A DNA stretch of 64,000 nucleotides, from the NCBI GenBank assembly GCA_022841445.1, contig JALHRM010000001.1, positions 195,777-259,776 on the forward strand, given 5' to 3'. How positions within the stretch are numbered: the stretch's first letter is position 1; every line of letters starts with the position of its first letter. Position numbers and translations under genes: made by a program. Below, one piece after another: positions 1 to 64,000 of this stretch. The notes beneath the pieces were generated by a model. That model saw only the letters and a program-made list of their open reading frames with translations, had not been told where the DNA came from and ran no database searches. This DNA comes from Candidatus Saccharimonadota bacterium (GTDB lineage: Bacteria > Patescibacteriota > Saccharimonadia > Saccharimonadales > UBA10212).

Positions 1-22
1 AAGAAGACAGGAGGTAAATACA

Positions 23-544
23 ATGGCTCGACTAACAGTAAAACTCACCAGCGTTGCAATCGCTCTCTTAGGAAGCTTTTTCTTGGCAGGAGGCATCGTT
101 TCGGCACAATCAATAACAAACACGGGGCCAGATTCCACAAACATTATCACATTTGAGAATGAAGATAACTGCGAAGTTGAAAACAACAACAATATCGACA
201 TCGAAAACAACAACGAGCAGTCTGCTGAATCCGGCAACGCAGGCAACAGCAGCAACACTTCTGGCGGAAACGCTACTTCGGGCAACGCAGGCAACAGCAG
301 CTCAACAAACGTAGGTGTTGACATTAACAACAGTGGTTGTGACTGTTGCACAACTACAACGACTACGACTCCAACCCCGCCAGCCGGTGGTAGTGGTTCA
401 GGTGTTGTAAAGAGCGCCTCCCAGGTACAGGCTCCAGTGGGTGGTGTTGGTGCTGGTGCTGGAAGTATTAGTTCCGTTATTGCAGCAGCAATAGTTGCAG
501 TAACTGCTGGAACCATCGGTGTTGTTCGATTCGCAAAAAACTAG
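23..544 (+). CDS. Secreted Asn/Ser/Gly-rich low-complexity surface protein (hypothetical)
   Basis: AGGAGG at 9-14 lies 8 nt before the ATG. N-terminal signal peptide (LTSVAIALLGSFFLAGGIVSAQS). N-rich core (NNNNIDIENNNEQSAESGNAGNSS) and a poly-Thr/Pro linker. C-terminal hydrophobic helix plus basic tail (IAAAIVAVTAGTIGVVRFAKN), but no LPXTG. Confidence 0.6.
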   Translation: MARLTVKLTSVAIALLGSFFLAGGIVSAQSITNTGPDSTNIITFENEDNCEVENNNNIDIENNNEQSAESGNAGNSSNTSGGNATSGNAGNSSSTNVGVDINNSGCDCCTTTTTTTPTPPAGGSGSGVVKSASQVQAPVGGVGAGAGSISSVIAAAIVAVTAGTIGVVRFAKN

Positions 545-553
545 ACGTTTAAT

Positions 554-1345
554 ATGCCAAAAAAGCCCGCAAAAAAAATAAGATCAACGAAACTGCCTGC
601 CAAAAAAGCGGGCAGTTTTTCGCTGGTTAAAATTAAGAGAATAAGCACTAAGAAGCAAACTAAACTGGTAATTACTCTTTCACTTCCCAAAATTCAGCCA
701 AAAAAGAAAAAGACCCAAAAAAAACAAGCATCTGCTAAACAACTTTACTCCAGAACTTTAAATGTCACCCTCATAACAATAAGCATCCTTGGTTTTGCCT
801 ACGTAGTAAATGCGCTATATCACCCAGCTCGACCAAAAGCTACAAACGTATCACAACTAACCGTGCGACCACCGGCTGTCGCCACACCAAAAAGTCTTGC
901 GTCATCCGTACCTTTAAGTCTGGAAATTCCTGCCATATCGCTTTCTGCGCCTATATCGGGAGTAGGTCAAAACTCTGATGGCAGCATGGAAGTACCAACT
1001 AATCCCGATATGACCGGGTGGTACACGCTCGCGCCAACCCCAGGAGAAATTGGACCTGCAATCATTGTCGGTCATGTTGACAGCTTGAGCGGCCCAGCAG
1101 TTTTTTGGAACCTTAATAAACTTAAACCAGGTGACCTAGTGCACGTGAAACGCCAAGATGGCTCAACAGCAACTTTCAAAGTGGACAAGCAGGAAATTTT
1201 CCAGCAAGACAACTTCCCCACTGAGCAAGTTTACGGTAACATCGATCACGCTGGTTTACGGCTTATAACGTGCAGCGGTGAGTTCAACCATTTTACTAGG
1301 CACTATTCGCATAATACGGTAGTTTACGCCACATTAATGCTTTAG
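554..1345 (+). CDS. Sortase, class-F-like transpeptidase with Lys-rich N-terminal tail and one TM helix
   Basis: Catalytic-domain motifs read from the translation: IVGHVDS (His), GPAVFWNLNKLKPGD, LRLITCSG (TLxTC-type Cys), NTVVYATL. A TM helix (LITISILGFAYVV) precedes the domain. Confidence 0.75.
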   Translation: MPKKPAKKIRSTKLPAKKAGSFSLVKIKRISTKKQTKLVITLSLPKIQPKKKKTQKKQASAKQLYSRTLNVTLITISILGFAYVVNALYHPARPKATNVSQLTVRPPAVATPKSLASSVPLSLEIPAISLSAPISGVGQNSDGSMEVPTNPDMTGWYTLAPTPGEIGPAIIVGHVDSLSGPAVFWNLNKLKPGDLVHVKRQDGSTATFKVDKQEIFQQDNFPTEQVYGNIDHAGLRLITCSGEFNHFTRHYSHNTVVYATLML

Positions 1346-1362
1346 TGACCTGTTACAATTGA

Positions 1363-1668
1363 TTGATGCAAGCAATTTGGAACAACAAAGTAATCGCCGA
1401 AGCAGCTCGGGAAGAATTGATTTATATCGAAGGAAATTGGTACTTCCCACCCAGTTCAGTCAATACTCAGTACCTGAAAATGAGTGAAACACCATATACG
1501 TGCCCATGGAAGGGCGAATGCCAATATTTTAATGTGGGTGAAGGTGAATTCTGGAATCAAGATGCTGCCTGGACATATCCCAATCCCCTAAAAAGCGCTA
1601 TAGAACGAGTCAAGAAAGACTTCTCTAACTACATCGCATTCTGGCGTGAAGTCTCCGTAAGAGAATAG
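1363..1668 (+). CDS. DUF427 domain protein
   Basis: About 100 aa with the family-typical string YIEGNWYFPP ... TCPWKGECQYFNV ... AAWTYPNP. Confidence 0.7.
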   Translation: MMQAIWNNKVIAEAAREELIYIEGNWYFPPSSVNTQYLKMSETPYTCPWKGECQYFNVGEGEFWNQDAAWTYPNPLKSAIERVKKDFSNYIAFWREVSVRE

Positions 1669-1739
1669 TTTGTAGAAATCACACTCGGCCTCGCCAATAT
1701 TTGCCAACTAGGTAGGTTGTAGGTGTAGGATGTACATAT

Positions 1740-2183
1740 ATGAGTCTCCTTGACATATCTGCCCGAAAAACAATATTTTTTGCAGCAATTTTATCTGTTG
1801 TGCTTCTACTTGCAGTGTTCACGTTTGCCTCGCGTCCAGCCGAAGCGCCGCTAGACAACCAGTCGTTTACAGAGAATGTTCCGGAGGAGCCTGCCGCAGA
1901 AACACCTGCAACAGTGCAAGGATTATCAGAAACGCAGCAAACGAAAACACAGCTCGACGAATCTTGCAGCAGAACCACCAGCGAAACATCGGATCAATCC
2001 GGTTCAGCAGTCACCAACGAATCATCTACAACAGTTAATTGTGAATTAGACGAAAATTCAGGCTCCACCAATGTAAATATTACAAACAACGTTAACCAAA
2101 CTGCAGAGTCTGGCAGTAGCACGGGAACGAGCGGGTCAGCAAGTAACTCAAACCGAAGCAATGTTAATATAAATATTCGTTAG
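1740..2183 (+). CDS. Secreted Asn/Ser-rich protein, paralogue of ORF 23-544 (hypothetical)
   Basis: Signal or anchor helix IFFAAILSVVLLLAVFTFASRPAEA. Shares the block C-E-(V/L)-(E/D)-N ... N(I/V)xIxNNxxQ(S/T)AESG ... NV(G/N)(V/I)(D/N)IN with ORF 23-544. Confidence 0.55.
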   Translation: MSLLDISARKTIFFAAILSVVLLLAVFTFASRPAEAPLDNQSFTENVPEEPAAETPATVQGLSETQQTKTQLDESCSRTTSETSDQSGSAVTNESSTTVNCELDENSGSTNVNITNNVNQTAESGSSTGTSGSASNSNRSNVNINIR

Positions 2184-4366
2184 GCAGTTTCTTCTGAAGC
2201 TAGCATGCTAAGTAACATCAATCCACGTTCGATGTCCTGAACTTGGAAACGTGCCGCAGTCTCGCCTAGGCCAACTTTTATACTGTAGGCATCATCTGGC
2301 ATAGCATTAAACATATCTTCGTCGGTGTAGTCGTCTCCAATGCCGAGAACAAAGTCGGCCGGGTTGGATTCAATTTTCTTACGTATGGCTGAACCTTTGG
2401 TGATATGTTTGGGTTTTATTTCAATAATTTTATTGCCGCTGTAAACTCCTACATCCTTACCAGCTACCACGTTTAATTCGTGCTTCAACACACTCCTGCG
2501 AGCATAAGCTAGTTCGGTTGGCACATTGCGGTAATGCCACACCAACGCCTTGCTTTTCTCTTCTATTCTTGAACCGGGTGTTCTTTCGGTGAAGCGTTCT
2601 AATATCGGCAGCAGACATTTTTTATCCTGTTCGAAGTCGTAATCCTCATGTCGCCAAGCACCATCATGCTTTATCCAGGCACCATGTTCGGCAACTAACG
2701 ATAATGGAAGATGCCCAAACCATTCCTCAAGTGCCTGATAGGTACGGCCACTGACAATTGAAACAACGTTCCGAGGATCATCAGTAAGTCTTTTTAAAAG
2801 TTTTACAAGACTTTTAGGCGGCGCGGCAAATAGTGGTTCATGCCGGGATACGAATGGACGAAGCGTACCATCATAATCAAGTAACAATAGTCGTTTCTTG
2901 GCTTTTTTGAATGCTAGCACCACTTCAACTAACTGCTTAGATGACAGTAACTTCTTACCCTCTTGAGCCTGCAAGCTTTTAATATTCTGCAGTTGCTCTA
3001 AAAAGTCAGTTGTCCAACGTTCTACATCATAACGAGCAAGCCGACGGCGCATAACACTTAGCCGCTCAGCCTGCTCTTTTTTTGTCATACGGAGCGCACG
3101 TTTAATAGCGTTTGCTACTGCCGAAGTATCGTTGGGATTTATGCGAAGAGCTTCAGGCAGTTCGTCAATGGCGCCCGTCATTTCACTCAGTATCAGAACG
3201 CCAATATCCTTTTGTTTGGATGCCACAAATTCTTTGGCGACTAAGTTCATGCCGTCACGAATGGGCGTCACAAGTGCTACGTCAGATGCTGCATAAAGCG
3301 CCACCAGTTCGTCAAAAGGCAGATTCTTAAATTGGTAAGATATCGGGGTCCAATCAACCGTTGCGTACGTACCGTTAATTCTGCTTACTGCCTGTTCTAC
3401 TTTTTCGCGTAAATCTCGATAAGCATCCACCTCCACGCGCGACGGAACAGCGACGATAATCATTACGGATTTTTTTACATAGGATGGATTTTCTTTTAGG
3501 AAATGTTCAAACGCTTCTAGGCGTTTTAGTATGCCTTTGGAATAGTCTAAGCGATCAACTGACAGTATTATTTTTTGTTTTTTATAGTGGTCTTTAAGTT
3601 CATTTTTGCGTTTCTGAATTTGTCTACTTAAAGCGGCATCCTTAAATTTTTGGTAATCAATGCTTATCGGGAATGAATCCGCCTTAACATTCCTTATGCC
3701 GGTATTAATAATTCCGCTGGAATTTTCCATACCAAGAGTACGGAGCGCAGTCGTCATAAAGTGACGCGCATAGTCATAGACATGGAACCCCAACAAATCA
3801 GCACCGACTAGCCCCGATGCTATTTCCTTGCGGTTCGGAAGCAACCGAAATAATTCATATGACGGAAACGGAATGTGTAGAAAAAATCCGATTGTAGCAT
3901 CAGGCCGAGAGCGCCGAAGCATCGAGGGGAGCAACATAAGATGATAGTCATGCACCCACACTACACTATCCACATTCATACACTGAGTGACGGCTTTTAG
4001 AAAAATTTTATTAACGTCTTTGTAGGCGTTCCAGTAGTCTTTACTGTACTTAGCAAAAGAGTGAAAATAGTGAAACAGAGGCCACAATGTATTGTTGCAA
4101 TAGCCATCGTAAAAATTTTTAACTTCCTCGGTTGTTAGATAAACTGGAAAGTAGCCCATGCCGATAAGCTTCTTCGTAATCAGTCGCTTTTCGGCAGAAG
4201 TAAGGTCGTCTGATGCGATCCCAGGCCACCCAATCCACAATTGTTTTGGTATAGACCCACCAACCGACGCCATAGCCGTTGCCAGGCCTCCGGGACTGGA
4301 GGTAAACACTAGCTTGCCATCTTGCCGAGAAACCGTAACTGGCAAACGGTTTGAAACAATAATCAA
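2180..4366 (-). CDS. otsA: Bifunctional trehalose-6-phosphate synthase (GT20) / trehalose-6-phosphate phosphatase (HAD) fusion
   Basis: N-terminus IIVSNRLPV and HDYHLMLLP are typical of OtsA/TPS. The C-terminal 250 aa carry HAD motif I LLLLDYDGTL and GDDYTDEDMF. TTG start. Confidence 0.85.
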   Translation of the reverse strand: MIIVSNRLPVTVSRQDGKLVFTSSPGGLATAMASVGGSIPKQLWIGWPGIASDDLTSAEKRLITKKLIGMGYFPVYLTTEEVKNFYDGYCNNTLWPLFHYFHSFAKYSKDYWNAYKDVNKIFLKAVTQCMNVDSVVWVHDYHLMLLPSMLRRSRPDATIGFFLHIPFPSYELFRLLPNRKEIASGLVGADLLGFHVYDYARHFMTTALRTLGMENSSGIINTGIRNVKADSFPISIDYQKFKDAALSRQIQKRKNELKDHYKKQKIILSVDRLDYSKGILKRLEAFEHFLKENPSYVKKSVMIIVAVPSRVEVDAYRDLREKVEQAVSRINGTYATVDWTPISYQFKNLPFDELVALYAASDVALVTPIRDGMNLVAKEFVASKQKDIGVLILSEMTGAIDELPEALRINPNDTSAVANAIKRALRMTKKEQAERLSVMRRRLARYDVERWTTDFLEQLQNIKSLQAQEGKKLLSSKQLVEVVLAFKKAKKRLLLLDYDGTLRPFVSRHEPLFAAPPKSLVKLLKRLTDDPRNVVSIVSGRTYQALEEWFGHLPLSLVAEHGAWIKHDGAWRHEDYDFEQDKKCLLPILERFTERTPGSRIEEKSKALVWHYRNVPTELAYARRSVLKHELNVVAGKDVGVYSGNKIIEIKPKHITKGSAIRKKIESNPADFVLGIGDDYTDEDMFNAMPDDAYSIKVGLGETAARFQVQDIERGLMLLSMLASEETA

Positions 4367-4492
4367 TTGTTTGTCTTTGATGGCACTCCCTCCGGTTTAG
4401 CCTATACGTATTTTACCTCTTTAAAGTGTTTATGCGGATGACAACCTCCGTATTCACTCTTTGAGCTGCTACTATTAATAACGGTAATACCG

Positions 4493-5659
4493 ATGAATCT
4501 TTTAGACTTTTTTATACTTTTTATACTTTTTTTAGAAGCCCAGCGCGGAGCCGCGATAGGGCTTATACGAAGCGTATTTTCGCTTGGCGGATTTATCTTG
4601 GGCTTGATTCTGGGTGCATTGCTTGGACCATTTATAGTCGATTTATTCGAGGGTGAGCTACTCAAGTTAATTATTACGTTACTTATTTTATTTGTTTTGG
4701 CGCTGGGAGGTGGACTTTTTGGGCGATACCTTGGCGAAAAGTTATCAAAATATACCGTAAATCTGCATATCAAACGTATAGATAAGTTTTTAGGTGCGTT
4801 ATTTAGTATGATTGTGGCGCTGTTTATCATATGGCTTCTTAGCACAATGCTGGGTGGCGGACCTTCTCAGGCACTTAATAGGCAGTTGCAGTCATCAAAA
4901 ATCATCGGCTTTTCGGACACTGTTTTTCCGCCTGCACCAGCCGTTTTGGATCGAATTTCACGAATCCTTGGGCCGAGCGGCTTCCCCACTGTGTTTATTG
5001 GGCGTGAACCGCTGCCGGCAGAGCCAGTCAAAACGGCAACCAGAGAGCAAGTCAGCCAGGCGCTTGCAGCAGCTGGTGATTCAACGGTAAAAATTGAAAG
5101 TGCTGGCTGCGGAGGATTACTGTTCGGGTCCGGATTTGTGGCCGCGAAAGATTATGTGGTTACAAACGCTCATGTCGTTGCCGGTGTTCGAAGCCCAACG
5201 ATTGTTGACGACAATGGTCGGCATCGTGCCACCACCGTATATTTCAATCCCTCGCTTGATATTGCAGTTTTAAAGACAAATAATCTAGCGGGTGAGCCAC
5301 TAAGTATTGAAGCAACAGCATTACCACGTGGAACTGTGGCAGTAGTGATTGGCTACCCTGGCGGACGCCCTCTCGAAGCCAGCTCTGGCGGACTGCGGCG
5401 ACAAATTACGGCCATTGGGCGTGATATTTATGGAGAAAAGCGAACCGAACGTGATATTTATGAAATCCAGGCAGAAATAGAAGAAGGCAATTCCGGTGGG
5501 CCCCTTATTAGACCTGATGGAACGGTAATTGGAGTTCTGTTTGCTCGATCTGAAACGTTCCAAAACACCGGCTACGCCGTTACGTCTCAGGCTATCGGCC
5601 CGGCGCTCGCCCAAGCCAAAAAATCCGCCGAAGTATCCACTCAAACCTGCGTTCGATAG
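4493..5659 (+). CDS. CvpA-family membrane domain fused to an S1/trypsin-like serine protease (MarP-like)
   Basis: Four N-terminal TM helices, then a chymotrypsin-fold signature: VVTNAHVV (His), DIAVLK (Asp), GNSGGPL (Ser). Confidence 0.8.
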   Translation: MNLLDFFILFILFLEAQRGAAIGLIRSVFSLGGFILGLILGALLGPFIVDLFEGELLKLIITLLILFVLALGGGLFGRYLGEKLSKYTVNLHIKRIDKFLGALFSMIVALFIIWLLSTMLGGGPSQALNRQLQSSKIIGFSDTVFPPAPAVLDRISRILGPSGFPTVFIGREPLPAEPVKTATREQVSQALAAAGDSTVKIESAGCGGLLFGSGFVAAKDYVVTNAHVVAGVRSPTIVDDNGRHRATTVYFNPSLDIAVLKTNNLAGEPLSIEATALPRGTVAVVIGYPGGRPLEASSGGLRRQITAIGRDIYGEKRTERDIYEIQAEIEEGNSGGPLIRPDGTVIGVLFARSETFQNTGYAVTSQAIGPALAQAKKSAEVSTQTCVR

Positions 5660-5681
5660 AGTGGTATACAATTGATGTAAT

Positions 5682-5842
5682 GCACTCATTCCAAAACCCC
5701 TTTCCGGCTAAAAACTACACCTTGTGGGCTGCAAAGTCTGGAATACTTGTTACCGTAACTATAGTTACGCTTCCTTGCATTTCCGACTTTTCGCTCCACA
5801 ATCAGCAATTTTCAGCACAAAAGCAGGTTTTGGAATGAGTGC
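5682..5842. repeat. Perfect 17-bp inverted repeat (GCACTCATTCCAAAACC / GGTTTTGGAATGAGTGC) with a 127-nt spacer
   Basis: Arms at 5682-5698 and 5826-5842 are exact reverse complements. The right arm contains the ATG at 5835 of the pgl ORF. Confidence 0.9.
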
Positions 5843-6512
5843 CATGAAGTTTGTAAAGGTTGCCTCCTCCAGGCCTGTGGTTGATTACCTGACAGGTGTT
5901 TTGAACACAAAACTCGAAGAGGGGGTCAAAACATTATGGCTAGTGCCGGGTGGTTCGGCGATCAGCATTGCCGTCGAGGTGGGCAAACAAATTGCCGGAC
6001 ACCATAACATCGGCATGTTATCGGTCACACTCACTGACGAACGGTATGGACCCATCGGACACAAGGACTCCAACTGGGCTCAACTGCAAGCATCTGGTTT
6101 TGACCTAGTTGGCGCTCGGCTCGTGCCCGTACTGGATGGATCCGACAGAAACACCACAACCGAAGTATTCGGCAAAAATCTTCAAGAACTACTTGGTGAA
6201 TCGACATACAAAATCGGGCTCTTCGGAATCGGTGCCGATGGTCATACGGCAGGCATTTTACCTGATACTACTGCCGTATTCGACCCAAGTCTGACCAGTA
6301 GTTACGCAACAGGAAATTTCGAACGTATTACCATAACCCCAAAAGCCATTGGACAATTAAATGAGGTGGTGGTTTATGGTGTTGGGGAAGCAAAATGGCC
6401 TGTATTTGACGACCTGGGTAATGAAATTGAAATTTCCGCCCAACCAGCTCAAGCACTTAAATCTGTTCCTGAATTAACCATATTTAATGATCATAAGGAG
6501 GATGTCGAATGA
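5835..6512 (+). CDS. pgl: 6-phosphogluconolactonase
   Basis: GLFGIGADGHTAGILP motif. First gene of a pgl-gnd-zwf operon with overlapping stop and start codons. The ORF-track start at 5724 adds a non-conserved Cys/Tyr-rich extension, so ATG 5835 or 5844 is preferred. Confidence 0.8.
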   Translation: MSAMKFVKVASSRPVVDYLTGVLNTKLEEGVKTLWLVPGGSAISIAVEVGKQIAGHHNIGMLSVTLTDERYGPIGHKDSNWAQLQASGFDLVGARLVPVLDGSDRNTTTEVFGKNLQELLGESTYKIGLFGIGADGHTAGILPDTTAVFDPSLTSSYATGNFERITITPKAIGQLNEVVVYGVGEAKWPVFDDLGNEIEISAQPAQALKSVPELTIFNDHKEDVE

Positions 6513-7411
6513 AAATTGCCATAGCCGGTTTAGGAAGAATGGGGATGCAAATAGCTCGCAAACTATGCGAAGGAGGGCACGAAGTAATTGCCCATAACCG
6601 CAGTGCCGAAGCAGTTGATGAAGCCGTTTCTTACGGAGCAAGCGCAGCATACAAAAAAGAAGATGTTGTAAGCGCTTTTGGGGGAGACCCAGTAGCACTC
6701 TGGCTAATGATACCTGCCGAAGCAGTTGACGAAGAACTTGATGCATGGCTCAATCTACTTCCGAAAAATAGCATTATCATTGATGGGGGAAATTCGGACT
6801 TTCGGTTGACAAAAAAGCGCTCCGAAAAGGTACAAGAGGCTGGCATGAGCTTGCTTGATGTTGGCACCAGCGGAGGTGTCTGGGGGTATAAGAACGGCTT
6901 TTCCATGATGGCCGGCGGTGACAAAACGGTATTTACGTCTGTTGAACCAGCACTGAAGACACTGGCGCTACCCTCGGGTGCCTACAATCACTTCGGACCT
7001 AGCGGCTCGGGTCATTATGTGAAAATGGTTCACAATGCTATCGAATATGGCATGATGCAAAGTTTGGCAGAGGGCTACCGTATGCTTAAGGAGGGGGCGT
7101 ACGAAAGTATCGATCTGGCTGCAGCTGGCGAAGTTTGGCAGCATGGCAGCGTTGTTACATCATGGCTCAACGAACTAAGCCAGGCAGCCCTGAGTGAAAA
7201 TCCAGAACTAGAAGGAATTGACGGCTACGTAGCCGAGTCCGGTGAAGCCCGCTGGACACTGGAAACCGCTCGGGAACTTGGCATTCCCTTACCTGCAATA
7301 CAGACGGCTTTTGACGTACGGCTAGCTTCGCAAAAAGGCGAAACCAGCTTTACCACTAAACTACTCGCCGCAATGCGAAATAAATTCGGCGGACACCAGA
7401 TAAACAAGTAA
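6509..7411 (+). CDS. gnd: 6-phosphogluconate dehydrogenase, short (about 300 aa) decarboxylating type
   Basis: Rossmann motif MKIAIAGLGRMG. VHNAIEYGMMQSLAEGY is typical of 6PGDH. ATGA overlap with pgl. Confidence 0.8.
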   Translation: MKIAIAGLGRMGMQIARKLCEGGHEVIAHNRSAEAVDEAVSYGASAAYKKEDVVSAFGGDPVALWLMIPAEAVDEELDAWLNLLPKNSIIIDGGNSDFRLTKKRSEKVQEAGMSLLDVGTSGGVWGYKNGFSMMAGGDKTVFTSVEPALKTLALPSGAYNHFGPSGSGHYVKMVHNAIEYGMMQSLAEGYRMLKEGAYESIDLAAAGEVWQHGSVVTSWLNELSQAALSENPELEGIDGYVAESGEARWTLETARELGIPLPAIQTAFDVRLASQKGETSFTTKLLAAMRNKFGGHQINK

Positions 7412-7413
7412 TT

Positions 7414-8745
7414 ATGTCACTTAACGCCTTACCACCCACACTTCTGATAATTATTGGCATAACAGGAGATTTAGCGCATCGAAAATTACTTCCTGCCTTA
7501 GCTGAAATTGTTCGAACAGGGCATCAACCTGAAATGTTTAAGGTGATTGGCGTTAGTAGGAGTTCTGTCACCCCCGAAGACATCTTCAGTAAAACCAACA
7601 CCGAAGATGTTAGAAATTCCTTGCAGGGAGTGCTTGAAACGTATCAACTTGATTTGGACGATACAGATCAATACAAGAAGTTTGGGGAATACCTTTCAGG
7701 CTACGATGCCAACTTTGGGCAAGACGCCCAAAGATTGTTCTACTTGTCCGTCCCCCCAACTGTTTCCCGGTCTATTATTGAAAATTTAAGCAAATCAGGC
7801 ATCGCGACAGACAAACAAACTAAATTACTACTCGAAAAACCGTTTGGCACGGATGCTGTATCAGCCAGTGAACTCATTAAAACAACGAATCAATTATTTG
7901 ATGAAAGCCAATTGTATCGAATTGATCACTTTTTGGCGAAGGAAATGGCACAAAATATACTAGTATTCCGAAGTGGTAATTCCCTATTCAAGCGTACATG
8001 GAACAAAGACTTTATCGAAAAAATCGAGATCATCGCCAGTCAATCTATTGGTATCGAAGGCAGGGCAGTCTTTTACGAGCAAACTGGTGCGCTGCGAGAC
8101 TTGGTACAGAGCCATTTACTGCAACTCGCTGCGTTGGTACTTATGGACCTACCCGCTAAAGACGAATGGGACCAAGTTGCCAAGCTACGGCTTGATGCCC
8201 TACGAAACCTTAAGTCCGACAATACGGCTGTACGTGGGCAATACGATGGCTATAAGCAAGAGGTTGGCAATCTAAAAAGCAATGTCGAGACCTATGCTTC
8301 GCTGACTTTGTTTTCTGACGATGACGACTGGCTTGGTGTGCCGATAACACTCACAACTGGCAAAGCGCTCGAAAAGACATTTACTGAAATTTGCATCCAC
8401 TATAACCAGGAAGAATCCAGCGAATCCAATCGTCTTGTGCTGCGCATCCAACCAAATGAAGGTATAGAGGTCTACCTATGGAGCAAGCGACCAGGTTTTG
8501 AGCATAAACTTGATAAAGTAACGCTAGATTTTACATATGATGAGCATTTTAGTGACTTACCCGACGCATATGAGCGTGTATTAGTTGACGCCATTAAATC
8601 AGACCACAGCCTCTTTGCCAGCAGTGACGAAGTCATCGCTTCGTGGCGGATTCTAACACCCATACAAGAAGCCTGGAGTAAAAATAGCGATGATCTAATT
8701 ATCTATAAACCTGGCTCCAAAGCTGAAGAGTTGAGACCGAACTAG
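7414..8745 (+). CDS. zwf: Glucose-6-phosphate 1-dehydrogenase
   Basis: GITGDLAHRKLLPAL (NADP site) and YRIDHFLAKE (RIDHYLGKE active-site signature). Confidence 0.9.
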   Translation: MSLNALPPTLLIIIGITGDLAHRKLLPALAEIVRTGHQPEMFKVIGVSRSSVTPEDIFSKTNTEDVRNSLQGVLETYQLDLDDTDQYKKFGEYLSGYDANFGQDAQRLFYLSVPPTVSRSIIENLSKSGIATDKQTKLLLEKPFGTDAVSASELIKTTNQLFDESQLYRIDHFLAKEMAQNILVFRSGNSLFKRTWNKDFIEKIEIIASQSIGIEGRAVFYEQTGALRDLVQSHLLQLAALVLMDLPAKDEWDQVAKLRLDALRNLKSDNTAVRGQYDGYKQEVGNLKSNVETYASLTLFSDDDDWLGVPITLTTGKALEKTFTEICIHYNQEESSESNRLVLRIQPNEGIEVYLWSKRPGFEHKLDKVTLDFTYDEHFSDLPDAYERVLVDAIKSDHSLFASSDEVIASWRILTPIQEAWSKNSDDLIIYKPGSKAEELRPN

Positions 8746-9353
8746 TTTCTAGATGCTCGTCTTGCTTTTGCTTGATTTATTTGCCTTACATTGTAGGCGC
8801 CAGAACCAGCTATTGCGATAGTTGCAACAGACTGGAGTGTTCCTGCTAATCGGGGCATGCGCTCGCCCAAAGGAGATGCGGAAAATAAGTCAGCTGTCGC
8901 ACGTATGAGAGTAGTAGCTTTACCAAAGTCGTTAGCCTTAACGTCAACATGTTCAGCTGGGTTGCCGCTGTTTGCCATCAGTCTTTGTCGGGTTACGAGT
9001 GCGTCCCGCAAAGTCCGCAGAGCAAACTGCCAACGGCTTAACTGACTTCTTTCTGTTAATTCCAGCTCGTGACGGAACATAACCCATTTATCGACGATTG
9101 AATCTCCAATTGCCCCCAGTTCCGTGCAACCATTAAAAGACCTGGCCACCATACCATCTATCGGATCAGTACCAGCAACCAACGTGCGCACACCTGTATC
9201 ACGCCAAGTCCAAGGATCGCGTGGATCCTTTCTTATTAGAAAAGGTGCAACCAAACGGGCACTCGTAGCCGTGCACGCCAAAAAGGCTCCAACTCTTTGA
9301 GTAGCAGAAAATCCGGCAACTTGATCTGCAGTTTTTTGCAATACTTCGACCAT
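8742..9353 (-). CDS. CDP-alcohol phosphatidyltransferase family protein (tentative)
   Basis: Exact spacing of the family motif D-x2-DG-x2-AR-x8-G-x3-D-x3-D in DPIDGMVARSFNGCTELGAIGDSIVD. Hydrophobicity is lower than usual for the family. Confidence 0.5.
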   Translation of the reverse strand: MVEVLQKTADQVAGFSATQRVGAFLACTATSARLVAPFLIRKDPRDPWTWRDTGVRTLVAGTDPIDGMVARSFNGCTELGAIGDSIVDKWVMFRHELELTERSQLSRWQFALRTLRDALVTRQRLMANSGNPAEHVDVKANDFGKATTLIRATADLFSASPLGERMPRLAGTLQSVATIAIAGSGAYNVRQINQAKARRASRN

Positions 9354-9432
9354 AAATCAAATTTATTATACGCTATATTCAATTTATTTTAATTGAATGA
9401 GATTTAACCTATGAGTGTAAACTATATATGTC

Positions 9433-10218
9433 ATGGGAAAAACGAACACACCGGTATTGCCTGCTTTGAATGTTCAAAAACTCAAGAAGCAGTATAAATC
9501 CGGCACAAAAGCCTTGAATGGCATCGACCTCACTATTGAACAAGGTGCGTTTTTGGGTTTGCTCGGACCAAACGGTGCCGGAAAATCAACGCTTATCCAT
9601 TGCATTATGGGTCTGGCTATACCCACCAGTGGTACGGCACAAGTATTTGGTCATGATGTTGTGAATGAATATCAAGCCGCCCGGCAATTATGCGGTTTAG
9701 CGCCTCAAGACCTTAACCTCGACTGGTTTCTGACCGTCGAAGAAACGCTTGACTACCACGGTGGGTACTATGGCATGGGTAAAATCGACCGCAGAAAACG
9801 GATAGACGAACTTTTGGATGCATTTTCACTAACCGAAAAACGAAAATCCAAAGCCTGGGGGTTATCGGGAGGGATGAAGCGTCGGGTAATTATTGCCCGT
9901 GCGCTGATGCATAACCCAAAACTGCTTATACTTGACGAACCAACAGCAGGAGTAGATGTCGAACTTCGGCTTGAACTATGGAACTACATGAAAAAGACCA
10001 ATAAAGCCGGAACGACCATCCTATTAACAACCCATTATATTGAAGAAGCCGAAGAACTTTGTGACAGTATCGCACTGATTAACGGTGGAAAAATAATAGA
10101 CCAGGGAAGCCCATCCGGACTCAAGAAACGATTTAGTAAAAAGAGTCTGGAGGATGTTTACTTGTCTGTTGTTGGGAGAGAAGAATTAGCCCGCGGGGGA
10201 TCACTTGATGGCGTTTAG
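9433..10218 (+). CDS. ABC transporter ATP-binding protein (ABC-2 exporter type)
   Basis: Walker A GPNGAGKST, signature LSGGMKRR, Walker B LILDEPTAGVD. Confidence 0.85.
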   Translation: MGKTNTPVLPALNVQKLKKQYKSGTKALNGIDLTIEQGAFLGLLGPNGAGKSTLIHCIMGLAIPTSGTAQVFGHDVVNEYQAARQLCGLAPQDLNLDWFLTVEETLDYHGGYYGMGKIDRRKRIDELLDAFSLTEKRKSKAWGLSGGMKRRVIIARALMHNPKLLILDEPTAGVDVELRLELWNYMKKTNKAGTTILLTTHYIEEAEELCDSIALINGGKIIDQGSPSGLKKRFSKKSLEDVYLSVVGREELARGGSLDGV

Positions 10219-10978
10219 AAACTACATGGGATTCTGGACGGTACTGCGACGAGAACTGTCAAGATTCTGGTCTATTAAGCGTCAAACGCTTTTCGGACCT
10301 CTCCTTGAAACATATTTATATATCAGCGTTTTTGGCGCAGCACTTGGTAGTCGCATACAAGATCTTGAAGGCTACAGCTATACAGCGTTTATAATTCCCG
10401 GTTTACTGCTTATGGCGATTGCCATGAATGCCTTTTCAAACAACTCTTCTTCCCTGCTACAACAAAAACTTCAACGCGCCATTGATGATCAGTTGTCATC
10501 GCCTGTCAGTAATACTGCGCTGATGGTCGCCTTTACACTTGGTGGGTTTATACGTGGCGCCATAATCGCCACTGTCAGCTTTATGACAGCCGCCTTGCTG
10601 ATTGACTTACCGGTTGTACACCCGTTGCTGCTTATTTCGAGTTTGGCAATCTGCGGCCTGTTTTTTGCATCACTGGGGGTTTTGGTCGGATTACGCTCCG
10701 AGACATTTGATAATGTCAGTTTTTATCAGACGTTCATCATCCAACCACTGATCTTCCTCGGTGGTATATTCTATTCGGTTAGTTTACTCTCGGAGCCATT
10801 TAAAACGCTGACACAGTTCAACCCAATGCATTACATGATTAATACCGTTCGCTATGGGATGCTCGGTGACGCTGACGTTAACCCATACCTTTCTTTAGTG
10901 ATTATTTCAGTCGTAACCGCACTCATTATCGGCGTCAACCTGCGTCTTTTCCAAAAAGGATACAGGCTGAGACAATAA
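10205..10978 (+). CDS. ABC-2 type transporter permease
   Basis: Six predicted TM helices. Overlaps the upstream ATPase gene by 14 nt. Confidence 0.75.
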   Translation: MMAFRNYMGFWTVLRRELSRFWSIKRQTLFGPLLETYLYISVFGAALGSRIQDLEGYSYTAFIIPGLLLMAIAMNAFSNNSSSLLQQKLQRAIDDQLSSPVSNTALMVAFTLGGFIRGAIIATVSFMTAALLIDLPVVHPLLLISSLAICGLFFASLGVLVGLRSETFDNVSFYQTFIIQPLIFLGGIFYSVSLLSEPFKTLTQFNPMHYMINTVRYGMLGDADVNPYLSLVIISVVTALIIGVNLRLFQKGYRLRQ

Positions 10979-11046
10979 AAGATATGTAATTCATAGCCTC
11001 TTGGTTCGTGATTAATTTAGCCTACTACGCACGTTATACTAATTTT

Positions 11047-11637
11047 ATGAGTGCAAAACGAGTTGGTATTTTTGGCGGGACATTTGACCCAGTACACTTG
11101 TCGCATGTTGCTATCGCCAAGGCAGCCCTAGATCAGTTAAAGCTGGATGAAGTTTGGTTTTTCGTTGATAAGATTCCTAAAAACAAACCAGGCGCGACAG
11201 ACTATAACCATCGACTTGCAATGGTTGATCTAGCAACAAAGCAAAATTCCCGCCTGATGATTGACCCGACAGATCAGATGGCTACGCACAAGTCATACGA
11301 CTACACCACCCTTGTCAGAGCCAAGGCTTCTTTCCCCAACACTAAATTTATACTTATTGCGGGTATTGATGTGATGTCCACATTCCATACATGGAAACAA
11401 CGTGACTTATTAATGAAAGAGGCTAGCTTTGCTGTTGCCCCCCGTGTTGGCTGGAATAATGAAAGTCTTCTTACAATGCTAGAAAGGCTCGGGGAATCAT
11501 CAAAACTTTTTGACTACCGATTTATCGATGTTACACCGAGCAGAGTTTCGTCAAGTAAGTCTCGACATGATTCCGATTTGCAGGATATCGATAAAGTAGT
11601 TCAAACATACATAAAAAAGCATAATCTATACACTTAA
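11047..11637 (+). CDS. nadD: Nicotinate-nucleotide adenylyltransferase
   Basis: GIFGGTFDPVHLSH (GxFxPxHxGH-type nucleotidyltransferase motif). The internal ATG at 11047 is preferred over the ORF-track start at 11008. Confidence 0.8.
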   Translation: MSAKRVGIFGGTFDPVHLSHVAIAKAALDQLKLDEVWFFVDKIPKNKPGATDYNHRLAMVDLATKQNSRLMIDPTDQMATHKSYDYTTLVRAKASFPNTKFILIAGIDVMSTFHTWKQRDLLMKEASFAVAPRVGWNNESLLTMLERLGESSKLFDYRFIDVTPSRVSSSKSRHDSDLQDIDKVVQTYIKKHNLYT

Positions 11638-11719
11638 TAGCCAGTTTACATATACCCGCCGGCTAACTCTTAAGCGGCTCATCCTTGACAGTGATGAGTC
11701 AATACGTGTTGAATAGAGT

Positions 11720-13258
11720 ATGCCTGAAAAAAATGAAACACTAGTCATTCTTGATTATGGATCGCAGTATACCCAACTCATAGCAAGACGTACTCGAGAA
11801 CTGGGGATATATAGCGTCATACTTCCCTTTTCAACAGATATTGCAACAATCAGAGACTATGAACCAAAAGGAATTATTTTGTCAGGCGGTCCAAACTCGG
11901 TCTATGAAAAAAACGCCCCGAAGCTTGATACAAACATCCTAGGCACACATCTACCGATACTGGGTATTTGCTACGGACTCCAGCTGCTAGCCCTCCATTT
12001 TGGTGGAAAAGTTGAAGCGTCTTCCACTAGAGAATACGGCCTGGCATCGATTAAACTCACCGACAAAAGCGCCCTACTCGATAAAAAGACTGACGGTAGC
12101 AAAGTGTGGATGAGTCATGGTGATCATGTAAGTATGGCGCCTAAAAAGTTTGTCGTTTCGGCAATGAGCGGCAACACTATATGCGCACTGGAATCTACCG
12201 ATGACAACATATTTGGCCTGCAGTTCCACCCAGAAGTCAGTCACAGCACATTTGGCGTAGATGTACTTAAAAACTTTTTAGTTAACATCTGCAAGTTCAG
12301 TCAAAGCTGGACTCCCGGATCATTTATCGACACCGAGACAAAACGCATCCAGGAACTTGTCGGAAAAGATAAAGTCATCTGCGCACTCTCAGGTGGAGTA
12401 GATTCATCCGTTGCCGCAACTCTAGTTAGCAAAGCTATTGGCGATCAACAAGTATGCGTATTTGTCGATACCGGCTTACTGCGCAAAGATGAGTACGATG
12501 ACGTGCTTGAGGCTTATAAAAACATAGGACTAAACGTTACCCCAGTGCGTGCCAAAGAGCGTTTTTTGAGTAAGCTGGCGGGTGTTACCGACCCTGAGAC
12601 GAAACGTAAGATTATTGGTAACGAGTTTATAGAAATTTTCGACGAAGAAGCCAAAAAAATTGGTAATGCCGGCTGGTTAGTTCAGGGTACACTCTACCCT
12701 GATGTCATCGAATCAGTATCGGTATTTGGCCCATCTGTCACTATTAAGTCTCACCATAACGTTGGTGGGCTGCCCGAAAAAATGAACTTAAAACTCATTG
12801 AACCTTTACGAGAATTATTCAAGGACGAAGTCCGCAAAATTGGAGCTGAACTTGGGCTGCCCGATGCTATTACCCTGCGGCAACCCTTCCCCGGCCCGGG
12901 TCTTGCTATTAGGATTATTGGTGAAGTTAACGACGAGGCTATTTCGCTGGTTCAGGCCGCCGATGCAATTGTGCGTGAAGAGGTTGGTGGTTCTAATGTT
13001 CGTGAGAGTCTTTGGCAATACTTTGCTGTACTGCTGCCGATTCAATCTGTTGGCGTGATGGGTGATGGCCGAACATATGAAAAAGTTGTAGCTATACGGG
13101 CTGTGTCGTCATTAGATGGCATGACTGCAGACTGGGCCAAGTTGCCTCACGAGCTGCTGGAAAAAATATCGGGCCGGATCGTTAGCGAAGTAAGGGGCAT
13201 CAACCGAGTAGTGTACGATATAACATCCAAACCGCCAGGCACTATTGAATGGGAATAA
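11720..13258 (+). CDS. guaA: GMP synthase (glutamine-hydrolysing)
   Basis: GATase ILGICYGLQ and HPEV. PP-loop SGGVDSSV. C-terminal dimerisation domain ending TIEWE. Confidence 0.95.
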   Translation: MPEKNETLVILDYGSQYTQLIARRTRELGIYSVILPFSTDIATIRDYEPKGIILSGGPNSVYEKNAPKLDTNILGTHLPILGICYGLQLLALHFGGKVEASSTREYGLASIKLTDKSALLDKKTDGSKVWMSHGDHVSMAPKKFVVSAMSGNTICALESTDDNIFGLQFHPEVSHSTFGVDVLKNFLVNICKFSQSWTPGSFIDTETKRIQELVGKDKVICALSGGVDSSVAATLVSKAIGDQQVCVFVDTGLLRKDEYDDVLEAYKNIGLNVTPVRAKERFLSKLAGVTDPETKRKIIGNEFIEIFDEEAKKIGNAGWLVQGTLYPDVIESVSVFGPSVTIKSHHNVGGLPEKMNLKLIEPLRELFKDEVRKIGAELGLPDAITLRQPFPGPGLAIRIIGEVNDEAISLVQAADAIVREEVGGSNVRESLWQYFAVLLPIQSVGVMGDGRTYEKVVAIRAVSSLDGMTADWAKLPHELLEKISGRIVSEVRGINRVVYDITSKPPGTIEWE

Positions 13259-13288
13259 CGTTGCGGCAATTTATCACTGATCACCCGC

Positions 13289-13642
13289 TCAGCTCAAGAA
13301 AAAGTACCTAAGCACTACGGCTTCAATTACCAGCGACAATGCTCCGATAGTTTTTCTGAAATGACTGTCACCAAACACTACTTCCAAGATCGACCATGCA
13401 AGCCATGCAATTATCGCTACCCACGCGGCAAAAGCATGAATCAATCCTTTGTTAGTCATTAGTGCAACGCTTGAAGAGGCGAAAGCTACAATTATGAGTA
13501 TATTTGGCCTCTGGTAAATAACTACGTTGCCGTGTTTGTCTTCGAAGAATGAGTTCCAAATGCGGGAAGATTTTACCATATATACATTATAAGTGACTAC
13601 TTTGCCTACTTTATGTGCTGCCGGATGTGCTACCGGCGCCAC
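13289..13642 (-). CDS. Small integral membrane protein (hypothetical); start uncertain (13642 or 13579)
   Basis: Three hydrophobic helices (ILIIVAFASSSVALM, AFAAWVAIIAWLAWSIL, ALSLVIEAVVL). No recognisable family. Confidence 0.4.
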   Translation of the reverse strand: MAPVAHPAAHKVGKVVTYNVYMVKSSRIWNSFFEDKHGNVVIYQRPNILIIVAFASSSVALMTNKGLIHAFAAWVAIIAWLAWSILEVVFGDSHFRKTIGALSLVIEAVVLRYFFLS

Positions 13643-13650
13643 ATAATTAC

Positions 13651-13679
13651 TTGAGCTTGCTTTATTGTTGTGATATTGT
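13651..13679 (+). promoter_or_regulatory. Putative sigma-70-type promoter of the giant surface-protein gene
   Basis: TTGAGC (13651-13656), 17-nt spacer, TATTGT (13674-13679), with TG at the extended -10 position. Confidence 0.3.
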
Positions 13680-13709
13680 TCATTTTAGTAAACAAGTAGT
13701 TAGCTCGCA

Positions 13710-16700
13710 ATGCTACACGAACATCACAAAAAACATAAAACTCGCTCGCATGGCGTACGAAAGGCTGATATGGATCGTACCGTACCAACATACCTTAAAA
13801 ATAAGTTTGTTCTACTGCTAATTGGAGTTATCGTCCTGACAGCCGGAATTCTCGGTTTTACCTATTGGAATGCGGCTAACAATGTGCAGCCTGCAGCGAA
13901 TAGAACAGAGGCAGATGTGTACAACCAAGATCGGGGGACTACTTCTGTTGCCGATTGGACCGCATCGGCCAATTATGATGTTGGTGCTTTTGGAATTATG
14001 ACTAAGGCTAGTAATCAGTTAGTTATAGGGTATAAAGCAGGTCCCAAATACGCCACGGGACAAGAAGCTTGCTGGAATCTGGTTATTCCAAGACCAGCAA
14101 ACGCTACTCAGTATCGCGTCAACTATGTAGATTTTGACTACCTTACTAACGAAGCTGGGGCTAATGGTGTCAAAGTAAAGGTTAATGGGCAGTCACAGAA
14201 TGTAACTATCATAGGGGGTCCTGGGGGTCATCAAGGCGGTGCACAGTTTAATCGTGTAATAAGAGTTGCCACGCCAGGCCTAGTGAACGGTGGCACCGTA
14301 TCAATTTGTAACTATGTTCTTGGTAACAACCAAGGTAATGGTACACACTTGTTTACTGATCAGAAGACTATCTACGTCAGCAAGTACAATATCTTCGGCG
14401 AGAAAGATATTCCTGATGCGCCGGCCGCACCAACAACAGTTAAGGTAACCGGCCAGGTACGAGACTGGAATAATAAGAACCTTGCGAATGTTACTATCGA
14501 CACATGTATTGCTGGTGTTAGCCCGAAGACCAACTCTCAGGGCATATATGAATTCAGCGTACCTCACAGTACTAGCTTTTGTTTGAGAGTAAACACAGGC
14601 GGGGGCGGTATACCAGCTGGCACTACTGGTGTAAAAGCTAACGCCGGGCAAGCCGCCGGATCAATCGCCGCAGCTGGGCAAGGTAGTTACGAATACCAAG
14701 TAGCCGGAGTAGCATGCCGAAACGGTGGCTGCGCGCCAGTACAAGGAACCAACGACCGTGATGTAGATACCGGTTATACTTTTAGTCTTCTAGGCACAAG
14801 TCCAACCGCTCCAGCACCTTCCACTCCAACAACGCTCAAGTGTGCTGGTGGATCAGGTCAAAAAGTCACCGTCATTAATGCCGAAGCGGGAGTCTGCGGT
14901 AATGGTACCGTGCCGTTTACTAGTCCGGCTGACCAAGTAGGAAGCGGTACATCAGTTATTCTGCCAAATACGAATAGCACAGTAGAATATACCTTCTCAG
15001 CTCCGGCTGATGGTAAGTACGTTGCAGCAGCAACGATGAGCAATGACAACCGCTACAAATCTACTGCAGCCAAGTACCGACTTAGCATTGCCACAGCCGG
15101 TGGTGCTCAAAGCAGCTCTAGCGAAGCTCTTACCCGTAAGGGTACATCAGCAACTGCAGCCAGCTATAGCGATTACGGCCTAGATGCTGCTAAGGCAGTA
15201 AATGCCACCAATGGTCAAAGTTTACTAGTGCGTGTTACTTTTTTGGAAGCTCAGAACAGCACCACGAATGGCGACCAGAACTTATACGTTGATCAATTAA
15301 AACTAGTGAAGGTTGGAGAGTTACCAGCTACACCGGGAGCCGGGAGCGGCGGATCAAGCGGCAATACCGGAAATGCTAACGGCACTTGTACAACTCCACA
15401 CACCGCAGTAGCACCTGCTGGTGCAACCCGCATTGAAGCTGAATCTGTTGGTAGCGGCAACCGTTCCGCCAGCGCTGTAGCAGGGCCTATCCATGTCATT
15501 GCCAATACTGCCGCGCTGAACGGAGCTACCGGTTGTCAGGCTGTTCGCCTGGTAACTGATGCCGGATTCGTAAAGTACCAATTTAGTCCAGCAGCCGGCA
15601 GCTATTCGTTAGTTGTCCGTGGTAAAGGTTCTATGAAGATGACATCAGTAAACAGATCGGGCGTCACCCTAAATCGCAATTTTGGAACGGCCTTTACCGA
15701 CCAGAATGTTAGCAGCATTGTAGAATCGGCAACCGCAGAAACAATAAGCGTTAGTGCTAATGAAAAAGTTCAAATAGAAATAAAGCGTAATGGTGGTGAT
15801 GCCTATGTCGACTTTATTGAGTTGAGGAAAGTGGCCGATCCTCCAGCAACCAACAATGGTGGCAATACCGGAAATGCCGGAGGAAGTGCCTTTAGTCCTT
15901 GTACCAACACCGGAAGCGGCCGAACCGATCTTGTACAAGCCGAGCAAGCCTTGTGTGTGAGTGGCGGTGGAGTAGTAGCCGATACCAACGCCGATGGCGA
16001 TAAAGCAGTTGTGTTAAGTCCATCAGGGGCTGCAGTCGAATACAAACTGCGGGCATCTACCACCGGCAGATACAATGCTGTGGCAAAGATGCGCAGTCAG
16101 CTAAACAACAACGGTAAAGTAACATTCGAGGTAATAAGTGAATCCGGTGCAGTGTTAGCTCGACAAACCGGCAAGGCAATAACTCAGAATGCTACGACTT
16201 ATACAAGATATACGGTAAGCAACAATGACAAAGTGGTAGACTTCAATCTTACCGACAACCAGCCTGTTACGATCCGCATCAAATCAGAAAGCTCTCAGCT
16301 GGTCCGAGTAGACAGCTTCAGTCTGAGTCGTGAAGGCAACACAACCCCTAGCGCTGGCAGTGGAACTAGTGGGACAGCCAGCAACACGGTTGCTTGCGCC
16401 AAAGGCGCTTCGCAGCAAGTCTTCACCGTTGAGGCAGAAAACGCTACTTGCGATAACCCTCCAAAAGCGGCAGTATTTAGCGGTCCCGCAAATCAGGTAG
16501 ATGGCGCCTTTGGTGGGCAGGCGGTCATCTTAGCGGCTAATAATTCTTCAGTTGAATACACCTTTATTGCTCCTGAGGATAATGATTATATTGCAGGGGC
16601 AAGGGTCAGTAACGACAATCGTTTTGTTGGCACCGAACGAGCAAAATTTGTATTGTCTATAGATTCAGGTGGTGCGCTCCGGCAGTCACCAGAGCAAACT

Positions 16701-18977
16701 GCCGACGGAGCGGCAGCTGGTTCGAAAGCCTCAAATTACAAGGATCGCCGAGCTACAAACCAAGTAATGCCAGGAATAAAAAAAGGTGCTGCAGTTAGAG
16801 TTAAAATAGTCTTCACCAATAACAACGGCGAGAGCGCAGAAGGCAAAGACCGCAACTTGTTCGTTGACAGATTAATGCTCATACCGACTAAGGGAGCTGC
16901 TGCAAATAATCCGCCTACTAGCGGGAGCACAGCGCCCGTTGCTTGCAGCGGTGCTGGTAGTGGCCGTAGTGACTATGTAGAGGGTGAGCAAGCCCAGTGC
17001 TCAAGCGGCGTTATTGTAAGCGATGATGCGAAAGCCGCTGGTCAAAAGGCCGCGCTACTACGTGCCCAGAATAATAGCCTTACATACACCTTCAAAGTAA
17101 CGGAGCCTGGCTTGTACAGATCTGCCGCCAGCATGAGAAGTCAGCCAGGAACTACCGGAAAAGTCGAAATGCAGTTTTCTAAACTAACTCCTGGTCAGAG
17201 CCCTAGTATCAAAACTCAAGCCAATAAAGCCGTGGGCGGCAGTGCGAGTTATTCGAGATACACAGTAAGATCAGGCGACGGGCTAGCAACAGACCCTCCA
17301 CATGAGTTCAGTGCAAACGCTGGTGATGAACTAACTATCTCGGTGAAAAGCTCAACTAATGTTGATGTGCTTGTTGACTACTTGTACTTGAGCAAAGCGC
17401 CAGTATCGGTTGTGAATTGCAGCAATGATGCTCCAAACGCCGCTGTTGTAGAAGCCGAAAGAAGTCTATGCACCGGCCGCGTCGGGGTGGTGAGTTCGGC
17501 AAACGCGTTTAATACTGGAGCATTTGGCGACAAGTCAGTATTTCTGTTCACAGATAATTCGTCCGTTCAATATACCTTTACGGTAAGCGAACCCGGCAAA
17601 TACGCTGCCGTTGCTCGCGCCAGTAACGACAATCGTTTTGTTGCAGGTGCAGGTGAAACTGCTAAATTTGACCTAAGAATTGGCAAGGTAGGCGGAATCG
17701 CCAAAGCTGCCAGCTTCACCACGAAAGCACGTGCTACCAGTACACCCACATGGGATAAATTCACTCTCGGCGAAGCTAACAGACTTTGCTTACAAGCAGG
17801 TGACAAAGTGACAGTGAGAGCATCATTCACTAATGACAACAGCGGCTCGACAGAAACAAGCGACCGCAACCTAATTGTCGACCAGTTAGAACTACTCAAA
17901 ACTGGTGCTGCTACAAACTGCAATACACCACCTACCACTGGCGGATCAAGCACTGATACGCCTCCAGCTAATAACCCTAACGGTCCAGAAGCAACATCGG
18001 CTCGCTACGTGCGCGCCGAAAACGCCAATGCCGGCTGCGGTCGCTTAACACAGCAAACAACTAGTAGTGAAATACTAAGTCCGTTTGACTGTAGGAGTCG
18101 GTTGCAAAGCGACAATCAGGCAGAAAATAAAAAAGCTTTGTCAGTAACCGCAAATAAGAGTTTTGTCACACACGAGTTTAACCAAGTAAAGATTGACGGC
18201 GTGTATGCAGTAGGCTTTATGCTCAAAGCAGAAAAGCCGGTTTGGCCTGGTGCAAAAGCACCAAAAGCCACGCTGTATATTAACAACAGTAAGGTTAATA
18301 CTTTCGATGTAGCCACCGACAAATACCGGTTCTATAACACGAGAATTGAAGTTCAGACCAACGACAAACCCAAAGTACGAATCGTAATGGAAGATCAAAA
18401 CAGTGTGCTGAACACTGAAAAGTTGTGGATTGATTCTATAAGACTAATTCGCACAGCAAATGTACCACCAGAAGAGCCAGTTGTTGTTACGCCCGCTAAT
18501 CAAACCGGAGGAATACCAGCACCACAATACACGCCTTGCAGTTCTAACTGTGGTGAAAATACCCCCGAAATCTCCGCAGACCGACAGCAACAAGTTTGCG
18601 CCCCAGGACAAAAGCGTGTTACCCCGAGAGTTCCCGCCTTTCCGGGTCAGTACATCTGTGTTACCCCAATCCAAGTACAACCTCCTACATACGTAAATCC
18701 ACATAGCATAACCTACGGAAGTTGTCCAAGTGGGTACTTGATAGATTTGAGTAATTCTAGTAAGTGTTATAGATACTTTTGCTTCACTGGTACTTTGTCT
18801 GCTGACGGCCGACGCTGTGTGGGCATAGGTCTTGTGAGCTCAACTACTGATGCCATCAGAGATACGAAAGACCGCGCAGTGCAATCCGTCAATTGTCCTT
18901 CCGGATACTCAGCAGAAGGACTACGCTGTAAAAGCAAGTCAAGCCAGATATTCAATACTCCAGGTCTTTCAGGTTAA
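13710..18977 (+). CDS. Giant (1755 aa) membrane-anchored surface protein with seven tandem CBM6/35-like modules and a Cys-rich C-terminus
   Basis: N-terminal TM anchor (FVLLLIGVIVLTAGILGF). Two module types in the order A-B-B-A-B-A-B, starting at about 14835, 15380, 15895, 16389, 16939, 17411 and 17989. Type A carries VEAE...SVEYTF...SNDNR...DRNL(F/I)VD(Q/R)L. Type B carries (I/V)(E/Q)AE...YxxxV...(V/I)D. A likelier start is ATG 13770, which is preceded by AAAGG. Confidence 0.85.
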   Translation: MLHEHHKKHKTRSHGVRKADMDRTVPTYLKNKFVLLLIGVIVLTAGILGFTYWNAANNVQPAANRTEADVYNQDRGTTSVADWTASANYDVGAFGIMTKASNQLVIGYKAGPKYATGQEACWNLVIPRPANATQYRVNYVDFDYLTNEAGANGVKVKVNGQSQNVTIIGGPGGHQGGAQFNRVIRVATPGLVNGGTVSICNYVLGNNQGNGTHLFTDQKTIYVSKYNIFGEKDIPDAPAAPTTVKVTGQVRDWNNKNLANVTIDTCIAGVSPKTNSQGIYEFSVPHSTSFCLRVNTGGGGIPAGTTGVKANAGQAAGSIAAAGQGSYEYQVAGVACRNGGCAPVQGTNDRDVDTGYTFSLLGTSPTAPAPSTPTTLKCAGGSGQKVTVINAEAGVCGNGTVPFTSPADQVGSGTSVILPNTNSTVEYTFSAPADGKYVAAATMSNDNRYKSTAAKYRLSIATAGGAQSSSSEALTRKGTSATAASYSDYGLDAAKAVNATNGQSLLVRVTFLEAQNSTTNGDQNLYVDQLKLVKVGELPATPGAGSGGSSGNTGNANGTCTTPHTAVAPAGATRIEAESVGSGNRSASAVAGPIHVIANTAALNGATGCQAVRLVTDAGFVKYQFSPAAGSYSLVVRGKGSMKMTSVNRSGVTLNRNFGTAFTDQNVSSIVESATAETISVSANEKVQIEIKRNGGDAYVDFIELRKVADPPATNNGGNTGNAGGSAFSPCTNTGSGRTDLVQAEQALCVSGGGVVADTNADGDKAVVLSPSGAAVEYKLRASTTGRYNAVAKMRSQLNNNGKVTFEVISESGAVLARQTGKAITQNATTYTRYTVSNNDKVVDFNLTDNQPVTIRIKSESSQLVRVDSFSLSREGNTTPSAGSGTSGTASNTVACAKGASQQVFTVEAENATCDNPPKAAVFSGPANQVDGAFGGQAVILAANNSSVEYTFIAPEDNDYIAGARVSNDNRFVGTERAKFVLSIDSGGALRQSPEQTADGAAAGSKASNYKDRRATNQVMPGIKKGAAVRVKIVFTNNNGESAEGKDRNLFVDRLMLIPTKGAAANNPPTSGSTAPVACSGAGSGRSDYVEGEQAQCSSGVIVSDDAKAAGQKAALLRAQNNSLTYTFKVTEPGLYRSAASMRSQPGTTGKVEMQFSKLTPGQSPSIKTQANKAVGGSASYSRYTVRSGDGLATDPPHEFSANAGDELTISVKSSTNVDVLVDYLYLSKAPVSVVNCSNDAPNAAVVEAERSLCTGRVGVVSSANAFNTGAFGDKSVFLFTDNSSVQYTFTVSEPGKYAAVARASNDNRFVAGAGETAKFDLRIGKVGGIAKAASFTTKARATSTPTWDKFTLGEANRLCLQAGDKVTVRASFTNDNSGSTETSDRNLIVDQLELLKTGAATNCNTPPTTGGSSTDTPPANNPNGPEATSARYVRAENANAGCGRLTQQTTSSEILSPFDCRSRLQSDNQAENKKALSVTANKSFVTHEFNQVKIDGVYAVGFMLKAEKPVWPGAKAPKATLYINNSKVNTFDVATDKYRFYNTRIEVQTNDKPKVRIVMEDQNSVLNTEKLWIDSIRLIRTANVPPEEPVVVTPANQTGGIPAPQYTPCSSNCGENTPEISADRQQQVCAPGQKRVTPRVPAFPGQYICVTPIQVQPPTYVNPHSITYGSCPSGYLIDLSNSSKCYRYFCFTGTLSADGRRCVGIGLVSSTTDAIRDTKDRAVQSVNCPSGYSAEGLRCKSKSSQIFNTPGLSG

Positions 18978-19058
18978 TAGTCAACTACACATTCTTAAAA
19001 GCAACTGCTGTCAAAGTTATTATTCTCGGTTGCTCGAATCATACCTCGATGGATGAAT

Positions 19059-21401
19059 CTACCACCACTCTAATGTACTGCCGGTACGAACAGTGATGGC
19101 CGAGCCGTTTAATTCTGATGCAAATCTCAGCTGTACTGTACCGTTTGCTGTCGGCAAAATACTGCCTTCAATAACTGCAATATTTCCAGTAGTTGCCGCC
19201 GAAGTTGCACTACAACCCGCTGGCGAATCATTGCCATTGCCTGTTCGACTTGTACCTGTGGTAGTTGTAAGTGAGGAGCTTTGCATATATGTGAAATATG
19301 TGTTTGTGGGGCCGGTTGCAGCCCAAGCAGACCCTGTTGTGGTAGCTGCAGCAGTATAGTTGATAACTGCGTAGAAACGATACACAACACCTGTAGTAAC
19401 AGCAAAACTTAAACCTGTAAGATGCGTAAACGTGCATGCTCCGGCACTATCTATGACGTCAGCAGCCAGTATCGTCCTGTTACGTGTAATACAGTCTTTC
19501 CATGCACCAGCCTCAAAACATCTAAACTTTCCCAAGTTACTATTGTAATACTGCCCACCATCAACACCCGTAGGGTCGCCAGCAGAGGTCTTAGTATCAA
19601 GCACAAGCAGCGTACCTATAGTGTCAGAAGTCCCTAGCACAATATTGCTGGTTCCACCTGGTGTTAGGTTAATCGCTCCCGAAGTTGTAGTCTGTATGTT
19701 CACGTTGCCGCTTGTTGCGTTTATGGTCGCATTGCCACTTCCGGCATTAAGAGTTAGCGAACTGGTTGTGTTGGTCGATCCAATCGTAACCGACTGCGCA
19801 GCAGCACCTGTTGCAAATTGAATAGTATGAGCGGTGGCGCCATTGAATAACGCCGCAACACCCGTGCCGTTTTCAATTGTTAAACTTGTACTTGTTGTAC
19901 CGATAGTTATGCCACCTGACGGACTAATCGCAAATACGTCTGTGCCGCCATTCTGAACGGCAAAGCGGCCATTACCGCCACAGGCAGTTGTACATTGAAG
20001 ATCAATAAGTACATTGGCGTCTGTAGCCGTGTCGGTCGCGTTGATCACAAGATCATGAGTATCTGTAGTATTTAGTGTTGGATTATTATTATAGGCTGAT
20101 TGTAGTGTAGCTCCGCTCACGGCAGATGTTGTCGAGTTATATTCAACCGTCCAATAAACGGTAAAATCATTCGTCGTGGGTGCCATACCCACCGTATCAA
20201 AAGCAATACCAATTGTATCGCCAGCTGAAAATGTTACCACCCCGGGGTCAAGCGCTGTTGCGGATTCACGCTGTACCGTACTACTCATACTACACGCCCC
20301 TGCCCCCACAGACACACCATTCACCCGCCATCGTAGATTAAGTGTTCCCGCAGTAACGTTAGCGGTGTTTTTGATTAGACAGGTCCTAAAACTCCCTCCA
20401 GCAGGTGCCGTAAAGCCTGTTATTCCGGCTGTATTTGACACCGCAGTTGCAGTTGTAAATATGAGCGTCTCTACTACCGCTCCAGTCACATTAGCCCCCA
20501 CATTAGCCAGTCCAGATGTAAAGCTAGCCGTAGAATTGCCACTTGTCAGACAATCTGACCATGCGCCGCTCTGGAAACAACGAAACGTTCCGGAATTGCT
20601 ATTGTAATACATACCGCCGTTAACGCCCGTAGGGTCACCGGCGGTATTCTTTGTGTCTACCACTAACTGAGCGGCTGAAGCATCAGCCGTCGGATTGCCA
20701 ATATACACATTCGCTGCACTGGTATCTACTGTCAATAAGGGATTTGATGACTGACTTTGAATCTGAAATCCTATCGATGAATCAGCCTGATTACGGAACA
20801 AAGCACTGCCGTTATTTGCCAGTTGGAATATAGCCGTTCCGCTACGCTGTACATCGAAAATTAATGCCGTACCACCGGTCTTGTTTATAGACAGGCTGGC
20901 ATTTGTTGTAGAGCCATCCGTTTGAGTCCCCTGTCCTAGCTGTACCAAGTTAGTACTATCAAGACCGTCAATAGTGTCAGAATTGAAGGCATACGGACTA
21001 GCAGTAAGCTGTATTCGGGGGGACATTTCGGGATCCGCTCCCACCTTCATACTCAAGTAAAGCGCCGACAGGTTAAAGTTAACACTGCCAGGTAAGCTAG
21101 TCACGCTACCAAGCGCTACCCGAAAAATACCATCATTGACCGCAACTGTTGCTTGAGTTTCTTCCCATAAGCAAGAGTTAGCACAAGGGCTAGCGGTATC
21201 TGCAGTTGGATCTGTGTATACCCTGAATCGTATAGAGTAACTGCCATTGGTAACGTTCGTGCCATCCGGATTTGTCAGTTTACCCTGGAAATTTATGGTC
21301 GGATTAATGGCAGCTTGAGTTTTTGGGGTAAATTGAAACCATAGCCCGCCAAGGATAGCGAACAAAGTTAGCGGCAAAACCCACATCCACTTCTTAGGCA
21401 T
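19059..21401 (-). CDS. 780-aa secreted fibre-like protein with internal two-fold module duplication
   Basis: Signal peptide. N-terminal head INFQGKLTNPDGTNVTNGSYSIRFRVY...LWEE...YLSMKVG...EMSPRIQLTASPYA. Two copies of DTK(N/T)(T/S)AGDPTGVxGGxYYNSNxGxFRCFxxGAWxDC(L/I)T at 20544-20663 and about 19486-19611, each followed by a beta-sandwich-like domain. Confidence 0.8.
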   Translation of the reverse strand: MPKKWMWVLPLTLFAILGGLWFQFTPKTQAAINPTINFQGKLTNPDGTNVTNGSYSIRFRVYTDPTADTASPCANSCLWEETQATVAVNDGIFRVALGSVTSLPGSVNFNLSALYLSMKVGADPEMSPRIQLTASPYAFNSDTIDGLDSTNLVQLGQGTQTDGSTTNASLSINKTGGTALIFDVQRSGTAIFQLANNGSALFRNQADSSIGFQIQSQSSNPLLTVDTSAANVYIGNPTADASAAQLVVDTKNTAGDPTGVNGGMYYNSNSGTFRCFQSGAWSDCLTSGNSTASFTSGLANVGANVTGAVVETLIFTTATAVSNTAGITGFTAPAGGSFRTCLIKNTANVTAGTLNLRWRVNGVSVGAGACSMSSTVQRESATALDPGVVTFSAGDTIGIAFDTVGMAPTTNDFTVYWTVEYNSTTSAVSGATLQSAYNNNPTLNTTDTHDLVINATDTATDANVLIDLQCTTACGGNGRFAVQNGGTDVFAISPSGGITIGTTSTSLTIENGTGVAALFNGATAHTIQFATGAAAQSVTIGSTNTTSSLTLNAGSGNATINATSGNVNIQTTTSGAINLTPGGTSNIVLGTSDTIGTLLVLDTKTSAGDPTGVDGGQYYNSNLGKFRCFEAGAWKDCITRNRTILAADVIDSAGACTFTHLTGLSFAVTTGVVYRFYAVINYTAAATTTGSAWAATGPTNTYFTYMQSSSLTTTTGTSRTGNGNDSPAGCSATSAATTGNIAVIEGSILPTANGTVQLRFASELNGSAITVRTGSTLEWW

Positions 21402-21444
21402 CCACCTAAATACTAGCAGTTTTACAGATTACGCTCAAGCTTAC

Positions 21445-22575
21445 TTATCTGTTTCTACGAGCTCTTGCTCGGCTGTAGCTCACTACTTCTATTCCCGATT
21501 TTGTGACGACATGGTCATTATTAGCACTAGCGCCTGTGCTATTTTTAGATTCACTTAACTTCGACTCTTTAACTGCCTGCTGTTTCTTCTTGGGCTTAAT
21601 TTTATTTTTTCGGGATACTGCTGCTTTTTTACGGCTATGCCTACGCCGTCTTAAAGGCGTACTAATAAACTGATACATTCTGTTAAGCCAGCCTTTGCCA
21701 TGCGCAAATCCAACCAATACAAGCAGTACAAATGCTACCGCCAACGTCCAGGGTGGAATGTACAAAAACCTTACTGAGCTCACATTAAAGCGGCCTGTAT
21801 CGTCAAATCTATACGACACGTCGACGTTGTAATAACCCGGTACTATAGGCAGTTTTATACGGTCAAACGACGACCTAAGCACTATTTCGCGCCCCGGGAA
21901 AAGCGGAGATGATGGCTCATTAACAATACCTCTCGAATATAGAGAGCTACCACTTGATAAATCAACCGTACCACGAGGCACAATGTGAACGTTTCCGGTA
22001 TTTTTAAAGCTTAGGTCAGCGAACTTTGGAGCCGTAAAGATATTTCTTTGCAATTTAACGTCCGTTAGCTCAATCGAACGCACCGCGCCGCCTTCTTTGA
22101 CAACAAAAAGCGTGACACTTATAGCCTGCTGGAGAGTAAGATTAGTAGCTTCTGCGGGCAGCAACTTAATCAGTAGCGCGCCGTAGTGCCCACCAGGACC
22201 AAGTTCAGCAACATTGCTAAATTGTACCTGAACATTTACTGACTGTCCTGGGTTAAGAGTGGTGTCTGTGGTCAGTATTTTCGTAGCAGCAACGAGTCCC
22301 GGATCAACATTGCTGCTTGGAACCAAATTTTTACCAACCTGCTCGAGGCCGCTGATTGACGCGCCCACTCGTACCGCCACCGGAAAATCATTGCGAACCG
22401 ATACCGACTTAGTTTGAGTGGGTGTACTGTCTGTGATATCTGCTTCCAATAGGGCTGGAGATACAGTTATTCCCCCTGCCGCATAAGCCGGACGCACAAA
22501 TCCAAGCATAATGAATGCACAAAGCAGGCTGGCAACAATAATGAGTTTTGGATCATAAATAACCCTTGCGTTCAT
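21445..22575 (-). CDS. Signal peptide + two Ig-like halves + C-terminal TM + Lys/Arg tail; DUF916/DUF3324-like (CscA-like) membrane protein, copy 2
   Basis: Cleavable leader ending PAYAAGG. C-terminal helix PWTLAVAFVLLVLVGFA, then a basic tail. Same architecture and size as the neighbouring ORF 22581-23693. Family assignment is by architecture and pattern only. Confidence 0.5.
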   Translation of the reverse strand: MNARVIYDPKLIIVASLLCAFIMLGFVRPAYAAGGITVSPALLEADITDSTPTQTKSVSVRNDFPVAVRVGASISGLEQVGKNLVPSSNVDPGLVAATKILTTDTTLNPGQSVNVQVQFSNVAELGPGGHYGALLIKLLPAEATNLTLQQAISVTLFVVKEGGAVRSIELTDVKLQRNIFTAPKFADLSFKNTGNVHIVPRGTVDLSSGSSLYSRGIVNEPSSPLFPGREIVLRSSFDRIKLPIVPGYYNVDVSYRFDDTGRFNVSSVRFLYIPPWTLAVAFVLLVLVGFAHGKGWLNRMYQFISTPLRRRRHSRKKAAVSRKNKIKPKKKQQAVKESKLSESKNSTGASANNDHVVTKSGIEVVSYSRARARRNR

Positions 22576-22580
22576 CCGTA

Positions 22581-23693
22581 TTATGCGCGCTCGCCGCGGT
22601 CACGAGACGATGACTTTGCGGAGTTTTTCTTCCCTGAACCGAATAGCTGCCTGCCTGCACTAAAGAAACCAAATCCAACGACTAGTAAGATCAAAAATAC
22701 GATAAGCAACAGTTTCCAGGGAATAACCCAAAAACTAACTTCTGTAGTTATGGGAACATCCCGGGTGCCATCGTTATACACTGCCACCATTTTTGCGGTG
22801 TACTTGCCAAAGCGGAATTTGCTGGCATCAGACCAGTTCCATTCTAGTTTTCGCTCTGGTTCCACATTAGCCGGACCAGAAATTGTGCGGAACACCGGAA
22901 ACCCTTCTGCCCAATTAGAGTTGAGTTCGCGCGTTACTCCGGGCAGCAGGTAAGAGCGCTTGTCGTTGAGCGGGATGGTAGAAATCGGCGTTGCGTCATC
23001 ACTGTTTCTTTGGATAAAGATGTTCCCAAGCGGCTGGATGATTGTATTGCCGGTGTTTTTTACCTTAAAACTTAACTCGGCTGGCAGATACTCGTACACT
23101 CTGTGCTTGGACGAAAATTCCAACACTTCAAATTGCCGTTTTGCGCCCGGCTTGTCAACTGAAAGTAGGGTAAATACAGCGACAGAGCCTTCGATAGCAC
23201 GTTGCCCAGGCTTAGGTTTTGGTGGATTTGCCCTGTTGATAACTATTGCAAAACTATAGCTAAAGCCAGCATCTTCAGGTGGACTGACAGTGATTTTTTG
23301 GGTGTACCATTCACCTGGTTTGATGTTAAATAGAGGGTTTTGAATTTCGACCCAGTCTATGACTTCCTTAGGGGCTGATGTGCCAAGTGACACTTCGCCG
23401 TCACCATTATTAACACTGAATGTGCGCAACTGAGCCCTTAAGTTTTCGGCCTTGCTTCCCTGGTTGTTGATGCGCAGTTCAATCGTTTTTGTTTTGCCAG
23501 GCTGCAACGTTTCGACAATCGGCGAAGGCGTTACCTGCAGTGAAAAGTCGCGGTCTTGATCCTGTGCAGACACTTTAGAAATGATAATTGGAGATACAAC
23601 GCCGAGCAGCAGCGCAAACGCGGTCAGAAGCAGTGCAGAATTTTTACCCCATTTCATAAGAATTATAAGTAGTATAGCAAAAGACTGCCTCAT
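22581..23693 (-). CDS. DUF916/DUF3324-like (CscA-like) membrane protein, copy 1
   Basis: DFSLQVTPSPIVETLQPGKTKTIELRINNQG resembles the DUF916 N-terminal strand pattern. The second half KVKNTGNTIIQPLGNIFI...GKYTAKMVAVY resembles DUF3324. C-terminal TM WKLLLIVFLILLVVGFGFF. The start may be ATG 23657 (MKWGKNSALLL...). Confidence 0.55.
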   Translation of the reverse strand: MRQSFAILLIILMKWGKNSALLLTAFALLLGVVSPIIISKVSAQDQDRDFSLQVTPSPIVETLQPGKTKTIELRINNQGSKAENLRAQLRTFSVNNGDGEVSLGTSAPKEVIDWVEIQNPLFNIKPGEWYTQKITVSPPEDAGFSYSFAIVINRANPPKPKPGQRAIEGSVAVFTLLSVDKPGAKRQFEVLEFSSKHRVYEYLPAELSFKVKNTGNTIIQPLGNIFIQRNSDDATPISTIPLNDKRSYLLPGVTRELNSNWAEGFPVFRTISGPANVEPERKLEWNWSDASKFRFGKYTAKMVAVYNDGTRDVPITTEVSFWVIPWKLLLIVFLILLVVGFGFFSAGRQLFGSGKKNSAKSSSRDRGERA

Positions 23694-23706
23694 ATCGGCA
23701 GTCTTT
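23680..23706 (-). terminator. Perfect 10-bp stem / 7-nt loop hairpin downstream of the 345-aa gene (putative attenuator or terminator)
   Basis: AAAGACTGCC-TCATATC-GGCAGTCTTT. On the minus-strand RNA the stem is followed by UUUUGCUAU. The loop contains the first in-frame AUG of ORF 22581-23693. Confidence 0.45.
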
Positions 23707-23760
23707 GCTTATAAATCTTCGTTATATGTCGTTGTTGTCTAAAGCTATATGTCTTAACGT

Positions 23761-24798
23761 CTAGAACAAGCCAGCACCGGTAACGGTAATCGTGTCGGTG
23801 TAATCTGTAGCTGCTGGTGTTGTTGCAGCGATTGTGGCATTGTTTGTCAGTGTTAGTACAGCGTTGTCAGCGGTACCGTTCGATGATGCAAGAGTACGGA
23901 GTGATGTGTCCAAACCACCACCTTGTCCTGCTCCACCAACAAAGGCTGCAGCAACAGTAATAGTACCGCTACCGCCGGTTTGGCTTTGAGTGACACCGGT
24001 GTTGTAGCCTTCAGTACCAGTACTGAGCGTGCTGTTACTACCTGGTGTTGTCGAGGCAATAGTCTTTGATGCGGCGGCAGAAGTAAGACCAGCGTTGCTG
24101 TCACGTGCCCATGCATACCAACCATTGGTAGCATTCGTGTTAATTGTAACTGTTCGTGGAGTAGGACTGCTCACAACCGAGCTAGTGCTTAGCGTGCCAA
24201 GAGCGTCTGTGTTACCACTTAGAGCAAAGCTAAATGTTGGCGTAACAGTAGCTGTTACGACGATCTGGTCATCGCTAATGCTTGCTGTAGCGTAAGTACC
24301 GCTATCGATTGTAGCTGGACCGTTATCCCGGGTTGTGACAGTTCCAGTGTTGTTAGCTGTGGCTGCTGCCTTAATAGACAGCGCTGCAGAGTTTGTCCAG
24401 TTGAAACAGTATAATGTTCCGACTGTTAGGTCTGTGCTTGGGAACGTTACCGTCTGACCACTCGCTGCTGAAGCCGTACCTATACCAGGCCAGGCACTGG
24501 CGCCTGATGGCCAAGCCAAGTTAGTAGTACTTACTGTCCAGTTACCCGTTGTAGTGCTGACAGTGTAGCTTGTCGGAAACACAACTTGGACGTCGTTTTC
24601 CGTAGCAACCGTTGCAGCTTGCGCACAGACGGTGCCAGTACTTGCAGTACTTGTTTTGACTCGGTCAAAACGTACCAACGTTCTAGACAACGTGGCAGCT
24701 TCTGCGCGACTGTTAATCGCCAGAGGCAACGCTGCAACCAGAACCAATAGAAAAGCCAGGCCAATAGCCCGCCAATCAACGAACCGTAAGGTTTGCAT
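23761..24798 (-). CDS. Secreted beta-rich Thr/Ser/Ala-rich protein with WxL-/pilin-like C-terminal module; candidate major structural subunit
   Basis: Signal peptide with AEA-A cleavage site. C-terminal module VTPTFSFALSGNTDALGTL...NGWYAWARDSNAGLTS...DYTDTITVTGAGLF is paralogous to the C-terminus of ORF 24907-25965. Confidence 0.5.
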   Translation of the reverse strand: MQTLRFVDWRAIGLAFLLVLVAALPLAINSRAEAATLSRTLVRFDRVKTSTASTGTVCAQAATVATENDVQVVFPTSYTVSTTTGNWTVSTTNLAWPSGASAWPGIGTASAASGQTVTFPSTDLTVGTLYCFNWTNSAALSIKAAATANNTGTVTTRDNGPATIDSGTYATASISDDQIVVTATVTPTFSFALSGNTDALGTLSTSSVVSSPTPRTVTINTNATNGWYAWARDSNAGLTSAAASKTIASTTPGSNSTLSTGTEGYNTGVTQSQTGGSGTITVAAAFVGGAGQGGGLDTSLRTLASSNGTADNAVLTLTNNATIAATTPAATDYTDTITVTGAGLF

Positions 24799-24863
24799 GT
24801 TTGTTTTTCTCGCTTTCGTTAGTTTTTGTTTTTGTTTTAGTAGCTTACGCTTACTGATTAAGG

Positions 24864-24891
24864 AGTATACATATCAATTTTGTAAATGCAA
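24864..24891 (-). promoter_or_regulatory. Putative sigma-70-type promoter for the 345-aa subunit gene
   Basis: On the minus strand: TTGCAT (24891-24886), 16-nt spacer, TATACT (24869-24864). It sits about 65 nt upstream of the ATG in the largest intergenic gap of the locus. Confidence 0.35.
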
Positions 24892-24906
24892 GCGCGGTGT
24901 AGCCTT

Positions 24907-25965
24907 TTAGAAATCCATGGCGGCAATAAATGTTAGCGTGTCTGAATAGTCATTGGCGCTTGGCACGGTGCTCTCTGTTTTAGCCTTTAATCGCAGTGTA
25001 GAACTCGCGTTTGAAATAGGACCAGAAGTAGTGGTAAACGGACTTGGTGAGTTAGATAGTATCCCCACATTATCCACAGCTCCGTTAAACGGAGCTACAG
25101 CTGCAAGGGGGCCACCGCTTGTTTGAGAGACGCTAATCACCTGAGCGCCGTAACCACTTAAAGCCGATGCCAAGTTGGCAGTTGCAGATGTAATAGTATA
25201 GCTTGCCAGCAGGCTCGTAAGGCCGTTGTTTTGCCCTTGCACATAAATTGATCCTCCGTTCAACGCGTTACTGCTCAGACCAAGCAACGCGTCTTCGTCG
25301 GCAGCCTGTACGACTCCTGGTGCAAGCCCACTAAACCCTATATTAAATGGCGGAATAGAGGTCGCCGACGTTGCAACCGAAAAAGTAATGCTTGTTTGCA
25401 CGGTTGCTGCCGATGCGGTTGGACTAAAACCTGATTCGCTAAATTTGCCTTGGATTGCCTTAACTTTGACGGTATATGTGGTTGCTGGTTCCAACCCCAG
25501 AATCAGGAAGCCACTTGCTCCACCCCAGGCTGCGTACGTTTGATAGTTAGCAATGCTAAGATTTGTGCCAATAGCGTTATCGGTCTGCACGTAACTAGTA
25601 GTCGATACAAATGCATCCGGGCTAATAGCAATAAGATACCGCGTATCCGACGGATTACCAGACGTATTAAGCGTGAGCCGTAGACGATTATAATTATTGG
25701 CAGGATTAACGAGTGTTGGAGCCTGAGGCACATTAGTATTTTGAGTTGCCTGCAGACCGCCTACAACCGTGTTATTTGTAGAATTAATAGTATCTCCACC
25801 ACCTTGCGAACCGGCCAGGCCATTCACTTGATAGTTTGTACTACTGCTTGTACCGCCACCATTGCCAAAGTCATACGATTTTAAGGTGTAGTTTGTGCTG
25901 GTAGGTGCAGAAGCAAGCAGCCCAGCCGAAAGCAGAGAAACAATACTCCCCAAGATGAGATCCAT
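24907..25965 (-). CDS. Secreted protein: SxNY-repeat N-terminus + fibronectin-III-like domain + WxL-/pilin-like C-terminal module
   Basis: STNYTLKSYDFGNGGG...STNYQVNGLAG. FN3-like block APTLVNP...RLRLTLN...GLEPATTYTVKVKA. C-terminal ITFSVATS...GGSIYVQGQNNGLTS...DYSDTLTFIAAMDF. Confidence 0.5.
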   Translation of the reverse strand: MDLILGSIVSLLSAGLLASAPTSTNYTLKSYDFGNGGGTSSSTNYQVNGLAGSQGGGDTINSTNNTVVGGLQATQNTNVPQAPTLVNPANNYNRLRLTLNTSGNPSDTRYLIAISPDAFVSTTSYVQTDNAIGTNLSIANYQTYAAWGGASGFLILGLEPATTYTVKVKAIQGKFSESGFSPTASAATVQTSITFSVATSATSIPPFNIGFSGLAPGVVQAADEDALLGLSSNALNGGSIYVQGQNNGLTSLLASYTITSATANLASALSGYGAQVISVSQTSGGPLAAVAPFNGAVDNVGILSNSPSPFTTTSGPISNASSTLRLKAKTESTVPSANDYSDTLTFIAAMDF

Positions 25966-26017
25966 AGACTACATTGTAACACCGCTTATGTTCAAATATC
26001 TTGTCAGGCCTCGACCC

Positions 26018-26581
26018 CTACTCACTACGCCATTGCCAGTTTCCGACCAGCTCATCCATGGCTACCTCGACCATACTACCTCTATCGATTGTGGCCGACC
26101 CGACTACCGATATGTGCTTGCCGCCTTCTGCCCAAAACACAGATTTTTCATATCCGCCACTGGTTTTTTTGAACGATATAGCACCTTGCCTGAGCGCAGG
26201 GTCAGAATTTTGCTGGTACATTTCAGGATTACGTTTGCGCACTTGAACTGATGATGATTCTTCAATGCCCTCGATTGATTCGGAAATAGTGATTGCTATT
26301 TGGTCGGTTAGCCTTGGCTCGGTATGGCGAATAACCATTTGTAGTAATTGTGGGCTCTGAGCGGTTTCGTCGAGTCTGCTTACTTCGTACTGACCCTTGA
26401 AAGCTGATACAAAATACTTGGTTTTTATATCGACTTTTGCAGTTTCGACCTGCTTATTTTGCGCAGATTTGGTTGCCACTCTAGTAACTGCCGGCTGTTT
26501 ACTCCACTGATAGAATACATATGCTCCCCCGCCGAGTACTGCAATTATAAGCAAGCTGAACGTCAGTTTTACTGCCTTCAC
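26018..26581 (-). CDS. Single-pass membrane-anchored protein (hypothetical)
   Basis: N-terminal helix LTFSLLIIAVLGGGAYVFY followed by a soluble domain of about 150 aa. Tightly packed in the locus, with a 6-nt gap to the upstream gene. Confidence 0.5.
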   Translation of the reverse strand: MKAVKLTFSLLIIAVLGGGAYVFYQWSKQPAVTRVATKSAQNKQVETAKVDIKTKYFVSAFKGQYEVSRLDETAQSPQLLQMVIRHTEPRLTDQIAITISESIEGIEESSSVQVRKRNPEMYQQNSDPALRQGAISFKKTSGGYEKSVFWAEGGKHISVVGSATIDRGSMVEVAMDELVGNWQWRSE

Positions 26582-26587
26582 AAATAC

Positions 26588-27577
26588 CTACTGACCCTTA
26601 TGGTTTTTTGGTAATACTGCACCGACCAAACGCCGGCTTTGATAAAATTCCCCACCCCAAAATCCGAGAGCAGCAAACACGGCAGCCCCATACAGCGTCC
26701 ACATTGTAAGCGGCACTGAGCCAGCGCCGGGCAAATCAACGCTGCCAATAGTAAGCGGCACCCCGCCGTCAACATATGTAATCGCTACCAGGTTCATGCG
26801 CGCCGACTGATTGCTGGTATCCGTGAGCGTCAACCCAGCTTCGTACCCAGCCAGAATACTGCCCACGTATATATGAAGTAACTTCTTTTTGCCTGGCTGA
26901 TCGTAGACCAGATTGCTTGTCTCGCCATCACCCCATTCAACCTTTAGCTGATACGGAGGCCGGCCGCCTTCGATATATATGGTAAGTTCCGATGGTTTAT
27001 TTGGTTTAAAGACAAAAAACGTCTTATCGGCTAACAACCTTAGGGCAGGGTAGTTTACTCCTGATGAATTGTTGTTACCCGGTGCCCCGTCGTTTGTATC
27101 GCCCGGCGACAATGTCTTGGGTGGCTGATACATAATGTTCAGTGTCGGTCCGTCCGGACCGCTATCATCCGTAATATTGATGATTTTTGGAGTAATGGCA
27201 TTATTACCGCGGTTAATGAAGATACTGATCGAGAAAGTGCCATTCGCCTGGCAGATTGATGAACCCAGCATCGTTCCGCCCCTCCATAACGACACGATAG
27301 ATTGCGGCTCGGTAACCGGACAGGTGCCAGAAACTGCTATGCTTCTTGTTTCAAACACCTGATTGTTCTGTGGATTTGTGATAACCGCCGGGCTCGAAGG
27401 AATCTCGGCCGAAATTTTGGCGGTTACTTTATATTCGTCAGCGGCAACTTTCTGGATAAACAACAAACTTAGACCAACAACCAGCAAAACAACTACAAGT
27501 CCACGATAAGACGTATGGTGGTGCGGCAAGGGTTTGGCAGTGTGTTTATGATGCTGCAGCTTAAGAAGGGTTCGCAT
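26588..27577 (-). CDS. Bitopic protein with His-rich leader, N-terminal TM, Ig-like and PKD-like domains, C-terminal TM (hypothetical)
   Basis: MRTLLKLQHHKHTAKPLPHHHTSYRGLVVVLLVVGLSLL. Ig-like block ITNPQNNQVF...VSGTC. PKD-like block YQLKVEWGDGETS. C-terminal helix MWTLYGAAVFAALGFWGG. ATG 27577 is preferred over 27637. Confidence 0.5.
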   Translation of the reverse strand: MRTLLKLQHHKHTAKPLPHHHTSYRGLVVVLLVVGLSLLFIQKVAADEYKVTAKISAEIPSSPAVITNPQNNQVFETRSIAVSGTCPVTEPQSIVSLWRGGTMLGSSICQANGTFSISIFINRGNNAITPKIINITDDSGPDGPTLNIMYQPPKTLSPGDTNDGAPGNNNSSGVNYPALRLLADKTFFVFKPNKPSELTIYIEGGRPPYQLKVEWGDGETSNLVYDQPGKKKLLHIYVGSILAGYEAGLTLTDTSNQSARMNLVAITYVDGGVPLTIGSVDLPGAGSVPLTMWTLYGAAVFAALGFWGGEFYQSRRLVGAVLPKNHKGQ

Positions 27578-27603
27578 GGCAACAATTATAACGTAAGCGG
27601 ACT

Positions 27604-28554
27604 GTGCTACCATCGATACAAATGACTCACCCGACATATGTATGGCAAGTTATCGGCTTTGTCGGACTTGGAACAACAATTTTGCTGTACGCGTTAAACC
27701 CAAGTTTTCCAACGCCGGATAAGCTTCTCGTTATGTTGCTGTTTGGCTTTATGGCGTTTCGGATGGGTAAGCAACTTTTTATAAGGTTAGCGCCGTTTGT
27801 CGGTCTGATGCTGGTGTATGAATTCTTCCGTGGGCTCATACCGGTACTTAACCAGCGAGTCGCCTATGAATGGATGCCGGCGGTAGACATCTGGATGTTT
27901 GGAGGACTGCCGACTGCCATTCTTCAAGATTGGTGGTGGACGGGAACCGTACAATGGTACGATTCGGCCTTGTACTTGCCGTACCTGCTTCATTTTGTAC
28001 TGCCGCTCGCACTGGCGCTTTTGATATGGAAGCACCGGGAAAAGCTGTACTGGCAATACGTTACCAGTTTTGTAGTATTATGTTTTGCCGCGTTTTTTAC
28101 CTTTCTTTTGATGCCGGCCGCGCCTCCTTGGCTAGCCTCTGAAAAAGGCTACATCGAGCCTATCACCCGTGTTTCGAGCGACGTTTGGGCAAGCTTGGGT
28201 GTACAGGACTTCCCCTCGATCTACAGCAAAATAGCCGCCAACCCGGTTGCTGCCGTACCCAGTCTTCACGCTGGTTTTGCGACGCTGTTTGCCATGTATG
28301 TATTCTTGGTTTTTGGCAGAAAATGGGGGCTGCTCGCAACCGCCTACCCAGTTGTAATCTATGTGGGTACTATATATACAGGCGAACATTATTTTATCGA
28401 TGAGCTACTTGGCAGCATCTACGCAGTAATTGTGTTTTTTGGCATAAAATGGTTCTTTGATAAAGGATACGCCTCAGCCGCAAAAGCAAAAATTAGTAGG
28501 CAATTCCCTGCAAAACACAAAACAAAACTGCCTAGCAAGAAAGTTAAATTATAA
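27604..28554 (+). CDS. PAP2-superfamily membrane protein (Aur1/Ipt1-like phosphotransferase/phosphatase type)
   Basis: Multi-TM protein with the late motifs PSLHAGFATL and GEHYFIDELLG. Confidence 0.6.
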   Translation: MLPSIQMTHPTYVWQVIGFVGLGTTILLYALNPSFPTPDKLLVMLLFGFMAFRMGKQLFIRLAPFVGLMLVYEFFRGLIPVLNQRVAYEWMPAVDIWMFGGLPTAILQDWWWTGTVQWYDSALYLPYLLHFVLPLALALLIWKHREKLYWQYVTSFVVLCFAAFFTFLLMPAAPPWLASEKGYIEPITRVSSDVWASLGVQDFPSIYSKIAANPVAAVPSLHAGFATLFAMYVFLVFGRKWGLLATAYPVVIYVGTIYTGEHYFIDELLGSIYAVIVFFGIKWFFDKGYASAAKAKISRQFPAKHKTKLPSKKVKL

Positions 28555-29501
28555 TGCGAATAAAAGCGCTCCTAAAATCTCGGAAATTCCAAATTACATT
28601 TCAGGTTGCCATTGTTGCGCTGGCTGTTTTTTTGCTTACACCTCAGGCAAAATCTTTAGCTACTAGCTGGTCTGATGCCTCTTTCAAACTCGAACCTTTC
28701 TGGCTAATCGCGGCGATCGTTGCTTTGATAGCTACAAACATCAGCGCCCTTTTTGTTTTTCTTGCCATCAGCCCCAAAAAGCTGCCTTTTGTGCAGACAT
28801 TTATCGCCCAGATATCGACAGGATTTACCAACCGGCTCGCACCAGGCGGAATTGGAGCAGCCGGACTTTACACCTTTTTTCTGTCCAAAGTACTAAAAAT
28901 ACCAAAAACAGATGCAGCGTTACTGGTCGGAGCTAACGGATTAATCGGATATATCGCTTTCAACATAACAACAATCGGCATATTTGCGCTTTCAGGATCA
29001 ATCGGCAAGGCATTCGATGTGCTTTGGGGAAACCCGCTTGCGCTCGCTATCGTCCTCGCCGCTATAGGCACAGCAGTTACACTGCTGTTATCTATAAAAA
29101 AGCTACGGGGTGGATTTTTGTCAGTTATTGGGTCGGCCAGAAAAACGTTTCGTAGTTTACGCAAACGGCCTGTAAGATTACTACTTGCACTCACCGCAAG
29201 CACTGGCATTACGCTACTGACATTATCAATGCTCTACGCATCGATACAGGCAGCCGGGGTTTCTATCACGCTTGACGAGCTCTTGCTTGTCTACATTGCT
29301 GGCATGCTTGCCGTGGTCGCTAGTCCAACTCCTAGCGGTCTAGGTGCAGTTGAACTTGCCATGACGGCCGCACTTACTGCAGCCACCGGGGCTTCTCAAG
29401 CTTTGGCCGCCATACTCATATACCGGATTGTCAGTTTTTGGCTGCCTATCATCCCAGGTTACGCTTGCTTCCGCTACCTGACAAAAAAGAAGCTTCTTTA
29501 A
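28554..29501 (+). CDS. Lysyl-phosphatidylglycerol-synthase-TM / flippase-like (UPF0104) membrane protein
   Basis: Eight TM helices. Contains TGFTNRLAPGGIGAAGLYTFF and a C-terminal IVSFWLPIIPG pattern typical of the family. Confidence 0.7.
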   Translation: MRIKALLKSRKFQITFQVAIVALAVFLLTPQAKSLATSWSDASFKLEPFWLIAAIVALIATNISALFVFLAISPKKLPFVQTFIAQISTGFTNRLAPGGIGAAGLYTFFLSKVLKIPKTDAALLVGANGLIGYIAFNITTIGIFALSGSIGKAFDVLWGNPLALAIVLAAIGTAVTLLLSIKKLRGGFLSVIGSARKTFRSLRKRPVRLLLALTASTGITLLTLSMLYASIQAAGVSITLDELLLVYIAGMLAVVASPTPSGLGAVELAMTAALTAATGASQALAAILIYRIVSFWLPIIPGYACFRYLTKKKLL

Positions 29502-29506
29502 AACTT

Positions 29507-29986
29507 TTAAGTAACGTAGCCATCTGCGGACTGCTTTTTTAGATCACTTAAGCGAGTGATGAATGACGTGGCAGCACCGTCCAATCCTAAGACTTTTAGA
29601 CTTCCGACTAATACGTACAATTGATCGAGTTGCTTTTCGCTGACAGCCGTCTGCTCTTCAACTTCTTTAAAAAAAAGTTCCACCTTTTCAACGAGCCACT
29701 TTGCTTCACTCGTTTTAAGCTGTTTTGTTTGTACTGTAGATTCCGAAGAGCTTGGTTGTTCGGTCAGCTCAAGCGAACGAGCCGACCGGTTACGTTTTTT
29801 TAAATGCCCCCTCAGAATCAGGTTGTTAACATGTACTGACACTGTTGCAACAGATGTGTAGTTAAGACCGTCCATTATTTCACGGTAGCTGGGGCTGTAG
29901 CCGTGTTCGTTGATAAATTCCGAAATATAGCCAAGTAATTCTCGTTGTCTTTTTGTCGGACGAACCTGGTTTGTTTCGGTGTCCAT
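29507..29986 (-). CDS. LexA-type winged-helix DNA-binding domain protein lacking the S24 peptidase domain
   Basis: TKRQRELLGYISEFINEHGYSPSYREIMDGLNYTSVATVSVHVNNLILRGHLKK matches the LexA N-terminal DNA-binding domain. The C-terminal 80 aa are helical with no Ser/Lys dyad region. Confidence 0.65.
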   Translation of the reverse strand: MDTETNQVRPTKRQRELLGYISEFINEHGYSPSYREIMDGLNYTSVATVSVHVNNLILRGHLKKRNRSARSLELTEQPSSSESTVQTKQLKTSEAKWLVEKVELFFKEVEEQTAVSEKQLDQLYVLVGSLKVLGLDGAATSFITRLSDLKKQSADGYVT

Positions 29987-30433
29987 TTAGGCTCTCTTTT
30001 TCCTTGGCTGGCGACCAGGTACTTTTGCAAAAACCCAGAACCTATACCAAAGGTAGTTCCAAACCGTAAAGAAACCTGCCGATACAAACTGTCCTAGGTA
30101 AGGAGATATGCCAAATAGCGTTAAGCCGTAAACAATGTAGTAATCAATAACAAAGTTAACACCAGTTAACGCTAGGTACCGACCAGTAACTTGAGTGAGG
30201 TCTTTGCGCTGGCCTCGACCTTTAAATACCCACCAGCGTTCAAGAATAAAGTTTACGGTAACGCCGGTGATGTTGGCGATGAGTTTAGACCACCACAGCC
30301 CTAACCCAAGCCATTGATCGCAGACCGCAAACATCGCATAGCCACTCCAAAAAAAAGCACCACCAGCAACCATGTATTCTACGATTCTTACAAGCTCAAG
30401 CTTTTGGCCTTTTTTTAGCCGTCGAAACTTCAT
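29987..30433 (-). CDS. GtrA-family membrane protein
   Basis: Four TM helices, about 148 aa, with FILERWWVFK and WNYLWYRFWVF patterns. Confidence 0.75.
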   Translation of the reverse strand: MKFRRLKKGQKLELVRIVEYMVAGGAFFWSGYAMFAVCDQWLGLGLWWSKLIANITGVTVNFILERWWVFKGRGQRKDLTQVTGRYLALTGVNFVIDYYIVYGLTLFGISPYLGQFVSAGFFTVWNYLWYRFWVFAKVPGRQPRKKRA

Positions 30434-31805
30434 GATTTTTATTTTTTAGCGTTACCTTTTTTAAGTGTATCAAAAATAATGCTATTCCTACACCAAACCA
30501 GAGGTGTGTCAGCCCTAAACCGGTAAATGTCTGAGCTTGAATACCGACTGCGACCAAGTATACAAACAAGGCGACGGCCAGATACTGCAACTGGTCAGAA
30601 TATCGTATGATTCGCAGTGCCAGTCGGTACAAAATTAACAAAGTAAAGCTCGAAAGTAGGGCTATACCGACAATGCCAGTCTGCACAAGCTGCTCCAAAA
30701 TGACATTGTTTGGTGCGGCATAAATACCGGGATAGTTTTTATTTACAAACGTTTCATACTGTCCAATTCCTGTACCGATGAGTAGAACTTTCGGGTTTTC
30801 GCCGAGCACCGTGAAGGCCTGTGCGCGTGCAGTGTCACGCTGTGCAATAGAGTCATCACGTTCGACATTTTCATCATCAGCAAAGAAGCCAACATTAGTA
30901 AGGTGTGATAGCAGAGTGGCTGTACCTTTAGTGCCATATGTAAGGTCACTGTCCTGGCCTGGCCTGGCCACTACACCAATAGTTAACGCAACAACAACCA
31001 GCATGCCGATTCCGGCAACTGCAAATAAAACTATTTTCTTTAGATGCTTTTTTACAGATAACTGTCGCCGAGCAACAACAACCAGCACAATAAGCATTAC
31101 TATCATTGCCGCTAATCCACCCCTGGAAAGCGTTAAAAAATTAGCGACTAAGCAGGCCGCGAACAAGGCTATGAATGGCCAGCGCCGATACTCTATTCTA
31201 TAGATCATCAGGCTAGAGAGTAATGCAGTTGGCAGCAGCAAAAAGCAGCTGAAATACAGCGGCTCAAGAGCAACACTTTGTAGCCTTGGAAATCCAAATC
31301 CCTGCCATCCGTATTCTGGACGGAGGCCTGTCAACGATTCTGGTAAACCGGCAATATTACCGATAAACTGCAATAATCCAAAAATTATAGACAAAGCTGC
31401 CCCAGCAAGTATCCCGTAGACTATCGATCGCACATATTCCCGTTTTACTAATAAACTAATCGACACAGCAACTGCAACTAAGAAAGTTAGTGGCACTAGA
31501 ATTTTTAGTCCAGAAGCGCTGTTCCCACCGTACAGAAGACCAGTTCCAAGCCAAGTAAGCCAAACTACGAGTAAGTAATGTGGCCAGCTCAGCTGTGCAA
31601 CTTTTAATCTTCCTCGCAAAAACCGCATAGCTGCAGTGGCAATTAACGCCAAGCCCACTAATACGCTCGGCCGAATAGTGAACTGACTAAGACTAAAACT
31701 AGGCAAGTATTCAAAAGGTAGCAAAATAGCCATGAGCACGAGAAGCCTCTGTTCAATTGATCCACGCGACAAGGCAGTATAGATAGTCTTCATAGCTCTT
31801 GCCAT
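30396..31805 (-). CDS. O-antigen ligase / polymerase-like (Wzy_C family) membrane protein
   Basis: About 12 TM helices. LTLSRGGLAAMIV motif, followed by a large extracytoplasmic loop. Confidence 0.7.
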   Translation of the reverse strand: MARAMKTIYTALSRGSIEQRLLVLMAILLPFEYLPSFSLSQFTIRPSVLVGLALIATAAMRFLRGRLKVAQLSWPHYLLVVWLTWLGTGLLYGGNSASGLKILVPLTFLVAVAVSISLLVKREYVRSIVYGILAGAALSIIFGLLQFIGNIAGLPESLTGLRPEYGWQGFGFPRLQSVALEPLYFSCFLLLPTALLSSLMIYRIEYRRWPFIALFAACLVANFLTLSRGGLAAMIVMLIVLVVVARRQLSVKKHLKKIVLFAVAGIGMLVVVALTIGVVARPGQDSDLTYGTKGTATLLSHLTNVGFFADDENVERDDSIAQRDTARAQAFTVLGENPKVLLIGTGIGQYETFVNKNYPGIYAAPNNVILEQLVQTGIVGIALLSSFTLLILYRLALRIIRYSDQLQYLAVALFVYLVAVGIQAQTFTGLGLTHLWFGVGIALFLIHLKKVTLKNKNHEVSTAKKRPKA

Positions 31806-31865
31806 TGTAGCAATCTGCGAGTTTATCTACGACACGACACCTCCTAAAGTAGTACAATGTAACTG

Positions 31866-33299
31866 ATGAAAAATAACGCCAGCATCGCCTTCAGTTTCAT
31901 GCTGCTCGTTGGCGACTTCCTTGCACTGCTTGGTTCTTTTGTTGCAGCCTACTTTATTCGCGTTCAGCTCGACCCTCGACCGCTTGCTGAACAAGTTGCC
32001 GGGTCTACTTACCTAAAAATACTTATTATCGTACTGCCCTTTTACTTACTGGTATTTGCACTACTCGGTCTTTACAACAAAGATACCTACGAAAGGCGCT
32101 TCGCTGAAATCGGAAGACTGCTCACCGGTACCGTCATTGGCATGCTGGGCATTATCGCTATTGATTTTGCCACCAACCAGCCGATTTTCCCCGCTCGACT
32201 TGTTCCGGTCTATGCCCTAGGCATAAGTATTATCTTTGTAATTTTTTCGAGGGCAATACTGCGGATTTTAAGACGGCTGTTGTTTCATCGGGGCGTTGGC
32301 GTCAACAATGTACTGCTGATTGGTGGTACGGCCGTTACCGACGAACTAGCCGGCTTTATCGGCAATACGGGTCACAGTGGATTCAGAATCATCGGAATTT
32401 TTAGCGGCAAACGTGATATTCAAAATAGTAAAAAAGCCCGGAGATTTAAAGATTTGGATTCTGCCCTGAATTCACTTAAGGATGTTCACACAATTATCCA
32501 GACCGAACTTTATTCCGACGAAATCAACGGCAAAATCATCGACACGGCGCGCGAAAATCACATTGCCTACAAATTCGTACCAACTAACAGCAACCTCTAC
32601 ACCGGCAACAACCAGATAGAGCTGTTCCACAATTTTCCGGTAATTGCAGTCCACCAAACTGCCCTCATCGGCTGGGGGCGCATCGCCAAGCGATTATTTG
32701 ATATTTTTGCTTCAATTATTGGTCTTGCTATAAGCCTGCCGATATTTTTGGTGGTGGGAATTATCATCAAAGCTACCGACCCAAGCGGTCCAATATTCTA
32801 TAAACATAAGCGGATCAGTAGATTCGGAACGTCGTTTTACGCCCATAAACTACGCAGCATGTACTGGAAGTATTCGACCGGCAGCAAATCAGATATTGAA
32901 ATTTTCCGCGAAATGAACCGTGAAGATTTAGTTCAGGAATGGACAAAAAATCAAAAAATCAAAAAAGACCCTCGGGTTATGCGAGTTGGACGATTCACCA
33001 GAAAAACCAGTATCGATGAACTGCCGCAGCTATGGAATGTACTAAAGGGCGAGCTAAGTCTCATTGGCCCCCGCCCAGTCACAAAAAGCGAACTTGAACG
33101 CTACAAAAAAGCTAGCTCTATCTTCCTAAGCGTCAAACCAGGCATTACTGGCTTATGGCAAGTGTCTGGCCGGAACCAGATCAGCTATGAAGAGCGCATC
33201 GCCCTGGACCTTTACTACGTGCGGCACTGGAGTTTTTTGCTCGACATGAAAATTTTATACCGAACATTGCTTGTAATGATCACCGGCAAAGGCCAGTAG
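31866..33299 (+). CDS. Polyprenyl-phosphate hexose-1-phosphate transferase (WbaP/EpsB-type priming sugar transferase)
   Basis: [47 protein letters not shown]. Confidence 0.85.
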
Positions 33300-33302
33300 C
33301 GC

Positions 33303-34448
33303 ATGCATAACAAAAGGCCTTTAAGTGGCCTAAAGATTGCTATTGTGCATGATTGGCTGACAGGTATAGGCGGCCAGGAAAAAGTTCTCCTCGCTTGGCA
33401 TAAACTGTTCCCAGACGCGCCTATTTATACGTCGGTATATGACCGTAAAAACGCCCCACCGGAATTCCGAAATATGCAGATACACACAACCTGGCTCCAG
33501 CACGTGCCATTTATACGCTTCCGGCATCAGCTTGTAGCGCCGCTACGTGGTTTGGCATTTTTATCGCTTAAACTCAAAGGCTATGATGTTGTCTTATCTA
33601 TGAGCAGCGCCGAATCTAAATTCGTCCGTGTTGACCCGAAAAAGACACTTCACATCTGTTATTGCAACACACCCCCACGCTATTACTGGAGTCACTACGA
33701 TGATTACAAGAAAAATCCGGGCTTCGGCAAGCTTAACCCAGTAATACGCTTACTGATGCCGTTTTTTGTGAGAATTATGCGCCGAATGGACTTTTCGGCA
33801 GCACAACGAGTTGGAGTTTTCATCGGTAATTCTAAAAATGTGTCCGAACGTATTAAAAAATACTACCGCCGAAGCAGTTATTCGCTTTTCCCACCTGTAG
33901 AAATTGAAAGATTTAATCTAAGTTCTGCAAAAAACAGAAGCGGCATGCTTGTCGCTGGCCGCCAAATACCATACAAGCGCTTTGACCTAGCCGTTAAAGC
34001 TGCCAATAAACTCAACCTGCCACTAACTGTTATCGGTAAAGGTCCTGAGCATCAAAAACTACGATCGATTGCCAAAAACAATGTGAGTTTCATGACTGCT
34101 AGCGATGAAATGCTTGGTAAAAAAATGTCTGAGGCCGAGTTACTACTTTTTCCCGGCGAGGAAGATGCCGGAATCGTCCCGCTAGAAGCAATAGCATCTG
34201 GTACGCCAGTAGTAGCTTACGCCAAAGGTGGCGCACTTGAAGCGGTTATTGATGGAAAAACCGGGGTGCTATTCAAACAGCAGTCAGTAGATAGCATTAC
34301 TGAGGCAATCAATAAAGCGCTCGGGAAAAAATGGAACCCCGCGACGATAAGAAAACACGCCCAGAATTTTTCAACAGAAAACTACCTGGCGCGATTATCT
34401 GCCATAATTGAAGCCGAGTATGAAAAATTTCAGAGAATTAAGTCGTGA
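33303..34448 (+). CDS. Glycosyltransferase family 4
   Basis: C-terminal GT-B motif EDAGIVPLEAIASGTPVVA...GG. Located in a glycan operon. Confidence 0.75.
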   Translation: MHNKRPLSGLKIAIVHDWLTGIGGQEKVLLAWHKLFPDAPIYTSVYDRKNAPPEFRNMQIHTTWLQHVPFIRFRHQLVAPLRGLAFLSLKLKGYDVVLSMSSAESKFVRVDPKKTLHICYCNTPPRYYWSHYDDYKKNPGFGKLNPVIRLLMPFFVRIMRRMDFSAAQRVGVFIGNSKNVSERIKKYYRRSSYSLFPPVEIERFNLSSAKNRSGMLVAGRQIPYKRFDLAVKAANKLNLPLTVIGKGPEHQKLRSIAKNNVSFMTASDEMLGKKMSEAELLLFPGEEDAGIVPLEAIASGTPVVAYAKGGALEAVIDGKTGVLFKQQSVDSITEAINKALGKKWNPATIRKHAQNFSTENYLARLSAIIEAEYEKFQRIKS

Positions 34449-35452
34449 ATAATATCCTGGTGACTGGCGGGCTTGGCTATATCGGTTCATTCACCGCGTT
34501 GCGACTTATGGCCAGCGGTTTTTCATGTGTAATCATCGATAACCTGTCCAACGGCAAAGTGTCTACACTTGACCGGCTCGAAAAGCTAGCTGGTGTACGC
34601 CCAGCTTTCTATGAAAATGACTTTGCTGATACGCAGGCATTAAAGAACATTATTGAACAGGAGTCCATCAGCGCGGCTATTCATTTCGCCGCCTTTAAGT
34701 ATGTTAATGATTCTGTAACAAATTCTTTGCCCTATTTTCGAAACAATGTAGCGGGATTCATTGACTTCGCTGATCTCATGCGTGAAAAGGGTCTTCCACT
34801 TATCTTTTCGTCAAGTGCTGCGGTGTACGGCAGTCCTGATCCGCCTCGTTCAACGGAGCAAACGCCCTGCAATCCTGACTCTCCTTATGGTTGGAGCAAA
34901 AGGATGGATGAGGTGATCTTGCAAGCAGCGGCAGCCGGTGAGCAACCATTGAGCAGCATCGTACTGAGGTATTTTAATGTTGTCGGCGCGCACCCTTCAG
35001 GAGTACTGGGCGAAGATGCCAGACAAACTTCACCAATGCTGATTCCATCAATCATCAGGTCGGTTCTGGAAGAATCCTCTCCGCTAATTATCAACGGAAC
35101 AGACTACCCCACGCCCGATGGTACTTGTTTGCGTGATTATGTGCATGTGCTTGATGTTGCCGATGCTCACGTGGCTGCACTCAACCATATCCTTAAGCAA
35201 AGCCGCGACTATTTTGAGGTATTTAATGTCGGAACCGGCAGGCCGAACAGCGTGCTAGAAGTCATCAACGCATTCGAAAGAGTCAATAAGTTAAAAGTTC
35301 CCCATGAAAAGGGCTCGAGGCGAGCAGGTGATGCCGTTGCCTACTTCGCCGCCACAGACAAAATCAAGGAGCAACTCAACTGGACGAGTAAATTAACTGT
35401 TGAAGACGCCTGTCATGACGAGTGGAAATGGGCTCAGAACAAAAACGTCTAA
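34445..35452 (+). CDS. galE: UDP-glucose 4-epimerase
   Basis: ILVTGGLGYIGSF, SSSAAVYG, YGWSKRM (YxxxK). Confidence 0.85.
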   Translation: MNNILVTGGLGYIGSFTALRLMASGFSCVIIDNLSNGKVSTLDRLEKLAGVRPAFYENDFADTQALKNIIEQESISAAIHFAAFKYVNDSVTNSLPYFRNNVAGFIDFADLMREKGLPLIFSSSAAVYGSPDPPRSTEQTPCNPDSPYGWSKRMDEVILQAAAAGEQPLSSIVLRYFNVVGAHPSGVLGEDARQTSPMLIPSIIRSVLEESSPLIINGTDYPTPDGTCLRDYVHVLDVADAHVAALNHILKQSRDYFEVFNVGTGRPNSVLEVINAFERVNKLKVPHEKGSRRAGDAVAYFAATDKIKEQLNWTSKLTVEDACHDEWKWAQNKNV

Positions 35453-36483
35453 GAAGAGGACTGCACTCGCTTTGCGACTTCTCCAACTTTCGGCGCATGT
35501 GTTTTATTTAACACGAGTATGCCGTTTTCATTCGCAATAACAGCTACGTTATCCAGACCGATAACCGCCACTGCCCGTCCTGATTCGTTTCTTACAAAGC
35601 TATTGGTCGTATCAACAACCTCAACCTTGTCTCCGTGTAAATGATTTCCCTCATTGTCCTGCAAGCTTGCGGAATGCAAGTCCTGGAAAGATCCGACATC
35701 CATCCAATCAAATGTTGCGGGTATCACAATTGCGTCCTTCACTCGCTCAGAAAGCGCAATATCAATAACTTCGTTTTCAAACTGGGCATATGTTGCATTT
35801 GTGTCGGTACTTTGAATAAGTGCTTGATAATTTTCCCAAAGTTCAGGATTAGTTTCGTTAATTTCTCTATCAAAAGTACTTAAATTGCCCACAAGATATC
35901 CCGTATTCCATAGATACTTACCACTTTGGTAGTAGTCAACTGCGGTGGATTTGTCAGGCTTTTCGACAAATTTATTTAATTTGTAGACGTCTTTAAGGCC
36001 ATTATCGAGACGATCACCTTTTTCCATATACCCAAATATTGTTGCAGGATAGCTAGGTTCAACACCTATAAAAATTAGAGACTTGAGGTCTTCGGCAAGT
36101 TTACAGGCTCTTTGCATGGTTACAGAGAATCCTTCATTATCCCTGATTAGGTTGTCCGCCCACAAAAAGACAACGGGCTGATCGGCAAGCTGCCTTCTTT
36201 TAATTTCGCTGAGTGCGAGGATAAAGCAAGAGGCTGTACCCTTACGTGAAGGCTCCACGAGGACATTCTCGCGACTGAGCTCTGAGAGCTGATCGTAAAC
36301 GTGCTCGATATGTGATACTTCCGAAACTACAAATACTTCGTCAGCACTATTTTTTACTCTGTTGTAGGTATTCTGAAGCAGACTAAATTCATTAGTAAGT
36401 TTCAGTAGGTGCTTCGGATATGAATGGGTGGATAGCGGCCAAAGCCTTGTTCCAGAACCGCCGGCGATAATTACTACAATCAT
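35449..36483 (-). CDS. Mannose-1-phosphate guanylyltransferase-like sugar nucleotidyltransferase
   Basis: [15 protein letters not shown]-terminal motif. 344 aa without a PMI/cupin extension. Confidence 0.75.
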   Translation of the reverse strand: MIVVIIAGGSGTRLWPLSTHSYPKHLLKLTNEFSLLQNTYNRVKNSADEVFVVSEVSHIEHVYDQLSELSRENVLVEPSRKGTASCFILALSEIKRRQLADQPVVFLWADNLIRDNEGFSVTMQRACKLAEDLKSLIFIGVEPSYPATIFGYMEKGDRLDNGLKDVYKLNKFVEKPDKSTAVDYYQSGKYLWNTGYLVGNLSTFDREINETNPELWENYQALIQSTDTNATYAQFENEVIDIALSERVKDAIVIPATFDWMDVGSFQDLHSASLQDNEGNHLHGDKVEVVDTTNSFVRNESGRAVAVIGLDNVAVIANENGILVLNKTHAPKVGEVAKRVQSSS

Positions 36484-36508
36484 AATAAGAATGATACCAG
36501 ATAGTTGG

Positions 36509-37861
36509 TTAATTACTTCTTATGAGGTTTAGGAGTTCGTCACGCTTTGATTCCATAAGAGACTGATTTACTGCCTCAACAGTGAGCCGAACAAGTGGCT
36601 CGTTGTCAGAAGGTCTTATAACGGCATGCCAGTCTGGGTAACGTATTGCCACTCCTGATATCAAGTTCATTTCTGCATCGGAGTATTTATCTTTAACCTT
36701 TTCAATTACTTCGGCCGCGTCATTAACTTTTGAGTTAATTTCTCCTGATAAGAAGTACTTCGCTTCCAAGTCCTTTATTCTGTCAGATAATTTGCCGTCC
36801 AAACCACTGACGTACTGCAGCATGGTAAGTCCTGACAAAACTCCCGAATCAGCATTCCAAAAATCTTTGAAGTAGAAGTGGCCGGATACTTCACCACCAA
36901 ACACGATTCCACGGTCTTGCATTTCCTTTTTTATATAGACGTGACCAGGCTTCCAGACAAAAGGCATGCCTCCTGCTTCGGTTACCATATCAGGCACAGC
37001 GTCTGAGGCCCTGATGTCATAGAGAATTGTTGCGCCTGGGTATAGTTTTAACTGTTCAACTGCCAGGAGCGCCGTGAGCCAATCTCCGGGTATTGAAACA
37101 CCACGATCGTCGACCACCAAGCAACGATCACCGTCAGGGTCAAATATAAGCCCCAAATCTGCATTAGTCTCCCTGACCTTTTGCCTAAGCATTTCTTGGT
37201 TTTCTAGCTGGATTATGTCATTTCCATGGTTCGGGAAATTTCCATCAGGTTCGAAACAAAGCCTTACCATCTCAATTGGTAGTAATTTCTCCAGTATTTC
37301 CCACACGGGACCTGTTGCGCCGTTACTTGTATCGACCACTACTTTGAGTGGCTTAATCTTGTTTGGCGGCACGATTTTCAAAGTATGTTCAATGAACTGT
37401 TGGGTAATATTTTCTTGCGTAACCAAGCCCACCGAATTAGACGTTTCGTACTCAGACTCAAGCACACGAGACATGAATTCTTTGGCCATAACGAAATACG
37501 GCATCTTCTGAACCATCTTAAAACCGTTATACTCTGGCGGATTATGTGAGGCAGTCACCATGATGCCCGGTAACCCCTTGCTCCCGCAGGCAAAGTAAAA
37601 CTCATCAGTACACACTTGCCCTATGTCTATAACGTCAATACCGGATTCTATAAACCCTTTCAAAACGGCAGCATGGAAGTCAAGCCCAGAAAGGCGGACA
37701 TCCCGACCAACAACCACTGTTTTCGGCTGGACCTCTGCCACGAATGCTCTAGCTACCTGCTCTGCGGCCGCTACATCTATTTGATCGGGGACGACGCCTC
37801 TTATGTCATACGCTTTAAAAACAGCAGGATCGATGTGAAAATTTTTATCTGTCATGGTCAT
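36509..37861 (-). CDS. Phosphomannomutase / phosphoglucomutase
   Basis: Active-site TASHNPPEYNGFK. Metal loop FDPDGDR. Confidence 0.85.
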   Translation of the reverse strand: MTMTDKNFHIDPAVFKAYDIRGVVPDQIDVAAAEQVARAFVAEVQPKTVVVGRDVRLSGLDFHAAVLKGFIESGIDVIDIGQVCTDEFYFACGSKGLPGIMVTASHNPPEYNGFKMVQKMPYFVMAKEFMSRVLESEYETSNSVGLVTQENITQQFIEHTLKIVPPNKIKPLKVVVDTSNGATGPVWEILEKLLPIEMVRLCFEPDGNFPNHGNDIIQLENQEMLRQKVRETNADLGLIFDPDGDRCLVVDDRGVSIPGDWLTALLAVEQLKLYPGATILYDIRASDAVPDMVTEAGGMPFVWKPGHVYIKKEMQDRGIVFGGEVSGHFYFKDFWNADSGVLSGLTMLQYVSGLDGKLSDRIKDLEAKYFLSGEINSKVNDAAEVIEKVKDKYSDAEMNLISGVAIRYPDWHAVIRPSDNEPLVRLTVEAVNQSLMESKRDELLNLIRSN

Positions 37862-37902
37862 ATTCTAACAGTCCCCTTATAAGCCTTGCTATACTAAACA
37901 TA

Positions 37903-38907
37903 ATGAAGATTCTAGTCACTGGCGGAGCTGGGTTTATAGGTTCAAACTTCGTCCATTATTTACGCAAAAACTACCCTGATTACCAGATAACCGTTGTTGA
38001 CAAGCTGAATCAGCAGGGCAATATTGAAAATCTTAGGCCAATCATGGAAGAGATAGCTTTCCATGAATTCGATTTGGTCGAAGAATCAAAACTACTGCCG
38101 ATATTTGAAGCTGGCCTGGATTATGTCGTACACTTTGCCGCCGAAACAAATGTAGACCGTTCTATAGAAGATCCCGACAACTTTGTAAGCAGCAATGTAC
38201 TGGCTACCAACATTCTATTGCGATTAAGCCGTGACCACGGCGTAAAGCGTTTCCACCATGTTTCCACCGATGAGGTTTTCGGCAGTCTAGAACTAGGCAC
38301 CGATGATAAATTCAACGAAACTACACCTTACGATCCTCGCAGTCCGTATTCTGCTACCAAGGCAGCCAGTGACCACCTGGTACGTTCGTACTTCCACACC
38401 TATCAGCTCGATGTCACAATCAGCAACTGCTCAAACAACTATGGGCCTTACCAGGTACCTGAAAATATTGTGCCAGTGTTTACTCTTATGGCGCTAAATG
38501 ATAAACCGTTAACCATTTACGGCGACGGCAAAAGTGTCCGTGATTACCTTTTTGTGCTTGATCACTGCCGTGCAATTGACCTCATCCTACATAAAGGCAA
38601 GGCTGGCGAAACATACTGCGTCGGTGGGGGGCAGGAACAAAACGGTATTCAAATAGCCAATTCAGTACTATCTATCACCAGCAAATCAACCGACCTTAAG
38701 AAATTCGTTACCGACCGACCGGGCCATGATCGTCGCTACGCCATCGATTATTCCAAACTTGAAAAAGAACTTGGATACAAACCAAGTGTGACATTTGAAG
38801 AAGGCCTCCGGCAAACTATAGACTGGTATCAGCAAAACGAAGAATGGTGGAAACCATATATGGAGCGTTTTTACGTGCCTCAGTTCATGAAAGAAGACGT
38901 CGAGTAA
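37903..38907 (+). CDS. rfbB: dTDP-glucose 4,6-dehydratase
   Basis: KILVTGGAGFIGSNF, HVSTDEVFG, YSATKAASDHL. Confidence 0.92.
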   Translation: MKILVTGGAGFIGSNFVHYLRKNYPDYQITVVDKLNQQGNIENLRPIMEEIAFHEFDLVEESKLLPIFEAGLDYVVHFAAETNVDRSIEDPDNFVSSNVLATNILLRLSRDHGVKRFHHVSTDEVFGSLELGTDDKFNETTPYDPRSPYSATKAASDHLVRSYFHTYQLDVTISNCSNNYGPYQVPENIVPVFTLMALNDKPLTIYGDGKSVRDYLFVLDHCRAIDLILHKGKAGETYCVGGGQEQNGIQIANSVLSITSKSTDLKKFVTDRPGHDRRYAIDYSKLEKELGYKPSVTFEEGLRQTIDWYQQNEEWWKPYMERFYVPQFMKEDVE

Positions 38908-39464
38908 TGGCACAAGAACTCGCTGTACGCGAGACAGTAATACCAGGTTTTTTTGAAATTGATCTTGTCGTCCATGGTGATTCTCGTGGTTGGTTTAAAG
39001 AAAATTACCAAAAAGAAAAAATGGAAGCCCTCGGTTTACCTGTATTTGAAACTGTCCAAAATAATTTTTCCTTTAATGCCGAAAAAGGCGTGACGAGGGG
39101 GCTCCATGCCGAGCCTTGGGAAAAATTCATCTCGGTCGCTAACGGTAGAGTCTTCGGGGTATGGGTAGATCTGCGTGTCGGATCGACTTTTGGTCAGACA
39201 CTTTCGCTAGAAATTACACCCGAAAAGGCTGTTTTTGTACCGAGGGGTGTAGCCAATGGCTATCAGACGCTTGAAGATAATGTTACCTATACTTATTTAG
39301 TCAATGCTCATTGGTCGCCAGAAGTAAAATATGTCGCCGTAAATTTATTTGATGCCGAGCTTGCTATAGAGTGGCCAATACCAAGAGAACAGGCCATCAT
39401 ATCTGAAAAAGATGAGAGAAATCCACTGCTAAGTGAAGTTAAACCACAGGAATTTAAATTCTAA
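38907..39464 (+). CDS. rfbC: dTDP-4-dehydrorhamnose 3,5-epimerase
   Basis: DSRGWFKENY, RGLHAEPW, VPRGVANGYQTL. ATG 38907 overlaps the rfbB stop (TAATG). The ORF-track start at 38844 is an out-of-context extension. Confidence 0.9.
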   Translation: MAQELAVRETVIPGFFEIDLVVHGDSRGWFKENYQKEKMEALGLPVFETVQNNFSFNAEKGVTRGLHAEPWEKFISVANGRVFGVWVDLRVGSTFGQTLSLEITPEKAVFVPRGVANGYQTLEDNVTYTYLVNAHWSPEVKYVAVNLFDAELAIEWPIPREQAIISEKDERNPLLSEVKPQEFKF

Positions 39465-40318
39465 TGGACGAGTCAGGAATCCTCATAACCGGCTGTAATG
39501 GTCAGCTTGGGCTGGCTTTGCAGCAACGGTACCCCTCTGCCAAAAAAGCCGATTCAGCCGAACTAGATATTACTGATTATGAAGCTTTACGAGCGCTTGA
39601 CTGGACTAGTATCCACACTATCTTAAATGCAGCAGCCTATACCAACGTCGATGGTGCCGAAACTAGAGAGGGACGCATTGCAACTTGGCAGGTTAATGCA
39701 GTAGGTGCTTCGAATCTTGCCCGCATCGCCAATGAACATGATCTTACCCTGCTACACATCTCGACTGATTACGTTTTTGATGGCACAAAAAATCTCCACG
39801 TAGAAAGTGAACAACTTGCACCCCTATCCGTTTATGGCGCCAGCAAGGCAGCGGGCGAAGTCGCCGTAATGACGGCCGAAAAACATTATATACTGCGCTC
39901 CTCATGGGTAATTGGCGATGGTAAGAACTTCGTACGAACTATGCTTGGCATCGGGCAAAAAGGCATCAGCCCGACCGTGGTAGCAGACCAAGTCGGCAGA
40001 CTGACTTTCACTAACGAACTCGTCCGCGCAATAGAACACATATTGGCAAAAAGGGCAGACTGCGGCATCTACAATATAAGTAACGGTGGCGAGCCAGCTA
40101 GCTGGGCTGATATAACACGAGCAATTTTTTCGGAAGCAGGTTTTGATCTGACCGTTACTGATACAACTACGGCCGAATACTTCGCCGACAAGGAAAACGT
40201 CGCTCCGCGCCCACTTAGCAGTACCTTTGACTTGAGCAAAATCGAACAAACGGGCTTTAAGCCACGTGACTGGCGAATCGATCTAAGCGAATATATAAAA
40301 AAGGAGTTGAGTAAATGA
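39464..40318 (+). CDS. rfbD: dTDP-4-dehydrorhamnose reductase
   Basis: [28 protein letters not shown]. Confidence 0.88.
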
Positions 40319-41175
40319 AAGGCATAATTTTAGCAGGTGGTTCCGGCACGCGACTTTACCCCATTACACTGGCAATCAGTAAGCAGCTAATGCCAATTTA
40401 CGATAAGCCGATGATTTACTACCCGCTTAGCACGCTTTTAAGCGCCGGGATACGGGAAATACTTATTATTTCAACCCCGCAAGATTTGCCGCGTTTCGAG
40501 CAACTACTTGGTGATGGATCGCGTATCGGTTGTGCGTTTAGCTATAAGGTACAGGAAGAACCCCGTGGTCTGGCCGATGCCTACATTGTCGGTGCGGAGT
40601 TTATCGGTAGCGACAAAGTGGCCATGATCCTAGGTGACAACGTCTTTTACGGATCAGGTCTGGAAGAAAAGCTTCAGGCATTCTCCGATGTGGACGGCGC
40701 CGTTGGCTTTGCGGCACCCGTCAAAGATCCGCAACGTTACGGAGTGTACGAGTTCGACCAAGACATGAACGTGCTTTCAATCGAAGAAAAACCTGAAAAT
40801 CCAAAAAGCAACTACGCTAACGCCGGCTTGTACTTTTGCGACAACGAGGTAGTAGAGATTGCCAAAAATGTGCAACCAAGCGAGCGCGGAGAAGTTGAAA
40901 TAACGTCAGTTCTTGATGCTTACTTACAAAAAGGCAAACTCAAAGTCAGTCTTTTTGATCGAGGAACTGCTTGGCTGGATACTGGAACATTTGAAAGCAT
41001 GAATCAGGCATCTCAGTTCGTGCAAGTTATCGAAGAAAGACAAGGTCTCAAAATCGGTTGCATCGAAGAAATTGCTTACCGTCAAGGATTTATTGATGCC
41101 GCGCAGCTCCAGGCAATCGCCGAACCCCTCAAAAAATCCGGTTATGGCCAATACCTCCTTAACCTAGTACCCTAA
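40315..41175 (+). CDS. rfbA: Glucose-1-phosphate thymidylyltransferase
   Basis: [36 protein letters not shown]. Confidence 0.93.
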
Positions 41176-41194
41176 CCGCTAAGGAGGATTAGAC

Positions 41195-41344
41195 ATGTCG
41201 AAAATGAACACTCAAGGCTTCACACCAATTCATACCGTACTGATTGGTGTCGTGGTGATAGCAGTGGCTGCGGTTGGGGTGTATGCCTACAATTCTAGTC
41301 AAGACGAACAAAAGTCATCTGTGCAAAGACCCTCAAACAAGTGA
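41195..41344 (+). CDS. 49-aa single-TM small protein with prepilin-like leader (not in the ORF track)
   Basis: AAGGAGG at 41181-41187 lies 7 nt before the ATG. Translation: MSKMNTQGFTPIHTVLIGVVVIAVAAVGVYAYNSSQDEQKSSVQRPSNK. Confidence 0.45.
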   Translation: MSKMNTQGFTPIHTVLIGVVVIAVAAVGVYAYNSSQDEQKSSVQRPSNK

Positions 41345-41429
41345 GGACGAAAGCGCAGAGTGGCAGGTTGTGACACCTAAGAATGGTGGTTATCGAAAAA
41401 GTAGTCAAAACAATCGAGCTTAAGTGAAT

Positions 41430-44129
41430 TTAGTGCCAAGTGAGCGGCACTGCACCCGGGAAACCGAACTGGAACGACCCGTTTGGCGCTCCGCCGCTAT
41501 TGCTATTACGCAGCGACCAGGTGCCGCCAGTACTTACTGATCCCACTGTGTCATCGCCGTCACCATCCCAGTCACCGACAACTGCATAACCAGGTGTGTG
41601 GCCATAGTTGAAGCTGGCATCCGGTGCTCCGCCGAAAGCGTTAACTAAATCCCAGTTATTGGAAGAATCAACTACACCTGGCGTATCATCACCGTCACCA
41701 TCCCAGTCACCCACAATCGGCTTTTTGCCTGCAGATCCGTAACTAAACGCACCTACATCAGGCCCTCCAGATGTATTAGAATTCCTTAGACTCCATGTCA
41801 TGTTCGAACTTACTACGCCTACCGTTTCAATACCGTCGCCGTTCCAGTCACCACACACCGGCTTATGATCCGAACCGCCATAAGAAAAGTTGCGGTCTGC
41901 CGCACCGGTTGTGTAACTCGCCCTCATGTACCACGCCCCGCCGCTGTAAACCACTGGCAATTTTACTCCTGGTTGGTCGGCATCCCAGGCACACATCAGC
42001 AAATGAGCAGGGAACCCGTACCCGAAAGATTGATCGCCAGGGCCGGTAGTCAGGTCATTTTTCAAAAACCAACCCGCGCCATTTGTTAATGCTGGTCTTG
42101 AGGAATTAACAAGCCTGCACAACGAAAATTCTGATGTTTCCGAAGGCACTGAACCGAGCTTCTTTGTAGCCGTTGCTGTGATATATTTTCCACCAGAAAC
42201 CGCAGAACCAGGAGTAAATCCCCAGGCCGTGTTACCAAATTGATCCGTCCCTATATCGGTGGAGCCGAGGTAAGATTGCCCCTCACCGTAATTAAAAGGT
42301 GTCCCGGCATTGCAACCATCGCTTGAAAAGAATTCAAGCCGGAACGAGGTATTGGGCGCACCGTTGAATTGTCCAGCTATTTTTGTCGTTCCACCGCTGG
42401 TTTTGGCAGCATAGACATTGGGGAAGTTTTGCGTACGGTTTGCACCGCCATCACCGTCCCCTGCATCATTAAGATTTGTTGAGCCGTTATTATCCAAATC
42501 AATGCCCAGTCTGCCGTTGAAGGCAATCGAATTGCCAAGAATCGCCAAATCTGTTGCGGATGAGACTGCCACCCCGCTGCCAACATTACCCATGCTGTTA
42601 CCAGCCGTGTTCATCCCGATGTAATTGCCCTCAATACGTACGCCGGTCGTGGCGTTACCGACAATTATCAGACCATTGCTTCCATTACCGGCGATCACAT
42701 TACGATGAGCTGAGGTTGATCCGCCAATTTGCATGTTCGGAGTGTTTAGAATGCCAAAGCCATCTAACACGTTGCCAATCGATCCCGTACCAGCTGCGTT
42801 CGTACCTACGTAATTGCCGATGAATGTGTTGCCGTAACTTTCGGTTCCCGAAATAAACACACCGTTTTGCAAATTACCAGATATAAGGTTACATGCCCCT
42901 GTGCACGCCCCACCGACCGTAACGCCTGTCGTTCCGCCAATTGTGTTACTGTTCGCCCCCACCGCTCCTGGCGAAGCCCCGATACCTATCCCCATTTTCT
43001 GATTTGCTAACGCGGAATTTCCCGAGGCATTTGTACCAATGTAATTGCCCTGCACCACGTTGCCAGTAGCTGCCGCCCCAGTTATAAATAAGCCTGCCCC
43101 TTTATTGCCCGATAGTATATTTCTATCCTCTGGGTCTGTTCCGCCAACGGTATTATTTGGCGTTTCGTTAACTTCTAGTCCAATATCGCCATTGGCAACT
43201 GCAGCTGTACCCGCCACGTTCGTGCCAACATAGTTGCCCTTGAAAGTATTGCCACTCGCACCGCTATGCCATAGCCCTGCGCCATTTGCTATGTTACCCG
43301 ACATAAGGTTACACGCCCCTGTGCACGCCCCACCGACTGTGACACCAGTTGTGCCGCCTATCATATTGCCAGTCATCGTGCCCACGCCCTGAGCGTTATT
43401 GAGCAGAAACCCATCACCCCCATTGGCGATTGCCGACATGCCGGCTGCATTTGTACCGATATAGTTGCCTTGCACTGTATTGTTATTGGTGGTTCCGTTA
43501 TCCTGTGCCGTAATTGCAATGCCGTTACCTGTGTTGCCGGAAACGACGTTGCGATCTGCTGCTGTCGTACCGCCAACTATATTCCCATTAGCAGAAGCCA
43601 GATTAGTTCCTGAAAAAATGCCAATCCCATCACTACCGTTTGCTGCAGCCGCAGTACCAGCTGCATTTGTGCCAATGTAATTGCCAACAATTGTCACATT
43701 GTTAGTATCAACAAATATGCCTTGCGCACTAAAACGGTTGATAATAAGCCCCCTGATCGTACTTCCAGCTCCGTTACCGCTCACATAAAAACCTCGTGCG
43801 TTCGCACCAGCCCCATTACCACTTAATTCAACTATCGGGGCGCTCCCAAACCCTGGCTGTGTAGTCCCATCAATTGTGACCGGATAGATTACTGGAGGTA
43901 AGGCAGATGTAGGGACTATCTGGACAGCACCACTCCCGATACTAAAATCAATAGTGTCACTACCAATGGTAGAGTTTGCGCTTGTAATAGCCTGGCGTAG
44001 TGACCCTGCGCCGCTATCATTGGTGTTTGTGACTGTGTAGGTTGCGGCATTTGCGCTTGCTGAAAAAACCAATACACCCAATAACGCCACAAATATGTTT
44101 ATGGCAAGTAATTTTATTCTACGCATCAT
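41430..44129 (-). CDS. 899-aa secreted right-handed beta-helix protein (CSLREA-type N-terminus) with C-terminal FG-GAP/VCBS-like repeats
   Basis: Signal peptide. YTVTNTNDSGAGSLRQAITSAN. More than 12 repeats of GNYIGTNAAGTxAxANGxDG. Two GGTTGVTVGGACTGACNL inserts. C-terminal GDWNGDGIETVGVV, GDWDGDGDDTPGVV and GDWDGDGDDTVGSV. Confidence 0.8.
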   Translation of the reverse strand: MMRRIKLLAINIFVALLGVLVFSASANAATYTVTNTNDSGAGSLRQAITSANSTIGSDTIDFSIGSGAVQIVPTSALPPVIYPVTIDGTTQPGFGSAPIVELSGNGAGANARGFYVSGNGAGSTIRGLIINRFSAQGIFVDTNNVTIVGNYIGTNAAGTAAAANGSDGIGIFSGTNLASANGNIVGGTTAADRNVVSGNTGNGIAITAQDNGTTNNNTVQGNYIGTNAAGMSAIANGGDGFLLNNAQGVGTMTGNMIGGTTGVTVGGACTGACNLMSGNIANGAGLWHSGASGNTFKGNYVGTNVAGTAAVANGDIGLEVNETPNNTVGGTDPEDRNILSGNKGAGLFITGAAATGNVVQGNYIGTNASGNSALANQKMGIGIGASPGAVGANSNTIGGTTGVTVGGACTGACNLISGNLQNGVFISGTESYGNTFIGNYVGTNAAGTGSIGNVLDGFGILNTPNMQIGGSTSAHRNVIAGNGSNGLIIVGNATTGVRIEGNYIGMNTAGNSMGNVGSGVAVSSATDLAILGNSIAFNGRLGIDLDNNGSTNLNDAGDGDGGANRTQNFPNVYAAKTSGGTTKIAGQFNGAPNTSFRLEFFSSDGCNAGTPFNYGEGQSYLGSTDIGTDQFGNTAWGFTPGSAVSGGKYITATATKKLGSVPSETSEFSLCRLVNSSRPALTNGAGWFLKNDLTTGPGDQSFGYGFPAHLLMCAWDADQPGVKLPVVYSGGAWYMRASYTTGAADRNFSYGGSDHKPVCGDWNGDGIETVGVVSSNMTWSLRNSNTSGGPDVGAFSYGSAGKKPIVGDWDGDGDDTPGVVDSSNNWDLVNAFGGAPDASFNYGHTPGYAVVGDWDGDGDDTVGSVSTGGTWSLRNSNSGGAPNGSFQFGFPGAVPLTWH

Positions 44130-44197
44130 ATAAATATTTATCCCATTAAGCTAATGCTTATGGTACTAGATGCTATAACAAAACTCTAGTAGTGTGC

Positions 44198-46951
44198 TTA
44201 GTTTATGTCGGCGCCGTTCGGTAGCAAAGACAACAGCAAATCACTAACACTATAAAATGGAGCATAGGTATTCGTGTACGTCTGTGTGGAACGTATCCAG
44301 CGCTTTTGGCCAGCATCCACAGCATAAACCGTTGGCCCACTACCTTTTATAGTTGCGGATATTGATGCCCCTGAGGGTACATAAGCCCAAAATGAATCAC
44401 TCACAGTCGATATATTAGAACCTGTTGTCCAGCTGCTTTGCACCGTTCCGTTAATAAAAGCCTTCTTCGCCCCAGAATCCAGCACTGATTCTCCCCCGCT
44501 GGATTTTCTGATTAGATTCTTTGCTGTCGCCACCGTTGAGCCAGTTATATCAGACGGTGTAATTTCCATGATTTTGCCACCCGATTGATATCCATAGTTA
44601 AAAACTTGCGCTGTACTAGTTAGATGATACAGGTTTGACCCAGCATTATCTGCTACAAATATACGTTGATCGGCTGCATCGGTAGAACGCACAAAAATAG
44701 TAAGCGGCGTGCTCGGTGCCACCCTTTGCATAAAAGCCTGGGATGGCTGGGTCGGTGATGTTGTCAAGTTCCATATACCTGCCATATCGGTATTAAACGT
44801 CAGATGTGACTTACCATTTCGAACCAAGTAATACGCACTGCCAATCTTGACTCTGTCTGTCAGTGAGCTGGCGTTACTGAAACGACTAATAGTAGAGGCA
44901 TCAACAGCGTCAGGCGATGTAAGGTTCCAATGGGAAGCAACGGCACCACTAACTGAGTACCTATTACCGCTATCTATAACATAGTTTGTGCCACCACTAC
45001 TTAAGTAACTTCCCACGAAACCGCCATGAGTAAATTGGTTGAGTACATAGTCAGAAACTGATGTAATAGTAGAACCTCCGGCTAGGTATGTTAGGTCTTG
45101 GGGGCCTCTGATGTGCCTAATACTGCCGTCATCCATGAGATAGACCGGTGAGCTATTAAAGCCTTTCAATAGACCGCTAGCGGTCTCCCCAGCTGGCAGG
45201 GCTGCCATCAAGGCCGAACTCGCTGAATAGACATTGGATGTTCTATACCCACTATCTATTGCCGAAGGTACTGTTATCCTACGACCATCCATAAGATATA
45301 GTTGACCCGAAACATCGGCTAGGTATGTGTTTATCACGGCGCCGACTGTCAACAGGTTAAGAGTACCTTGGTTAACCACATTTACATCAGGATTAGCACC
45401 GATCCCCCAGGCTCGGAGTAATTCCTGAGAACTTATGGCATGCCTTGAAGTATCAACGAGATAAACGGTTGATGAACCCACACCTCTTATAAAGTGACTC
45501 GCCGGAGATGAGGTTACCAGCCGATTCATTGTAAGGTCAGAAACTGTCATTGGTGATCCTGGATACAGTGGTGCTATAGCGGCCGATAAATATAACTTTT
45601 GAGACGCTGTTACATTGTACTGGTCGGCGCTTGATGCTCGTTTAGCCTTATTTGTAGTAATAGAAGACCCTGTGTTGTTTAATTTATTAGAATAATCTGT
45701 GGAGAGGTCTATAACTTTTGGACTGTCTCCCTCCCAAGCAGCAAGAATATTGCCGTTACTGTATTGCCTGATTGAGTCACCGTCCATCATATACACTGCG
45801 GTACTACCATTTTTCCTAAGCGCATACGATAATGCACCTTGATTTACCGGAACTCTAGACAAATCAACACTTACATCAATGGTGGCGGCTGGGTTTAGCC
45901 CCCATACGGTCATCATATTTGGATCTAAAATCTTGTAGGAGTTACCATTATCAACAAAATATATGTCATGAGAACCAGAAGCTCGCAATAGCCGATCAAC
46001 CGGCTGCGATGCTTGAGTTATCGAACCAAGATACAGACCCGTCATTTGGGCAAGCGGCAGGTCGTCAAAACCCCATGCTCGAGCTATTTCTTCGTTTGGC
46101 ACTAAGCGCCGAATTCCCTTATATATAACCCACTGCCTAGGATCTCCATTGTCGTTATAGGACGTTGCCAGTACAAATCCCTCACCCGTAGTTGGACCAA
46201 ACCAATCTGTAAAATTACGCCAGAAGTTACGATTACCATAAGCTGCACAGCTATATCCTGGATCTCCCTGTGGCACCGAACTGTAAAGATAATTCATAAC
46301 TGAGGGATTGGGTTGATAGGGTGTATAGGCGTACAAGGCCATCGTTGCACGATTCTCGATAAAAACTGTAGGCGCTGCGCAACCAGGCAAGTAAGGTATG
46401 TTATTGTTTCCCAGCAAAAACGGCGTGTACTGGCTTGGGTCGTTATTCATGATTTTACGGAACATCCGGGCTGCATAGTATAGCTGATTAGTAAAACCGT
46501 ACGTCCCTTGGCAAGCAGGAGGAGGTGGCCCATCAGGAACACAGAATCCTGTCGCATACGTGTATTCGTATGATCCAGGCGATGTATCAGACACTAGTCC
46601 CTGCTCTTTTTGTAATAGAACAATCATTGCCTGAGGGTTTATCGAAAACGCCTGTGACTGCTCCCATATTATTTGGGCGGCACTTTTGCCATTCTCGGTA
46701 AAGTCTTTCAAACATGTGTGACCCGCCTGACAATTTTGTACTTTGGAGTTTAAAAACGCCTGTATTGTTTGCGGCGACATACTATTTTGATTAGTAAAAG
46801 TAGAGTCGTCTATAATCCGACCCGGTTTAAAGTCCACTGCGTTTGCACTAAAAGTATGCCGTGCGGGCAATAGAAGGAACGCGACAAACGCAATTGCAAG
46901 AGCAAACATGGATGCGAGAATAATGTAGCTTCTTTTTCTGTTAATTAACAT
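44198..46951 (-). CDS. 917-aa membrane-anchored/secreted protein: conserved Cys-rich hydrolase-like head + at least 9 degenerate beta-repeats
   Basis: Head: IQAFLNS...INPQAMIVLLQKEQGLV...ALYAYTPYQPN...YGNRNFW. Body: repeats of the type (V/I)Y(L/M/F)(V/M)DxGxx(R/H)xIxxxxxxxxWG. Confidence 0.75.
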   Translation of the reverse strand: MLINRKRSYIILASMFALAIAFVAFLLLPARHTFSANAVDFKPGRIIDDSTFTNQNSMSPQTIQAFLNSKVQNCQAGHTCLKDFTENGKSAAQIIWEQSQAFSINPQAMIVLLQKEQGLVSDTSPGSYEYTYATGFCVPDGPPPPACQGTYGFTNQLYYAARMFRKIMNNDPSQYTPFLLGNNNIPYLPGCAAPTVFIENRATMALYAYTPYQPNPSVMNYLYSSVPQGDPGYSCAAYGNRNFWRNFTDWFGPTTGEGFVLATSYNDNGDPRQWVIYKGIRRLVPNEEIARAWGFDDLPLAQMTGLYLGSITQASQPVDRLLRASGSHDIYFVDNGNSYKILDPNMMTVWGLNPAATIDVSVDLSRVPVNQGALSYALRKNGSTAVYMMDGDSIRQYSNGNILAAWEGDSPKVIDLSTDYSNKLNNTGSSITTNKAKRASSADQYNVTASQKLYLSAAIAPLYPGSPMTVSDLTMNRLVTSSPASHFIRGVGSSTVYLVDTSRHAISSQELLRAWGIGANPDVNVVNQGTLNLLTVGAVINTYLADVSGQLYLMDGRRITVPSAIDSGYRTSNVYSASSALMAALPAGETASGLLKGFNSSPVYLMDDGSIRHIRGPQDLTYLAGGSTITSVSDYVLNQFTHGGFVGSYLSSGGTNYVIDSGNRYSVSGAVASHWNLTSPDAVDASTISRFSNASSLTDRVKIGSAYYLVRNGKSHLTFNTDMAGIWNLTTSPTQPSQAFMQRVAPSTPLTIFVRSTDAADQRIFVADNAGSNLYHLTSTAQVFNYGYQSGGKIMEITPSDITGSTVATAKNLIRKSSGGESVLDSGAKKAFINGTVQSSWTTGSNISTVSDSFWAYVPSGASISATIKGSGPTVYAVDAGQKRWIRSTQTYTNTYAPFYSVSDLLLSLLPNGADIN

Positions 46952-47411
46952 TAATCGTCTTACTACTTTCAGTGTTTGTGTCCAATACGCTTAACTTTAT
47001 ACTCCACTCGCCTTTTGCTGGTATATCCAATTTTGAAATGTTAAATCCTTCACAAGCATAGTATGAATTGGTAAGTATGATAGGTGCCTGTCTTTCTATA
47101 GTCTGTTGGCCTACTTTAGTCAGTTCGAGCCTACATTGTCCCTGACTTACCCCTTGAATTATCGTTCTGATGTACACAAATTGCTCATCCTGCGATAAGT
47201 TGGTTATGCTAATAATGCCTAAATTTTGAGTTGGTGCTTCAGTATTCGGGGCAGGAAGCGGGCTGCCATCATCACTTGCAGTTCTTTGCTCGGCTGGATT
47301 ACTTACTCCAGCGGGTGTAGGACTCTGGGCAGTATCCTTCATGAAGAAGAGAAAAGCCAAAACGACAATTAAGATTACACCGATTGATGCTATTAAGTAT
47401 TTACGATTCAT
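46941..47411 (-). CDS. Membrane-anchored small beta-domain protein (hypothetical)
   Basis: N-terminal helix LIASIGVILIVVLAFLFF, Pro/Ala linker, and a domain of about 90 aa with two Cys. Overlaps the downstream gene by 11 nt. Confidence 0.5.
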   Translation of the reverse strand: MNRKYLIASIGVILIVVLAFLFFMKDTAQSPTPAGVSNPAEQRTASDDGSPLPAPNTEAPTQNLGIISITNLSQDEQFVYIRTIIQGVSQGQCRLELTKVGQQTIERQAPIILTNSYYACEGFNISKLDIPAKGEWSIKLSVLDTNTESSKTINVN

Positions 47412-47552
47412 TTTTGTTTTTAAATTATACCTTCACATTAATTTAATATTGCAAAACTGTAAAGCTTTTTCTGCTACACAACACTAGTTAATAACAGTGT
47501 AACGCTATAACTTGACAATAAATACAAATACGTTGCAGAACTTACTGGTACA

Positions 47553-48095
47553 CTAGGGGTCTACTTTTTTAGCAACTAGCGTATAGTGGACAGGCATTAG
47601 CCACCTATCATCTGCTTCCAGGCCATTAAGTTCGACTATTTCAAAATTTTTAAACAGCGCCCTCAGCCCATGCTCCGTAAACCTCCAGCAATCAGGCAAA
47701 GGGCCATGTATGCGAAAATTAAACGGGGCAGAAACAAATACCAATCCGCCAGGCTTCAAAATTCTACCTATTTCTAAAACTGCATCAAAGGGTTGAAGCG
47801 TATGCTCTAGAACTTCTGTGCAAACTACGAAATCAAACCGTCCGTCAGGAATCGTCTTCTTGTTGTTTGCACAAATGTCGGCGATATAGCTTGCTGACGA
47901 TTCAGAATCAATGTCGAGAGTTTCGATTATGCTTCTAGTGAAGTAGGGCTCGGCACCTTCGTGTACCTGTGGAGCTATGTCTAGCAAGATCGCTCCATCC
48001 CTATCATATTTTTCAGCTGACTTTTTCATAAAACCAGTGACGTTTGCCCGAATAAGCTTGAAATGTTCTTCATCAGTTCTTGAGATAATACCCAT
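47553..48095 (-). CDS. Class I SAM-dependent methyltransferase
   Basis: FDFVVCTEVLEHT and LKPGGLVFVSAP (Methyltransf_11-like). Motif I is atypical (ILLDIAPQ). Confidence 0.65.
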   Translation of the reverse strand: MGIISRTDEEHFKLIRANVTGFMKKSAEKYDRDGAILLDIAPQVHEGAEPYFTRSIIETLDIDSESSASYIADICANNKKTIPDGRFDFVVCTEVLEHTLQPFDAVLEIGRILKPGGLVFVSAPFNFRIHGPLPDCWRFTEHGLRALFKNFEIVELNGLEADDRWLMPVHYTLVAKKVDP

Positions 48096-48096
48096 T

Positions 48097-49374
48097 TTAA
48101 AATTTCTCCATCAAGGCCTCTATCATATGTGCGTCAAAGACGGGTATTCCCAACTTCTTGCTAACTTTTCGCCGTTCCTCGAATGAATCGTCAACAAATA
48201 TGGCGTCCTGTTCGGCAATATAGTCACACTTTTCCTTATCATCTGATATCACAATTATTTCATCGAACATATTTTGCAGTCGATGAGATGCAAGTGTGCT
48301 ATGGATGTCTTGTTTATGTTTTGATAATAAATGTACTTTTTTATTTTGATTTATACACTGATAAACGAATGATACCACTGTCGGATTTACTTTGTTTTCT
48401 AATATTAATAAATCATCTAGGTCTATGTATACATGCTGATACTGTATGTTATGCGAATAACGGGCTTGGAGGGCTCTATCTGTGCGTATGTGATAGCTAT
48501 TTTTTGTAACTTCAACATCGTAATCCATGGCATCAAAAAGACCAAGTAGCGGCAAGTTAACTCCTTTACTTCGGGATAAGCCCATAGTACCGGCAATACG
48601 AGAAGCGATTTCTAGTAGTGCAAGCTCTCCGTCAGCATTTTCCTTTAACTGAAAAAACCACGGTCCTCGAAAAGCTAAATTTTCATTAATTATTTTTGAG
48701 ATACCGTAAATTCTTGGGTTATCTATAAACTCACTGTTTACACTGATTCCGCCGGATGTTCTGATGCGCTCTCTTCCTTCTGAGTAGAGCAACTTACCGT
48801 TTCTATCAGTAAAGCAATCAACCGTATACTCCCTTCCGGGTAAGTACTCCATAATTAGCTGATCAGAATACTTTTTCATGTAGAAAGCCGCCTCAGTCTC
48901 ATCTTCTACCAAGTAAGCCCCTCTTGATCCTTGGCCTTTATCAGGTTTTACGAAAGCTGGGTAACTAGCCTCTGATATTCCGCCATACAACTTCGGAGTT
49001 GCTACTTTTTGTCGAAGAGTTTCATACGTCCTTCTTTTGGAACGAGCGATTTCACAAGTATCATACGGTGATGTTACAACGCAGCACCTTAGCCTTTGCT
49101 GATTAGCTTCCCTAGCGAGCACCAAAACAACGTCGTCGTGTGCGGGGTAAATATAGTCAATACTGTATTCTTCGATAATATCATTTAACCTACTTATGAA
49201 ACTTTGATCGTACACATATGGGATGTTCCCGATATAGTTTTTATAGGCAAATCTTCCGTGATCATCAATCGATGAACCGCCATAAATATTAAAGTGTGTT
49301 GAGTACTGTAGTGAACGGCCAATTTCAAGACCAACTTCTGTGCCGCACGGAAATACTAAAACGTTCTTTTTCAT
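48097..49374 (-). CDS. ATP-grasp ligase domain fused to a C-terminal HAD-like domain
   Basis: ATP-grasp strings PAFVKPDKGQGSRGAYLV and LIMEYLPGREYTVDCF. The last 100 aa or so are HAD-like (IFVDDSFEERRKV). Confidence 0.7.
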   Translation of the reverse strand: MKKNVLVFPCGTEVGLEIGRSLQYSTHFNIYGGSSIDDHGRFAYKNYIGNIPYVYDQSFISRLNDIIEEYSIDYIYPAHDDVVLVLAREANQQRLRCCVVTSPYDTCEIARSKRRTYETLRQKVATPKLYGGISEASYPAFVKPDKGQGSRGAYLVEDETEAAFYMKKYSDQLIMEYLPGREYTVDCFTDRNGKLLYSEGRERIRTSGGISVNSEFIDNPRIYGISKIINENLAFRGPWFFQLKENADGELALLEIASRIAGTMGLSRSKGVNLPLLGLFDAMDYDVEVTKNSYHIRTDRALQARYSHNIQYQHVYIDLDDLLILENKVNPTVVSFVYQCINQNKKVHLLSKHKQDIHSTLASHRLQNMFDEIIVISDDKEKCDYIAEQDAIFVDDSFEERRKVSKKLGIPVFDAHMIEALMEKF

Positions 49375-50444
49375 TTATTTAGAAGCTTACAAATTTTTAT
49401 TACTGTTTGCTCCTCAAGTCCTGGGTATAGAGGAAGACAAAGTATTCGCCGTGTTATGTCTTCGGATATAGGACACTTCTGAGCATCATTTATATACGAT
49501 AAAGTGTTGAGCGATGGGTAGAAGTATCTCCTCGGGAATATATTTTCTTTTGCCATTCTGTCCAAAACGGCCATAAGCTCGTCTTCACTTTGAAATAATA
49601 GGGGATAGTACGAATAATTGTAATCTGTATCAGAACCAATAGCCGGTCTGGCAAAGCCATTGGGCAACATTTGATCATAAAGTTCGAATATTCTTTTCCT
49701 TTCGCTAATAAAGTCACTCACACGCGAGATGTTACACAGTCCCATCGCCGCATGAAATTCAGATACTTTAGCATTGATACCTAGCATTTTATGATCATCG
49801 AGCTGGTGGCCGAACCTTTTCATAAGCTCGACACGATCACTAACTCGTTTATCATTAACGACTAAGCAGCCGCCCTCTATGGTATGAAAAACTTTGGTTG
49901 CATGAAAACTACATGTTGATATATCGCCATAATCTAACAGTGACCGACCCTTATATAGCACCCCAAATGCATGCGCAGCATCGTATATAACCGGTATTTT
50001 GTACTTTTTTGATAATGTATCGATTACTTCTATATCACAAGGTCGACCAAACACATGAACCGCCATTATGGCTTTTGTTTTTTTTGTAATAGCGGCCTCG
50101 ATTTTACTAGCGTCGATATTAAACGTGTCTGGTTCAATATCAACAAAAACTGGCTTTAGTTTTTCCCAAAGTATTGATGATGTAGTAGCAACATAAGAAA
50201 AAGGCGTGGTAATCACCTCGCCTTCTTCAATTTGCAAAGCCTTAAGTGCAAGCTGCAGTGCAACGGTACCATTGGCTACATAATGGAGATTTTTAACTCC
50301 TAGGTAGGTACAAAGTTCCCTTTCAAGCTCTATTAGCAGTGGCCCTTGATTCGTGACCTGGCCTGTTTGCCATACCTTGGCAAGGTACCCCTGGTATTCT
50401 TCCAGTGGAGGCAGATAAGTTTTTGTTACGTTTATTTTGCTCAT
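49371..50444 (-). CDS. DegT/DnrJ/EryC1/StrS-family PLP-dependent sugar aminotransferase
   Basis: NGTVALQLAL, DAAHAFG, CSFHATKVFHTIEGG (PLP lysine). Confidence 0.88.
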   Translation of the reverse strand: MSKINVTKTYLPPLEEYQGYLAKVWQTGQVTNQGPLLIELERELCTYLGVKNLHYVANGTVALQLALKALQIEEGEVITTPFSYVATTSSILWEKLKPVFVDIEPDTFNIDASKIEAAITKKTKAIMAVHVFGRPCDIEVIDTLSKKYKIPVIYDAAHAFGVLYKGRSLLDYGDISTCSFHATKVFHTIEGGCLVVNDKRVSDRVELMKRFGHQLDDHKMLGINAKVSEFHAAMGLCNISRVSDFISERKRIFELYDQMLPNGFARPAIGSDTDYNYSYYPLLFQSEDELMAVLDRMAKENIFPRRYFYPSLNTLSYINDAQKCPISEDITRRILCLPLYPGLEEQTVIKICKLLNK

Positions 50445-50559
50445 TTAAATTACTCCCGGATCGGATTCTCAAAACATACGACTCACTATATTCTACAGGC
50501 GTATAGACAAATGGAACAGCCGTCACGGTAAGCCATGTTAGTATTAGCCCCTAAAGGGT

Positions 50560-51831
50560 ATGATAGATGTAATGTCCGATGCTAAACGAATCGTAGTTTT
50601 CTTCATCCCCCCTGAAAAAATTATTAACGGGGGGGTGCTTTCTATTTTTTCAATATGTAAAACAAGCAGAGAGTTTTTCGATATACACGGTGCAGATGTC
50701 TACCTCTCAGTTTATCCAGGCAAAAAAAGCTACAAAAAAAATGATCTTTTTAAAAACGATGAGGTTATTCTCGAATTTGATGAAATAGTCAAAAAAGGCA
50801 CTCCTGAGATGCTGCAGCTACATGTACCAGAGTATGCGTCACACGATGTACTTGTCTCACTGCAAAAATATAAAAACTATCTTGGAAGAATTAAAGACTT
50901 AAGTGTTAACATACTTAATCAAAATATTCTTTTAATGCAACCAAATAATGAAGTGGCTAAGTGGTTTAGTATTACCAATAATGTCACCCAAACAACCGCT
51001 CACAGCAAATATGCTACTCAAGAGCTTAGTGATAAGTACTACTTGCCCACTCATCACTTATCAACCTTTGTTGATCATATCCAGTATGAATACTTGAATT
51101 TTGAAGAAAAGCGCGACTTAATAGTTTTTTCACCTGACGAAACGTCTTTGCGCGAAGAAATTATATCGGCACTGAAAACGGCGTTGCCGGAATTTGAGTT
51201 TGTGACGATTCAAGATATGACATACGAAAAATACAAGCAGACGATGAGCTTAGCAAAATTTGCAGTGACTTTTGGTGAAGGTTTTGACGGGTACTACGTA
51301 GAGTCTTTCTTCTCGGGAGGCATAACTTTTGCGGTATACAATGAAGATTTTTTTCCTGACATTGATTTTTCGACATATCGCAATACCTACAAAAGCTACG
51401 AGGAAATGCTAGTGAAACTACCCCTCGATATTAAAAAATACACCGACCCCAAATTATACAAAGAGGTCAATAGTGAAAATCTTAAAAAAATAAATAGCTT
51501 ATACAGCTTTTCAGCTTATCGTACTAATCTAAGAAATTTTTACCTCAAGAAATATAGATATACCCCTAAAGCAGGTGCGGGCAAAGATCTTGTTTCTCGT
51601 ATTCTAAAAGAGACTGAATCACTACTAGATGCTAAACAGCAGCTCCTTGAAGAAAAAGAGGCAGCAATCCAAGCTCAGAGCAGAATGATTGAAGAAAAAG
51701 AGGCAGCAATCCAAGCTCAGAGCAGAATGATTGAAGAAAAAGAGGCAGCAATCCAAGCATTATTGAATTCGCGTAGCTGGAAGGTTACTAAGCCACTAAG
51801 AAAAATCTCGAAAAACTTAAAAAAACACTAA
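50560..51831 (+). CDS. Hypothetical glycan-locus protein with C-terminal tandem-repeat coiled coil and SRSWKVTKPLRK tail
   Basis: No catalytic motif recognised in the first 350 aa. The C-terminus reads EEKEAAIQAQSRMI x2.6 followed by LLNSRSWKVTKPLRKISKNLKKH. Confidence 0.6.
   Translation: MIDVMSDAKRIVVFFIPPEKIINGGVLSIFSICKTSREFFDIHGADVYLSVYPGKKSYKKNDLFKNDEVILEFDEIVKKGTPEMLQLHVPEYASHDVLVSLQKYKNYLGRIKDLSVNILNQNILLMQPNNEVAKWFSITNNVTQTTAHSKYATQELSDKYYLPTHHLSTFVDHIQYEYLNFEEKRDLIVFSPDETSLREEIISALKTALPEFEFVTIQDMTYEKYKQTMSLAKFAVTFGEGFDGYYVESFFSGGITFAVYNEDFFPDIDFSTYRNTYKSYEEMLVKLPLDIKKYTDPKLYKEVNSENLKKINSLYSFSAYRTNLRNFYLKKYRYTPKAGAGKDLVSRILKETESLLDAKQQLLEEKEAAIQAQSRMIEEKEAAIQAQSRMIEEKEAAIQALLNSRSWKVTKPLRKISKNLKKH
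51649..51758 (+). repeat. Perfect 42-bp tandem repeat, 2.6 copies, in frame (14-aa double heptad)
   Basis: GAAGAAAAAGAGGCAGCAATCCAAGCTCAGAGCAGAATGATT at 51649-51690 and 51691-51732. Partial third copy at 51733-51758. Confidence 0.95.
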
Positions 51832-53045
51832 GCCTTTGACCATTTGCCCTGCAAATAAAAGTCTCCGTCCTTGTAGAGAGACTTATCAACTATGGTTACA
51901 GACGGCATTTTTGTATCATAATTTTTATCAATAACGTCTATGATTTCAGGAACATAGCCCGGTGTGTACACGCCCACACCAACGCCATACTCACCTTTAG
52001 TAAGCTGTCCTGGGTCAATTTCACATCTGAGAAGATGAGTGCCTTTCGTTGGTTTATAGCCTGCGCCAAACTCATTTGTTGAGTTTATTCCAGCCATATA
52101 TGCACCGTCCGCTTTAAGAAAAAAGAAGTTTATCTGAACTTCCGTAGGCTTACGAACCTCTATTTCAATTTCCGCGGTAATTTTATCATCTATCGAATAG
52201 CGTTGGGATGGCCTATCTCCCGACAATAGTCTAAAGTTCGTTATTTTTATGGCCGGATCTTTTGGTCTTTCTAGGGTAGTAACATCTTTTGTAGTAGCGT
52301 CTGGAGAATTAGCAAGCTCGTATCTTAACGCAATCTCGCGTGGTTTACCCATAGCGATAACTTTGGAGTCCTGTATCATGAGCGCCCTGTCGCAAAATTC
52401 CTGTACTACGCCCATATCGTGTGTAACCAGTATTACGGTCTTGTCACTATTTTTTATCTGCCTAAACACTTCAAAACATTTACGCTGAAAACTCGAGTCA
52501 CCTACGGCAAGCACCTCGTCAATCAGCATTATGTCGTTATGCGCCTGAATGGCAATTGCGAAAGCAAGACGAACCTGCATTCCTGATGAATAATTTTTTA
52601 GTTTTTGATCCATGAACTTTTCGAGTTCTGCAAAACCAACAATTTCGTCGTATTTTTCTTCAGTTTCTTTGCGCGTGAGTCCAAGTATGGCGCCATTCAA
52701 AAAAACATTCTCACGACCCGTAAGTTCCGCATTAAATCCAATGCCCAGTTCTATAAAAGGAGTAAGTGTACCATTCACCTGCACCTTACCACTAGTCGGG
52801 TAGTAGATTTTACCTATTGTTTTTAGTAGTGTGCTTTTACCGCTACCATTGCGACCAACAATTCCAAAAAACTCACCTTTTTTAACACTAAAATTGATGT
52901 TGTTAAGCACATGAAATGTTTCATAGGTTTGCCTGCTCCCAAAATTTATAAGTCGACTTTTTAAGGAGTTTTTTCGATCATGGGGCAGCCGAAAAGTTTT
53001 GTGTAAATTTTCTACCACCAAAGCGAATTCTTCGTCACTAGACAC
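51828..53045 (-). CDS. Polysaccharide/teichoic-acid export ABC transporter ATP-binding protein with C-terminal carbohydrate-binding-type extension (Wzt/TagH-like)
   Basis: GRNGSGKSTLLK, YSSGMQVRLAFA, LIDEVLAVGD, plus a beta-rich C-terminal domain of about 150 aa. Confidence 0.85.
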   Translation of the reverse strand: MSSDEEFALVVENLHKTFRLPHDRKNSLKSRLINFGSRQTYETFHVLNNINFSVKKGEFFGIVGRNGSGKSTLLKTIGKIYYPTSGKVQVNGTLTPFIELGIGFNAELTGRENVFLNGAILGLTRKETEEKYDEIVGFAELEKFMDQKLKNYSSGMQVRLAFAIAIQAHNDIMLIDEVLAVGDSSFQRKCFEVFRQIKNSDKTVILVTHDMGVVQEFCDRALMIQDSKVIAMGKPREIALRYELANSPDATTKDVTTLERPKDPAIKITNFRLLSGDRPSQRYSIDDKITAEIEIEVRKPTEVQINFFFLKADGAYMAGINSTNEFGAGYKPTKGTHLLRCEIDPGQLTKGEYGVGVGVYTPGYVPEIIDVIDKNYDTKMPSVTIVDKSLYKDGDFYLQGKWSKA

Positions 53046-53861
53046 TTAAAGCTCCTCGGCAAACTTACGTGAACTCTTTCGGAAATACAAACCGGCCATC
53101 AGGGCAATCAAAATAACAACAAGATAGGATAACCAACGAGCGAGCGGCGTTCCAAAAACTTCTTGAGTAGTTATATAATCCGGAGTTATTATGGTTGTTC
53201 TTACGTCTTGAAAAATTTGAGCCAAAGGACTAAGAGCCATAATGTACAAGACCTTTTCTGGAACTTTATCAAAAGCATAAAGAATTGGCGTTGCGTAAAA
53301 AAGCACCTGCAAAACAACTTCCCATATATGGCCCATATCGCGAAACTTAACAAAAAGCGTCGCCAGCAAGAATGCCAAACCTAAGCTCAAAATTACTAAT
53401 TCGGCAATGAACGGCAGGGAAAGAAAAATACGTGAAGTAAAAGGAACTCCGCTTAGCAGCATAAACGCAAAAACTACTATCATATTTAAAAAGAAGTTTA
53501 TTAGGGCAGATGCGGTCGTGCTAATAACAATCACATACTTTGGAATGCTTACTTTGCGAATTAGGTCTCCACGCCCCGTAATTGCGTTCATACCGTTAAC
53601 GGTAGCCTCCATAAAAAAGTTCCAAAGCACCAAGCCCAGAAGTAGATAAACAGGGTAGTAAGGCACGCTGTCGCCAAATCGAACTATACGCGTAAAAACT
53701 ATGTAAAGTACTCCAAAAAGCAATAGCGGTTTCAACAGCGACCAGACGTAACCTAACACCGAACCCTGGTATCTTAACTTAAAATCCGTGACCACGAGTT
53801 CACGAATTAAACTCATATTACTAGGTTTGAAAAAGTTGTTTATAAAAACCGCTGGCTTCAC
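53046..53861 (-). CDS. Polysaccharide export ABC-2 permease (Wzm/TagG-like)
   Basis: Six TM helices. YQGSVLGYVWSLLKPLL N-terminal motif. Adjoins the ATPase gene with no gap. Confidence 0.8.
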   Translation of the reverse strand: MKPAVFINNFFKPSNMSLIRELVVTDFKLRYQGSVLGYVWSLLKPLLLFGVLYIVFTRIVRFGDSVPYYPVYLLLGLVLWNFFMEATVNGMNAITGRGDLIRKVSIPKYVIVISTTASALINFFLNMIVVFAFMLLSGVPFTSRIFLSLPFIAELVILSLGLAFLLATLFVKFRDMGHIWEVVLQVLFYATPILYAFDKVPEKVLYIMALSPLAQIFQDVRTTIITPDYITTQEVFGTPLARWLSYLVVILIALMAGLYFRKSSRKFAEEL

Positions 53862-53862
53862 T

Positions 53863-55974
53863 CTATTTATACTTCCGCACTACTTGTTGAATATATTTTC
53901 TATTTGGCTGCATTGAGAGTTTCTTATAGTAGGAATCAAGTCTTTTTGCCACAGCACTCCAAGTATACATCTCCGCCGTTTTTAGACCAGCCCTTGACAG
54001 TCTCGCCCGAAGCTCTTGGTCTTCCAGTAAATGCTGCATGGTTTTTGCCAAGCCCTCAACATCGTCTTTTTCGACCATTAAACAGTTTTTTTGGTCAAAA
54101 CAAAAATCACGATTACCGTTTGCGTCTGTACAAATAACAGGGCACCCCGCGGCCATGGCTTCTACTAAGGGCAGGCCAAATCCCTCATGATACGAAGTGA
54201 GTACAAACGCCGTGGCCCGGTTATAAAGAATATTGGCTTCTTTGTCAGAGGGCCGAACCACATAGGATGCATTTTTATTCTTTTTGAGATTTATGGCACT
54301 AGGTTCATTACCAAACAAAAGCAGTTTAGGCTGATTATCAGACATTGACTGCCATGCTGCCAATGTCTGCTTAAAATTCTTCTGGAAAAAACTTCTACCA
54401 ACTGCAAGAAGCGTTGCCTTTTCTCTCCTTATGTCTTTAAGTGGCTTATAGGTATTTTCTTCGTACCCACAAGGTATGAGACTACCGTTAAGGCCCAATG
54501 AACGTATACCATCAAGAGTATAGCTACAAGAAATTATATTATTAAACTCTTTGCGATATGACGACGCAACCGAACTCTGCACTTCGGGATTATCTGGATA
54601 AAAAGCGGTTTCAACTTCGTGAATAATGAAAGCTGCAATCCCCTTATTAAGTGATGAAAGCCACACCGGAGCAGCCGTTTCCCACCATGTTGCAACCTTA
54701 ATAGCTTCTTCTTCAGAAAGTCGTTTAACCAAAGTTTCGTAGCTTTTAAATGTCCTTGTTTTTGTTCTAAGTTTTGTCCATGTAGGGGCTTTATCCAGCG
54801 CCCAAAGTTCAGTATCGTAGCCTAAGTCCTTCAGCTTATCCAGATGCTGGAATACTACCTTGTGGCCTCCGCTAACACCCGTAGACTGTAAGACATATAT
54901 GATTCGTAGCTTACCTTGCGCATTCCTCACATTTCGCTTATCAAACCAATTACCCCACTTCTCCCAAAAATATCGAACCGAGGCTTCTTCTTTGGGTTTT
55001 AGACTTGTATGCTTTGCACGGCTGACAGACTCGTGGTGAGTAAGTACGGCTTCAGGGAAGTAAAGACTTCGAATACTTTCGTTCCAGGCGCGAATACAAT
55101 AATCCATATCTTCAAAAGCAAACTGAAATTTTTCGTCAAGTATGCCGATTTTTTTGAAGGTTTTGTTTGTTATATACATGCAAGCGCCGGTTACACCAAT
55201 GCAGTATTGAGGGACACAGGCGGGCCCATAGTTTGCTGGCTTAAATCTAAAGTAGTGGTCAAACCACTCTGGATGTTCAGTATTTCTGTGCGATCCACCA
55301 CTTTGAATACGACCATCAGGATACAACAATTTTGGACCTACTATGCCCACATCTTTATGGTAATTATGGGCTGCAAACTGCAACGCCTCCAGCCATCCGG
55401 CGTGGGCTGTTGTGTCGCTATTGAGAAGTATGACTTCGCTTTTAGGGTAGCTATCTTGAACGTACCTCAGGCCTGTATTAACTGCTTTTGCAAACCCGCC
55501 ATTCTTCTTGCGGAAAATTACGTGGACATTTTCCGTTTTGGAAAATTTAGCAAGCTTATCACGGCTTTCCTTTGTGCAATAATCATCCACTACGACAATC
55601 TCTATAAGCTCTGCTTTTGTTGTCTCTTTTATACTTTTGAGACAGTCGTCCAGCAAGTCGTAGTCGTTGTAGCTTGGTATTACTACAACTACATGAAGTG
55701 CGTTTTGCTTATACCAATTTTCTATATGAGCCTTGCTGAAACCTGTTTTTATACCATTTGGAAATACAAGATTAACTCCGTCAGTGGGTGAATGTGCGGC
55801 TTTCTTGATTTCCTGTTTTACTCTTAGAAGAGCTTTTTTGGTACCGTATTTTTGATGGTATTTAGCAGCACTATGAGCCCACTCTGATGCAGACTTTTTT
55901 TTGTACTTAAAGTCCCTGTTTACTAGTTTTATTTTTGCCTTTTGGGCTAAACTAGTAATCGATTTACGTTTCAT
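53863..55974 (-). CDS. Two-domain glycosyltransferase (GT2 N-terminal + GT4/GT-B C-terminal)
   Basis: GT2: VVVIPSYNDYDLLDDCLKSI...VVVDD...GFAKAVN. GT-B: EGFGLPLVEAMAAGCPVI. Confidence 0.8.
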   Translation of the reverse strand: MKRKSITSLAQKAKIKLVNRDFKYKKKSASEWAHSAAKYHQKYGTKKALLRVKQEIKKAAHSPTDGVNLVFPNGIKTGFSKAHIENWYKQNALHVVVVIPSYNDYDLLDDCLKSIKETTKAELIEIVVVDDYCTKESRDKLAKFSKTENVHVIFRKKNGGFAKAVNTGLRYVQDSYPKSEVILLNSDTTAHAGWLEALQFAAHNYHKDVGIVGPKLLYPDGRIQSGGSHRNTEHPEWFDHYFRFKPANYGPACVPQYCIGVTGACMYITNKTFKKIGILDEKFQFAFEDMDYCIRAWNESIRSLYFPEAVLTHHESVSRAKHTSLKPKEEASVRYFWEKWGNWFDKRNVRNAQGKLRIIYVLQSTGVSGGHKVVFQHLDKLKDLGYDTELWALDKAPTWTKLRTKTRTFKSYETLVKRLSEEEAIKVATWWETAAPVWLSSLNKGIAAFIIHEVETAFYPDNPEVQSSVASSYRKEFNNIISCSYTLDGIRSLGLNGSLIPCGYEENTYKPLKDIRREKATLLAVGRSFFQKNFKQTLAAWQSMSDNQPKLLLFGNEPSAINLKKNKNASYVVRPSDKEANILYNRATAFVLTSYHEGFGLPLVEAMAAGCPVICTDANGNRDFCFDQKNCLMVEKDDVEGLAKTMQHLLEDQELRARLSRAGLKTAEMYTWSAVAKRLDSYYKKLSMQPNRKYIQQVVRKYK

Positions 55975-56081
55975 ATTCCAATTTTTTACTCAATGTTAGT
56001 TATTGTTGGGTTTATCTACTTAGTAAATTATACCAAGTTAGTGCCGTTATCACCGCCTAGTGATTAAGATATACTATCAGA

Positions 56082-57032
56082 ATGGCTAATGTACTTATAT
56101 GTGGAGTAAACGGCTTTGTTGGTCGGCACTTGACAAAAGAACTGACTGCAAGGGGTGTTTCTGTTCATGGCATCGGCCGCGAAGAAGTTCCGTTAACTAG
56201 TAAGTTGTCTAGCTACCAGTCTGCGGATTTGTCCGATCCTAAAAATGTTTCTAATCTTCAGTTAATAAATTATGATTCGATAATAAACCTAGCAGGGCTT
56301 GCAAATGTAGGGGCTTCTTTTGCTAATCCTGAAATGTATATAGACCTGAACGTAAGAGTCCACACAACTCTCTATGATGCTTTAATAGAAAATAATATAC
56401 GTTCTCGAATAATTGCTGTTAGTTCTGGCGCCGTTTATGATCCGTTTTCACCAATGCCATTGGGTGAAAGTTCGCCTCTGGCTGAGGAGCAAGCAACAAA
56501 TCCATACTCCATAAGTAAGCAACGAATGGAAAAAGCATTGCTGAATTACTCCGGGTCTGGCCTTGAGTGTATTGTTGTGCGACCATTCAACCATACTGGA
56601 CCAGGCCAACTTCCGGGTTTTCTTGTTCCGGATTTGTCTGCACAGATTAAAAAATTTGTGAAGAGTGGAGAAACAATACAAGTTGGAAATCTTAATACGA
56701 AACGTGACTACACTGATGTTCGAGATATTGTAAAAGCTTACGCAGACCTAGCACTCGCCCCTAAGGACACAATAAAAAACAGCCTATACAATATTTGTAG
56801 TGGCAGAAGTCGATCGGGAGAAGAAATACTCAGAAATCTACTTACTGCGTTCGAAATTAACGAAAATGATGTAAGCATACAGGTCGACAAGTCAAAAATC
56901 CGACCAAACGAAATTAAGGATATATTTGGAGATTACTCACGAATCAATGAAGATGTCGGCTGGAGTCCGACATATGACCTTGAAACAACTATGCGTGATT
57001 TTGCCAAGTGGGAATCAAGTAGAGAGGTCTAG
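56082..57032 (+). CDS. NAD-dependent epimerase/dehydratase, probable GDP-4-dehydro-6-deoxy-D-mannose reductase (Rmd-like)
   Basis: VLICGVNGFVGRHL, YSISKQ (YxxxK), FNHTGPGQ. Convergent partner of gmd. Confidence 0.55.
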   Translation: MANVLICGVNGFVGRHLTKELTARGVSVHGIGREEVPLTSKLSSYQSADLSDPKNVSNLQLINYDSIINLAGLANVGASFANPEMYIDLNVRVHTTLYDALIENNIRSRIIAVSSGAVYDPFSPMPLGESSPLAEEQATNPYSISKQRMEKALLNYSGSGLECIVVRPFNHTGPGQLPGFLVPDLSAQIKKFVKSGETIQVGNLNTKRDYTDVRDIVKAYADLALAPKDTIKNSLYNICSGRSRSGEEILRNLLTAFEINENDVSIQVDKSKIRPNEIKDIFGDYSRINEDVGWSPTYDLETTMRDFAKWESSREV

Positions 57033-58018
57033 AGTTTTGCTCCTTCAATAGACAGATCATGTTCTACCATCATCTTAACAAGTGCAGGGAAGTCAACTTT
57101 ACGCTTCCAGCCAAGCTCTTTTTCGGCTTTAGCCGGGTTACCAAGAAGTAAATCTACTTCAGCGGGACGCTCGAAAGCCTTGTCTAAAACAACATAGGAT
57201 GACCAATCACTTACGCCAATTTCATTAAAAGCAAGGTCTAAAAAATCCCGTATGGAATGCGTTTCTCCGGTAGCAAGAACATAGTCGCTTGGCGTATCTT
57301 GTTGCAACATTCTCCACATACCCTCCACATAGTCGCCAGCGTAACCCCAATCTCTTTTGGCGTCTAGGTTGCCTAGGTGTAGGTCTTTTTGGGCGCCAAG
57401 CTTAATGCGCGCAACAGCATTGCTGATTTTTCTTGTAACAAACTCCACTCCTCGACGAGGGCCTTCGTGATTAAACAAGATGCCGTTCACGGCAAACATA
57501 TTATAGCTTTCACGGTAATTTACAACAGACCAGTAACCATATAATTTAGCCACACCGTACGGACTCCGAGGATGAAAGATTGATGACTCATCATAGCCCT
57601 TTTCTGGACGATTGTAGGCGAGACCTCCAAACATTTCACTTGTTGATGCTTGATAAAATCGCACCGACTTTTCAGCCCCAGAAAGCCGTATAGCTTCCAA
57701 GATGTTTATAACTCCCTGACCAGTAACCTGTGCGGTAAGTTGTGGATTCATAAATGAATATCCGACATGACTAACTGCAGCTAGGTTATATACCTCGTCC
57801 GGTAGCGACAATTGCACTGCGCGCACCATGGAAGATGTATCTAGAAGATCTGCTTCAATAAGTTGAACAAAGGGAAATTCTGCTTCAAAAACTTCACGCT
57901 TCGGATTTCTTTGGCCCCGGATTATACCGAAAACTTCGTAGCCTTTTTCGTGTAGAAGATGGGCGAGATGACCACCATCCTGACCAGTCACTCCGGTAAT
58001 AAGAGCCTTTTTTGCCAT
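57029..58018 (-). CDS. gmd: GDP-mannose 4,6-dehydratase
   Basis: KKALITGVTGQDGGHLAHLL, QASTSEMFG, SPYGVAKLY, LFNHEGPRRG. Confidence 0.93.
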   Translation of the reverse strand: MAKKALITGVTGQDGGHLAHLLHEKGYEVFGIIRGQRNPKREVFEAEFPFVQLIEADLLDTSSMVRAVQLSLPDEVYNLAAVSHVGYSFMNPQLTAQVTGQGVINILEAIRLSGAEKSVRFYQASTSEMFGGLAYNRPEKGYDESSIFHPRSPYGVAKLYGYWSVVNYRESYNMFAVNGILFNHEGPRRGVEFVTRKISNAVARIKLGAQKDLHLGNLDAKRDWGYAGDYVEGMWRMLQQDTPSDYVLATGETHSIRDFLDLAFNEIGVSDWSSYVVLDKAFERPAEVDLLLGNPAKAEKELGWKRKVDFPALVKMMVEHDLSIEGAKL

Positions 58019-58067
58019 TTAGAGTCTCCGTTTTTAAATACTAGTTTGCTGGTTTACCATTATAACA

Positions 58068-59174
58068 GTGAAGATAGTCATTGATGCAAGGATACTTCGA
58101 ACCAGTACCGGCCGCTATGTGGAGCGACTGCTTCATTATTTACAACTAATCGACAGTCGCAATAGTTACATCGTTTTATTATTAAAAAAGGATTATGCCA
58201 GCTGGACTCCCAGCAATAAAAATTTCACAAAACAGATGGCCGACTACCCGCTATACAGCAAAAGAGCCCAGCTAAGCCTTACGCGTCAGCTCAACAGGCT
58301 ACATGCAGACTTGGTGCATTTTCCGTTCCAGATGGTGCCTGTGCTGTACCGAAGACCGTACGTCGTTACCATTCATGATCTAACGCAACTGCGATTCCAA
58401 AATCCCGGAAAAACCAAAACTTTAATTGGCTACAGTCTAAAACAAAAACAACTGGCTCTAAATATTAAATGGGCGTTAAGAAACGCCAAGATTGTAATAG
58501 CGCCCAGCAAATACGTAAAATCCGATCTTGTACATTTTGCCCCCAAGGTCTCGAAATCCAAGGTTTTCGTTACATACGAAGGAGTCGATATTGACTCAAC
58601 AAATGCCCTCCCCCCTTCCCCTATTAATAATTTGACAAATAGAGATTTTATTCTATATGTCGGTACTGCTCACGCCCACAAAAACCTGGAGTTACTGCTT
58701 CGGGCATTTGCAATAGTAAAAAAACGCCACCCCGCCCTTCAGCTTGTGCTTGCCGGTAATCAAGATGCTATTTACAAAAAATTTATTGAGGAAGTTCGAT
58801 CGATTACCCCGGCCGACACCCATTTTCTAGGATATGTAAGCGATGCTGGGCTGGCGTGGCTCTACGAAAAGGCCAAACTCTATGTCTTTCCATCACTCAG
58901 CGAGGGATTTGGCCTGCCCGGATTGGAGGCTATGAGCAAAGGTTTGCCGGTAGTAAGCAGCTCGGCAACCTGCCTCCCCGAAATTTATGGCGACGCAGCC
59001 GCTTATTTTGATCCACAAAATCCTCAGCAAGCAGCTCACATTATTGACCGAGTTCTTACCGATATCCCCCTCCGCAGCGAACTGATCAAAAAAGGTCACG
59101 CCCAAGCCAAGCATTACTCGTGGCAAAAAATGGCGGAACAAACCCTGAAGCTTTATGAAGATAGCGCTTCCTAG
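58068..59174 (+). CDS. Glycosyltransferase family 4
   Basis: PSLSEGFGLPGLEAMSKGLPVVSS (E-x7-E region). GTG start. Confidence 0.8.
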   Translation: MKIVIDARILRTSTGRYVERLLHYLQLIDSRNSYIVLLLKKDYASWTPSNKNFTKQMADYPLYSKRAQLSLTRQLNRLHADLVHFPFQMVPVLYRRPYVVTIHDLTQLRFQNPGKTKTLIGYSLKQKQLALNIKWALRNAKIVIAPSKYVKSDLVHFAPKVSKSKVFVTYEGVDIDSTNALPPSPINNLTNRDFILYVGTAHAHKNLELLLRAFAIVKKRHPALQLVLAGNQDAIYKKFIEEVRSITPADTHFLGYVSDAGLAWLYEKAKLYVFPSLSEGFGLPGLEAMSKGLPVVSSSATCLPEIYGDAAAYFDPQNPQQAAHIIDRVLTDIPLRSELIKKGHAQAKHYSWQKMAEQTLKLYEDSAS

Positions 59175-59635
59175 GCTCCTTTTTCGGCTGGACTTAAAAC
59201 AATGTGGCGATCTCGACCTTCACCCTCTGAGTCGCTTTTGAGGCCATACTCTACGGCAGCCTTATGAATAACACGTCGGTCAGCAGCATTCATAGGAGCC
59301 AATGATTTCGACTCACCACTTTCTTGAACTTGCTTAAACCAAGCTTCTGCTCTCTGCACTAAACGTTCAGCTTGGTGTTTCTTGTAATCCGCAACATCAA
59401 CGTTTACTCTCGTCTGCTCAAATCCCTGATTCTTTAGCGCCATGCTGGTCATATATTGCAGTGAACGCATAGTGTCACCACGCTGCCCAATCAAAAAACC
59501 ATTGAGATGTGTTGATGGAATATGCAGCTCTATTACCTCACCGTCTTCGGTGGTGGCATATACATCCGTATTAAGCCCAAAAAACGACAGCATGTCTTCC
59601 ATATATTTCTTGGCGTATGCAATGGCTTCTTCCAT
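59171..59635 (-). CDS. Jag/KhpB-type RNA-binding protein (KH + R3H domains)
   Basis: GFLIGQRGDTMRSLQY (KH-like), and RRVIHKAA...SDSEGEG..R.V (R3H). Conserved position downstream of yidC. Confidence 0.8.
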   Translation of the reverse strand: MEEAIAYAKKYMEDMLSFFGLNTDVYATTEDGEVIELHIPSTHLNGFLIGQRGDTMRSLQYMTSMALKNQGFEQTRVNVDVADYKKHQAERLVQRAEAWFKQVQESGESKSLAPMNAADRRVIHKAAVEYGLKSDSEGEGRDRHIVLSPAEKGA

Positions 59636-60640
59636 TTAACGTCTCCTCTTTTTACGCTTAGCTTGAGTCGACTTTTTCTTTGGTTTTGAATTTTCAGTAA
59701 CATTTTGCTTGGTCTCAGCTTCAAGATCGGTTTCTGACAGATATGTTACGGTTGTTCTGGTCTTGGATGGTTTTTTGGATGTGTCCTTTTTTGCTTCAGC
59801 TTTCTTCTTGGATTTCGTTTCGGCAAGCGACTCCAGTTCAACGGTGTCATCGCGCAAAATAATAGTCTGCTGCACCAGAGCAACTAGTGCACTCACAAAC
59901 CAGTAAAGTGGCAGTGCTGCGGCAAATCCTAACGAAAACACGAAAATAAATATCGGTATTAGATACACCGTGCCCTTGCCTACTGCGGCACTCACCTCTT
60001 GCTGGTCAGCTTTTTTACCTACTTTGGCATCACGCATTATTGAGCGCAGCGAACGAGCGTCTTTATCATTCGGCAGCAGTTGCTTGCTCTGGTAGTACTG
60101 GGCAATAGCAGTAGCAATCACCAATATCATAGCCGGCCAGTATATGCCCGTTGTGTCCACCGCTTTTCGAGTTAGATCTATAACTCCAAACAGTGTTGCA
60201 TCAAACTGAGAAATGTTTTGGGCGAGCGTCTGCATCCAGTCGAGATTCGCTACCCAGGGGTATGAAAAATCAATGATGTTCTTAGGGTCATCGACAATGC
60301 GCTTTATACCATAATACAGTCCGAGTAGTATCGGTAGCTGCACCAGGAGAATACCAATTGAACTGAATGGATTGATCTGACGCTCCTTATAGAGCTCCAT
60401 GACCATGCGCGATTCTTTTTTGCGATCCCCCTTTGCCTTCTGCTTGATAAGCTTCACTTCAGGCTGCAATGCCCGCATAGCCTTAGCGTGGTGTAGTTGC
60501 TTTTTGACCAATGGCCACATCGCCATCCGCACCAAAACAGTAAACAATACAATTGCTAGCCCAAAATTATGCCCCGGAATAAGTGCATAGATAATAACAA
60601 GGAGGTTAAAAATTGGTTGTACGACGAGCAACGTAAACAT
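59636..60640 (-). CDS. yidC: Membrane protein insertase YidC (short monoderm type with Lys-rich tail)
   Basis: Five TM helices. MWPLVKKQ and QINPFSS motifs. Basic C-terminal tail KKKSTQAKRKKRRR. Confidence 0.88.
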   Translation of the reverse strand: MFTLLVVQPIFNLLVIIYALIPGHNFGLAIVLFTVLVRMAMWPLVKKQLHHAKAMRALQPEVKLIKQKAKGDRKKESRMVMELYKERQINPFSSIGILLVQLPILLGLYYGIKRIVDDPKNIIDFSYPWVANLDWMQTLAQNISQFDATLFGVIDLTRKAVDTTGIYWPAMILVIATAIAQYYQSKQLLPNDKDARSLRSIMRDAKVGKKADQQEVSAAVGKGTVYLIPIFIFVFSLGFAAALPLYWFVSALVALVQQTIILRDDTVELESLAETKSKKKAEAKKDTSKKPSKTRTTVTYLSETDLEAETKQNVTENSKPKKKSTQAKRKKRRR

Positions 60641-60695
60641 GCTTAGAGCGCCCCTTTTTCAGCTACTACTATAGCACAGGCTAAGAAGTTGGGGG

Positions 60696-61055
60696 CTAGT
60701 TTTGAGACTTTGCCTGCTTATGGGCTACGTGTAGTTGCCTGGCAATCTCGTTTTTTAGATCGCCAAACGCAAGAATTGTCACCGAATCTTGAAATACCGT
60801 AATCATCACGTCGTAGCCGGCCAGTCTTGTCAGGTCTTGGGCAGAAATTGCCTCGTAGACACGACGACGAATGCGATTTCGGACGACAGCTGATTTACTC
60901 ACCTTTTTACTTACCACTACTGCCGCATGAAAGCCGCCTGAATCGACACCGCGAACGATGCGCACACTAAACAAAGAACCACGAACAATATTGCTTCTTT
61001 TATATAGTCGTTTCAAACCCTGCGGACCGTGAAATCGGTTTTGCCTGGCGAGCAT
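60696..61055 (-). CDS. rnpA: Ribonuclease P protein component
   Basis: 119 aa, basic. AVVRNRIRRRVYEA (RNR motif). Position between rpmH and yidC. Confidence 0.85.
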   Translation of the reverse strand: MLARQNRFHGPQGLKRLYKRSNIVRGSLFSVRIVRGVDSGGFHAAVVVSKKVSKSAVVRNRIRRRVYEAISAQDLTRLAGYDVMITVFQDSVTILAFGDLKNEIARQLHVAHKQAKSQN

Positions 61056-61085
61056 TAGCAGCTACCCCCACTTAACTTAGGTGAT

Positions 61086-61223
61086 TTAGTGGGTCAATCG
61101 CGCGCGGCCTTTTAGTCGTCGTCGACGCAGTACGGTCCGTCCAGCGCTCGTCGCCATTCGCTTCAGAAAACCATGTTCCCGAGAGCGCTGACGCTTTTTT
61201 GGTTGATATGTTCGTTTTGGCAT
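61086..61223 (-). CDS. rpmH: 50S ribosomal protein L34 (45 aa; below the ORF-track cutoff)
   Basis: Minus-strand translation: [45 protein letters not shown]. Confidence 0.92.
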
Positions 61224-61560
61224 GATTTCTCCATTAATCCAACAATATTGTTTTCTGCTTTAAGTTAAGATTATATCCCTTACTAAGTATTTCCGCTAAG
61301 CCCAATAAGGTCTTACGTGGTCAGAATTGTAGCTATAAGGTTAAATTAACAATGTTAACCCACAAATAATACCAAGTTTTCCACTAATATTCAACATTTT
61401 TCCACATAATTAACAGATGGAGAATATTACTGTGCATAAAACTTCTCTATATTCAATAATTTTTAGTAATGTAATTTTCACGGCTTTGTTTCTGTGGAAA
61501 AGTAACTCCTTTTTCGCTATAGTACTGTTCATCTCTAGTTAGAAAAGTTGGGGGATTATT
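61224..61560. other. oriC / dnaA promoter region with DnaA-box-like 9-mers and an AT-rich stretch
   Basis: TTTTCCACT at 61377-61385, TTTTCCACA at 61398-61406, TGTGGAAAA at 61493-61501 (inverted). AT-rich segment at about 61450-61480. Lies between rpmH and dnaA. Confidence 0.7.
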
Positions 61561-62952
61561 TTGGGAGATGCTGAGCAAAATGGACTGTGGCAAGCGCTCC
61601 TCGGCGAGATTGAACTAACAGTCTCTCGGGGGAGTTTTGTGACGTGGTTCAAAAACACCCGCCTCATCGAACAGTCTGACGAAAAGTTGATAGTTGGCGT
61701 ACCTAACATTTTTGTTAAAAGCCAGCTTGAGCACAAGTTTAATCAACTCATTGCGGAAGTATTACAAAAGAATGGTGTCGGCACAAAGACTATAGAATAT
61801 CGAATCCAGAGCGCCAGCCCATCATCGAGACAACGCGATAACAAAAACACACCTCAGCTCGTTTCGGTGTCACCACGAAATGACACACCCGCCCATATGA
61901 AGCAAAGTCCGCTCGGCAACGTTAGTCACGGCTACCGCCAAGGCTTAAACGAACGCTACATTTTTGAAACATTTGTGGTCGGCTCTAGTAACGAACTCGC
62001 CTATGCCGCCTGTCAGGCTATTGCTGCTTCGCCTGGCACAAAATACAATCCACTATTTATATATGGTGGTGTGGGTATTGGTAAAACTCACCTCATTCAG
62101 GCGGTTGGCAATCAAGTAATTACAGATAATAGCAAGGCACGAGTGGTGTATGCCTCAACCGAGCAATTTGTTCAGGAATTTGTTGACGCTCTTCGCTTCA
62201 AAAAGACCACCGATTTTGCCAAGCACTATCGGAGCGCTGATGTGCTTATTGTTGACGACATGCAGTTTATTGCCGGCAAAGAAAAGATTCAAGAAGAATT
62301 CTTTCATACCTTTAACGCACTCCATCAAGCCAACAAACAAATTATCATTAGTAGCGATAAACCACCGAAAGAAATCCCCACCCTTGAAGATCGACTAAGG
62401 AGTCGATTTGCCTGGGGTATGACTATTGATATGCAAACTCCGGATTTTGAAACACGCTGCGCGATCCTACAAAGCAAGGCTAGCACCCATGATATATCCC
62501 TTCCAAACGACGTTGTTGAGTTTTTGGCCGAGCATGTACCGAACAACATTCGTGAGTTGGAGGGGGCGCTTAACCAGGTTTTGGCGTTTTGTGAAATGCG
62601 AAAAGTTGAACCAGAACTTGCTGTTGTGCGAGCAATATTTGGAAACGTCAGGGCTCGGCCCAAACACATCACCGCTCGGCAAGTAGTGGAGCGCACTGCG
62701 AAGATTTTTCAGGTCGGTGTCGAAGAAATGCTTGGACCAAAGCGTGATAAAGAAATTGTCCTCCCTAGGCAGGTTGCCATGTATATGCTCCGCTCTGAAC
62801 TACACCTTAGCTTCCCAAAAATTGCTCACGAACTTGGACGAAAAGACCACACAACAGCCATACACTCAGTAGAAAAAATTCAACGTGAAGCCGCACTGAG
62901 CAGTCACTTGCAGCAGCAAATCAATACAATTCGCGAGCGCATGTATGGATAG
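61561..62952 (+). CDS. dnaA: Chromosomal replication initiator protein DnaA
   Basis: GGVGIGKTHL (Walker A), LIVDDMQF (Walker B), RELEGAL, C-terminal KDHTTAIHSVEKI. TTG start preceded by GGGGGA. Confidence 0.95.
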   Translation: MGDAEQNGLWQALLGEIELTVSRGSFVTWFKNTRLIEQSDEKLIVGVPNIFVKSQLEHKFNQLIAEVLQKNGVGTKTIEYRIQSASPSSRQRDNKNTPQLVSVSPRNDTPAHMKQSPLGNVSHGYRQGLNERYIFETFVVGSSNELAYAACQAIAASPGTKYNPLFIYGGVGIGKTHLIQAVGNQVITDNSKARVVYASTEQFVQEFVDALRFKKTTDFAKHYRSADVLIVDDMQFIAGKEKIQEEFFHTFNALHQANKQIIISSDKPPKEIPTLEDRLRSRFAWGMTIDMQTPDFETRCAILQSKASTHDISLPNDVVEFLAEHVPNNIRELEGALNQVLAFCEMRKVEPELAVVRAIFGNVRARPKHITARQVVERTAKIFQVGVEEMLGPKRDKEIVLPRQVAMYMLRSELHLSFPKIAHELGRKDHTTAIHSVEKIQREAALSSHLQQQINTIRERMYG

Positions 62953-63188
62953 TCTACCTGTGTACAATGTGTGTTCAACTTGTGCAGTATCAGTGGCTAA
63001 CAGTGTTTATTTATCCACCCAATCCACAGTACCTGCACAAAAAAAGCGACCTAAGCCTTACTTACACACAGCACCCCACCCAGTTACCCTCAGGCTCTTC
63101 CCCACCCAAATACCAGTGTATTTAGCTTGTTTTCCACCATTTCCACAGGACTAATAATAATAACTACATAATATAAAGGGAAAGTACT
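62953..63188. other. Second DnaA-box cluster (dnaA-dnaN intergenic)
   Basis: TTATCCACC at 63011-63019, AATCCACAG at 63021-63029, TTTTCCACC at 63130-63138, ATTTCCACA at 63139-63147. Confidence 0.5.
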
Positions 63189-64000
63189 ATGCAACTAAAA
63201 GTAACGCAGGAAAACTTAAGTAAGGCGCTTGGAATGGTAGCTCGTGTTGCTAATAGCAGGAGTACTCTGCCTATTCTCTCAAATGTTCTACTAAAGACTG
63301 ATGGTAAAAGGCTTAGTATTTCTGCGACCAACCTCGACATCGCCATAACGGAATTTACAGGTGCAAAAATTGCTACTGAAGGTGCTATAACCGTTCCTGC
63401 CAGACTTACCCAGGATTTTGTGAGTAGTTTACCAGAAGGTGTACTTAATCTGGAGGTTGTGGATCATAAACTAAGTATTACTACCGAAAAGTACGCATCC
63501 ACGATTAACGGTGTAGTGGCTGATGAATTCCCGATTATGCCATCAATAGAAAAACCTACAATCATAAAAATAGATGCCACGAGTCTTAAAAAAGGCCTCC
63601 AACAGACACTACTAGCCGCCAGTAATGACGATAGCCGGCCAGTACTAACAGGACTATATCTCCATACGCATAATGGCGAACTATACATGGTTGCCACGGA
63701 TAGTTATAGACTGGCAGAAAAAAAACTCGGCAAGCAGATTCAAGAATCAAAACTACTTGTGCCAGCGAGTGCCCTTCAGGAATTAACAAGGCTTTTAGAA
63801 GACAAATCTGATGTGACGGTATCATATGATGATCAGCAGATAAGATTTGAACTCAACAGTGCATATTTAACCGCACGTCTTCTAGAGGGTAGTTACCCTG
63901 ACTACAGGAAGCTTATTCCCGCCTCTTTTCAAACAGTTGCCAAGCTGTCGAAGTCTGAGTTCCAAAATATCACCAAAGTATCAAGTTTATTTGCAAGAGA
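63189..64000 (+). CDS. dnaN: DNA polymerase III beta subunit (sliding clamp), 5' partial; runs off the window
   Basis: Own translation from ATG 63189: MQLKVTQENLSKALGMVARVANSRSTLPILSNVLLKTDGKRLSISATNLDIAITE... No stop before 64000, which explains its absence from the ORF track. Confidence 0.9.
   Translation, partial: MQLKVTQENLSKALGMVARVANSRSTLPILSNVLLKTDGKRLSISATNLDIAITEFTGAKIATEGAITVPARLTQDFVSSLPEGVLNLEVVDHKLSITTEKYASTINGVVADEFPIMPSIEKPTIIKIDATSLKKGLQQTLLAASNDDSRPVLTGLYLHTHNGELYMVATDSYRLAEKKLGKQIQESKLLVPASALQELTRLLEDKSDVTVSYDDQQIRFELNSAYLTARLLEGSYPDYRKLIPASFQTVAKLSKSEFQNITKVSSLFAR

Follow-up and report, generated by a model that had tools for sequence, protein, structure and literature searches.

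Saccharibacteria are tiny parasitic bacteria. The mechanisms by which CPR/Patescibacteria epibionts identify and bind their hosts 'remain largely unknown', in the wording of the abstract of PMC12206443; apart from type IV pili, the host-binding factors implicated so far in CPR amount to a few unnamed adhesins. Among the closest described counterparts of the gene examined here are the mosaic adhesive trimer (MAT) fibres of Bdellovibrio, for which strain HD100 carries 21 genes with locus tags ranging from bd0704 to bd3442, and CPR are absent from the list of MAT-bearing taxa (PMC10769870). The comparison was made with the non-S74 subgroup of Bdellovibrio bacteriovorus, e.g., Bd2439 and Bd2734 (Caulton et al. 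2024, PMC10769870). Like these fibres, the protein described below has a signal peptide followed directly by a conserved N-domain that is modelled as beta-rich, a long Thr/Gly/Asn-rich shaft, C-terminal tips that are variable and exchangeable within its family, and a predicted TNF/C1q-like tip fold with putative disulphides (the tip of Bd2439, 8ol4, is among its fold matches), and its organism, too, lives by attaching to other bacteria. Unlike them, it carries a double-Cys neck which is not the MAT capping-loop motif (PMC10769870), and an internal jelly-roll knob; its N-domain matches the MAT model below threshold and over half of the model length; its gene is the last of a conserved seven-gene operon and occurs as one copy within the window (the whole 64-kb stretch of DNA analysed). 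We argue that it is best read as a MAT-like fibre for host adhesion, probably trimeric, in which a single receptor-binding tip is exchangeable and an internal knob is conserved.

The ORF at 19059..21401 (-) translates to a secreted protein of 780 aa, whose parts are listed in Table 1 along with the upstream genes. The assignment of the signal peptide was based upon a basic n-region and a hydrophobic helix at aa 5-23 of the model, and the A-x-A-like cleavage site is conserved as 'A.AAIN' at the position where the alignment of the family heads starts. Inspection of the sequence revealed no lipobox Cys, LPXTG motif or C-terminal TM segment. The full protein matched no Pfam family at E<=0.1, and gave no match in PHROGs or in a PDB sequence search. 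The MAT S74 chaperone/protease C-terminal domain was likewise absent (Pfam, E<=0.1), so that the fibre, if a MAT, falls in the non-S74 subgroup. A promoter and terminator scan returned nothing informative, and Rfam and tRNA scans of the window gave no clue to the organism.

Table 1. Parts of the fibre gene and genes upstream of it in the operon, in window coordinates.
Feature	Coordinates	Strand	Remarks
Signal peptide, Sec-type	21312..21401	(-)	aa 1-30 MPKKWMWVLPLTLFAILGGLWFQFTPKTQA, then AINP
N-terminal head	20922..21311	(-)	aa 31-160; MAT-N-like, beta-rich; presumed cell-proximal anchor
Stalk 1	20676..20921	(-)	aa 161-242; Thr/Gly/Asn/Ser-rich, short beta strands
Neck 1	20535..20675	(-)	aa 243-289; double-Cys beta-meander (C274, C284); three short strands in the model
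Domain D1	20097..20534	(-)	aa 290-435; internal jelly-roll knob (model); two more invariant Cys (C341, C370)
Stalk 2	19617..20096	(-)	aa 436-595; runs of ~9-residue repeats
Neck 2	19476..19616	(-)	aa 596-642; C627, C637
Domain D2 (tip)	19062..19475	(-)	aa 643-780; C1q/TNF-like jelly roll (model); presumed receptor-binding domain
Operon partner, 376 aa	21445..22575	(-)	signal peptide, beta-rich ectodomain, C-terminal TM, basic tail
Operon partner, 370 aa	22581..23693	(-)	architecture as 376-aa partner, C-terminal TM; 70/80 loci
Operon partner, 345 aa, secreted	23761..24798	(-)	62/80 loci
Operon partner, 352 aa, secreted	24907..25965	(-)	61/80 loci; fn3 E 0.003, below threshold
Two upstream genes, 187 aa and 349 aa, membrane-associated	26018..27637	(-)	subset of Saccharibacteria loci

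The link with the MAT fibres lies in the head. The only family model matched by the protein was NF053851 Bdello_MAT_N (NCBIfam; E 9.6e-7 when the full protein was the query, 2.4e-9 when it was just the head); 22/22 aligned heads matched the same model (best E 1.4e-11), as did 10/10 heads from other loci, with all heads between E 1e-5 and 1e-11. These matches are below threshold (24-44 bits vs the 60-bit cut-off) and span model positions ~3-88 of 162, and a PDB profile search with the head returned chance-level matches only. The head appears, as judged from this sub-threshold model match, to be a remote homologue of the Bdellovibrio MAT N-domain. An earlier note, made from the sequence alone, had likened the head to a motif of many uncharacterised large surface or fibre proteins, and it is indeed widespread: the head is present in ~116/120 database matches and at 194 genome loci, always adjoins the leader in the 80 genome loci examined, and is modelled with high confidence (pLDDT 80-96, AlphaFold monomer). 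It tops hundreds of proteins in Saccharibacteria and in other CPR phyla; the named homologues all belong to Candidatus Saccharibacteria or Saccharimonadales, as do the best genome loci. The titles of some MAGs would place the family in true Bdellovibrionales and in Gammaproteobacteria. For the Bdellovibrionales-labelled MAGs this was rejected, and the labels considered unreliable, because their operon proteins share 60-91% identity with the counterparts in Moraniibacteriota-labelled MAGs and their heads obtain no higher scores with the Bdellovibrio model.

The ORF contains exactly two instances of the pattern DTK..AGDPTGV.GG.YYNSN.G.FRCF..GAW.DC[LI]T, although self-blastp of the whole protein gave the identity match alone. 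The earlier note had placed the two copies at 20544-20663 and about 19486-19611; they were found at 20544-20657 (copy 1, aa 249-286) and 19485-19598 (copy 2, aa 602-639). The motif as written comprises 38 aa, of which 28 are identical between the copies, and the HMM envelope of the conserved unit, here called the neck, comprises 47 aa (243-289 and 596-642). Nucleotide identity of the copies was 71% (114 nt), or 66% when flanking sequence was included (144 nt), in keeping with the estimate by eye of about two-thirds, and the third codon positions were 50% identical. Smith-Waterman comparison of neck 1 with neck 2 scored 182 vs 22.5 +/- 4.7 for shuffled sequence (z=33.8; 0/500 shuffles reached the observed score). 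The neck was found in 132/137 family proteins, in 1 to 9 copies each, so that the presence of two necks is not special to this fibre protein; the median distance between the last copy and the C-terminus is 159 aa, and the usual place of the neck is just N-terminal of the C-terminal tip. Within the 80 genome loci it never appeared in an ORF lacking the head. Its Cys pair, putatively a disulphide, is kept or lost jointly (both in 298 copies, one in 0, neither in 4). A query of neck 2 plus tip matched 2291 clusters at 50% identity, and when the database was searched again with aa 240-445, the yield was just 16 short fragments, mostly neck matches. The neck is a 47-aa family-specific module with an invariant Cys pair, and the suspicion that the motif might prove a common low-information linker can be put aside.

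The earlier note had taken the repeat further, as an old two-fold duplication giving two stacked receptor-binding units; on this account the complete unit of stalk, motif and beta-sandwich was duplicated, and D1 and D2 would be equivalent. The motif is truly present twice, each copy is preceded by Thr/Gly/Asn-rich sequence as had been described, and both domains that follow are modelled as all-beta, of ~140 aa, and predicted jelly rolls of similar size with C1q/TNF-type matches. A 15-residue patch aligned D1 with D2 in hhalign (GTL.LRW / GTVQLRF), and stalk 1 compared with stalk 2 gave a marginal score (z=3.2; 6/500 shuffles). Beyond the neck the likeness ended: D1 vs D2 gave z=0.8 in Smith-Waterman comparison with shuffles and a probability of 6% when the two families were aligned by hhalign, and the 53 aa preceding each block gave z=0.7. 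The two domains also differ in placement and conservation. All 20 members of the D1 sequence class are internal, D1 being 94% conserved, whereas the D2 class, the commonest tip class, has 42 members, all C-terminal, D2 being 48% conserved. The duplication therefore stands for the neck block and fails beyond it: by sequence comparison the repeat is confined to 47 aa, and D1 and D2 lack sequence similarity to each other. Since family members carry 1-9 necks placed before unrelated domains, module shuffling fits better than duplication of a single unit, and two equivalent receptor-binding units are unlikely. Half of the stacked-unit proposal survives, in that D2 behaves as a receptor-binding tip; D1, which is conserved, belongs to an always-internal class and yielded no viral relatives in a scan able to detect close relatives only, looks like a structural or accessory knob and not a second variable head.

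Members of the C1q/TNF superfamily have a ten-stranded jelly roll that assembles into a trimer. The model of D1 (aa 240-445; pLDDT 70, pTM 0.60) matched Ena3A, ExsF, C1ql1, ACRP30, Cbln1, 4-1BBL and BclA in a Foldseek search of the PDB (E 2.5e-4 to 4e-3), and the list also contained viral capsid jelly rolls. D2 was modelled at pLDDT 82-94, except for a dip to ~60 at aa 711-740, and the full-length model matched Cbln1/4, adiponectin, the PLTL TNF-like lectin, the BC2L-C lectin, Pgp3 and the MAT tip of Bd2439 (8ol4). The matches to C1q/TNF heads had probabilities of 0.99-1.0, with TM of only 0.4-0.6 and E of 2.5e-4 or weaker; the fold matches as a whole are moderate in the same way (TM 0.4-0.6; best PDB E 2.5e-4 for D1 and 4e-3 for the full model). 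Both post-motif domains are thus predicted jelly rolls, as the beta-sandwich reading had anticipated, and their best structural matches are trimeric heads of the C1q/TNF type. The protein resembles such heads (C1q, adiponectin, cerebellins, BclA, ExsF) in that a predicted jelly roll of ~140 aa ends a fibrous stalk, and differs from them in that the stalk is non-collagenous, the TM values are only 0.4-0.6 and no Pfam C1q (PF00386) or TNF (PF00229) match was obtained at E<=0.1. Stalk 1 is conserved in 75-100 of the 120 matches and has a monomer pLDDT of 52-84. Stalk 2, with repeats such as NATINATSG NVNIQTTTSG AINLTPGGTS, has a monomer pLDDT of ~38-64 and hydrophobic autocorrelation peaks at lags 9, 18, 27 and 36. 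These stalk features (pLDDT mostly ~50-65 in AlphaFold2 monomer models, and the 9-residue periodicity) would fit a homotrimeric, intertwined beta-prism or beta-helix shaft like that of MAT fibres. By analogy, and given the low monomer confidence in the stalks and the C1q/TNF-type fold matches, the fibre is probably trimeric.

Exchange of the tip was apparent on comparison of close relatives. Identity to the nearest homologue (P0002) along the protein was 95/95/92/94/81/79/48%, i.e., 92-95% up to and including D1 and 48% in the tip D2; and a co-linear blastn match to the nearest relative at DNA level (L082; 77% over 6.5 kb) ended near window position 19525 (~aa 625), inside neck 2. Among 107 protein pairs with heads >=85% identical, the tips were <55% identical or unrelated in 84. 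The tips of the family fall into at least nine unrelated sequence classes, and some relatives carry CBM_4_9 or SO2946-like modules, CBM_4_9 being inserted in the stalk. A PDB profile search with neck plus tip returned chance-level matches only. By these comparisons tips are swapped between close relatives, giving the mosaicism seen in MAT fibres, in which a variable C-terminal tip is borne on a conserved N-terminus and shaft.

The tip has relatives in viruses. D2 shares 52% identity (141 aa aligned, E 1e-40) with a tail-fibre-like protein (P0227) on the 30.6-kb phage contig Ga0105340_1000184, which also carries P22_portal and Phage_stabilise genes, and with a tip-only alignment as query, 152 IMG/VR contigs were found to encode tip relatives of 39-54% identity. 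In the 80 viral loci examined, the domain ends 2-5 residues before the end of the ORF in nearly all 82 ORFs, which have a median length of ~290 aa and neither a head nor a credible neck. When neck plus tip, or D1, served as a single-sequence query, no viral match was obtained, such scans detecting close relatives only. The likeness to the phage tail-fibre tips, both those of the uncultivated podovirus-like contig and those of the IMG/VR set, extends over the full length of a ~140-aa domain that stands at the extreme C-terminus in both. A tip that is exchangeable and common to phage tail fibres is a good candidate for the host-recognising part of the fibre.

The same homology raises the question whether the gene is itself a tail fibre of a phage, or is phage-derived (prophage or tailocin), located in the chromosome. 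The structural matches to phage fibres are numerous, as the full-length model gave 120 matches at E<=1e-3 when compared with predicted structures of viral proteins, some of them tail fibres or collagen/C1q proteins. Against this stand the setting of the gene and the parts of the protein other than the tip: no phage genes, and hence no phage structural module, lie nearby, the neighbours being GMP synthase, the operon and housekeeping genes; the operon has a chromosomal location and keeps its synteny from one CPR phylum to another; none of the 80 viral loci has the head or the neck; and to the lack of a PHROGs match is added that tblastn of neck plus tip against GenBank phages found none. A phage origin for the fibre as such is very unlikely. 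It is similarly improbable that the protein is an envelope or S-layer-like spacer fibre without a specific ligand, whose tip variation reflects escape from phages or predators using the fibre as receptor. The combination of a highly conserved shaft and operon with a variable exposed end does also arise under antigenic or receptor escape, but the exchanged tips are discrete, folded, lectin-like modules common to phage receptor-binding proteins, which argues for gain of a binding function rather than simple escape.

The operon of which the fibre gene is the last is conserved across CPR. The same gene order was found in 61-74 of 80 loci and in the complete genome CP064993.1, where gene sizes and order agree with those in the window, the 187-aa and 349-aa genes included. 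A homologue of the 376-aa partner lies directly upstream of the fibre gene in 74/80 loci. Within the cluster, conservation is highest for the 345-aa partner (up to 75% identity), which had no match in Pfam, NCBIfam or PDB sequences; PDB profile searches with two of the operon partners gave chance-level matches only. The 187-aa and 349-aa genes were found in 17-20 loci (blastp E<=1e-6), and at E<=1e-4 the 187-aa gene had matches of 21-25% identity in a few Moraniibacteriota-like loci. The 370-aa partner showed weak WxLIP_PGBD, CARDB and fn3_5 matches. The WxLIP_PGBD (PF06030) match, although weak, recurred in the two membrane-anchored partners (5/10 members, best E 6e-4, sub-threshold). No WxL domain or LPXTG protein was found.

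The WxL/Csc cell-surface clusters of Firmicutes encode WxLIP_PGBD (DUF916) proteins that are anchored by a C-terminal TM. The pair of genes next upstream of the fibre gene are like those of WxL/Csc clusters in encoding a signal peptide, Ig-like domains, a C-terminal TM and a basic tail; since the PF06030 matches all lie below threshold and a WxL domain is lacking, this is a resemblance only. A rival reading of the function is that fibre and operon capture environmental polysaccharide or fasten the cell to surfaces in the manner of WxL/Csc proteins, rather than recognise a host. Besides the recurrent WxLIP_PGBD matches, the CBM_4_9 module in the stalk of some family members and a convergent neighbour gene, encoding a 1755-aa protein with CBM60/CBM6 matches, would fit this. 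Yet strain-level tip swapping and a phage-shared tip typify recognition of variable receptors and not of bulk polysaccharide, and CPR are regarded, from cultivated members, as obligate episymbionts in the abstract of PMC12206443. Together with the sub-threshold state of the WxLIP matches this leaves polysaccharide capture improbable.

The host-adhesion reading can be put together as follows. The gene product would be a secreted, non-covalently anchored surface fibre of an environmental Saccharibacterium (CPR/Patescibacteria), built to the same plan as the Bdellovibrio MAT fibres. After cleavage of the signal peptide, the beta-rich head would stay cell-proximal and probably dock onto what the six conserved genes upstream encode, including two predicted membrane-anchored Ig-like proteins; surface anchoring would thus be provided by the operon partners. 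The two Thr/Gly/Asn-rich stalks would extend outward, each ending in a putatively disulphide-locked 47-aa neck and then a jelly-roll domain, with D1 as a conserved internal knob and D2 as the distal tip, which may bind some structure, a glycan most likely, at the surface of the bacterium carrying the epibiont. The neck may be the conserved junction at which recombination exchanges tips, giving rise to strains with different tips on the same shaft. As to the operon as a whole, we suggest tentatively that it could be a previously undescribed host-attachment apparatus widespread in CPR, with a MAT-like fibre carried on two membrane-anchored Ig-like proteins and with phage-shared tips, exchanged at the neck, that set the host. 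In the literature searched, fibres of this kind are not described for Saccharibacteria or other CPR, and a keyword search through the annotation tables of Southlakia epibionticum, a cultivated model, recognised no homologue.

The locus is a concrete candidate for host attachment that is testable from sequence, and many CPR genomes can be searched for its conserved shaft and operon; in addition, two modules that Pfam does not yet model are defined here, the double-Cys neck and the domain of this tip. If the host-adhesion reading is true, metagenomes could yield predictions of host range by way of tip class, and experimental swapping of tips would be feasible. The MAT fibre concept would then extend from diderm predators to monoderm-like CPR parasites, and if the operon is the attachment apparatus suggested above, the choice of tip would be a cellular counterpart of phage host-range switching.

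The minus-strand fibre ORF encodes 780 aa, and a search of these for DTK..AGDPTGV.GG.YYNSN.G.FRCF..GAW.DC[LI]T gave exactly two matches, confirming the double-Cys block that the earlier note had seen in two copies. The copies share 28 of 38 residues; their DNA is 71% identical over the 114-nt core, 66% with flanks included and only 50% at third codon positions, so that "about two-thirds" identity and an "old duplication" were fair descriptions. The repeated unit is a 47-aa neck, and similarity stops at its edges. Neck aligned to neck scored z=33.8 against 500 composition-preserving shuffles; by the same measure (500 shuffles each) the 53 residues ahead of each neck gave z=0.7, the two domains that follow the necks (D1 and D2) z=0.8, and stalk 1 versus stalk 2 z=3.2, a score reached by 6 of the shuffles. 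Profile-profile comparison of the D1 and D2 families returned a probability of 6%, a BLAST match of one protein half to the other (E 3e-27) was driven by the neck, and no fibre paralogue was found elsewhere in the 64-kb window. The proposed duplication of a larger unit, with fibre stretch, block and terminal domain, was thus not borne out: the repeat is confined to the neck.

Features of the fibre protein, with its coverage by 120 database matches and its identity to the homologue P0002, and other features of the window
Feature	Residues (aa)	Window position	Strand	Matches covering (of 120)	Identity to P0002	Basis
Fibre ORF		19059-21401	-
Head	25-160			~116	95%
Stalk 1					95%
Neck 1	243-289			~71	92%
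Motif copy 1	249-286	20544-20657	-			pattern match
D1	290-435 (coverage over 290-440)			~20-24	94%
Stalk 2					81%
Neck 2	596-642			83-88 (surroundings)	79%
Motif copy 2	602-639	19485-19598	-			pattern match
D2 (C-terminal domain)	643-780			~26-37	46-48%
Six upstream genes		21445-27637	-
1755-aa CBM60 protein		13710-18977	+
899-aa ORF		41430-44129	-
917-aa ORF		44198-46951	-
Low-G+C region		48001-56000
Trehalose fusion gene		2180-4366	-
Glucose-6-phosphate dehydrogenase		7414-8745	+

An HMM built from both neck copies and then iterated detected the neck in 132 of the 137 proteins of the family (one copy in 114, two in 16, three in 2), the median distance from the last copy to the C-terminus being 159 aa; neck 2 with the tip (aa 590-780) matched 2291 clusters at E<=1e-3 among 1.84 billion cluster representatives. 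Within 80 genome loci the neck was never seen in an ORF without the head, and it was absent from 80 viral loci, bar one marginal match. Giant relatives in the representative library (P0139, P0140, P0141, P0170, P0172 and P0248; 2377-5074 aa) carry 7-9 necks like beads on a string, some with no detectable head. Both Cys were present in 298 of 302 distinct necks, neither in 4 and one only in none, and joint loss was also visible in the neck-plus-tip alignment; these counts, which are not corrected for phylogeny, show the joint keeping or loss expected of a disulphide. Three short strands (YYNS / FRCF / AW.D) make up the neck in the models. The alternative that the motif is a generic, low-information linker is ruled out by this distribution, by the link to the head and by the pairing of the Cys, which argue for an information-rich module specific to the fibre family.

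The full-length monomer model had a mean pLDDT of 70.5, with 80-96 for the head, mostly 81-94 for neck 2 and D2 (dipping to ~60 at aa 711-740), and mostly ~50-65 for the stalks; such a pattern would be expected for an obligate oligomeric fibre modelled as a monomer. Foldseek matches of this model to the PDB were weak in absolute terms (best E 4e-3) and had a common theme: cerebellins, adiponectin, Pgp3, the PLTL TNF-like lectin, the BC2L-C lectin, phage fibres, and Bd2439 (8ol4), a tip of the mosaic adhesive trimer (MAT) fibres of Bdellovibrio. Against predicted viral structures, 120 matches reached E<=1e-3, to tail fibres and to proteins with collagen repeats or C1q domains; the best of domain size had TM 0.72, with an rmsd of 2.6 A over 148 columns. 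Neck 1 with D1 modelled separately (aa 240-445; pLDDT 70, pTM 0.60) matched Ena3A, ExsF, C1ql1, C1QL2, ACRP30, Cbln1, 4-1BBL, LIGHT and BclA at E 2.5e-4 to 4e-3. Both domains are therefore predicted to be jelly rolls and most resemble trimeric heads of the C1q/TNF type, and the suggestion of C1q-like heads gained support at the level of predicted fold; with fold matches at TM 0.4-0.6 and no match to Pfam C1q or TNF, the two are candidate members of that superfamily.

A search of 5.8 billion proteins returned at least 481 matches to the fibre, those with names all being hypothetical proteins of Candidatus Saccharibacteria or Saccharimonadales; Pfam, PHROGs and PDB sequence searches with the fibre found nothing. 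An NCBI protein (P0001) is near-identical (99% by local BLASTP across the 772 residues in common), and P0002 is 81% identical. Coverage along the query was uneven, the signature in sequence of a mosaic family. Clustering of the post-neck sequences yielded at least 9 classes, the largest being that of D2 (42 members, all C-terminal); the 20 members of the D1 class are all internal, three being scored C-terminal just for want of a detected later neck. In other members the stalk contains an inserted CBM_4_9 domain, or the protein has a Gly_rich_2 domain or C-terminal domains resembling SO2946.

The query and P0002 operons are co-linear over 6.5 kb at 77% DNA identity, and the alignment ends inside neck 2, near window 19525 (~aa 625), beyond which identity is 51-59%. 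The query tip is closer to the tips of homologues whose overall best alignment falls below that of P0002 (P0011, for example, at 61% tip identity) than to the tip of P0002 itself (46-48%); this incongruence indicates that the tip was replaced and argues against fast divergence. Among 107 protein pairs with heads >=85% identical, the tips of 84 are unrelated or show <55% identity. Tip mosaicism runs through the family, and in the closest pair the breakpoint falls at the neck. Of the two stacked receptor-binding units suggested in the earlier note, the distal D2 behaves like one, whereas D1 is conserved and always internal; a variable receptor-binding role is probable for D2 alone.

The tip class is common to the fibre and to viral proteins, as judged by homology, and has no Pfam or PHROGs model. 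Tip-only proteins, with neither head nor neck, made up 49 of the 137 newly returned among the 150 matches listed from the representative search, and are mostly short (~200-650 aa). One of these, P0227, matches D2 at 52% identity over 141 aa (E 1e-40); on the 30.6 kb contig that encodes it, a P22-type portal gene lies upstream and a Phage_stabilise gene is the next one downstream. Scanning IMG/VR with the tip alignment found full-length relatives (39-54% identity) on 152 viral contigs; among the 80 loci fetched the domain ends 2-5 residues from the ORF end in nearly all, the ORFs have a median of ~290 aa, and none has the head. The tip recurs at ORF ends in L083 (8001-9050) and L084-L163, and one of the viral contigs has a P22-type portal gene. 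No deposited GenBank phage matched neck plus tip by tblastn, and D1 had no viral relatives in a scan able to find close relatives only.

At the N-terminus of the fibre is a Sec-type signal peptide (MPKK, then a hydrophobic helix, and TQA before AINP), directly followed by the head, an arrangement conserved family-wide. The sole NCBIfam match was NF053851 (Bdello_MAT_N, "mosaic adhesive trimer family chimeric fiber protein"; E 9.6e-7 with the full-length protein as query, 2.4e-9 with just the head), which was also matched by 22 of 22 aligned heads (best E 1.4e-11) and 10 of 10 from other lineages. Heads scored 24-44 bits, below the curated cut-off of 60, and aligned only to the first half of the model, which points to remote homology and not to family membership by NCBI's criterion. 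Twenty-one Bdellovibrio MATs have been described; among their tips are disulphide-containing, TNF-like domains with GlcNAc or LPS as ligand, the N-domain was proposed to bind an element on the predator's own surface, and the listed MAT-bearing taxa include no CPR (Patescibacteria) (PMC10769870). Our literature search found no paper describing MAT-like fibres in Saccharibacteria.

That the head occurs in many proteins was upheld by a scan of one genome per species, which located 194 loci in Saccharibacteria and in Levy-, Morani-, Andersen- and Paceibacteria. In all 80 fetched, the head adjoins the leader, within ORFs of 220-2785 aa (stop-to-stop lengths, the shortest cut by contig ends). Operon carriers include metagenome-assembled genomes (MAGs) titled "uncultured Bdellovibrionales" (L049, L053, L057, L063, L064, L069, L070, L073, L077, L078) and others labelled Gammaproteobacteria or Pseudomonadales (among L043-L062). 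The "Bdellovibrionales" label was distrusted because the proteins are 60-91% identical to those of Moraniibacteriota-labelled MAGs, and both it and "Gammaproteobacteria" because these heads score no better on the Bdellovibrio model; such labels look unreliable.

Seven minus-strand genes lie close together from 27637 down to 19059, and the last of them is the fibre gene. Homologues of the four nearest upstream genes occur in the same order in 74, 70, 62 and 61 of 80 loci from several CPR phyla, and the order is kept in the P0002 contig and in the complete genome CP064993.1, where no operon gene has a Pfam match. In sequence searches of Pfam, NCBIfam and PDB, all six upstream genes of the window stayed below threshold. 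Both of the nearest partners combine a signal peptide and beta-rich ectodomains with a TM segment and basic tail at the C-terminus, and their families give recurring sub-threshold matches to WxLIP_PGBD and fn3_5; they look like membrane-anchored Ig-like proteins. The third and fourth are secreted, with no informative match. Since the fibre itself has no lipobox, LPXTG motif or TM anchor, the partners are, from gene linkage, obvious candidates for the surface element bound by the head.

Convergent with the fibre gene lies that of a secreted protein with repeated modules matching CBM60 (E 5e-13) and weakly CBM6, and a Cys-rich C-terminus; a 1798-aa gene is syntenic in the P0002 contig. Elsewhere in the window are two adjacent large ORFs with no Pfam match at E<=0.001, a possibly acquired region (G+C 0.38-0.41 versus 0.43-0.50 in the rest), and two metabolic genes notable in a reduced CPR genome, glucose-6-phosphate dehydrogenase and a fused trehalose-6-phosphate synthase/phosphatase (Glyco_transf_20 + Trehalose_PPase).

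We infer that the fibre would be exported and may trimerise, by analogy with MATs and C1q/TNF-headed fibres, with the head docking on the operon-encoded envelope proteins. The stalks would hold the conserved D1 knob away from the cell and, further out, the exchangeable D2 tip, which may bind a surface glycan or protein of the bacterium to which the epibiont attaches; the conserved neck could serve both as the structural stalk-to-head transition and as a stretch of homology for recombinational tip exchange. The protein is a fibre with C1q-like heads, by predicted fold, and a widespread N-terminal head that, like the MAT N-domain to which it is remotely homologous, lies directly behind a signal peptide. 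The description that fits it best is that of a chimeric fibre of MAT type in a CPR variant, with putative trimer, localisation and binding. Three of its features have not been reported for MATs: a putative disulphide neck, a fixed seven-gene operon, and a tip class that it shares with phage tail fibres.

Follow-up and report, generated by a model that had tools for sequence, protein, structure and literature searches.

A candidate major pilin gene of the Pam type in Saccharimonadia, predicted to be organised as its own transcription unit

A terminator placed after the major pilin gene is a classical principle and the ordinary route to more subunit than helper proteins. In the chaperone-usher operons of E. 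coli (pap with papA, fim, K88/K99), a stem-loop follows the major pilin gene, the message of the major pilin exceeds those of the downstream assembly and minor-subunit genes, and assembly proceeds by donor-strand exchange with dedicated chaperones. Protection of the 3' end of a message segment by a stem-loop is a mechanism described for the papA and puf operons. In the CPR bacteria, the first description of Pam pili dates from 2026. Some episymbionts apparently use them to reach their hosts, and the operon has been reported in Candidatus Mycosynbacter amalyticus (Troman et al., bioRxiv 10.64898/2026.03.03.709456). According to this preprint, conservation among the Pam pilins is highest in the linker and the C-terminal domain, and a tail-fibre-like gene is co-localised with the pam operons. 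The preprint contains no promoter or terminator analysis, and the expression architecture considered here is additional to it. Leaderless transcription from -10-only or extended -10 promoters is reported from Actinobacteria and Deinococcus (e.g. PMC4633059, PMC4007540).

Our analysis considered a 64-kb stretch of DNA (the window), in which a gene cluster runs, in the order of its genes, from a PamR-like gene through genes of 187, 352 and 345 aa to two chaperone-like genes. The features used below are the following:

26588-27576, minus strand: PamR-like (RbmA-like) protein with a C-terminal membrane helix and a match to NCBIfam CPR_pilus_PamR
25981-25973, minus strand: leaderless-type candidate promoter TGTTACAAT of the 352-aa gene, 7 nt before its ATG
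24907-25965, minus strand: 352-aa paralogous pilin-like protein, with a C-terminal domain in common with the 345-aa pilin
24886-24891, minus strand: -35 hexamer TTGCAT of the predicted pilin promoter, with TTGCNT at the same relative place in orthologous loci
24864-24869, minus strand: -10 hexamer TATACT of the same promoter, after a 16-nt spacer and with TG directly upstream (24871-24870)
24799-24863, minus strand: predicted pilin mRNA leader, A-rich, essentially unstructured and with no clear Shine-Dalgarno sequence
23761-24798, minus strand: 345-aa pilin coding sequence (stop TAG at 23763-23761), candidate major subunit, PamB-like
23680-23706, minus strand: hairpin of the intrinsic-terminator type, a perfect 10-bp stem with a 7-nt loop
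Arms and loop of this hairpin, minus strand: AAAGACTGCC at 23706-23697, loop GATATGA at 23696-23690, GGCAGTCTTT at 23689-23680
23671-23679, minus strand: predicted extended -10 promoter TGCTATACT of the chaperone-like gene, overlapping the terminator UUUU (23682-23679)
23662-23667, minus strand: second -10-like hexamer TATAAT, 4 nt before ATG 23657, which may serve as an alternative -10 for a leaderless start
22581-23657, minus strand: PamC/PamD-like, chaperone-like protein of 358 aa that has a signal peptide and, at its C-terminus, a membrane helix; start revised from 23693
21445-22575, minus strand: second chaperone-like protein (376 aa), likewise with a membrane helix at its C-terminus; 5 nt separate its gene from the 358-aa gene
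19059-21401, minus strand: last gene of the cluster, encoding a tail-fibre-like protein of 780 aa (NCBIfam Bdello_MAT_N, E = 9.6e-7, below the cut-off)

The 352-aa protein is 32% identical to the 345-aa pilin over 168 aa (E = 9e-12). The 358-aa and 376-aa proteins are likewise paralogs (E = 2e-6), each with a signal peptide and a C-terminal membrane helix, and their role as chaperones is predicted. The PamR-like gene probably starts at ATG 27576, 7 nt after a TATAAT.

Judged by its PamR-like protein, its paralogous pilin and its two membrane-anchored chaperone-like proteins, the locus matches the CPR "Pam" pilus operon. Both hosts belong to the CPR and to the Saccharimonadia, and both have one cluster with several paralogous secreted pilins, in which a conserved linker connects an N-terminal beta-sandwich to an Ig-like domain at the C-terminus. 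In both, two chaperone-like proteins and a PamR-like protein have helices at their C-termini, those of the chaperone-like proteins being membrane helices, and a tail-fibre-like gene lies nearby. The position of a chaperone-like gene directly after a pilin gene fits the adjacency of PamB and PamC, as deduced from the order of the accessions, and the high abundance predicted here agrees with the published proteome of M. amalyticus, in which the Pam pilins PamA and PamB rank 2nd and 9th. The differences should also be considered. The organism of the window is distant, with the PamR-like neighbour reaching 116 bits (E = 1.1e-33) in the CPR_pilus_PamR model, whose curated cut-off is 300; the window pilin has no direct match to a Pam model; it has one conserved cysteine pair (C58/C131), whereas three were reported for PamB; the gene order differs; and there are no ATP-synthase genes among the open reading frames examined near the cluster.

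The preliminary description of this DNA had regarded the 345-aa protein as a separately and highly expressed major subunit, in a layout classical for pilin and S-layer operons. That it is a subunit of the pilin type is supported by its signal peptide, two beta domains, conserved linker and C-terminal domain and Pam-like neighbourhood. The signal peptide, judged by eye, consists of a hydrophobic helix of residues 9-28 followed by SRAEA|A. The AlphaFold2 model (pLDDT 95.9) contains beta domains at residues 35-171 and 189-345, joined by a linker strand. This model was based on a diverse alignment, which was used in place of a shallow one of 31 sequences that had given a pLDDT of 53.6, an unfolded C-terminal domain and uninformative Foldseek matches. 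Conservation in the family is highest in the linker, where D177, V185 and F189 are near-invariant, and in the C-terminal domain, which holds further near-invariant residues. The family is large, with more than 1877 homologs and 593 clusters at 50% identity, and 2 of 113 full-length relatives match NCBIfam NF058581 (CPR_Pam_pilin_C), with E-values down to 1.6e-5. For the 345-aa protein itself, Pfam and NCBIfam returned nothing, and no NCBIfam Pam model matched it even at E = 10. Sequence searches of the PDB with the protein and with the 113-sequence profile gave no match; no Pam entry was found in the sequence and fold searches of the PDB, with 25PZ (PamA) and 25QA (PamB) absent among the matches in the copies searched; and Foldseek on the high-confidence model returned only generic tandem Ig-like folds (TM at most 0.27).

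The WxL/WxLIP (DUF916-DUF3324) loci of Firmicutes resemble this one in being small clusters in which secreted, beta-rich surface proteins occur beside a partner of two domains, anchored through a helix at its C-terminus. The label "DUF916-like", which had been given to the 358-aa gene, is not supported by sequence, as the Pfam family WxLIP_PGBD was matched with E = 0.03 and 14.8 bits against a cut-off of 27.3; in Foldseek, the WxLIP structure 9i25 was a marginal match, ranked 31st with a TM of 0.17. The idea that the pilins are themselves relatives of the WxL domain, raised by their GW..W and DYTDT.TV motifs, found no support, with Pfam WxL (PF13731) matching none of the 113 family members.

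Upstream of the 345-aa gene, the intergenic gap is 108 nt, the 352-aa gene ending at 24907. It had been called the largest gap of the locus; its length is confirmed, but the revised start at 23657 makes the gap downstream of the pilin gene almost equal, at 103 nt. TTGCAT-16-TATACT is present in the upstream gap as described, at 24891-24864 on the minus strand. Against the E. coli consensus, it agrees at 8 of 12 positions, and the generic promoter scan did not list it because its -35 hexamer matches TTGACA at only 3 of 6. The fixed criteria of the generic scans were therefore replaced by clade-specific promoter and terminator scans with controls. The clade's own promoter consensus is TTGCNT-17-YAYAMT, and TTGCAT/TATACT fits it at all positions. 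In the window, the pattern occurs twice against 1.35 expected. TTGCNT-16..18-YAYAMT with a score of at least 10 was found at this place in 50 of 78 orthologous Saccharimonadia loci, compared with 30 of 800 random control windows, which supports the earlier proposal that the 345-aa gene has its own promoter. In the orthologs, 23-68 nt (mostly 33-58 nt) separate the end of the -10 hexamer from the pilin ATG, and distant loci have TTGACA-17-TATGCT at the same place. From the position of the -10 hexamer, we infer a transcription start at about 24857. The leader folds weakly (24860-24796, -4.3 kcal/mol, z = -0.9), and within the locus only the 345-aa pilin gene combines a complete promoter, with both -35 and -10 hexamers, with a leader that is long and unstructured.

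Several indirect signs fit a major, highly expressed subunit, namely the codon bias, the identity among orthologs, the promoter and the proteome ranks of the Pam pilins. The codon bias of the pilin gene (Nc 47.8) is the second strongest among 49 open reading frames, as its Nc is the second lowest, and in the closest loci the pilin is 75-80% identical, compared with only 40-57% for its neighbours. High expression and the role of major subunit are probable, as judged from these features of the gene and its relatives.

On the other side of the gene, the perfect 10-bp hairpin with a 7-nt loop, which had been placed about 55 nt after the stop codon, is confirmed and starts 54 nt past the TAG. Five of its pairs are G-C; the G+C-rich core GACUGCC/GGCAGUC spans 23703-23683, and the extended stem spans 23708-23677. 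Computing the folding energy, as had been proposed, gave a clear result: the 27-nt segment 23704-23678 (an 8-bp stem plus 4 nt) folds with -13.5 kcal/mol (z = -5.3) and the 35-nt segment 23708-23674 with -18.6 kcal/mol (z = -5.7), and in each case none of 200 shuffles folded as well. It is the only perfect stem of at least 9 bp with a 3-9 nt loop in the window. As first-order Markov simulations gave a mean of 0.53 stems of at least 10 bp per window, the hairpin alone is statistically not decisive, and it is its position and conservation that count. The relaxed terminator finder matches at many places inside genes across the window, and its results are meaningful only against matched controls. 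Considering only orthologous loci with a gap of at least 40 nt between the pilin and chaperone genes (n = 54), a hairpin with a T-tail (at least 3 T) follows the pilin stop in 26, compared with 47 of 540 controls, an approximately 5.5-fold excess.

At this place it is the structure that is conserved and not the sequence. A terminator-like hairpin recurs in the 26 loci, and the sequences of these terminator-like stems are unrelated among orthologous loci, RNAalifold on 17 hairpin regions gave no consensus structure, and the stems are not alignable, so that we relied on folding each locus separately with control windows. Since the hairpin is absent from about half of the loci, including subclades in which the gap between the pilin and chaperone genes is at most 20 nt, the terminator is not essential to the system. 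The U-rich sequence said to follow the hairpin also needs to be qualified: UUUU is present, but it comprises only four U, followed by GCUAUACU, and is fused to the -10 box TGCTATACT. After the G+C core, UUUUGCUA contains 4 contiguous U and 5 U in 8 nt, which is accepted by the relaxed criterion; the generic terminator scan, in which counting of the tail begins only beyond the maximal stem, did not list the hairpin for this reason. As the U-tract is short, termination may be weak or partial. Rfam gave only a sub-threshold, terminator-like IS128 match (E = 0.18). We regard the hairpin at 23706-23680 as a predicted intrinsic terminator, with a strength that would depend on this short tract.

What follows the hairpin bears on how the downstream genes are expressed. 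Between the pilin stop and the chaperone start, TGNTAYAMT was found in 25 of 69 loci, 18 of which also have the terminator hairpin, and TTT-TGYTATAMT directly adjoins the hairpin in 18 loci. In 21 of the 25 box-carrying loci, the start codon lies 7-13 nt past the TGYTATAMT hexamer, and most of the box-carrying orthologs have no in-frame start upstream of the box. In the window, the distance from the box to ATG 23657 is 13 nt, at the long end of this range. The number of TGNTAYAMT boxes in the window (11, against 9.9 expected by chance) is not above chance, but 5 of the 11 precede the ATG of a long open reading frame by 6-13 nt (p = 6.6e-7). These data point to ATG 23657 as the start of the 358-aa gene. 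The ATG in the hairpin loop (23693), previously taken for its start, is indeed in frame, but ortholog starts follow the -10 box, and it is very probably not the start codon. The box TGCTATACT is predicted to restart transcription of the chaperone-like gene as a leaderless or near-leaderless mRNA. Partial termination before the accessory genes, as suggested earlier, is consistent with a hairpin of the terminator type; however, with a predicted promoter of their own that overlaps the U-tract, the accessory genes would not have to rely on read-through.

The features that the leaderless promoters reported elsewhere have in common with this locus are a TANNNT-type or TGn-extended -10 box fixed 6-13 nt before the ATG and no Shine-Dalgarno sequence; here the host belongs to the Saccharibacteria and the box is joined to the U-tract of a preceding terminator. 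In a literature search, no paper containing both "leaderless" and Saccharibacteria was found, except for an unrelated review on streptococci. With the chaperone-usher operons, the locus shares the succession of a major subunit gene and a stem-loop or terminator, as well as, in our proposal, donor-strand exchange with dedicated chaperones. However, those operons rely on read-through, whereas the downstream genes here have their own promoter fused to the terminator and a predicted mRNA that is leaderless or nearly so; moreover, there is no usher or outer membrane here, and the chaperones are membrane-anchored. Sequence homology between the window locus and the chaperone-usher systems was not detected.

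Taken as a whole, we propose that the 345-aa gene encodes a secreted, CPR-specific pilin of the Pam type, probably the major shaft subunit, and is organised as its own transcription unit, a reading to which we assign a probability of roughly 0.7. By likeness to Pam, the pilin would assemble by donor-strand exchange. The sigma-70-type promoter TTGCAT-16-TATACT (24891-24864) would start a transcript near 24857, with an A-rich, unstructured leader of about 58 nt, and the G+C-rich hairpin (23706-23680) with its UUUU, 54 nt past the stop codon, would end it, while probably also shielding the 3' end of the pilin mRNA. The U-tract would run into the extended -10 box TGCTATACT (23679-23671), where transcription would be re-initiated 7-13 nt before ATG 23657, giving a leaderless or near-leaderless mRNA for the membrane-anchored chaperone-like genes. 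In such an arrangement, pilin output would be uncoupled from that of the assembly factors and could far exceed it, and the terminator would also screen a weak downstream promoter from a strong upstream one. The broader statement, that in Saccharimonadia pam loci the terminator U-tract is the upstream edge of an extended -10 box launching a leaderless chaperone mRNA, and that leaderless transcription driven by TGnTAYAMT is a general mode of expression in Saccharibacteria, is more tentative, and we hold it at slightly less than even odds.

Other explanations of the same elements need to be considered. The hairpin could be mainly an element of mRNA stability or processing, such that transcription reads through, the stem-loop then protects the pilin 3' end from exonucleases and the pilin message accumulates. 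The short and interrupted U-tract, the strong hairpins without a T-tail that follow the pilin gene in several loci (L044, L062, L076, L031) and the compatibility with the same stoichiometric outcome are all in line with this. However, the run of at least 3 T that comes at once after the hairpin in 26 loci, about 5.5 times the control level, is the signature of a terminator, and with a promoter of their own the downstream genes do not need read-through. We therefore consider a mainly stabilising role unlikely, noting that the two roles are not mutually exclusive. It had also been suggested that the hairpin controls translation, with the 358-aa gene starting at the loop AUG 23693, codons 2-4 paired and initiation throttled. 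No stop codon separates this in-frame ATG from ATG 23657, but the suggestion fails on the ortholog starts, which in 25 loci come after both the hairpin and the -10 box and mostly have no in-frame alternative upstream. In addition, a start at 23693 would add 12 residues, MRQSFAILLIIL, and with them a second hydrophobic stretch ahead of a normal signal peptide, MKWGKNSALLLTAFALLLG, and nothing like a ribosome-binding site precedes the loop AUG. Such control is very improbable.

About equally improbable is that the inverted repeat is a DNA operator, bound by a dimeric regulator over the -35 position of the downstream promoter and repressing the chaperone genes. The repeat lies about 4-30 nt upstream of the downstream TATACT hexamer, a frequent site for repressors; yet from locus to locus the arms differ entirely in sequence and only the geometry of the stem-loop and the T-run persist, which indicates an RNA structure and not a protein-binding site, and no regulator gene is conserved beside the repeat. 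Finally, the motifs could be chance matches in an AT-rich spacer, the cluster being one plain operon. The counts in the window alone would allow this, as one perfect 10-bp hairpin per 64 kb is within expectation and neither the promoter pattern nor TGNTAYAMT is much in excess. The comparative data have already largely refuted it: many orthologous loci have the elements in corresponding places, at rates far exceeding those of the controls, and the boxes are placed non-randomly before ATGs. We give this explanation very little weight against the organisation of the pilin gene as a unit of its own.

For the Saccharimonadia, the analysis singles out the 345-aa family, which is widespread and unusually conserved, as the likely major subunit of the pilus in a large group, and it corrects several start codons. 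It also yields a conserved promoter and terminator that might be used as tools for genetic work in Saccharibacteria. Leaderless transcription is suggested to be common in these bacteria, which affects gene calling in the CPR. If the broader statement above is true, this would be a so far undescribed mode of expression in Saccharibacteria, many CPR genomes would contain mis-called start codons, and the genes of the pilus cluster would each be tuned as individual units.

The observation of a promoter and a hairpin around the gene for the 345-aa protein was confirmed, and the interpretation that the preliminary description placed on it was partly supported. The upstream ORF ends at 24907, leaving 108 nt to the 345-aa ORF, and the minus strand carries every element:

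24891-24886, minus strand: -35 hexamer TTGCAT in the 108-nt gap, followed by a 16-nt spacer
24869-24864, minus strand: -10 hexamer TATACT in the same gap
24798-23761, minus strand: 345-aa ORF (pilin), with a TAG stop
23706-23697, minus strand: 5' arm of the hairpin, AAAGACTGCC, 54 nt after the TAG stop
23696-23690, minus strand: hairpin loop GATATGA
23689-23680, minus strand: 3' arm of the hairpin, GGCAGTCTTT
23679-23671, minus strand: T-G-C-TATACT box directly after the hairpin, then ACTTATAATTCTT and ATG 23657

More than 1877 homologs of the 345-aa protein were found. The best 120 are 69-81% identical to it, two near-identical sequences aside, with names and locus records almost all from Saccharibacteria/Patescibacteria, and an exhaustive search of 50%-identity representatives yielded 593 clusters at E <= 1e-3. 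Conservation was judged on a diverse alignment of 113 sequences, in which the linker between the domains (D177, V185, F189) and the C-terminal domain, with the motifs TNAxNGWxxW ... DYTDTxTVxGAGxF, contain the invariant or near-invariant positions; in the N-terminal domain, R43, Y130 and C131 are kept, as is C58 among close homologs. The same pattern was reported for the pilins of Pam, a CPR pilus system (bioRxiv 10.64898/2026.03.03.709456). AlphaFold2 left the C-terminal half unresolved when given a shallow alignment (pLDDT 53.6), but from the diverse one it predicted a signal helix and beta domains at 35-171 and 189-345 (pLDDT 95.9, pTM 0.75). Foldseek against the PDB (to April 2026) matched this model only to generic tandem Ig-like proteins at TM <= 0.27, including integrin legs, MSCRAMM adhesins and PapG; PamA and PamB (PDB 25PZ, 25QA) were absent among the matches. 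No Pfam or NCBIfam model matched the window protein, and NCBIfam NF058581 CPR_Pam_pilin_C matched 2 of 113 full-length relatives (E up to 1.6e-5). Considering homologs, conservation, predicted fold and family-model matches together, we file the protein as a putative Pam-type pilin. It appears most like PamB because of its size and the chaperone gene directly after it. The analogy to WxL/DUF916 systems implied earlier found no sequence support.

The pilin module also occurs in larger homologous proteins, being the C-terminal end, as a whole, of 784-1641-aa proteins (P0161, P0163, P0164, P0188), while its N-terminal domain alone starts 770-985-aa proteins (P0200, P0214, P0222, P0225, P0239, P0256-P0262, P0270); such fusions might serve as tip adhesins or as anchors that use the pilin fold. 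In three orthologous loci, L046 (~3900-5070), L064 (~3800-3950) and L078 (~3850-4010), a pilin paralog ending in ...DYTDTITV.GAG.F lies directly upstream of the matched pilin, the gene thus being tandemly duplicated there, and promoter-like sequence of its own precedes each copy.

The neighboring genes, in transcription order, are:

349-aa ORF, minus strand, first: matches NCBIfam CPR_pilus_PamR (E = 1.1e-33, 116 bits against a curated cut-off of 300), with a membrane helix at its end
187-aa ORF, minus strand, second: between the PamR-like and 352-aa genes
352-aa protein, minus strand, third, just before the 345-aa gene: pilin paralog, 32% identical to the 345-aa protein over the 168 C-terminal residues that the two share (E = 9e-12)
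358-aa (chaperone-like) and 376-aa proteins, minus strand, after the 345-aa gene: paralogs (E = 2e-6); both have a signal peptide and, at the C-terminus, a membrane helix
780-aa tail-fibre-like protein, minus strand, last in the cluster: NCBIfam Bdello_MAT_N match under the cut-off (E = 9.6e-7)

This gene composition is the same as that of the pam operon described in 2026 in Candidatus Mycosynbacter amalyticus (preprint bioRxiv 10.64898/2026.03.03.709456). Converging on the end of the cluster is a 1755-aa secreted protein gene (13710-18977, plus strand) with CBM60-like and cupredoxin-like domains, probably encoding another surface or adhesion protein. A 173-aa secreted protein (23-544, plus strand), Asn/Thr/Gly-rich and with a hydrophobic C-terminal segment, has the strongest codon bias of the window (Nc 44.0). 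Its gene precedes a terminator-like hairpin at 593-615, compact and bidirectional (CTGCCTGCC-AAAAAA-GCGGGCAG-TTTTT), and may encode a further surface protein that is highly expressed and has a terminator to itself. The sortase gene that comes next (554-1345, plus strand) has a called start that is probably too far upstream.

The TTGCAT-16-TATACT pair (24891-24864) is present as noted, and the perfect 10-bp stem with its 7-nt loop, put at about 55 nt past the stop, lies 54 nt past the TAG. The proposed folding-energy check gave -13.5 kcal/mol for 23704-23678 (27 nt) and -18.6 kcal/mol for 23708-23674 (35 nt), with z between roughly -5.3 and -5.7; none of 200 shuffles was equally stable. By our own count, no other perfect stem of at least 9 bp closes a loop of 3-9 nt anywhere in the 64-kb window. 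Since windows simulated with a first-order Markov model average 0.53 stems of at least 10 bp, the hairpin alone is statistically not decisive. A generic scan of the window, which measures the tail after the maximal stem, listed neither the hairpin terminator nor the pilin promoter, whose -35 TTGCAT shares no more than 3 of 6 positions with TTGACA. The significance of the observation was therefore drawn from comparison with other genomes.

We considered 79 orthologous loci from species-representative genomes and searched the 150 nt upstream of the pilin start for TTGNNN-16..18-NANNNT sites, scored by their match to TTGCAT / YAYAMT. Scores of at least 10 were found in 50 of 78 loci, as compared with 30 of 800 random 150-nt windows, and the -10 always ended 23-68 nt (mostly 33-58 nt) before the pilin ATG. 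Most weak-scoring loci present a recognisable promoter variant in the same place, such as TTGACA-17-TATGCT in the most distant ones. Given this positional conservation, the hexamers appear to be the window copy of a conserved promoter, in agreement with the claim that the gene has a promoter of its own. The predicted leader (~24857-24799) is A-rich and unstructured (-4.3 kcal/mol, z = -0.9) and holds no clear Shine-Dalgarno sequence; many orthologous leaders carry GGAGG or AGGGGGA. At the very 5' end of the predicted leader, ~10-17 nt after the -10, lies a motif, AAGCATAA / ATAAGCA (window copy GTAAGCGTAAGC, 24852-24838, minus strand), seen in loci L001, L030, L035-L037, L039, L041, L043, L049, L051, L053, L056, L059, L061, L065 and L068. 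GCATAA occurs in 24% of pilin leaders versus 1.6% of background windows, and TTATGC is enriched just upstream of or over the -10 (32% versus 1.9%). The motif might stabilise the 5' end, bind a regulator or act as a promoter-proximal element.

Downstream, we compared the region from the pilin stop to the chaperone-like gene, the gap being at least 40 nt in 54 loci. A terminator-type hairpin, defined as a compact G-C-closed hairpin with at least 3 T in the next 4 nt, was found in 26 of these 54, as compared with 47 of 540 random windows drawn from these loci and matched for length. The claim that such a hairpin follows the pilin gene thus holds, and the hairpin recurs in orthologous loci but is not universal: loci with a pilin-chaperone distance of <=20 nt have no terminator, and in another subclade a spacer of ~50 nt carries a conserved motif of a different kind. 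The stems are mutually unrelated in sequence (GACUGCC, CCGCCCC, CCGCGGC, CACCUGUCG, CUCCCC and others), MAFFT with RNAalifold gave no consensus structure across loci, and the only invariant stretch in the alignment of the hairpin region is TTTG.TATA.T. Because structure and T-run are conserved while sequence is not, the hairpin is, judged from these comparisons, an intrinsic-terminator signature. As the arm sequences are not conserved, it is extremely unlikely that the inverted repeat is an operator; that the promoter and hairpin motifs are chance matches is very improbable given the rates across orthologous loci. A purely mRNA stability or processing element would be compatible with much of the data, and the short U-tract and the orthologous hairpins that have no T-tail favour it. 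Such a role and termination are not mutually exclusive, and we consider it rather unlikely as the whole explanation. In the terminator-less subclade (L035, L039, L041, L043, L051, L057, L059, L065, L067), the spacer contains conserved AAGAGAGCAGTGTGATG-TCCAACCAT...ATGGTTGCGTA, and the first chaperone codons (MSNH..WLR) form a small conserved inverted repeat, AACCAT...ATGGTT, which may be a different control element.

The U-rich sequence said to follow the hairpin is indeed there as a T-run, but is really fused to an extended -10 box (TGNTAYAMT). Between pilin stop and chaperone start, this box occurs in 25 of 69 loci, 18 of which also have the terminator hairpin, mostly with the box fused to the T-run as TTT-TGYTATAMT. 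In 21 of the 25, a distance of 7-13 nt separates the hexamer from the next in-frame start, almost always ATG; most box-bearing loci have no in-frame start upstream of the box, and the N-termini read from starts after it are normal signal peptides (M-K/R-...). In the window, 5 of 11 such boxes have the ATG of an ORF of at least 100 codons 6-13 nt downstream, against a background rate of 1.7% for this geometry (binomial p = 6.6e-7). These five, and two sites of similar look, are:

1351-1368, plus strand: box to ATG 1366
37887-37905, plus strand: box to ATG 37903
31812-31791, minus strand: box to ATG 31793, O-antigen-ligase-like gene
25981-25963, minus strand: box to ATG 25965, 352-aa pilin paralog
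23679-23655, minus strand: box to ATG 23657, chaperone-like gene
27589-27574, minus strand: TATAAT-7-ATG 27576, PamR-like gene, similar look
21415-21399, minus strand: TAGTAT-8-ATG 21401, 780-aa gene, similar look

This geometry, in the loci and in the window, suggests that the chaperone-like gene probably starts at 23657, with a putative promoter of its own and a leaderless or near-leaderless mRNA. The hairpin loop does hold an in-frame ATG (23693), from which it had been proposed that the hairpin throttles translation of the next gene; with the start placed past the hairpin, the loop ATG would be a coincidence of the open upstream frame, which removes the basis for a throttle and leaves it scarcely credible. 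Longest-ORF starts are probably wrong for three minus-strand genes, the likely ATGs lying a few nt after a -10 box: 31793 instead of 31805 (O-antigen-ligase-like), 27576 instead of 27637 (PamR-like) and 23657 instead of 23693 (chaperone-like). Given 5 of 11 boxes against 1.7%, leaderless or near-leaderless transcription seems to be general in this Saccharibacteria genome. The only paper with both 'leaderless' and the Saccharibacteria phylum that a full-text search brought up was an unrelated streptococci review.

High expression of the pilin would be in line with its effective number of codons (Nc): at 47.8, it is undercut by only one of the 49 ORFs, and the pilin paralog and chaperone-like genes next to it reach 54.9-57.9. 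It would also be in line with the conservation of the protein in the closest loci (75-80% identity versus 40-57% for flanking genes). Together with the published abundance of Pam pilins, PamA being 2nd and PamB 9th in the whole-cell proteome (Table S1 of bioRxiv 10.64898/2026.03.03.709456), these features lend indirect support to such expression.

From the promoter, hairpin and -10 box comparisons, we infer that the pilin gene would be driven by a full -35/-10 promoter with a long open leader, and that the terminator would end, or at least strongly reduce, the pilin transcript while stabilising its 3' end. The extended -10 box, needing no -35, would then let transcription start anew for the two chaperone genes, at a level that is independent and probably lower, with the terminator shielding this promoter from occlusion by polymerases coming from upstream. 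In the pap, fim and K88 operons, a stem-loop classically follows the gene of the major pilin, so the principle itself is already known. The Pam preprint does not address expression architecture (bioRxiv 10.64898/2026.03.03.709456). What is new, although modest, is an account of how expression is organised in the CPR Pam system, itself described only very recently, the fusion of a terminator with a leaderless promoter, and evidence for common leaderless-type promoters in this Saccharibacteria genome.

What the first reader, a model, noticed from the sequence alone, without database searches (positions are those of the whole stretch)
44198..47411. 917-aa secreted protein with a conserved uncharacterised Cys-rich head and a long array of WG-type beta repeats, co-transcribed with a small anchor protein
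The head of about 230 aa (IQAFLNS ... CQAGHTC ... INPQAMIVLLQKEQGLV ... ALYAYTPYQPN ... CAAYGNRNFW) matches a pattern I recall from uncharacterised secreted proteins of Gram-positive bacteria. The LLQKEQ and YTPY strings suggest, but do not prove, a cell-wall glycan hydrolase-like fold. It is followed by at least nine degenerate repeats of about 55-65 aa, such as IYFVDNGNSYKILDPNMMTVWG, VYLVDTSRHAISSQELLRAWG and VYLMDDGSIRHIRGPQDL, like a propeller or wall-binding array. For a putative epibiont, a secreted wall-binding hydrolase could act on the host envelope. The upstream 156-aa membrane protein overlaps it by 11 nt and may be a partner or an immunity factor.
Basis: inference. Interest (0 to 1): 0.55.

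Follow-up and report, generated by a model that had tools for sequence, protein, structure and literature searches.

The report
Unclassified wall hydrolase with membrane partner
This gene pair most likely encodes a secreted cell-wall-cutting enzyme of a large, so far unnamed lysozyme-like family, carried on a long wall-binding arm built from the same repeat as the mycobacterial secretion protein EccB, together with a small membrane-tethered partner; it is a new variant of a familiar kind of enzyme, not a new kind of system.

Summary
A 917-aa ORF (44198-46951, -) and a 156-aa ORF (46941-47411, -) overlap by 11 nt. The large protein has a signal-like N-terminus, a ~225-aa head with six conserved Cys, and 12 (not 9) repeats of ~55 aa.

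The head matches no Pfam, NCBIfam or PDB sequence. A confident AF2 model (pLDDT 89.6) hits almost only lysozyme-superfamily peptidoglycan glycosidases (GH73, g-type lysozyme, lytic transglycosylases, Tse3), but weakly (E >= 0.03, TM 0.3-0.4). A Lys-Glu dyad at a helix end is invariant in every homologue examined.

The repeats are EccB-type alpha/beta modules (Foldseek E 2e-7), not propeller blades.

Domain swaps give the strongest evidence. The same head is fused elsewhere to CWB2, ChW, DUF5648 or NBR1-Ig arrays. The same repeats follow a true GH25 muramidase in Leifsonia.

The small TM protein is directly upstream in 58/59 Saccharibacteria loci. The pair also occurs in free-living Actinomycetota, and nearly always inside surface-polysaccharide loci.

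Best reading: a modular autolysin-like wall hydrolase with a membrane-tethered partner. A host-attack role is possible but not needed. Enzyme activity, substrate and partner role are inferred, not shown.

The parts
46841..46951 (-). N-terminal export signal of the 917-aa protein (aa 1-37): MLINRKR, a 20-residue hydrophobic core, then SANA|VD. Either a cleavable Sec signal peptide or a signal anchor.
   Evidence: Sequence and hydropathy: maximum KD19 2.9 at aa 10, and no other hydrophobic segment. AF2 predicts helix 2-27. M1 and A35 are near-invariant in 87 homologues. Cleavage is not tested.
46166..46840 (-). Head domain (aa ~38-262): an unclassified lysozyme-like putative glycan hydrolase module. 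Features: invariant K115-E116 at the C-terminal end of helix 106-117, invariant T203/L206/Y207/Y209/T210/P211, G239-N240/F243, and six conserved Cys.
   Evidence: No Pfam, NCBIfam or PDB sequence hit. AF2 pLDDT 89.6. Foldseek: 20 of the top 24 PDB hits are GH73, GH23, lytic transglycosylase or Tse3 enzymes, with E >= 0.08. The viral library gives the same picture. KE is invariant in 87/87 and 83/83 sequences. The family has 5100 cluster representatives.
44201..46159 (-). Array of 12 EccB-type repeat modules (aa ~265-917, period ~55 aa; each has 4 strands and 2 helices). Putative cell-wall or wall-glycopolymer binding arm.
   Evidence: Repeat HMM. AF2 full-length pLDDT 92.3. The Foldseek top 11 are all EccB1/3/5, E 2.4e-7 to 3.4e-4. 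PF05108 hits fall on the repeats of homologues. The repeat profile's best PDB hit is EccB1, E 0.039. The same repeats follow a GH25 domain in L059.
46941..47411 (-). 156-aa partner protein: N-terminal TM helix (aa 5-24; nt 47340-47399), low-complexity linker, and a C-terminal ~90-aa domain (nt 46944-47225) with invariant G91, C93 and C120. Its stop overlaps the start of the 917-aa gene by 11 nt.
   Evidence: Homologous ORF in 59/59 Saccharibacteria loci (58 directly upstream) and 13/20 actinobacterial loci. The pair overlaps or is <= 19 nt apart in 59/59 loci. No Pfam, NCBIfam or PDB match.
47424..47454 (-). Candidate promoter of the gene pair: TTGCAA (47454-47449), a 19-nt spacer, TATAAT (47429-47424), 12 nt before the ATG. 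This would give a very short leader.
   Evidence: Read from the sequence. The consensus scan missed it because of the 19-nt spacer. Low confidence; inference only.

Best explanation
The pair encodes a modular, exported cell-wall glycan hydrolase of the autolysin type and its membrane-tethered partner.

Proposed mechanism:
- The 917-aa protein is exported by its N-terminal signal.
- Its ~225-aa head is a very divergent member of the lysozyme superfamily, closest in fold to GH73 glucosaminidases and GH23 lysozymes/transglycosylases. It cleaves a beta-1,4-HexNAc glycan, most probably peptidoglycan, with Glu116 as the general acid.
- The 12 C-terminal EccB-type modules form an elongated arm that holds the enzyme on the wall, bound either to peptidoglycan or to the wall glycopolymer made by the surrounding genes.
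- The 156-aa protein is translationally coupled and anchored in the membrane by one helix. Its small disulfide-bonded domain docks onto the enzyme and positions or gates it near the membrane.
- The module serves the organism's own envelope: wall remodelling coupled to surface-polysaccharide assembly or cell separation.

Shown here: the architecture, the fold resemblances, residue invariance, domain swaps, partner conservation and genomic context.

Inferred: catalysis, the substrate, the binding target and the partner's role.
For: (1) Fold. The AF2 head model has pLDDT 89.6. 20 of the top 24 PDB Foldseek hits are peptidoglycan glycosidases: AtlE, LytB, Atl, SagB, g-type lysozymes, MltC/E/F, SltB and Tse3. 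The viral library likewise returns SLT, glucosaminidase and tail-lysin proteins.

(2) Catalytic residue. K115-E116 is invariant in 87/87 and 83/83 homologues from two phyla. It sits at the C-terminal end of a helix, the canonical place of the lysozyme-type general acid. The only local hhalign segment against FlgJ puts E116 on the GH73 general-acid Glu (PMC4752226).

(3) Head domain swaps. The head is fused to CWB2 x3, ChW x6, DUF5648 x3, NBR1-type Ig arrays or EccB-type repeats in different lineages.

(4) Repeat domain swap. The EccB-type array follows a bona fide GH25 muramidase domain (PF01183, E 1e-42) in Leifsonia.

(5) Repeat identity. The repeats are EccB-type: Foldseek E 2.4e-7, PF05108 hits on homologues, and the profile's best PDB hit. 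EccB1 repeats were proposed to bind wall material (PMC4769845).

(6) Partner. Conserved and tightly coupled.

(7) Context. 47/49 loci with both flanks carry polysaccharide genes. Wzm/Wzt is present in 12/16 actinobacterial and 10/33 Saccharibacteria loci.

(8) Six conserved Cys in the head and two in the partner fit extracytoplasmic proteins.
Against: - No sequence-level link to any glycoside hydrolase family: Pfam, NCBIfam and PDB give nothing.
- Foldseek E-values for the head never drop below 0.03 and TM-scores are 0.3-0.4.
- The hhalign segment on the catalytic motif is not significant (E 0.69), and a second GH73-like motif (YATDP vs LYxYTPY) was not recovered.
- No second catalytic carboxylate is established.
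- The wall-binding role of EccB-type repeats has no experimental basis anywhere (PMC4769845), and PlyCB did not appear among my fold hits.
- The context statistic used tblastn with generic GT and ABC queries and no random-window control.
- The partner is directly upstream in only 6/20 actinobacterial loci, so it is not strictly obligatory.
Confidence: 0.6

Rival explanations
1. Host-directed weapon with self-immunity. The Saccharibacteria enzyme is used to bind and locally open the wall of the actinobacterial host at the contact site. The variable C-terminal arrays match host wall glycopolymers. The membrane-tethered small protein protects the producer's own wall as an inhibitor or immunity factor.
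For: - The pair is present in every Saccharibacteria locus examined, and cultivated members of that phylum are epibionts of Actinobacteria (PMC10633639).
- Head and repeats are shared with the host phylum's own enzymes at 40-44% identity.
- The C-terminal module is highly variable, as in phage lysins.
- Host rhamnose-rich wall polysaccharide affects TM7x binding (PMC11623550).
- Adjacent small-gene pairing resembles effector-immunity pairs such as Tse3-Tsi3, which appear among the fold hits.
Against: - The same two-gene module occurs in free-living Microbacteriaceae, Cellulomonas and Demequina.
- In both phyla it is embedded in the organism's own polysaccharide biosynthesis loci.
- Among the window ORFs scanned with Pfam, none belongs to a specialised secretion system.
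- The actinobacterial copies form their own clade rather than being mixed with the epibiont copies.
- The partner has no similarity to known lysozyme inhibitors.
Confidence: 0.15
2. The head acts on the surface glycopolymer made by the neighbouring genes rather than on peptidoglycan. It would trim, release or recycle that polymer, with the repeats binding the same polymer.
For: Near-universal placement inside polysaccharide loci with Wzm/Wzt exporters, glycosyltransferases and nucleotide-sugar genes. From general knowledge, lysozyme-fold enzymes also include chitinases and chitosanases.
Against: - The head, including its invariant residues, is conserved across two phyla, while the neighbouring sugar genes differ from locus to locus (rml genes in only a minority). 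That points to a conserved substrate such as peptidoglycan.
- All closest folds are peptidoglycan enzymes.
- The repeats are interchangeable with general wall-binding modules and are attached to a GH25 muramidase.
Confidence: 0.12
3. Non-catalytic surface protein. The head is a glycan-binding pseudo-enzyme and the whole protein is a structural surface or adhesin component.
For: - No detectable sequence similarity to any active glycosidase family.
- Multi-head proteins exist in which some copies have lost the Glu (LMQTKQ in two of the three heads of P0120).
- EccB, the source of the repeat fold, is a structural component (PMC4769845).
Against: The Lys-Glu dyad and the Tyr/Thr/Pro motif are invariant in all single-head members from two phyla, which argues for selection on chemistry rather than on fold alone. 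In P0120 one of the three heads keeps the dyad, as expected for an enzyme with degenerate accessory copies.
Confidence: 0.08

Closest known systems
GH73 N-acetylglucosaminidases (S. aureus AtlE/Atl/SagB, S. pneumoniae LytB, FlgJ; Pfam PF01832)
   Same: Best structural neighbours of the head. Both have a conserved Glu at the end of a helix preceded by a hydrophobic helix (INPQAMIVLLQKEQGL vs VPHHLILAQAALESGW). Both are exported and modular, with C-terminal or N-terminal wall-binding repeats. SagB also works with a membrane-protein partner (entry 6u0o).
   Different: No sequence match to PF01832 in any of 28 members at E <= 10. hhalign is not significant. The head is larger (~225 aa), has three probable disulfides, and has its own invariant motifs (LYxYTP, GNxNF, WFG). 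The GH73 YATDP motif was not recovered.
GH23 goose-type lysozymes and lytic transglycosylases (SLT domain; MltC/E/F, SltB; T6SS muramidase Tse3)
   Same: Recurrent fold neighbours. The single-invariant-Glu chemistry would fit a one-carboxylate mechanism.
   Different: Only 1 of 28 members gives a weak SLT_4 hit (E 0.039). TM-scores are 0.2-0.4. The ES / GLMQ / AYNxG motifs are absent.
EccB, core component of mycobacterial type VII secretion systems (PF05108; PDB 4kk7, 3x3m, 5cyu, 7nps, 6sgy)
   Same: The repeat unit has the same fold and composition: a 4-stranded sheet plus 2 helices of ~55 aa. Evidence: Foldseek E 2.4e-7, PF05108 hits on the repeats of homologues, and EccB1 as the best PDB sequence hit of the repeat profile. 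Both have an N-terminal membrane or signal segment and an extracytoplasmic location.
   Different: EccB has 4 repeats arranged 2+2 around a central beta-sheet core and no enzymatic head (PMC4769845). This protein has 12 tandem repeats behind a lysozyme-like head. No T7SS genes were found among the window ORFs scanned with Pfam. The query itself does not reach PF05108.
Modular Gram-positive autolysins and phage endolysins (catalytic domain plus CWB2, ChW, LysM, SH3b or choline-binding arrays; e.g. B. subtilis LytC/LytD, PlyC)
   Same: Same logic: an exported catalytic module plus an interchangeable repeat array. In this family the head is found with CWB2, ChW, DUF5648, NBR1-Ig or EccB-type arrays. 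PlyCB, to which EccB repeats were weakly likened (PMC4769845), binds a polyrhamnose wall polysaccharide (bioRxiv 10.1101/2021.03.19.436156). The window locus encodes rmlABCD.
   Different: The catalytic module belongs to no curated family. A translationally coupled single-pass membrane partner is nearly universal. PlyCB itself was not among my fold hits. There is no phage context.

Membership tests
GH73 (Pfam PF01832 Glucosaminidase) | Sequence match to the family model above its gathering score | tested here: not met
   No PF01832 hit for the query at E <= 1, nor for any of 28 head sequences at E <= 10. The head profile finds no PDB sequence at E <= 10.
GH73 (Pfam PF01832 Glucosaminidase) | Lysozyme-like alpha/beta fold superposable on solved GH73 domains | tested here: inconclusive
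   AtlE 4pi7 is the top PDB hit but with E 0.084, probability 0.89 and TM 0.32/0.37. LytB, Atl, SagB and Acp also appear. The hits are consistent but individually weak.
GH73 (Pfam PF01832 Glucosaminidase) | General-acid Glu at the end of the helix in the (A)LE(S/T)GWG motif | tested here: inconclusive
   E116 is invariant and lies at the end of helix 106-117. The only hhalign local segment aligns it with the FlgJ general-acid Glu, but at E 0.69.
GH73 (Pfam PF01832 Glucosaminidase) | C-terminal YATD(P) motif | tested here: not met
   The visual resemblance of LYAYTPY at a similar spacing (91 vs ~95 residues after the Glu) was not recovered by hhalign on the C-terminal halves.
GH73 (Pfam PF01832 Glucosaminidase) | Endo-beta-N-acetylglucosaminidase activity on peptidoglycan | not testable with these tools
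   Requires enzyme assays and muropeptide analysis.
GH23 / SLT lytic transglycosylases and g-type lysozymes | Match to SLT-type models and the ES...GLMQ...AYNxG motifs | tested here: not met
   Only 1 of 28 members gives SLT_4 at E 0.039. The motifs are absent from the consensus. Fold hits have E 0.28 and above.
EccB (T7SS core component, PF05108) | Repeat modules of EccB fold (4-stranded sheet plus 2 helices) | tested here: met
   Foldseek top 11 are all EccB1/3/5, E 2.4e-7 to 3.4e-4. The DSSP pattern per unit fits. PF05108 hits fall on the repeats of homologues, two of them above the 27-bit cut-off (30.1 and 35.9 bits).
EccB (T7SS core component, PF05108) | Overall architecture: TM helix, central beta-sheet core flanked by 2+2 repeats, no enzymatic domain | tested here: not met
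   The protein has 12 tandem repeats after a 225-aa lysozyme-like head. The query has no PF05108 hit at E <= 1.
EccB (T7SS core component, PF05108) | Encoded with other T7SS genes (EccC, EccD, MycP, WXG100 substrates) | tested here: not met
   35 window ORFs were scanned with Pfam. They are polysaccharide, housekeeping or unknown genes, with no T7SS family. Not every ORF of the window was scanned.
Modular exported cell-wall hydrolases (autolysin/endolysin architecture) | Export signal plus catalytic module plus interchangeable wall-binding repeat array | tested here: met
   Signal-like N-terminus. The head is combined with CWB2, ChW, DUF5648, NBR1-Ig or EccB-type arrays. The EccB-type array is combined with GH25.
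Modular exported cell-wall hydrolases (autolysin/endolysin architecture) | Demonstrated wall-degrading activity | not testable with these tools
   No experimental data on any family member were found in the literature searched.

The most novel reading that the evidence does not exclude
In Saccharibacteria the pair is a host-interface module. A lysozyme-like enzyme shared with the host phylum opens the actinobacterial host wall at the attachment site. Its swappable C-terminal array (EccB-type, ChW, CWB2-like, NBR1-Ig, DUF5648) reads the host's wall glycopolymer and so contributes to host range. The membrane-tethered partner is the epibiont's self-immunity protein. As a by-product, this would give the first functional handle on what EccB repeats bind in type VII secretion systems.
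Probability: 0.15. Interest if true: 0.8.

Novelty: new variant of a known kind. Interest (0 to 1): 0.5.

Why it matters
- **A large unnamed family.** The head has about 5,100 representatives at 50% clustering and is present in every Saccharibacteria locus examined, as well as in Microbacteriaceae and their relatives. It has no Pfam or NCBIfam model and no characterised member. If active, it would probably define a new glycoside-hydrolase family of the lysozyme superfamily.
- **A lead on EccB.** EccB-type repeats occur as a long C-terminal array behind wall-hydrolase domains (this head, and GH25). This is independent comparative support for the untested idea that the EccB repeats of type VII secretion systems bind cell-wall material.
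- **A testable partner.** The near-obligatory membrane-tethered partner suggests a regulated or positioned autolysin system in ultrasmall epibiotic bacteria, whose cell-wall biology is almost unknown. The actinobacterial homologues are in cultivable, tractable organisms, so the predictions can be tested directly.

Tried and rejected
- **Direct family assignment.** Pfam, NCBIfam and PDB sequence searches with the protein, the head profile and the partner profile returned nothing meaningful.
- **Profile-profile link to GH73.** hhalign of the head profile against E. coli FlgJ alone, and against a three-sequence FlgJ alignment, returned only the catalytic-motif segment and was not significant.
- **Second GH73 motif.** The YATDP vs LYxYTPY resemblance was not recovered and is kept only as a visual lead.
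- **Beta-propeller reading of the repeats.** Rejected. Each unit is beta-beta-beta-alpha-beta-alpha, and the fold hits are EccB.
- **T7SS component reading.** Rejected. There is no EccB core architecture, and no T7SS genes among the ORFs scanned.
- **Holin-endolysin or prophage cassette.** Considered because a single-TM protein precedes a lysin-like gene. Rejected because the enzyme has its own export signal and the neighbours are chromosomal polysaccharide genes in two phyla.
- **Partner as a known lysozyme inhibitor (MliC/PliG/Ivy type).** No sequence support.
- **First repeat count across loci.** It gave a median of 0. The cause was that many family members carry other C-terminal modules. 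This was resolved.
- **Literature.** Searches for the family, for EccB in Saccharibacteria, and for the LQKEQ motif found nothing relevant.
- **Rfam.** No RNA family was found in the window.


Full report
**Observation.**
The window carries a 917-aa ORF at 44198..46951 (-) and a 156-aa ORF at 46941..47411 (-). They overlap by 11 nt. There is no terminator-like site in or around the pair. A possible TTGCAA-19-TATAAT promoter lies 12 nt upstream of the small gene's ATG.

The large protein begins with MLINRKR followed by a 20-residue hydrophobic core and SANA|VD. It has no other hydrophobic segment. All six of its Cys lie in the first 235 residues. The family alignment shows matching conserved Cys columns.

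An iterated HMM finds 12 repeat units of about 55 aa between residues 269 and 914, most with independent E-values of 1e-8 to 1e-17. The count is 12 rather than 'at least nine'.

**No curated family.**
Pfam, NCBIfam and phmmer/hmmsearch against all PDB sequences return nothing for the protein or for a 28-sequence head profile.

The family is nevertheless large. The word-indexed search found 3,170 proteins at E <= 1e-3, and the named ones are Candidatus Saccharibacteria. An exhaustive search of 1.84 billion cluster representatives with the head profile found 5,100 at E <= 1e-3 and 2,877 at E <= 1e-30. The head almost always starts at residue 25-40.

**The head.**
AlphaFold2 with the family alignment gives a confident model (pLDDT 89.6, pTM 0.83). 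Foldseek against the PDB gives no hit below E = 0.08, and TM-scores are 0.3-0.4.

The hit list is remarkably uniform, however. 20 of the first 24 entries are peptidoglycan glycosidases of the lysozyme superfamily:
- GH73 enzymes: AtlE, LytB, Atl and SagB.
- Goose-type lysozymes.
- The lytic transglycosylases MltC, MltF and SltB.
- The T6SS muramidase Tse3.

The viral structure library gives the same picture, with SLT proteins, glucosaminidases and tail lysins. The full-length model repeats it.

Lys115-Glu116 (LLQKEQ) is invariant in 87/87 close homologues and in 83/83 sequences from reference genomes of two phyla. It lies at the C-terminal end of helix 106-117, which is the canonical position of the lysozyme-type general acid.

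hhalign against FlgJ returns only one local segment. That segment places E116 on the GH73 general-acid Glu (StFlgJ Glu184; PMC4752226). The alignment is not significant, at E 0.69. A second GH73-like motif that I saw by eye was not recovered.

I therefore regard the lysozyme-like fold as probable and membership of GH73 or GH23 as not established.

**The repeats.**
The full-length model is confident (pLDDT 92.3). Each unit reads beta-beta-beta-alpha-beta-alpha. Three lines of evidence tie the unit to EccB:
- The 11 best PDB matches are all EccB1, EccB3 or EccB5 of mycobacterial type VII secretion systems (E 2.4e-7 to 3.4e-4, probability 0.85-1.0).
- Several homologues hit Pfam PF05108 on single repeat units. 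The hits map to that profile's own repeat modules, and two exceed the gathering score.
- The repeat profile's best PDB sequence hit is EccB1, aligned to R1 and R4 (E 0.039).

The EccB1 repeats are described as a four-stranded sheet plus two helices. They are weakly similar to the wall-binding phage protein PlyCB and were proposed, without data, to bind peptidoglycan (PMC4769845). PlyCB itself binds a polyrhamnose wall polysaccharide (bioRxiv 10.1101/2021.03.19.436156). PlyCB was not among my fold hits.

The repeats are not propeller blades. The protein is not an EccB, because it lacks the central core and the 2+2 arrangement. No T7SS gene was found among the 35 window ORFs scanned.

**Domain swaps: the strongest functional evidence.**
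A scan of species-representative genomes with the head profile returned 80 loci. Only about 29 of the 83 head proteins carry EccB-type repeats. The others carry different arrays:
- NBR1-type Ig arrays (L020, L015, L039).
- Six ChW repeats (L050, Candidatus Nanosyncoccus).
- Three DUF5648 repeats (L016).
- Three CWB2 cell-wall-binding domains, in two tandem genes of a Leifsonia (L070).

Some proteins consist of three or four tandem heads. In P0120 only one of the three copies keeps the Lys-Glu dyad.

Conversely, in Leifsonia sp. EB34 the gene next to the head gene encodes a bona fide GH25 muramidase domain (PF01183, E 1e-42) followed by the same EccB-type repeats.

So the head occupies the slot of a catalytic module, and the repeat array occupies the slot of a wall-binding module. 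This is the standard logic of Gram-positive autolysins and endolysins.

**Distribution.**
About a quarter of the 80 best genomic hits are cultivated or metagenomic Actinomycetota: Agromyces, Leifsonia, Curtobacterium, Microbacterium, Mycetocola, Planctomonas, Cellulomonas and Demequina. Their heads are 39-44% identical to the query head. Their ~800-aa proteins have the same order of signal, head and repeats.

In a neighbour-joining tree of the head, the actinobacterial copies form essentially one clade. Three Saccharibacteria-labelled sequences are nested inside it. This tree is rough (127 columns, no support values).

The window's own copy groups with Saccharibacteria. I did not establish the organism independently.

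**The partner.**
In 59/59 Saccharibacteria loci with upstream sequence there is a homologue of the 156-aa protein, and in 58 it is directly upstream on the same strand. In Actinomycetota it is present in 13/20 loci and directly upstream in 6.

The two genes overlap in 31 loci (by 4 nt in 17 of these). In the rest they are separated by at most 19 nt.

The family shares one N-terminal TM helix, a variable low-complexity linker, and a ~90-aa domain with invariant G91, C93 and C120. It has no Pfam, NCBIfam or PDB match.

Tight coupling and co-conservation argue for a physical partnership. Whether the partner anchors, activates or inhibits the enzyme could not be tested here.

**Context.**
The window pair sits inside a roughly 30-kb surface-glycan locus containing:
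- Wzy_C and a priming transferase.
- rmlABCD and GDP-mannose dehydratase.
- DegT, an ATP-grasp protein and a methyltransferase.
- The Wzm/Wzt exporter.
- Several glycosyltransferases.

dnaA and yidC lie nearby.

A 43%-identical homologue lies among Wzt_C, WsaF_C, GT2, GtrA and epimerase genes. The Leifsonia poae copy lies among an epimerase, a GT2, an ABC-2 permease and a UDP-glucose dehydrogenase.

Of 49 loci with at least 4 kb on both sides, 47 have tblastn hits to polysaccharide genes of the window. Wzm/Wzt is present in 12/16 actinobacterial and 10/33 Saccharibacteria loci. The queries were partly generic (ABC ATPase, GT2/GT4) and no random-window control was run, so the exact enrichment is uncertain. 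The direction is clear.

**Interpretation.**
The best-supported reading is an exported, modular wall glycan hydrolase with three features: a previously unclassified lysozyme-like catalytic head, an EccB-type wall-binding arm, and a membrane-tethered partner. It is functionally linked to the organism's own envelope and glycopolymer assembly (confidence about 0.6).

The conserved head, set against variable neighbouring sugar genes, favours peptidoglycan over the glycopolymer as substrate.

A host-directed role in Saccharibacteria remains possible (about 0.15). It would be the most interesting outcome, but the presence of the same module in free-living Actinomycetota makes it unnecessary.

A non-catalytic role is unlikely, given the invariant dyad.

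**Novelty.**
No paper in the searchable library describes the family. It is a new variant of a known kind of system, not a new kind.

Three things would interest specialists:
- The size of the unnamed catalytic family.
- The near-universal partner.
- The use of EccB-type repeats as a lysin arm, which bears on the unresolved function of EccB.

Noticed in passing
window 41430-44129 (-): The 899-aa gene immediately downstream has a signal peptide, only weak right-handed beta-helix/NosD-like hits (E 0.014 and 0.069), and C-terminal GDW(N/D)GDG repeats that look FG-GAP/VCBS-like by eye. It has no curated family. A homologue was found in only 1 of 82 related loci, so it is not part of the conserved module.
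   Followed up: partly
L059:2672-5212 (-) (Leifsonia sp. EB34): A GH25 muramidase domain (PF01183, E 1e-42) is followed by at least five EccB-type repeats. It is encoded divergently next to the head-bearing gene. This shows that the repeat array is a portable module of wall hydrolases.
   Followed up: yes
L070:3524-5833 and 5845-7953 (+) (Leifsonia sp. NPDC056665): Two tandem paralogues carry the head fused to three CWB2 cell-wall-binding domains each.
   Followed up: partly
P0120 (815 aa); P0126-P0128 (824-1116 aa): These proteins are made of three or four tandem head domains without a repeat array. In P0120 only the middle copy keeps LLQKEQ; the other two read LMQTKQ. This may be an enzyme with degenerate accessory copies.
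   Followed up: partly
L025, L026, L041: Saccharibacteria-labelled head sequences fall inside the otherwise actinobacterial clade of the head tree. This could be horizontal transfer between epibiont and host phylum, or mis-binned contigs. The tree is a rough NJ tree without support values.
   Followed up: no
window 13710-18977 (+): A 1755-aa ORF with a CBM60-like carbohydrate-binding hit (E 5e-13) and a cupredoxin-like hit. It is probably a giant surface protein.
   Followed up: no
window 30396-41175 and 47553-59174: A large surface-glycan locus: Wzy_C, priming sugar transferase, GT4, epimerases, mannose-1-P guanylyltransferase, phosphomannomutase, rmlBCDA, a methyltransferase, an ATP-grasp (Ter-type) protein, DegT aminotransferase, Wzt/Wzm, a 703-aa GT2-GT4 fusion, and GDP-mannose dehydratase plus reductase. 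A 423-aa ORF on the opposite strand (50560-51831) has no family.
   Followed up: partly
window 59636-62952: yidC (59636-60640, -) and dnaA (61561-62952, +) indicate that the window lies next to the chromosomal replication origin. Cumulative GC skew falls steadily across the window.
   Followed up: no
window 2180-4366 (-) and 4493-5659 (+): A fused trehalose-6-phosphate synthase/phosphatase (GT20 + Trehalose_PPase, 728 aa) and a CvpA (Colicin_V) + trypsin-like protease fusion (388 aa).
   Followed up: no
window 19059-25965 (-): Four of the consecutive ORFs here (780, 376, 370 and 352 aa) have no Pfam match at E <= 1e-3. The 345-aa ORF at 23761-24798 in the same run was not scanned.
   Followed up: no
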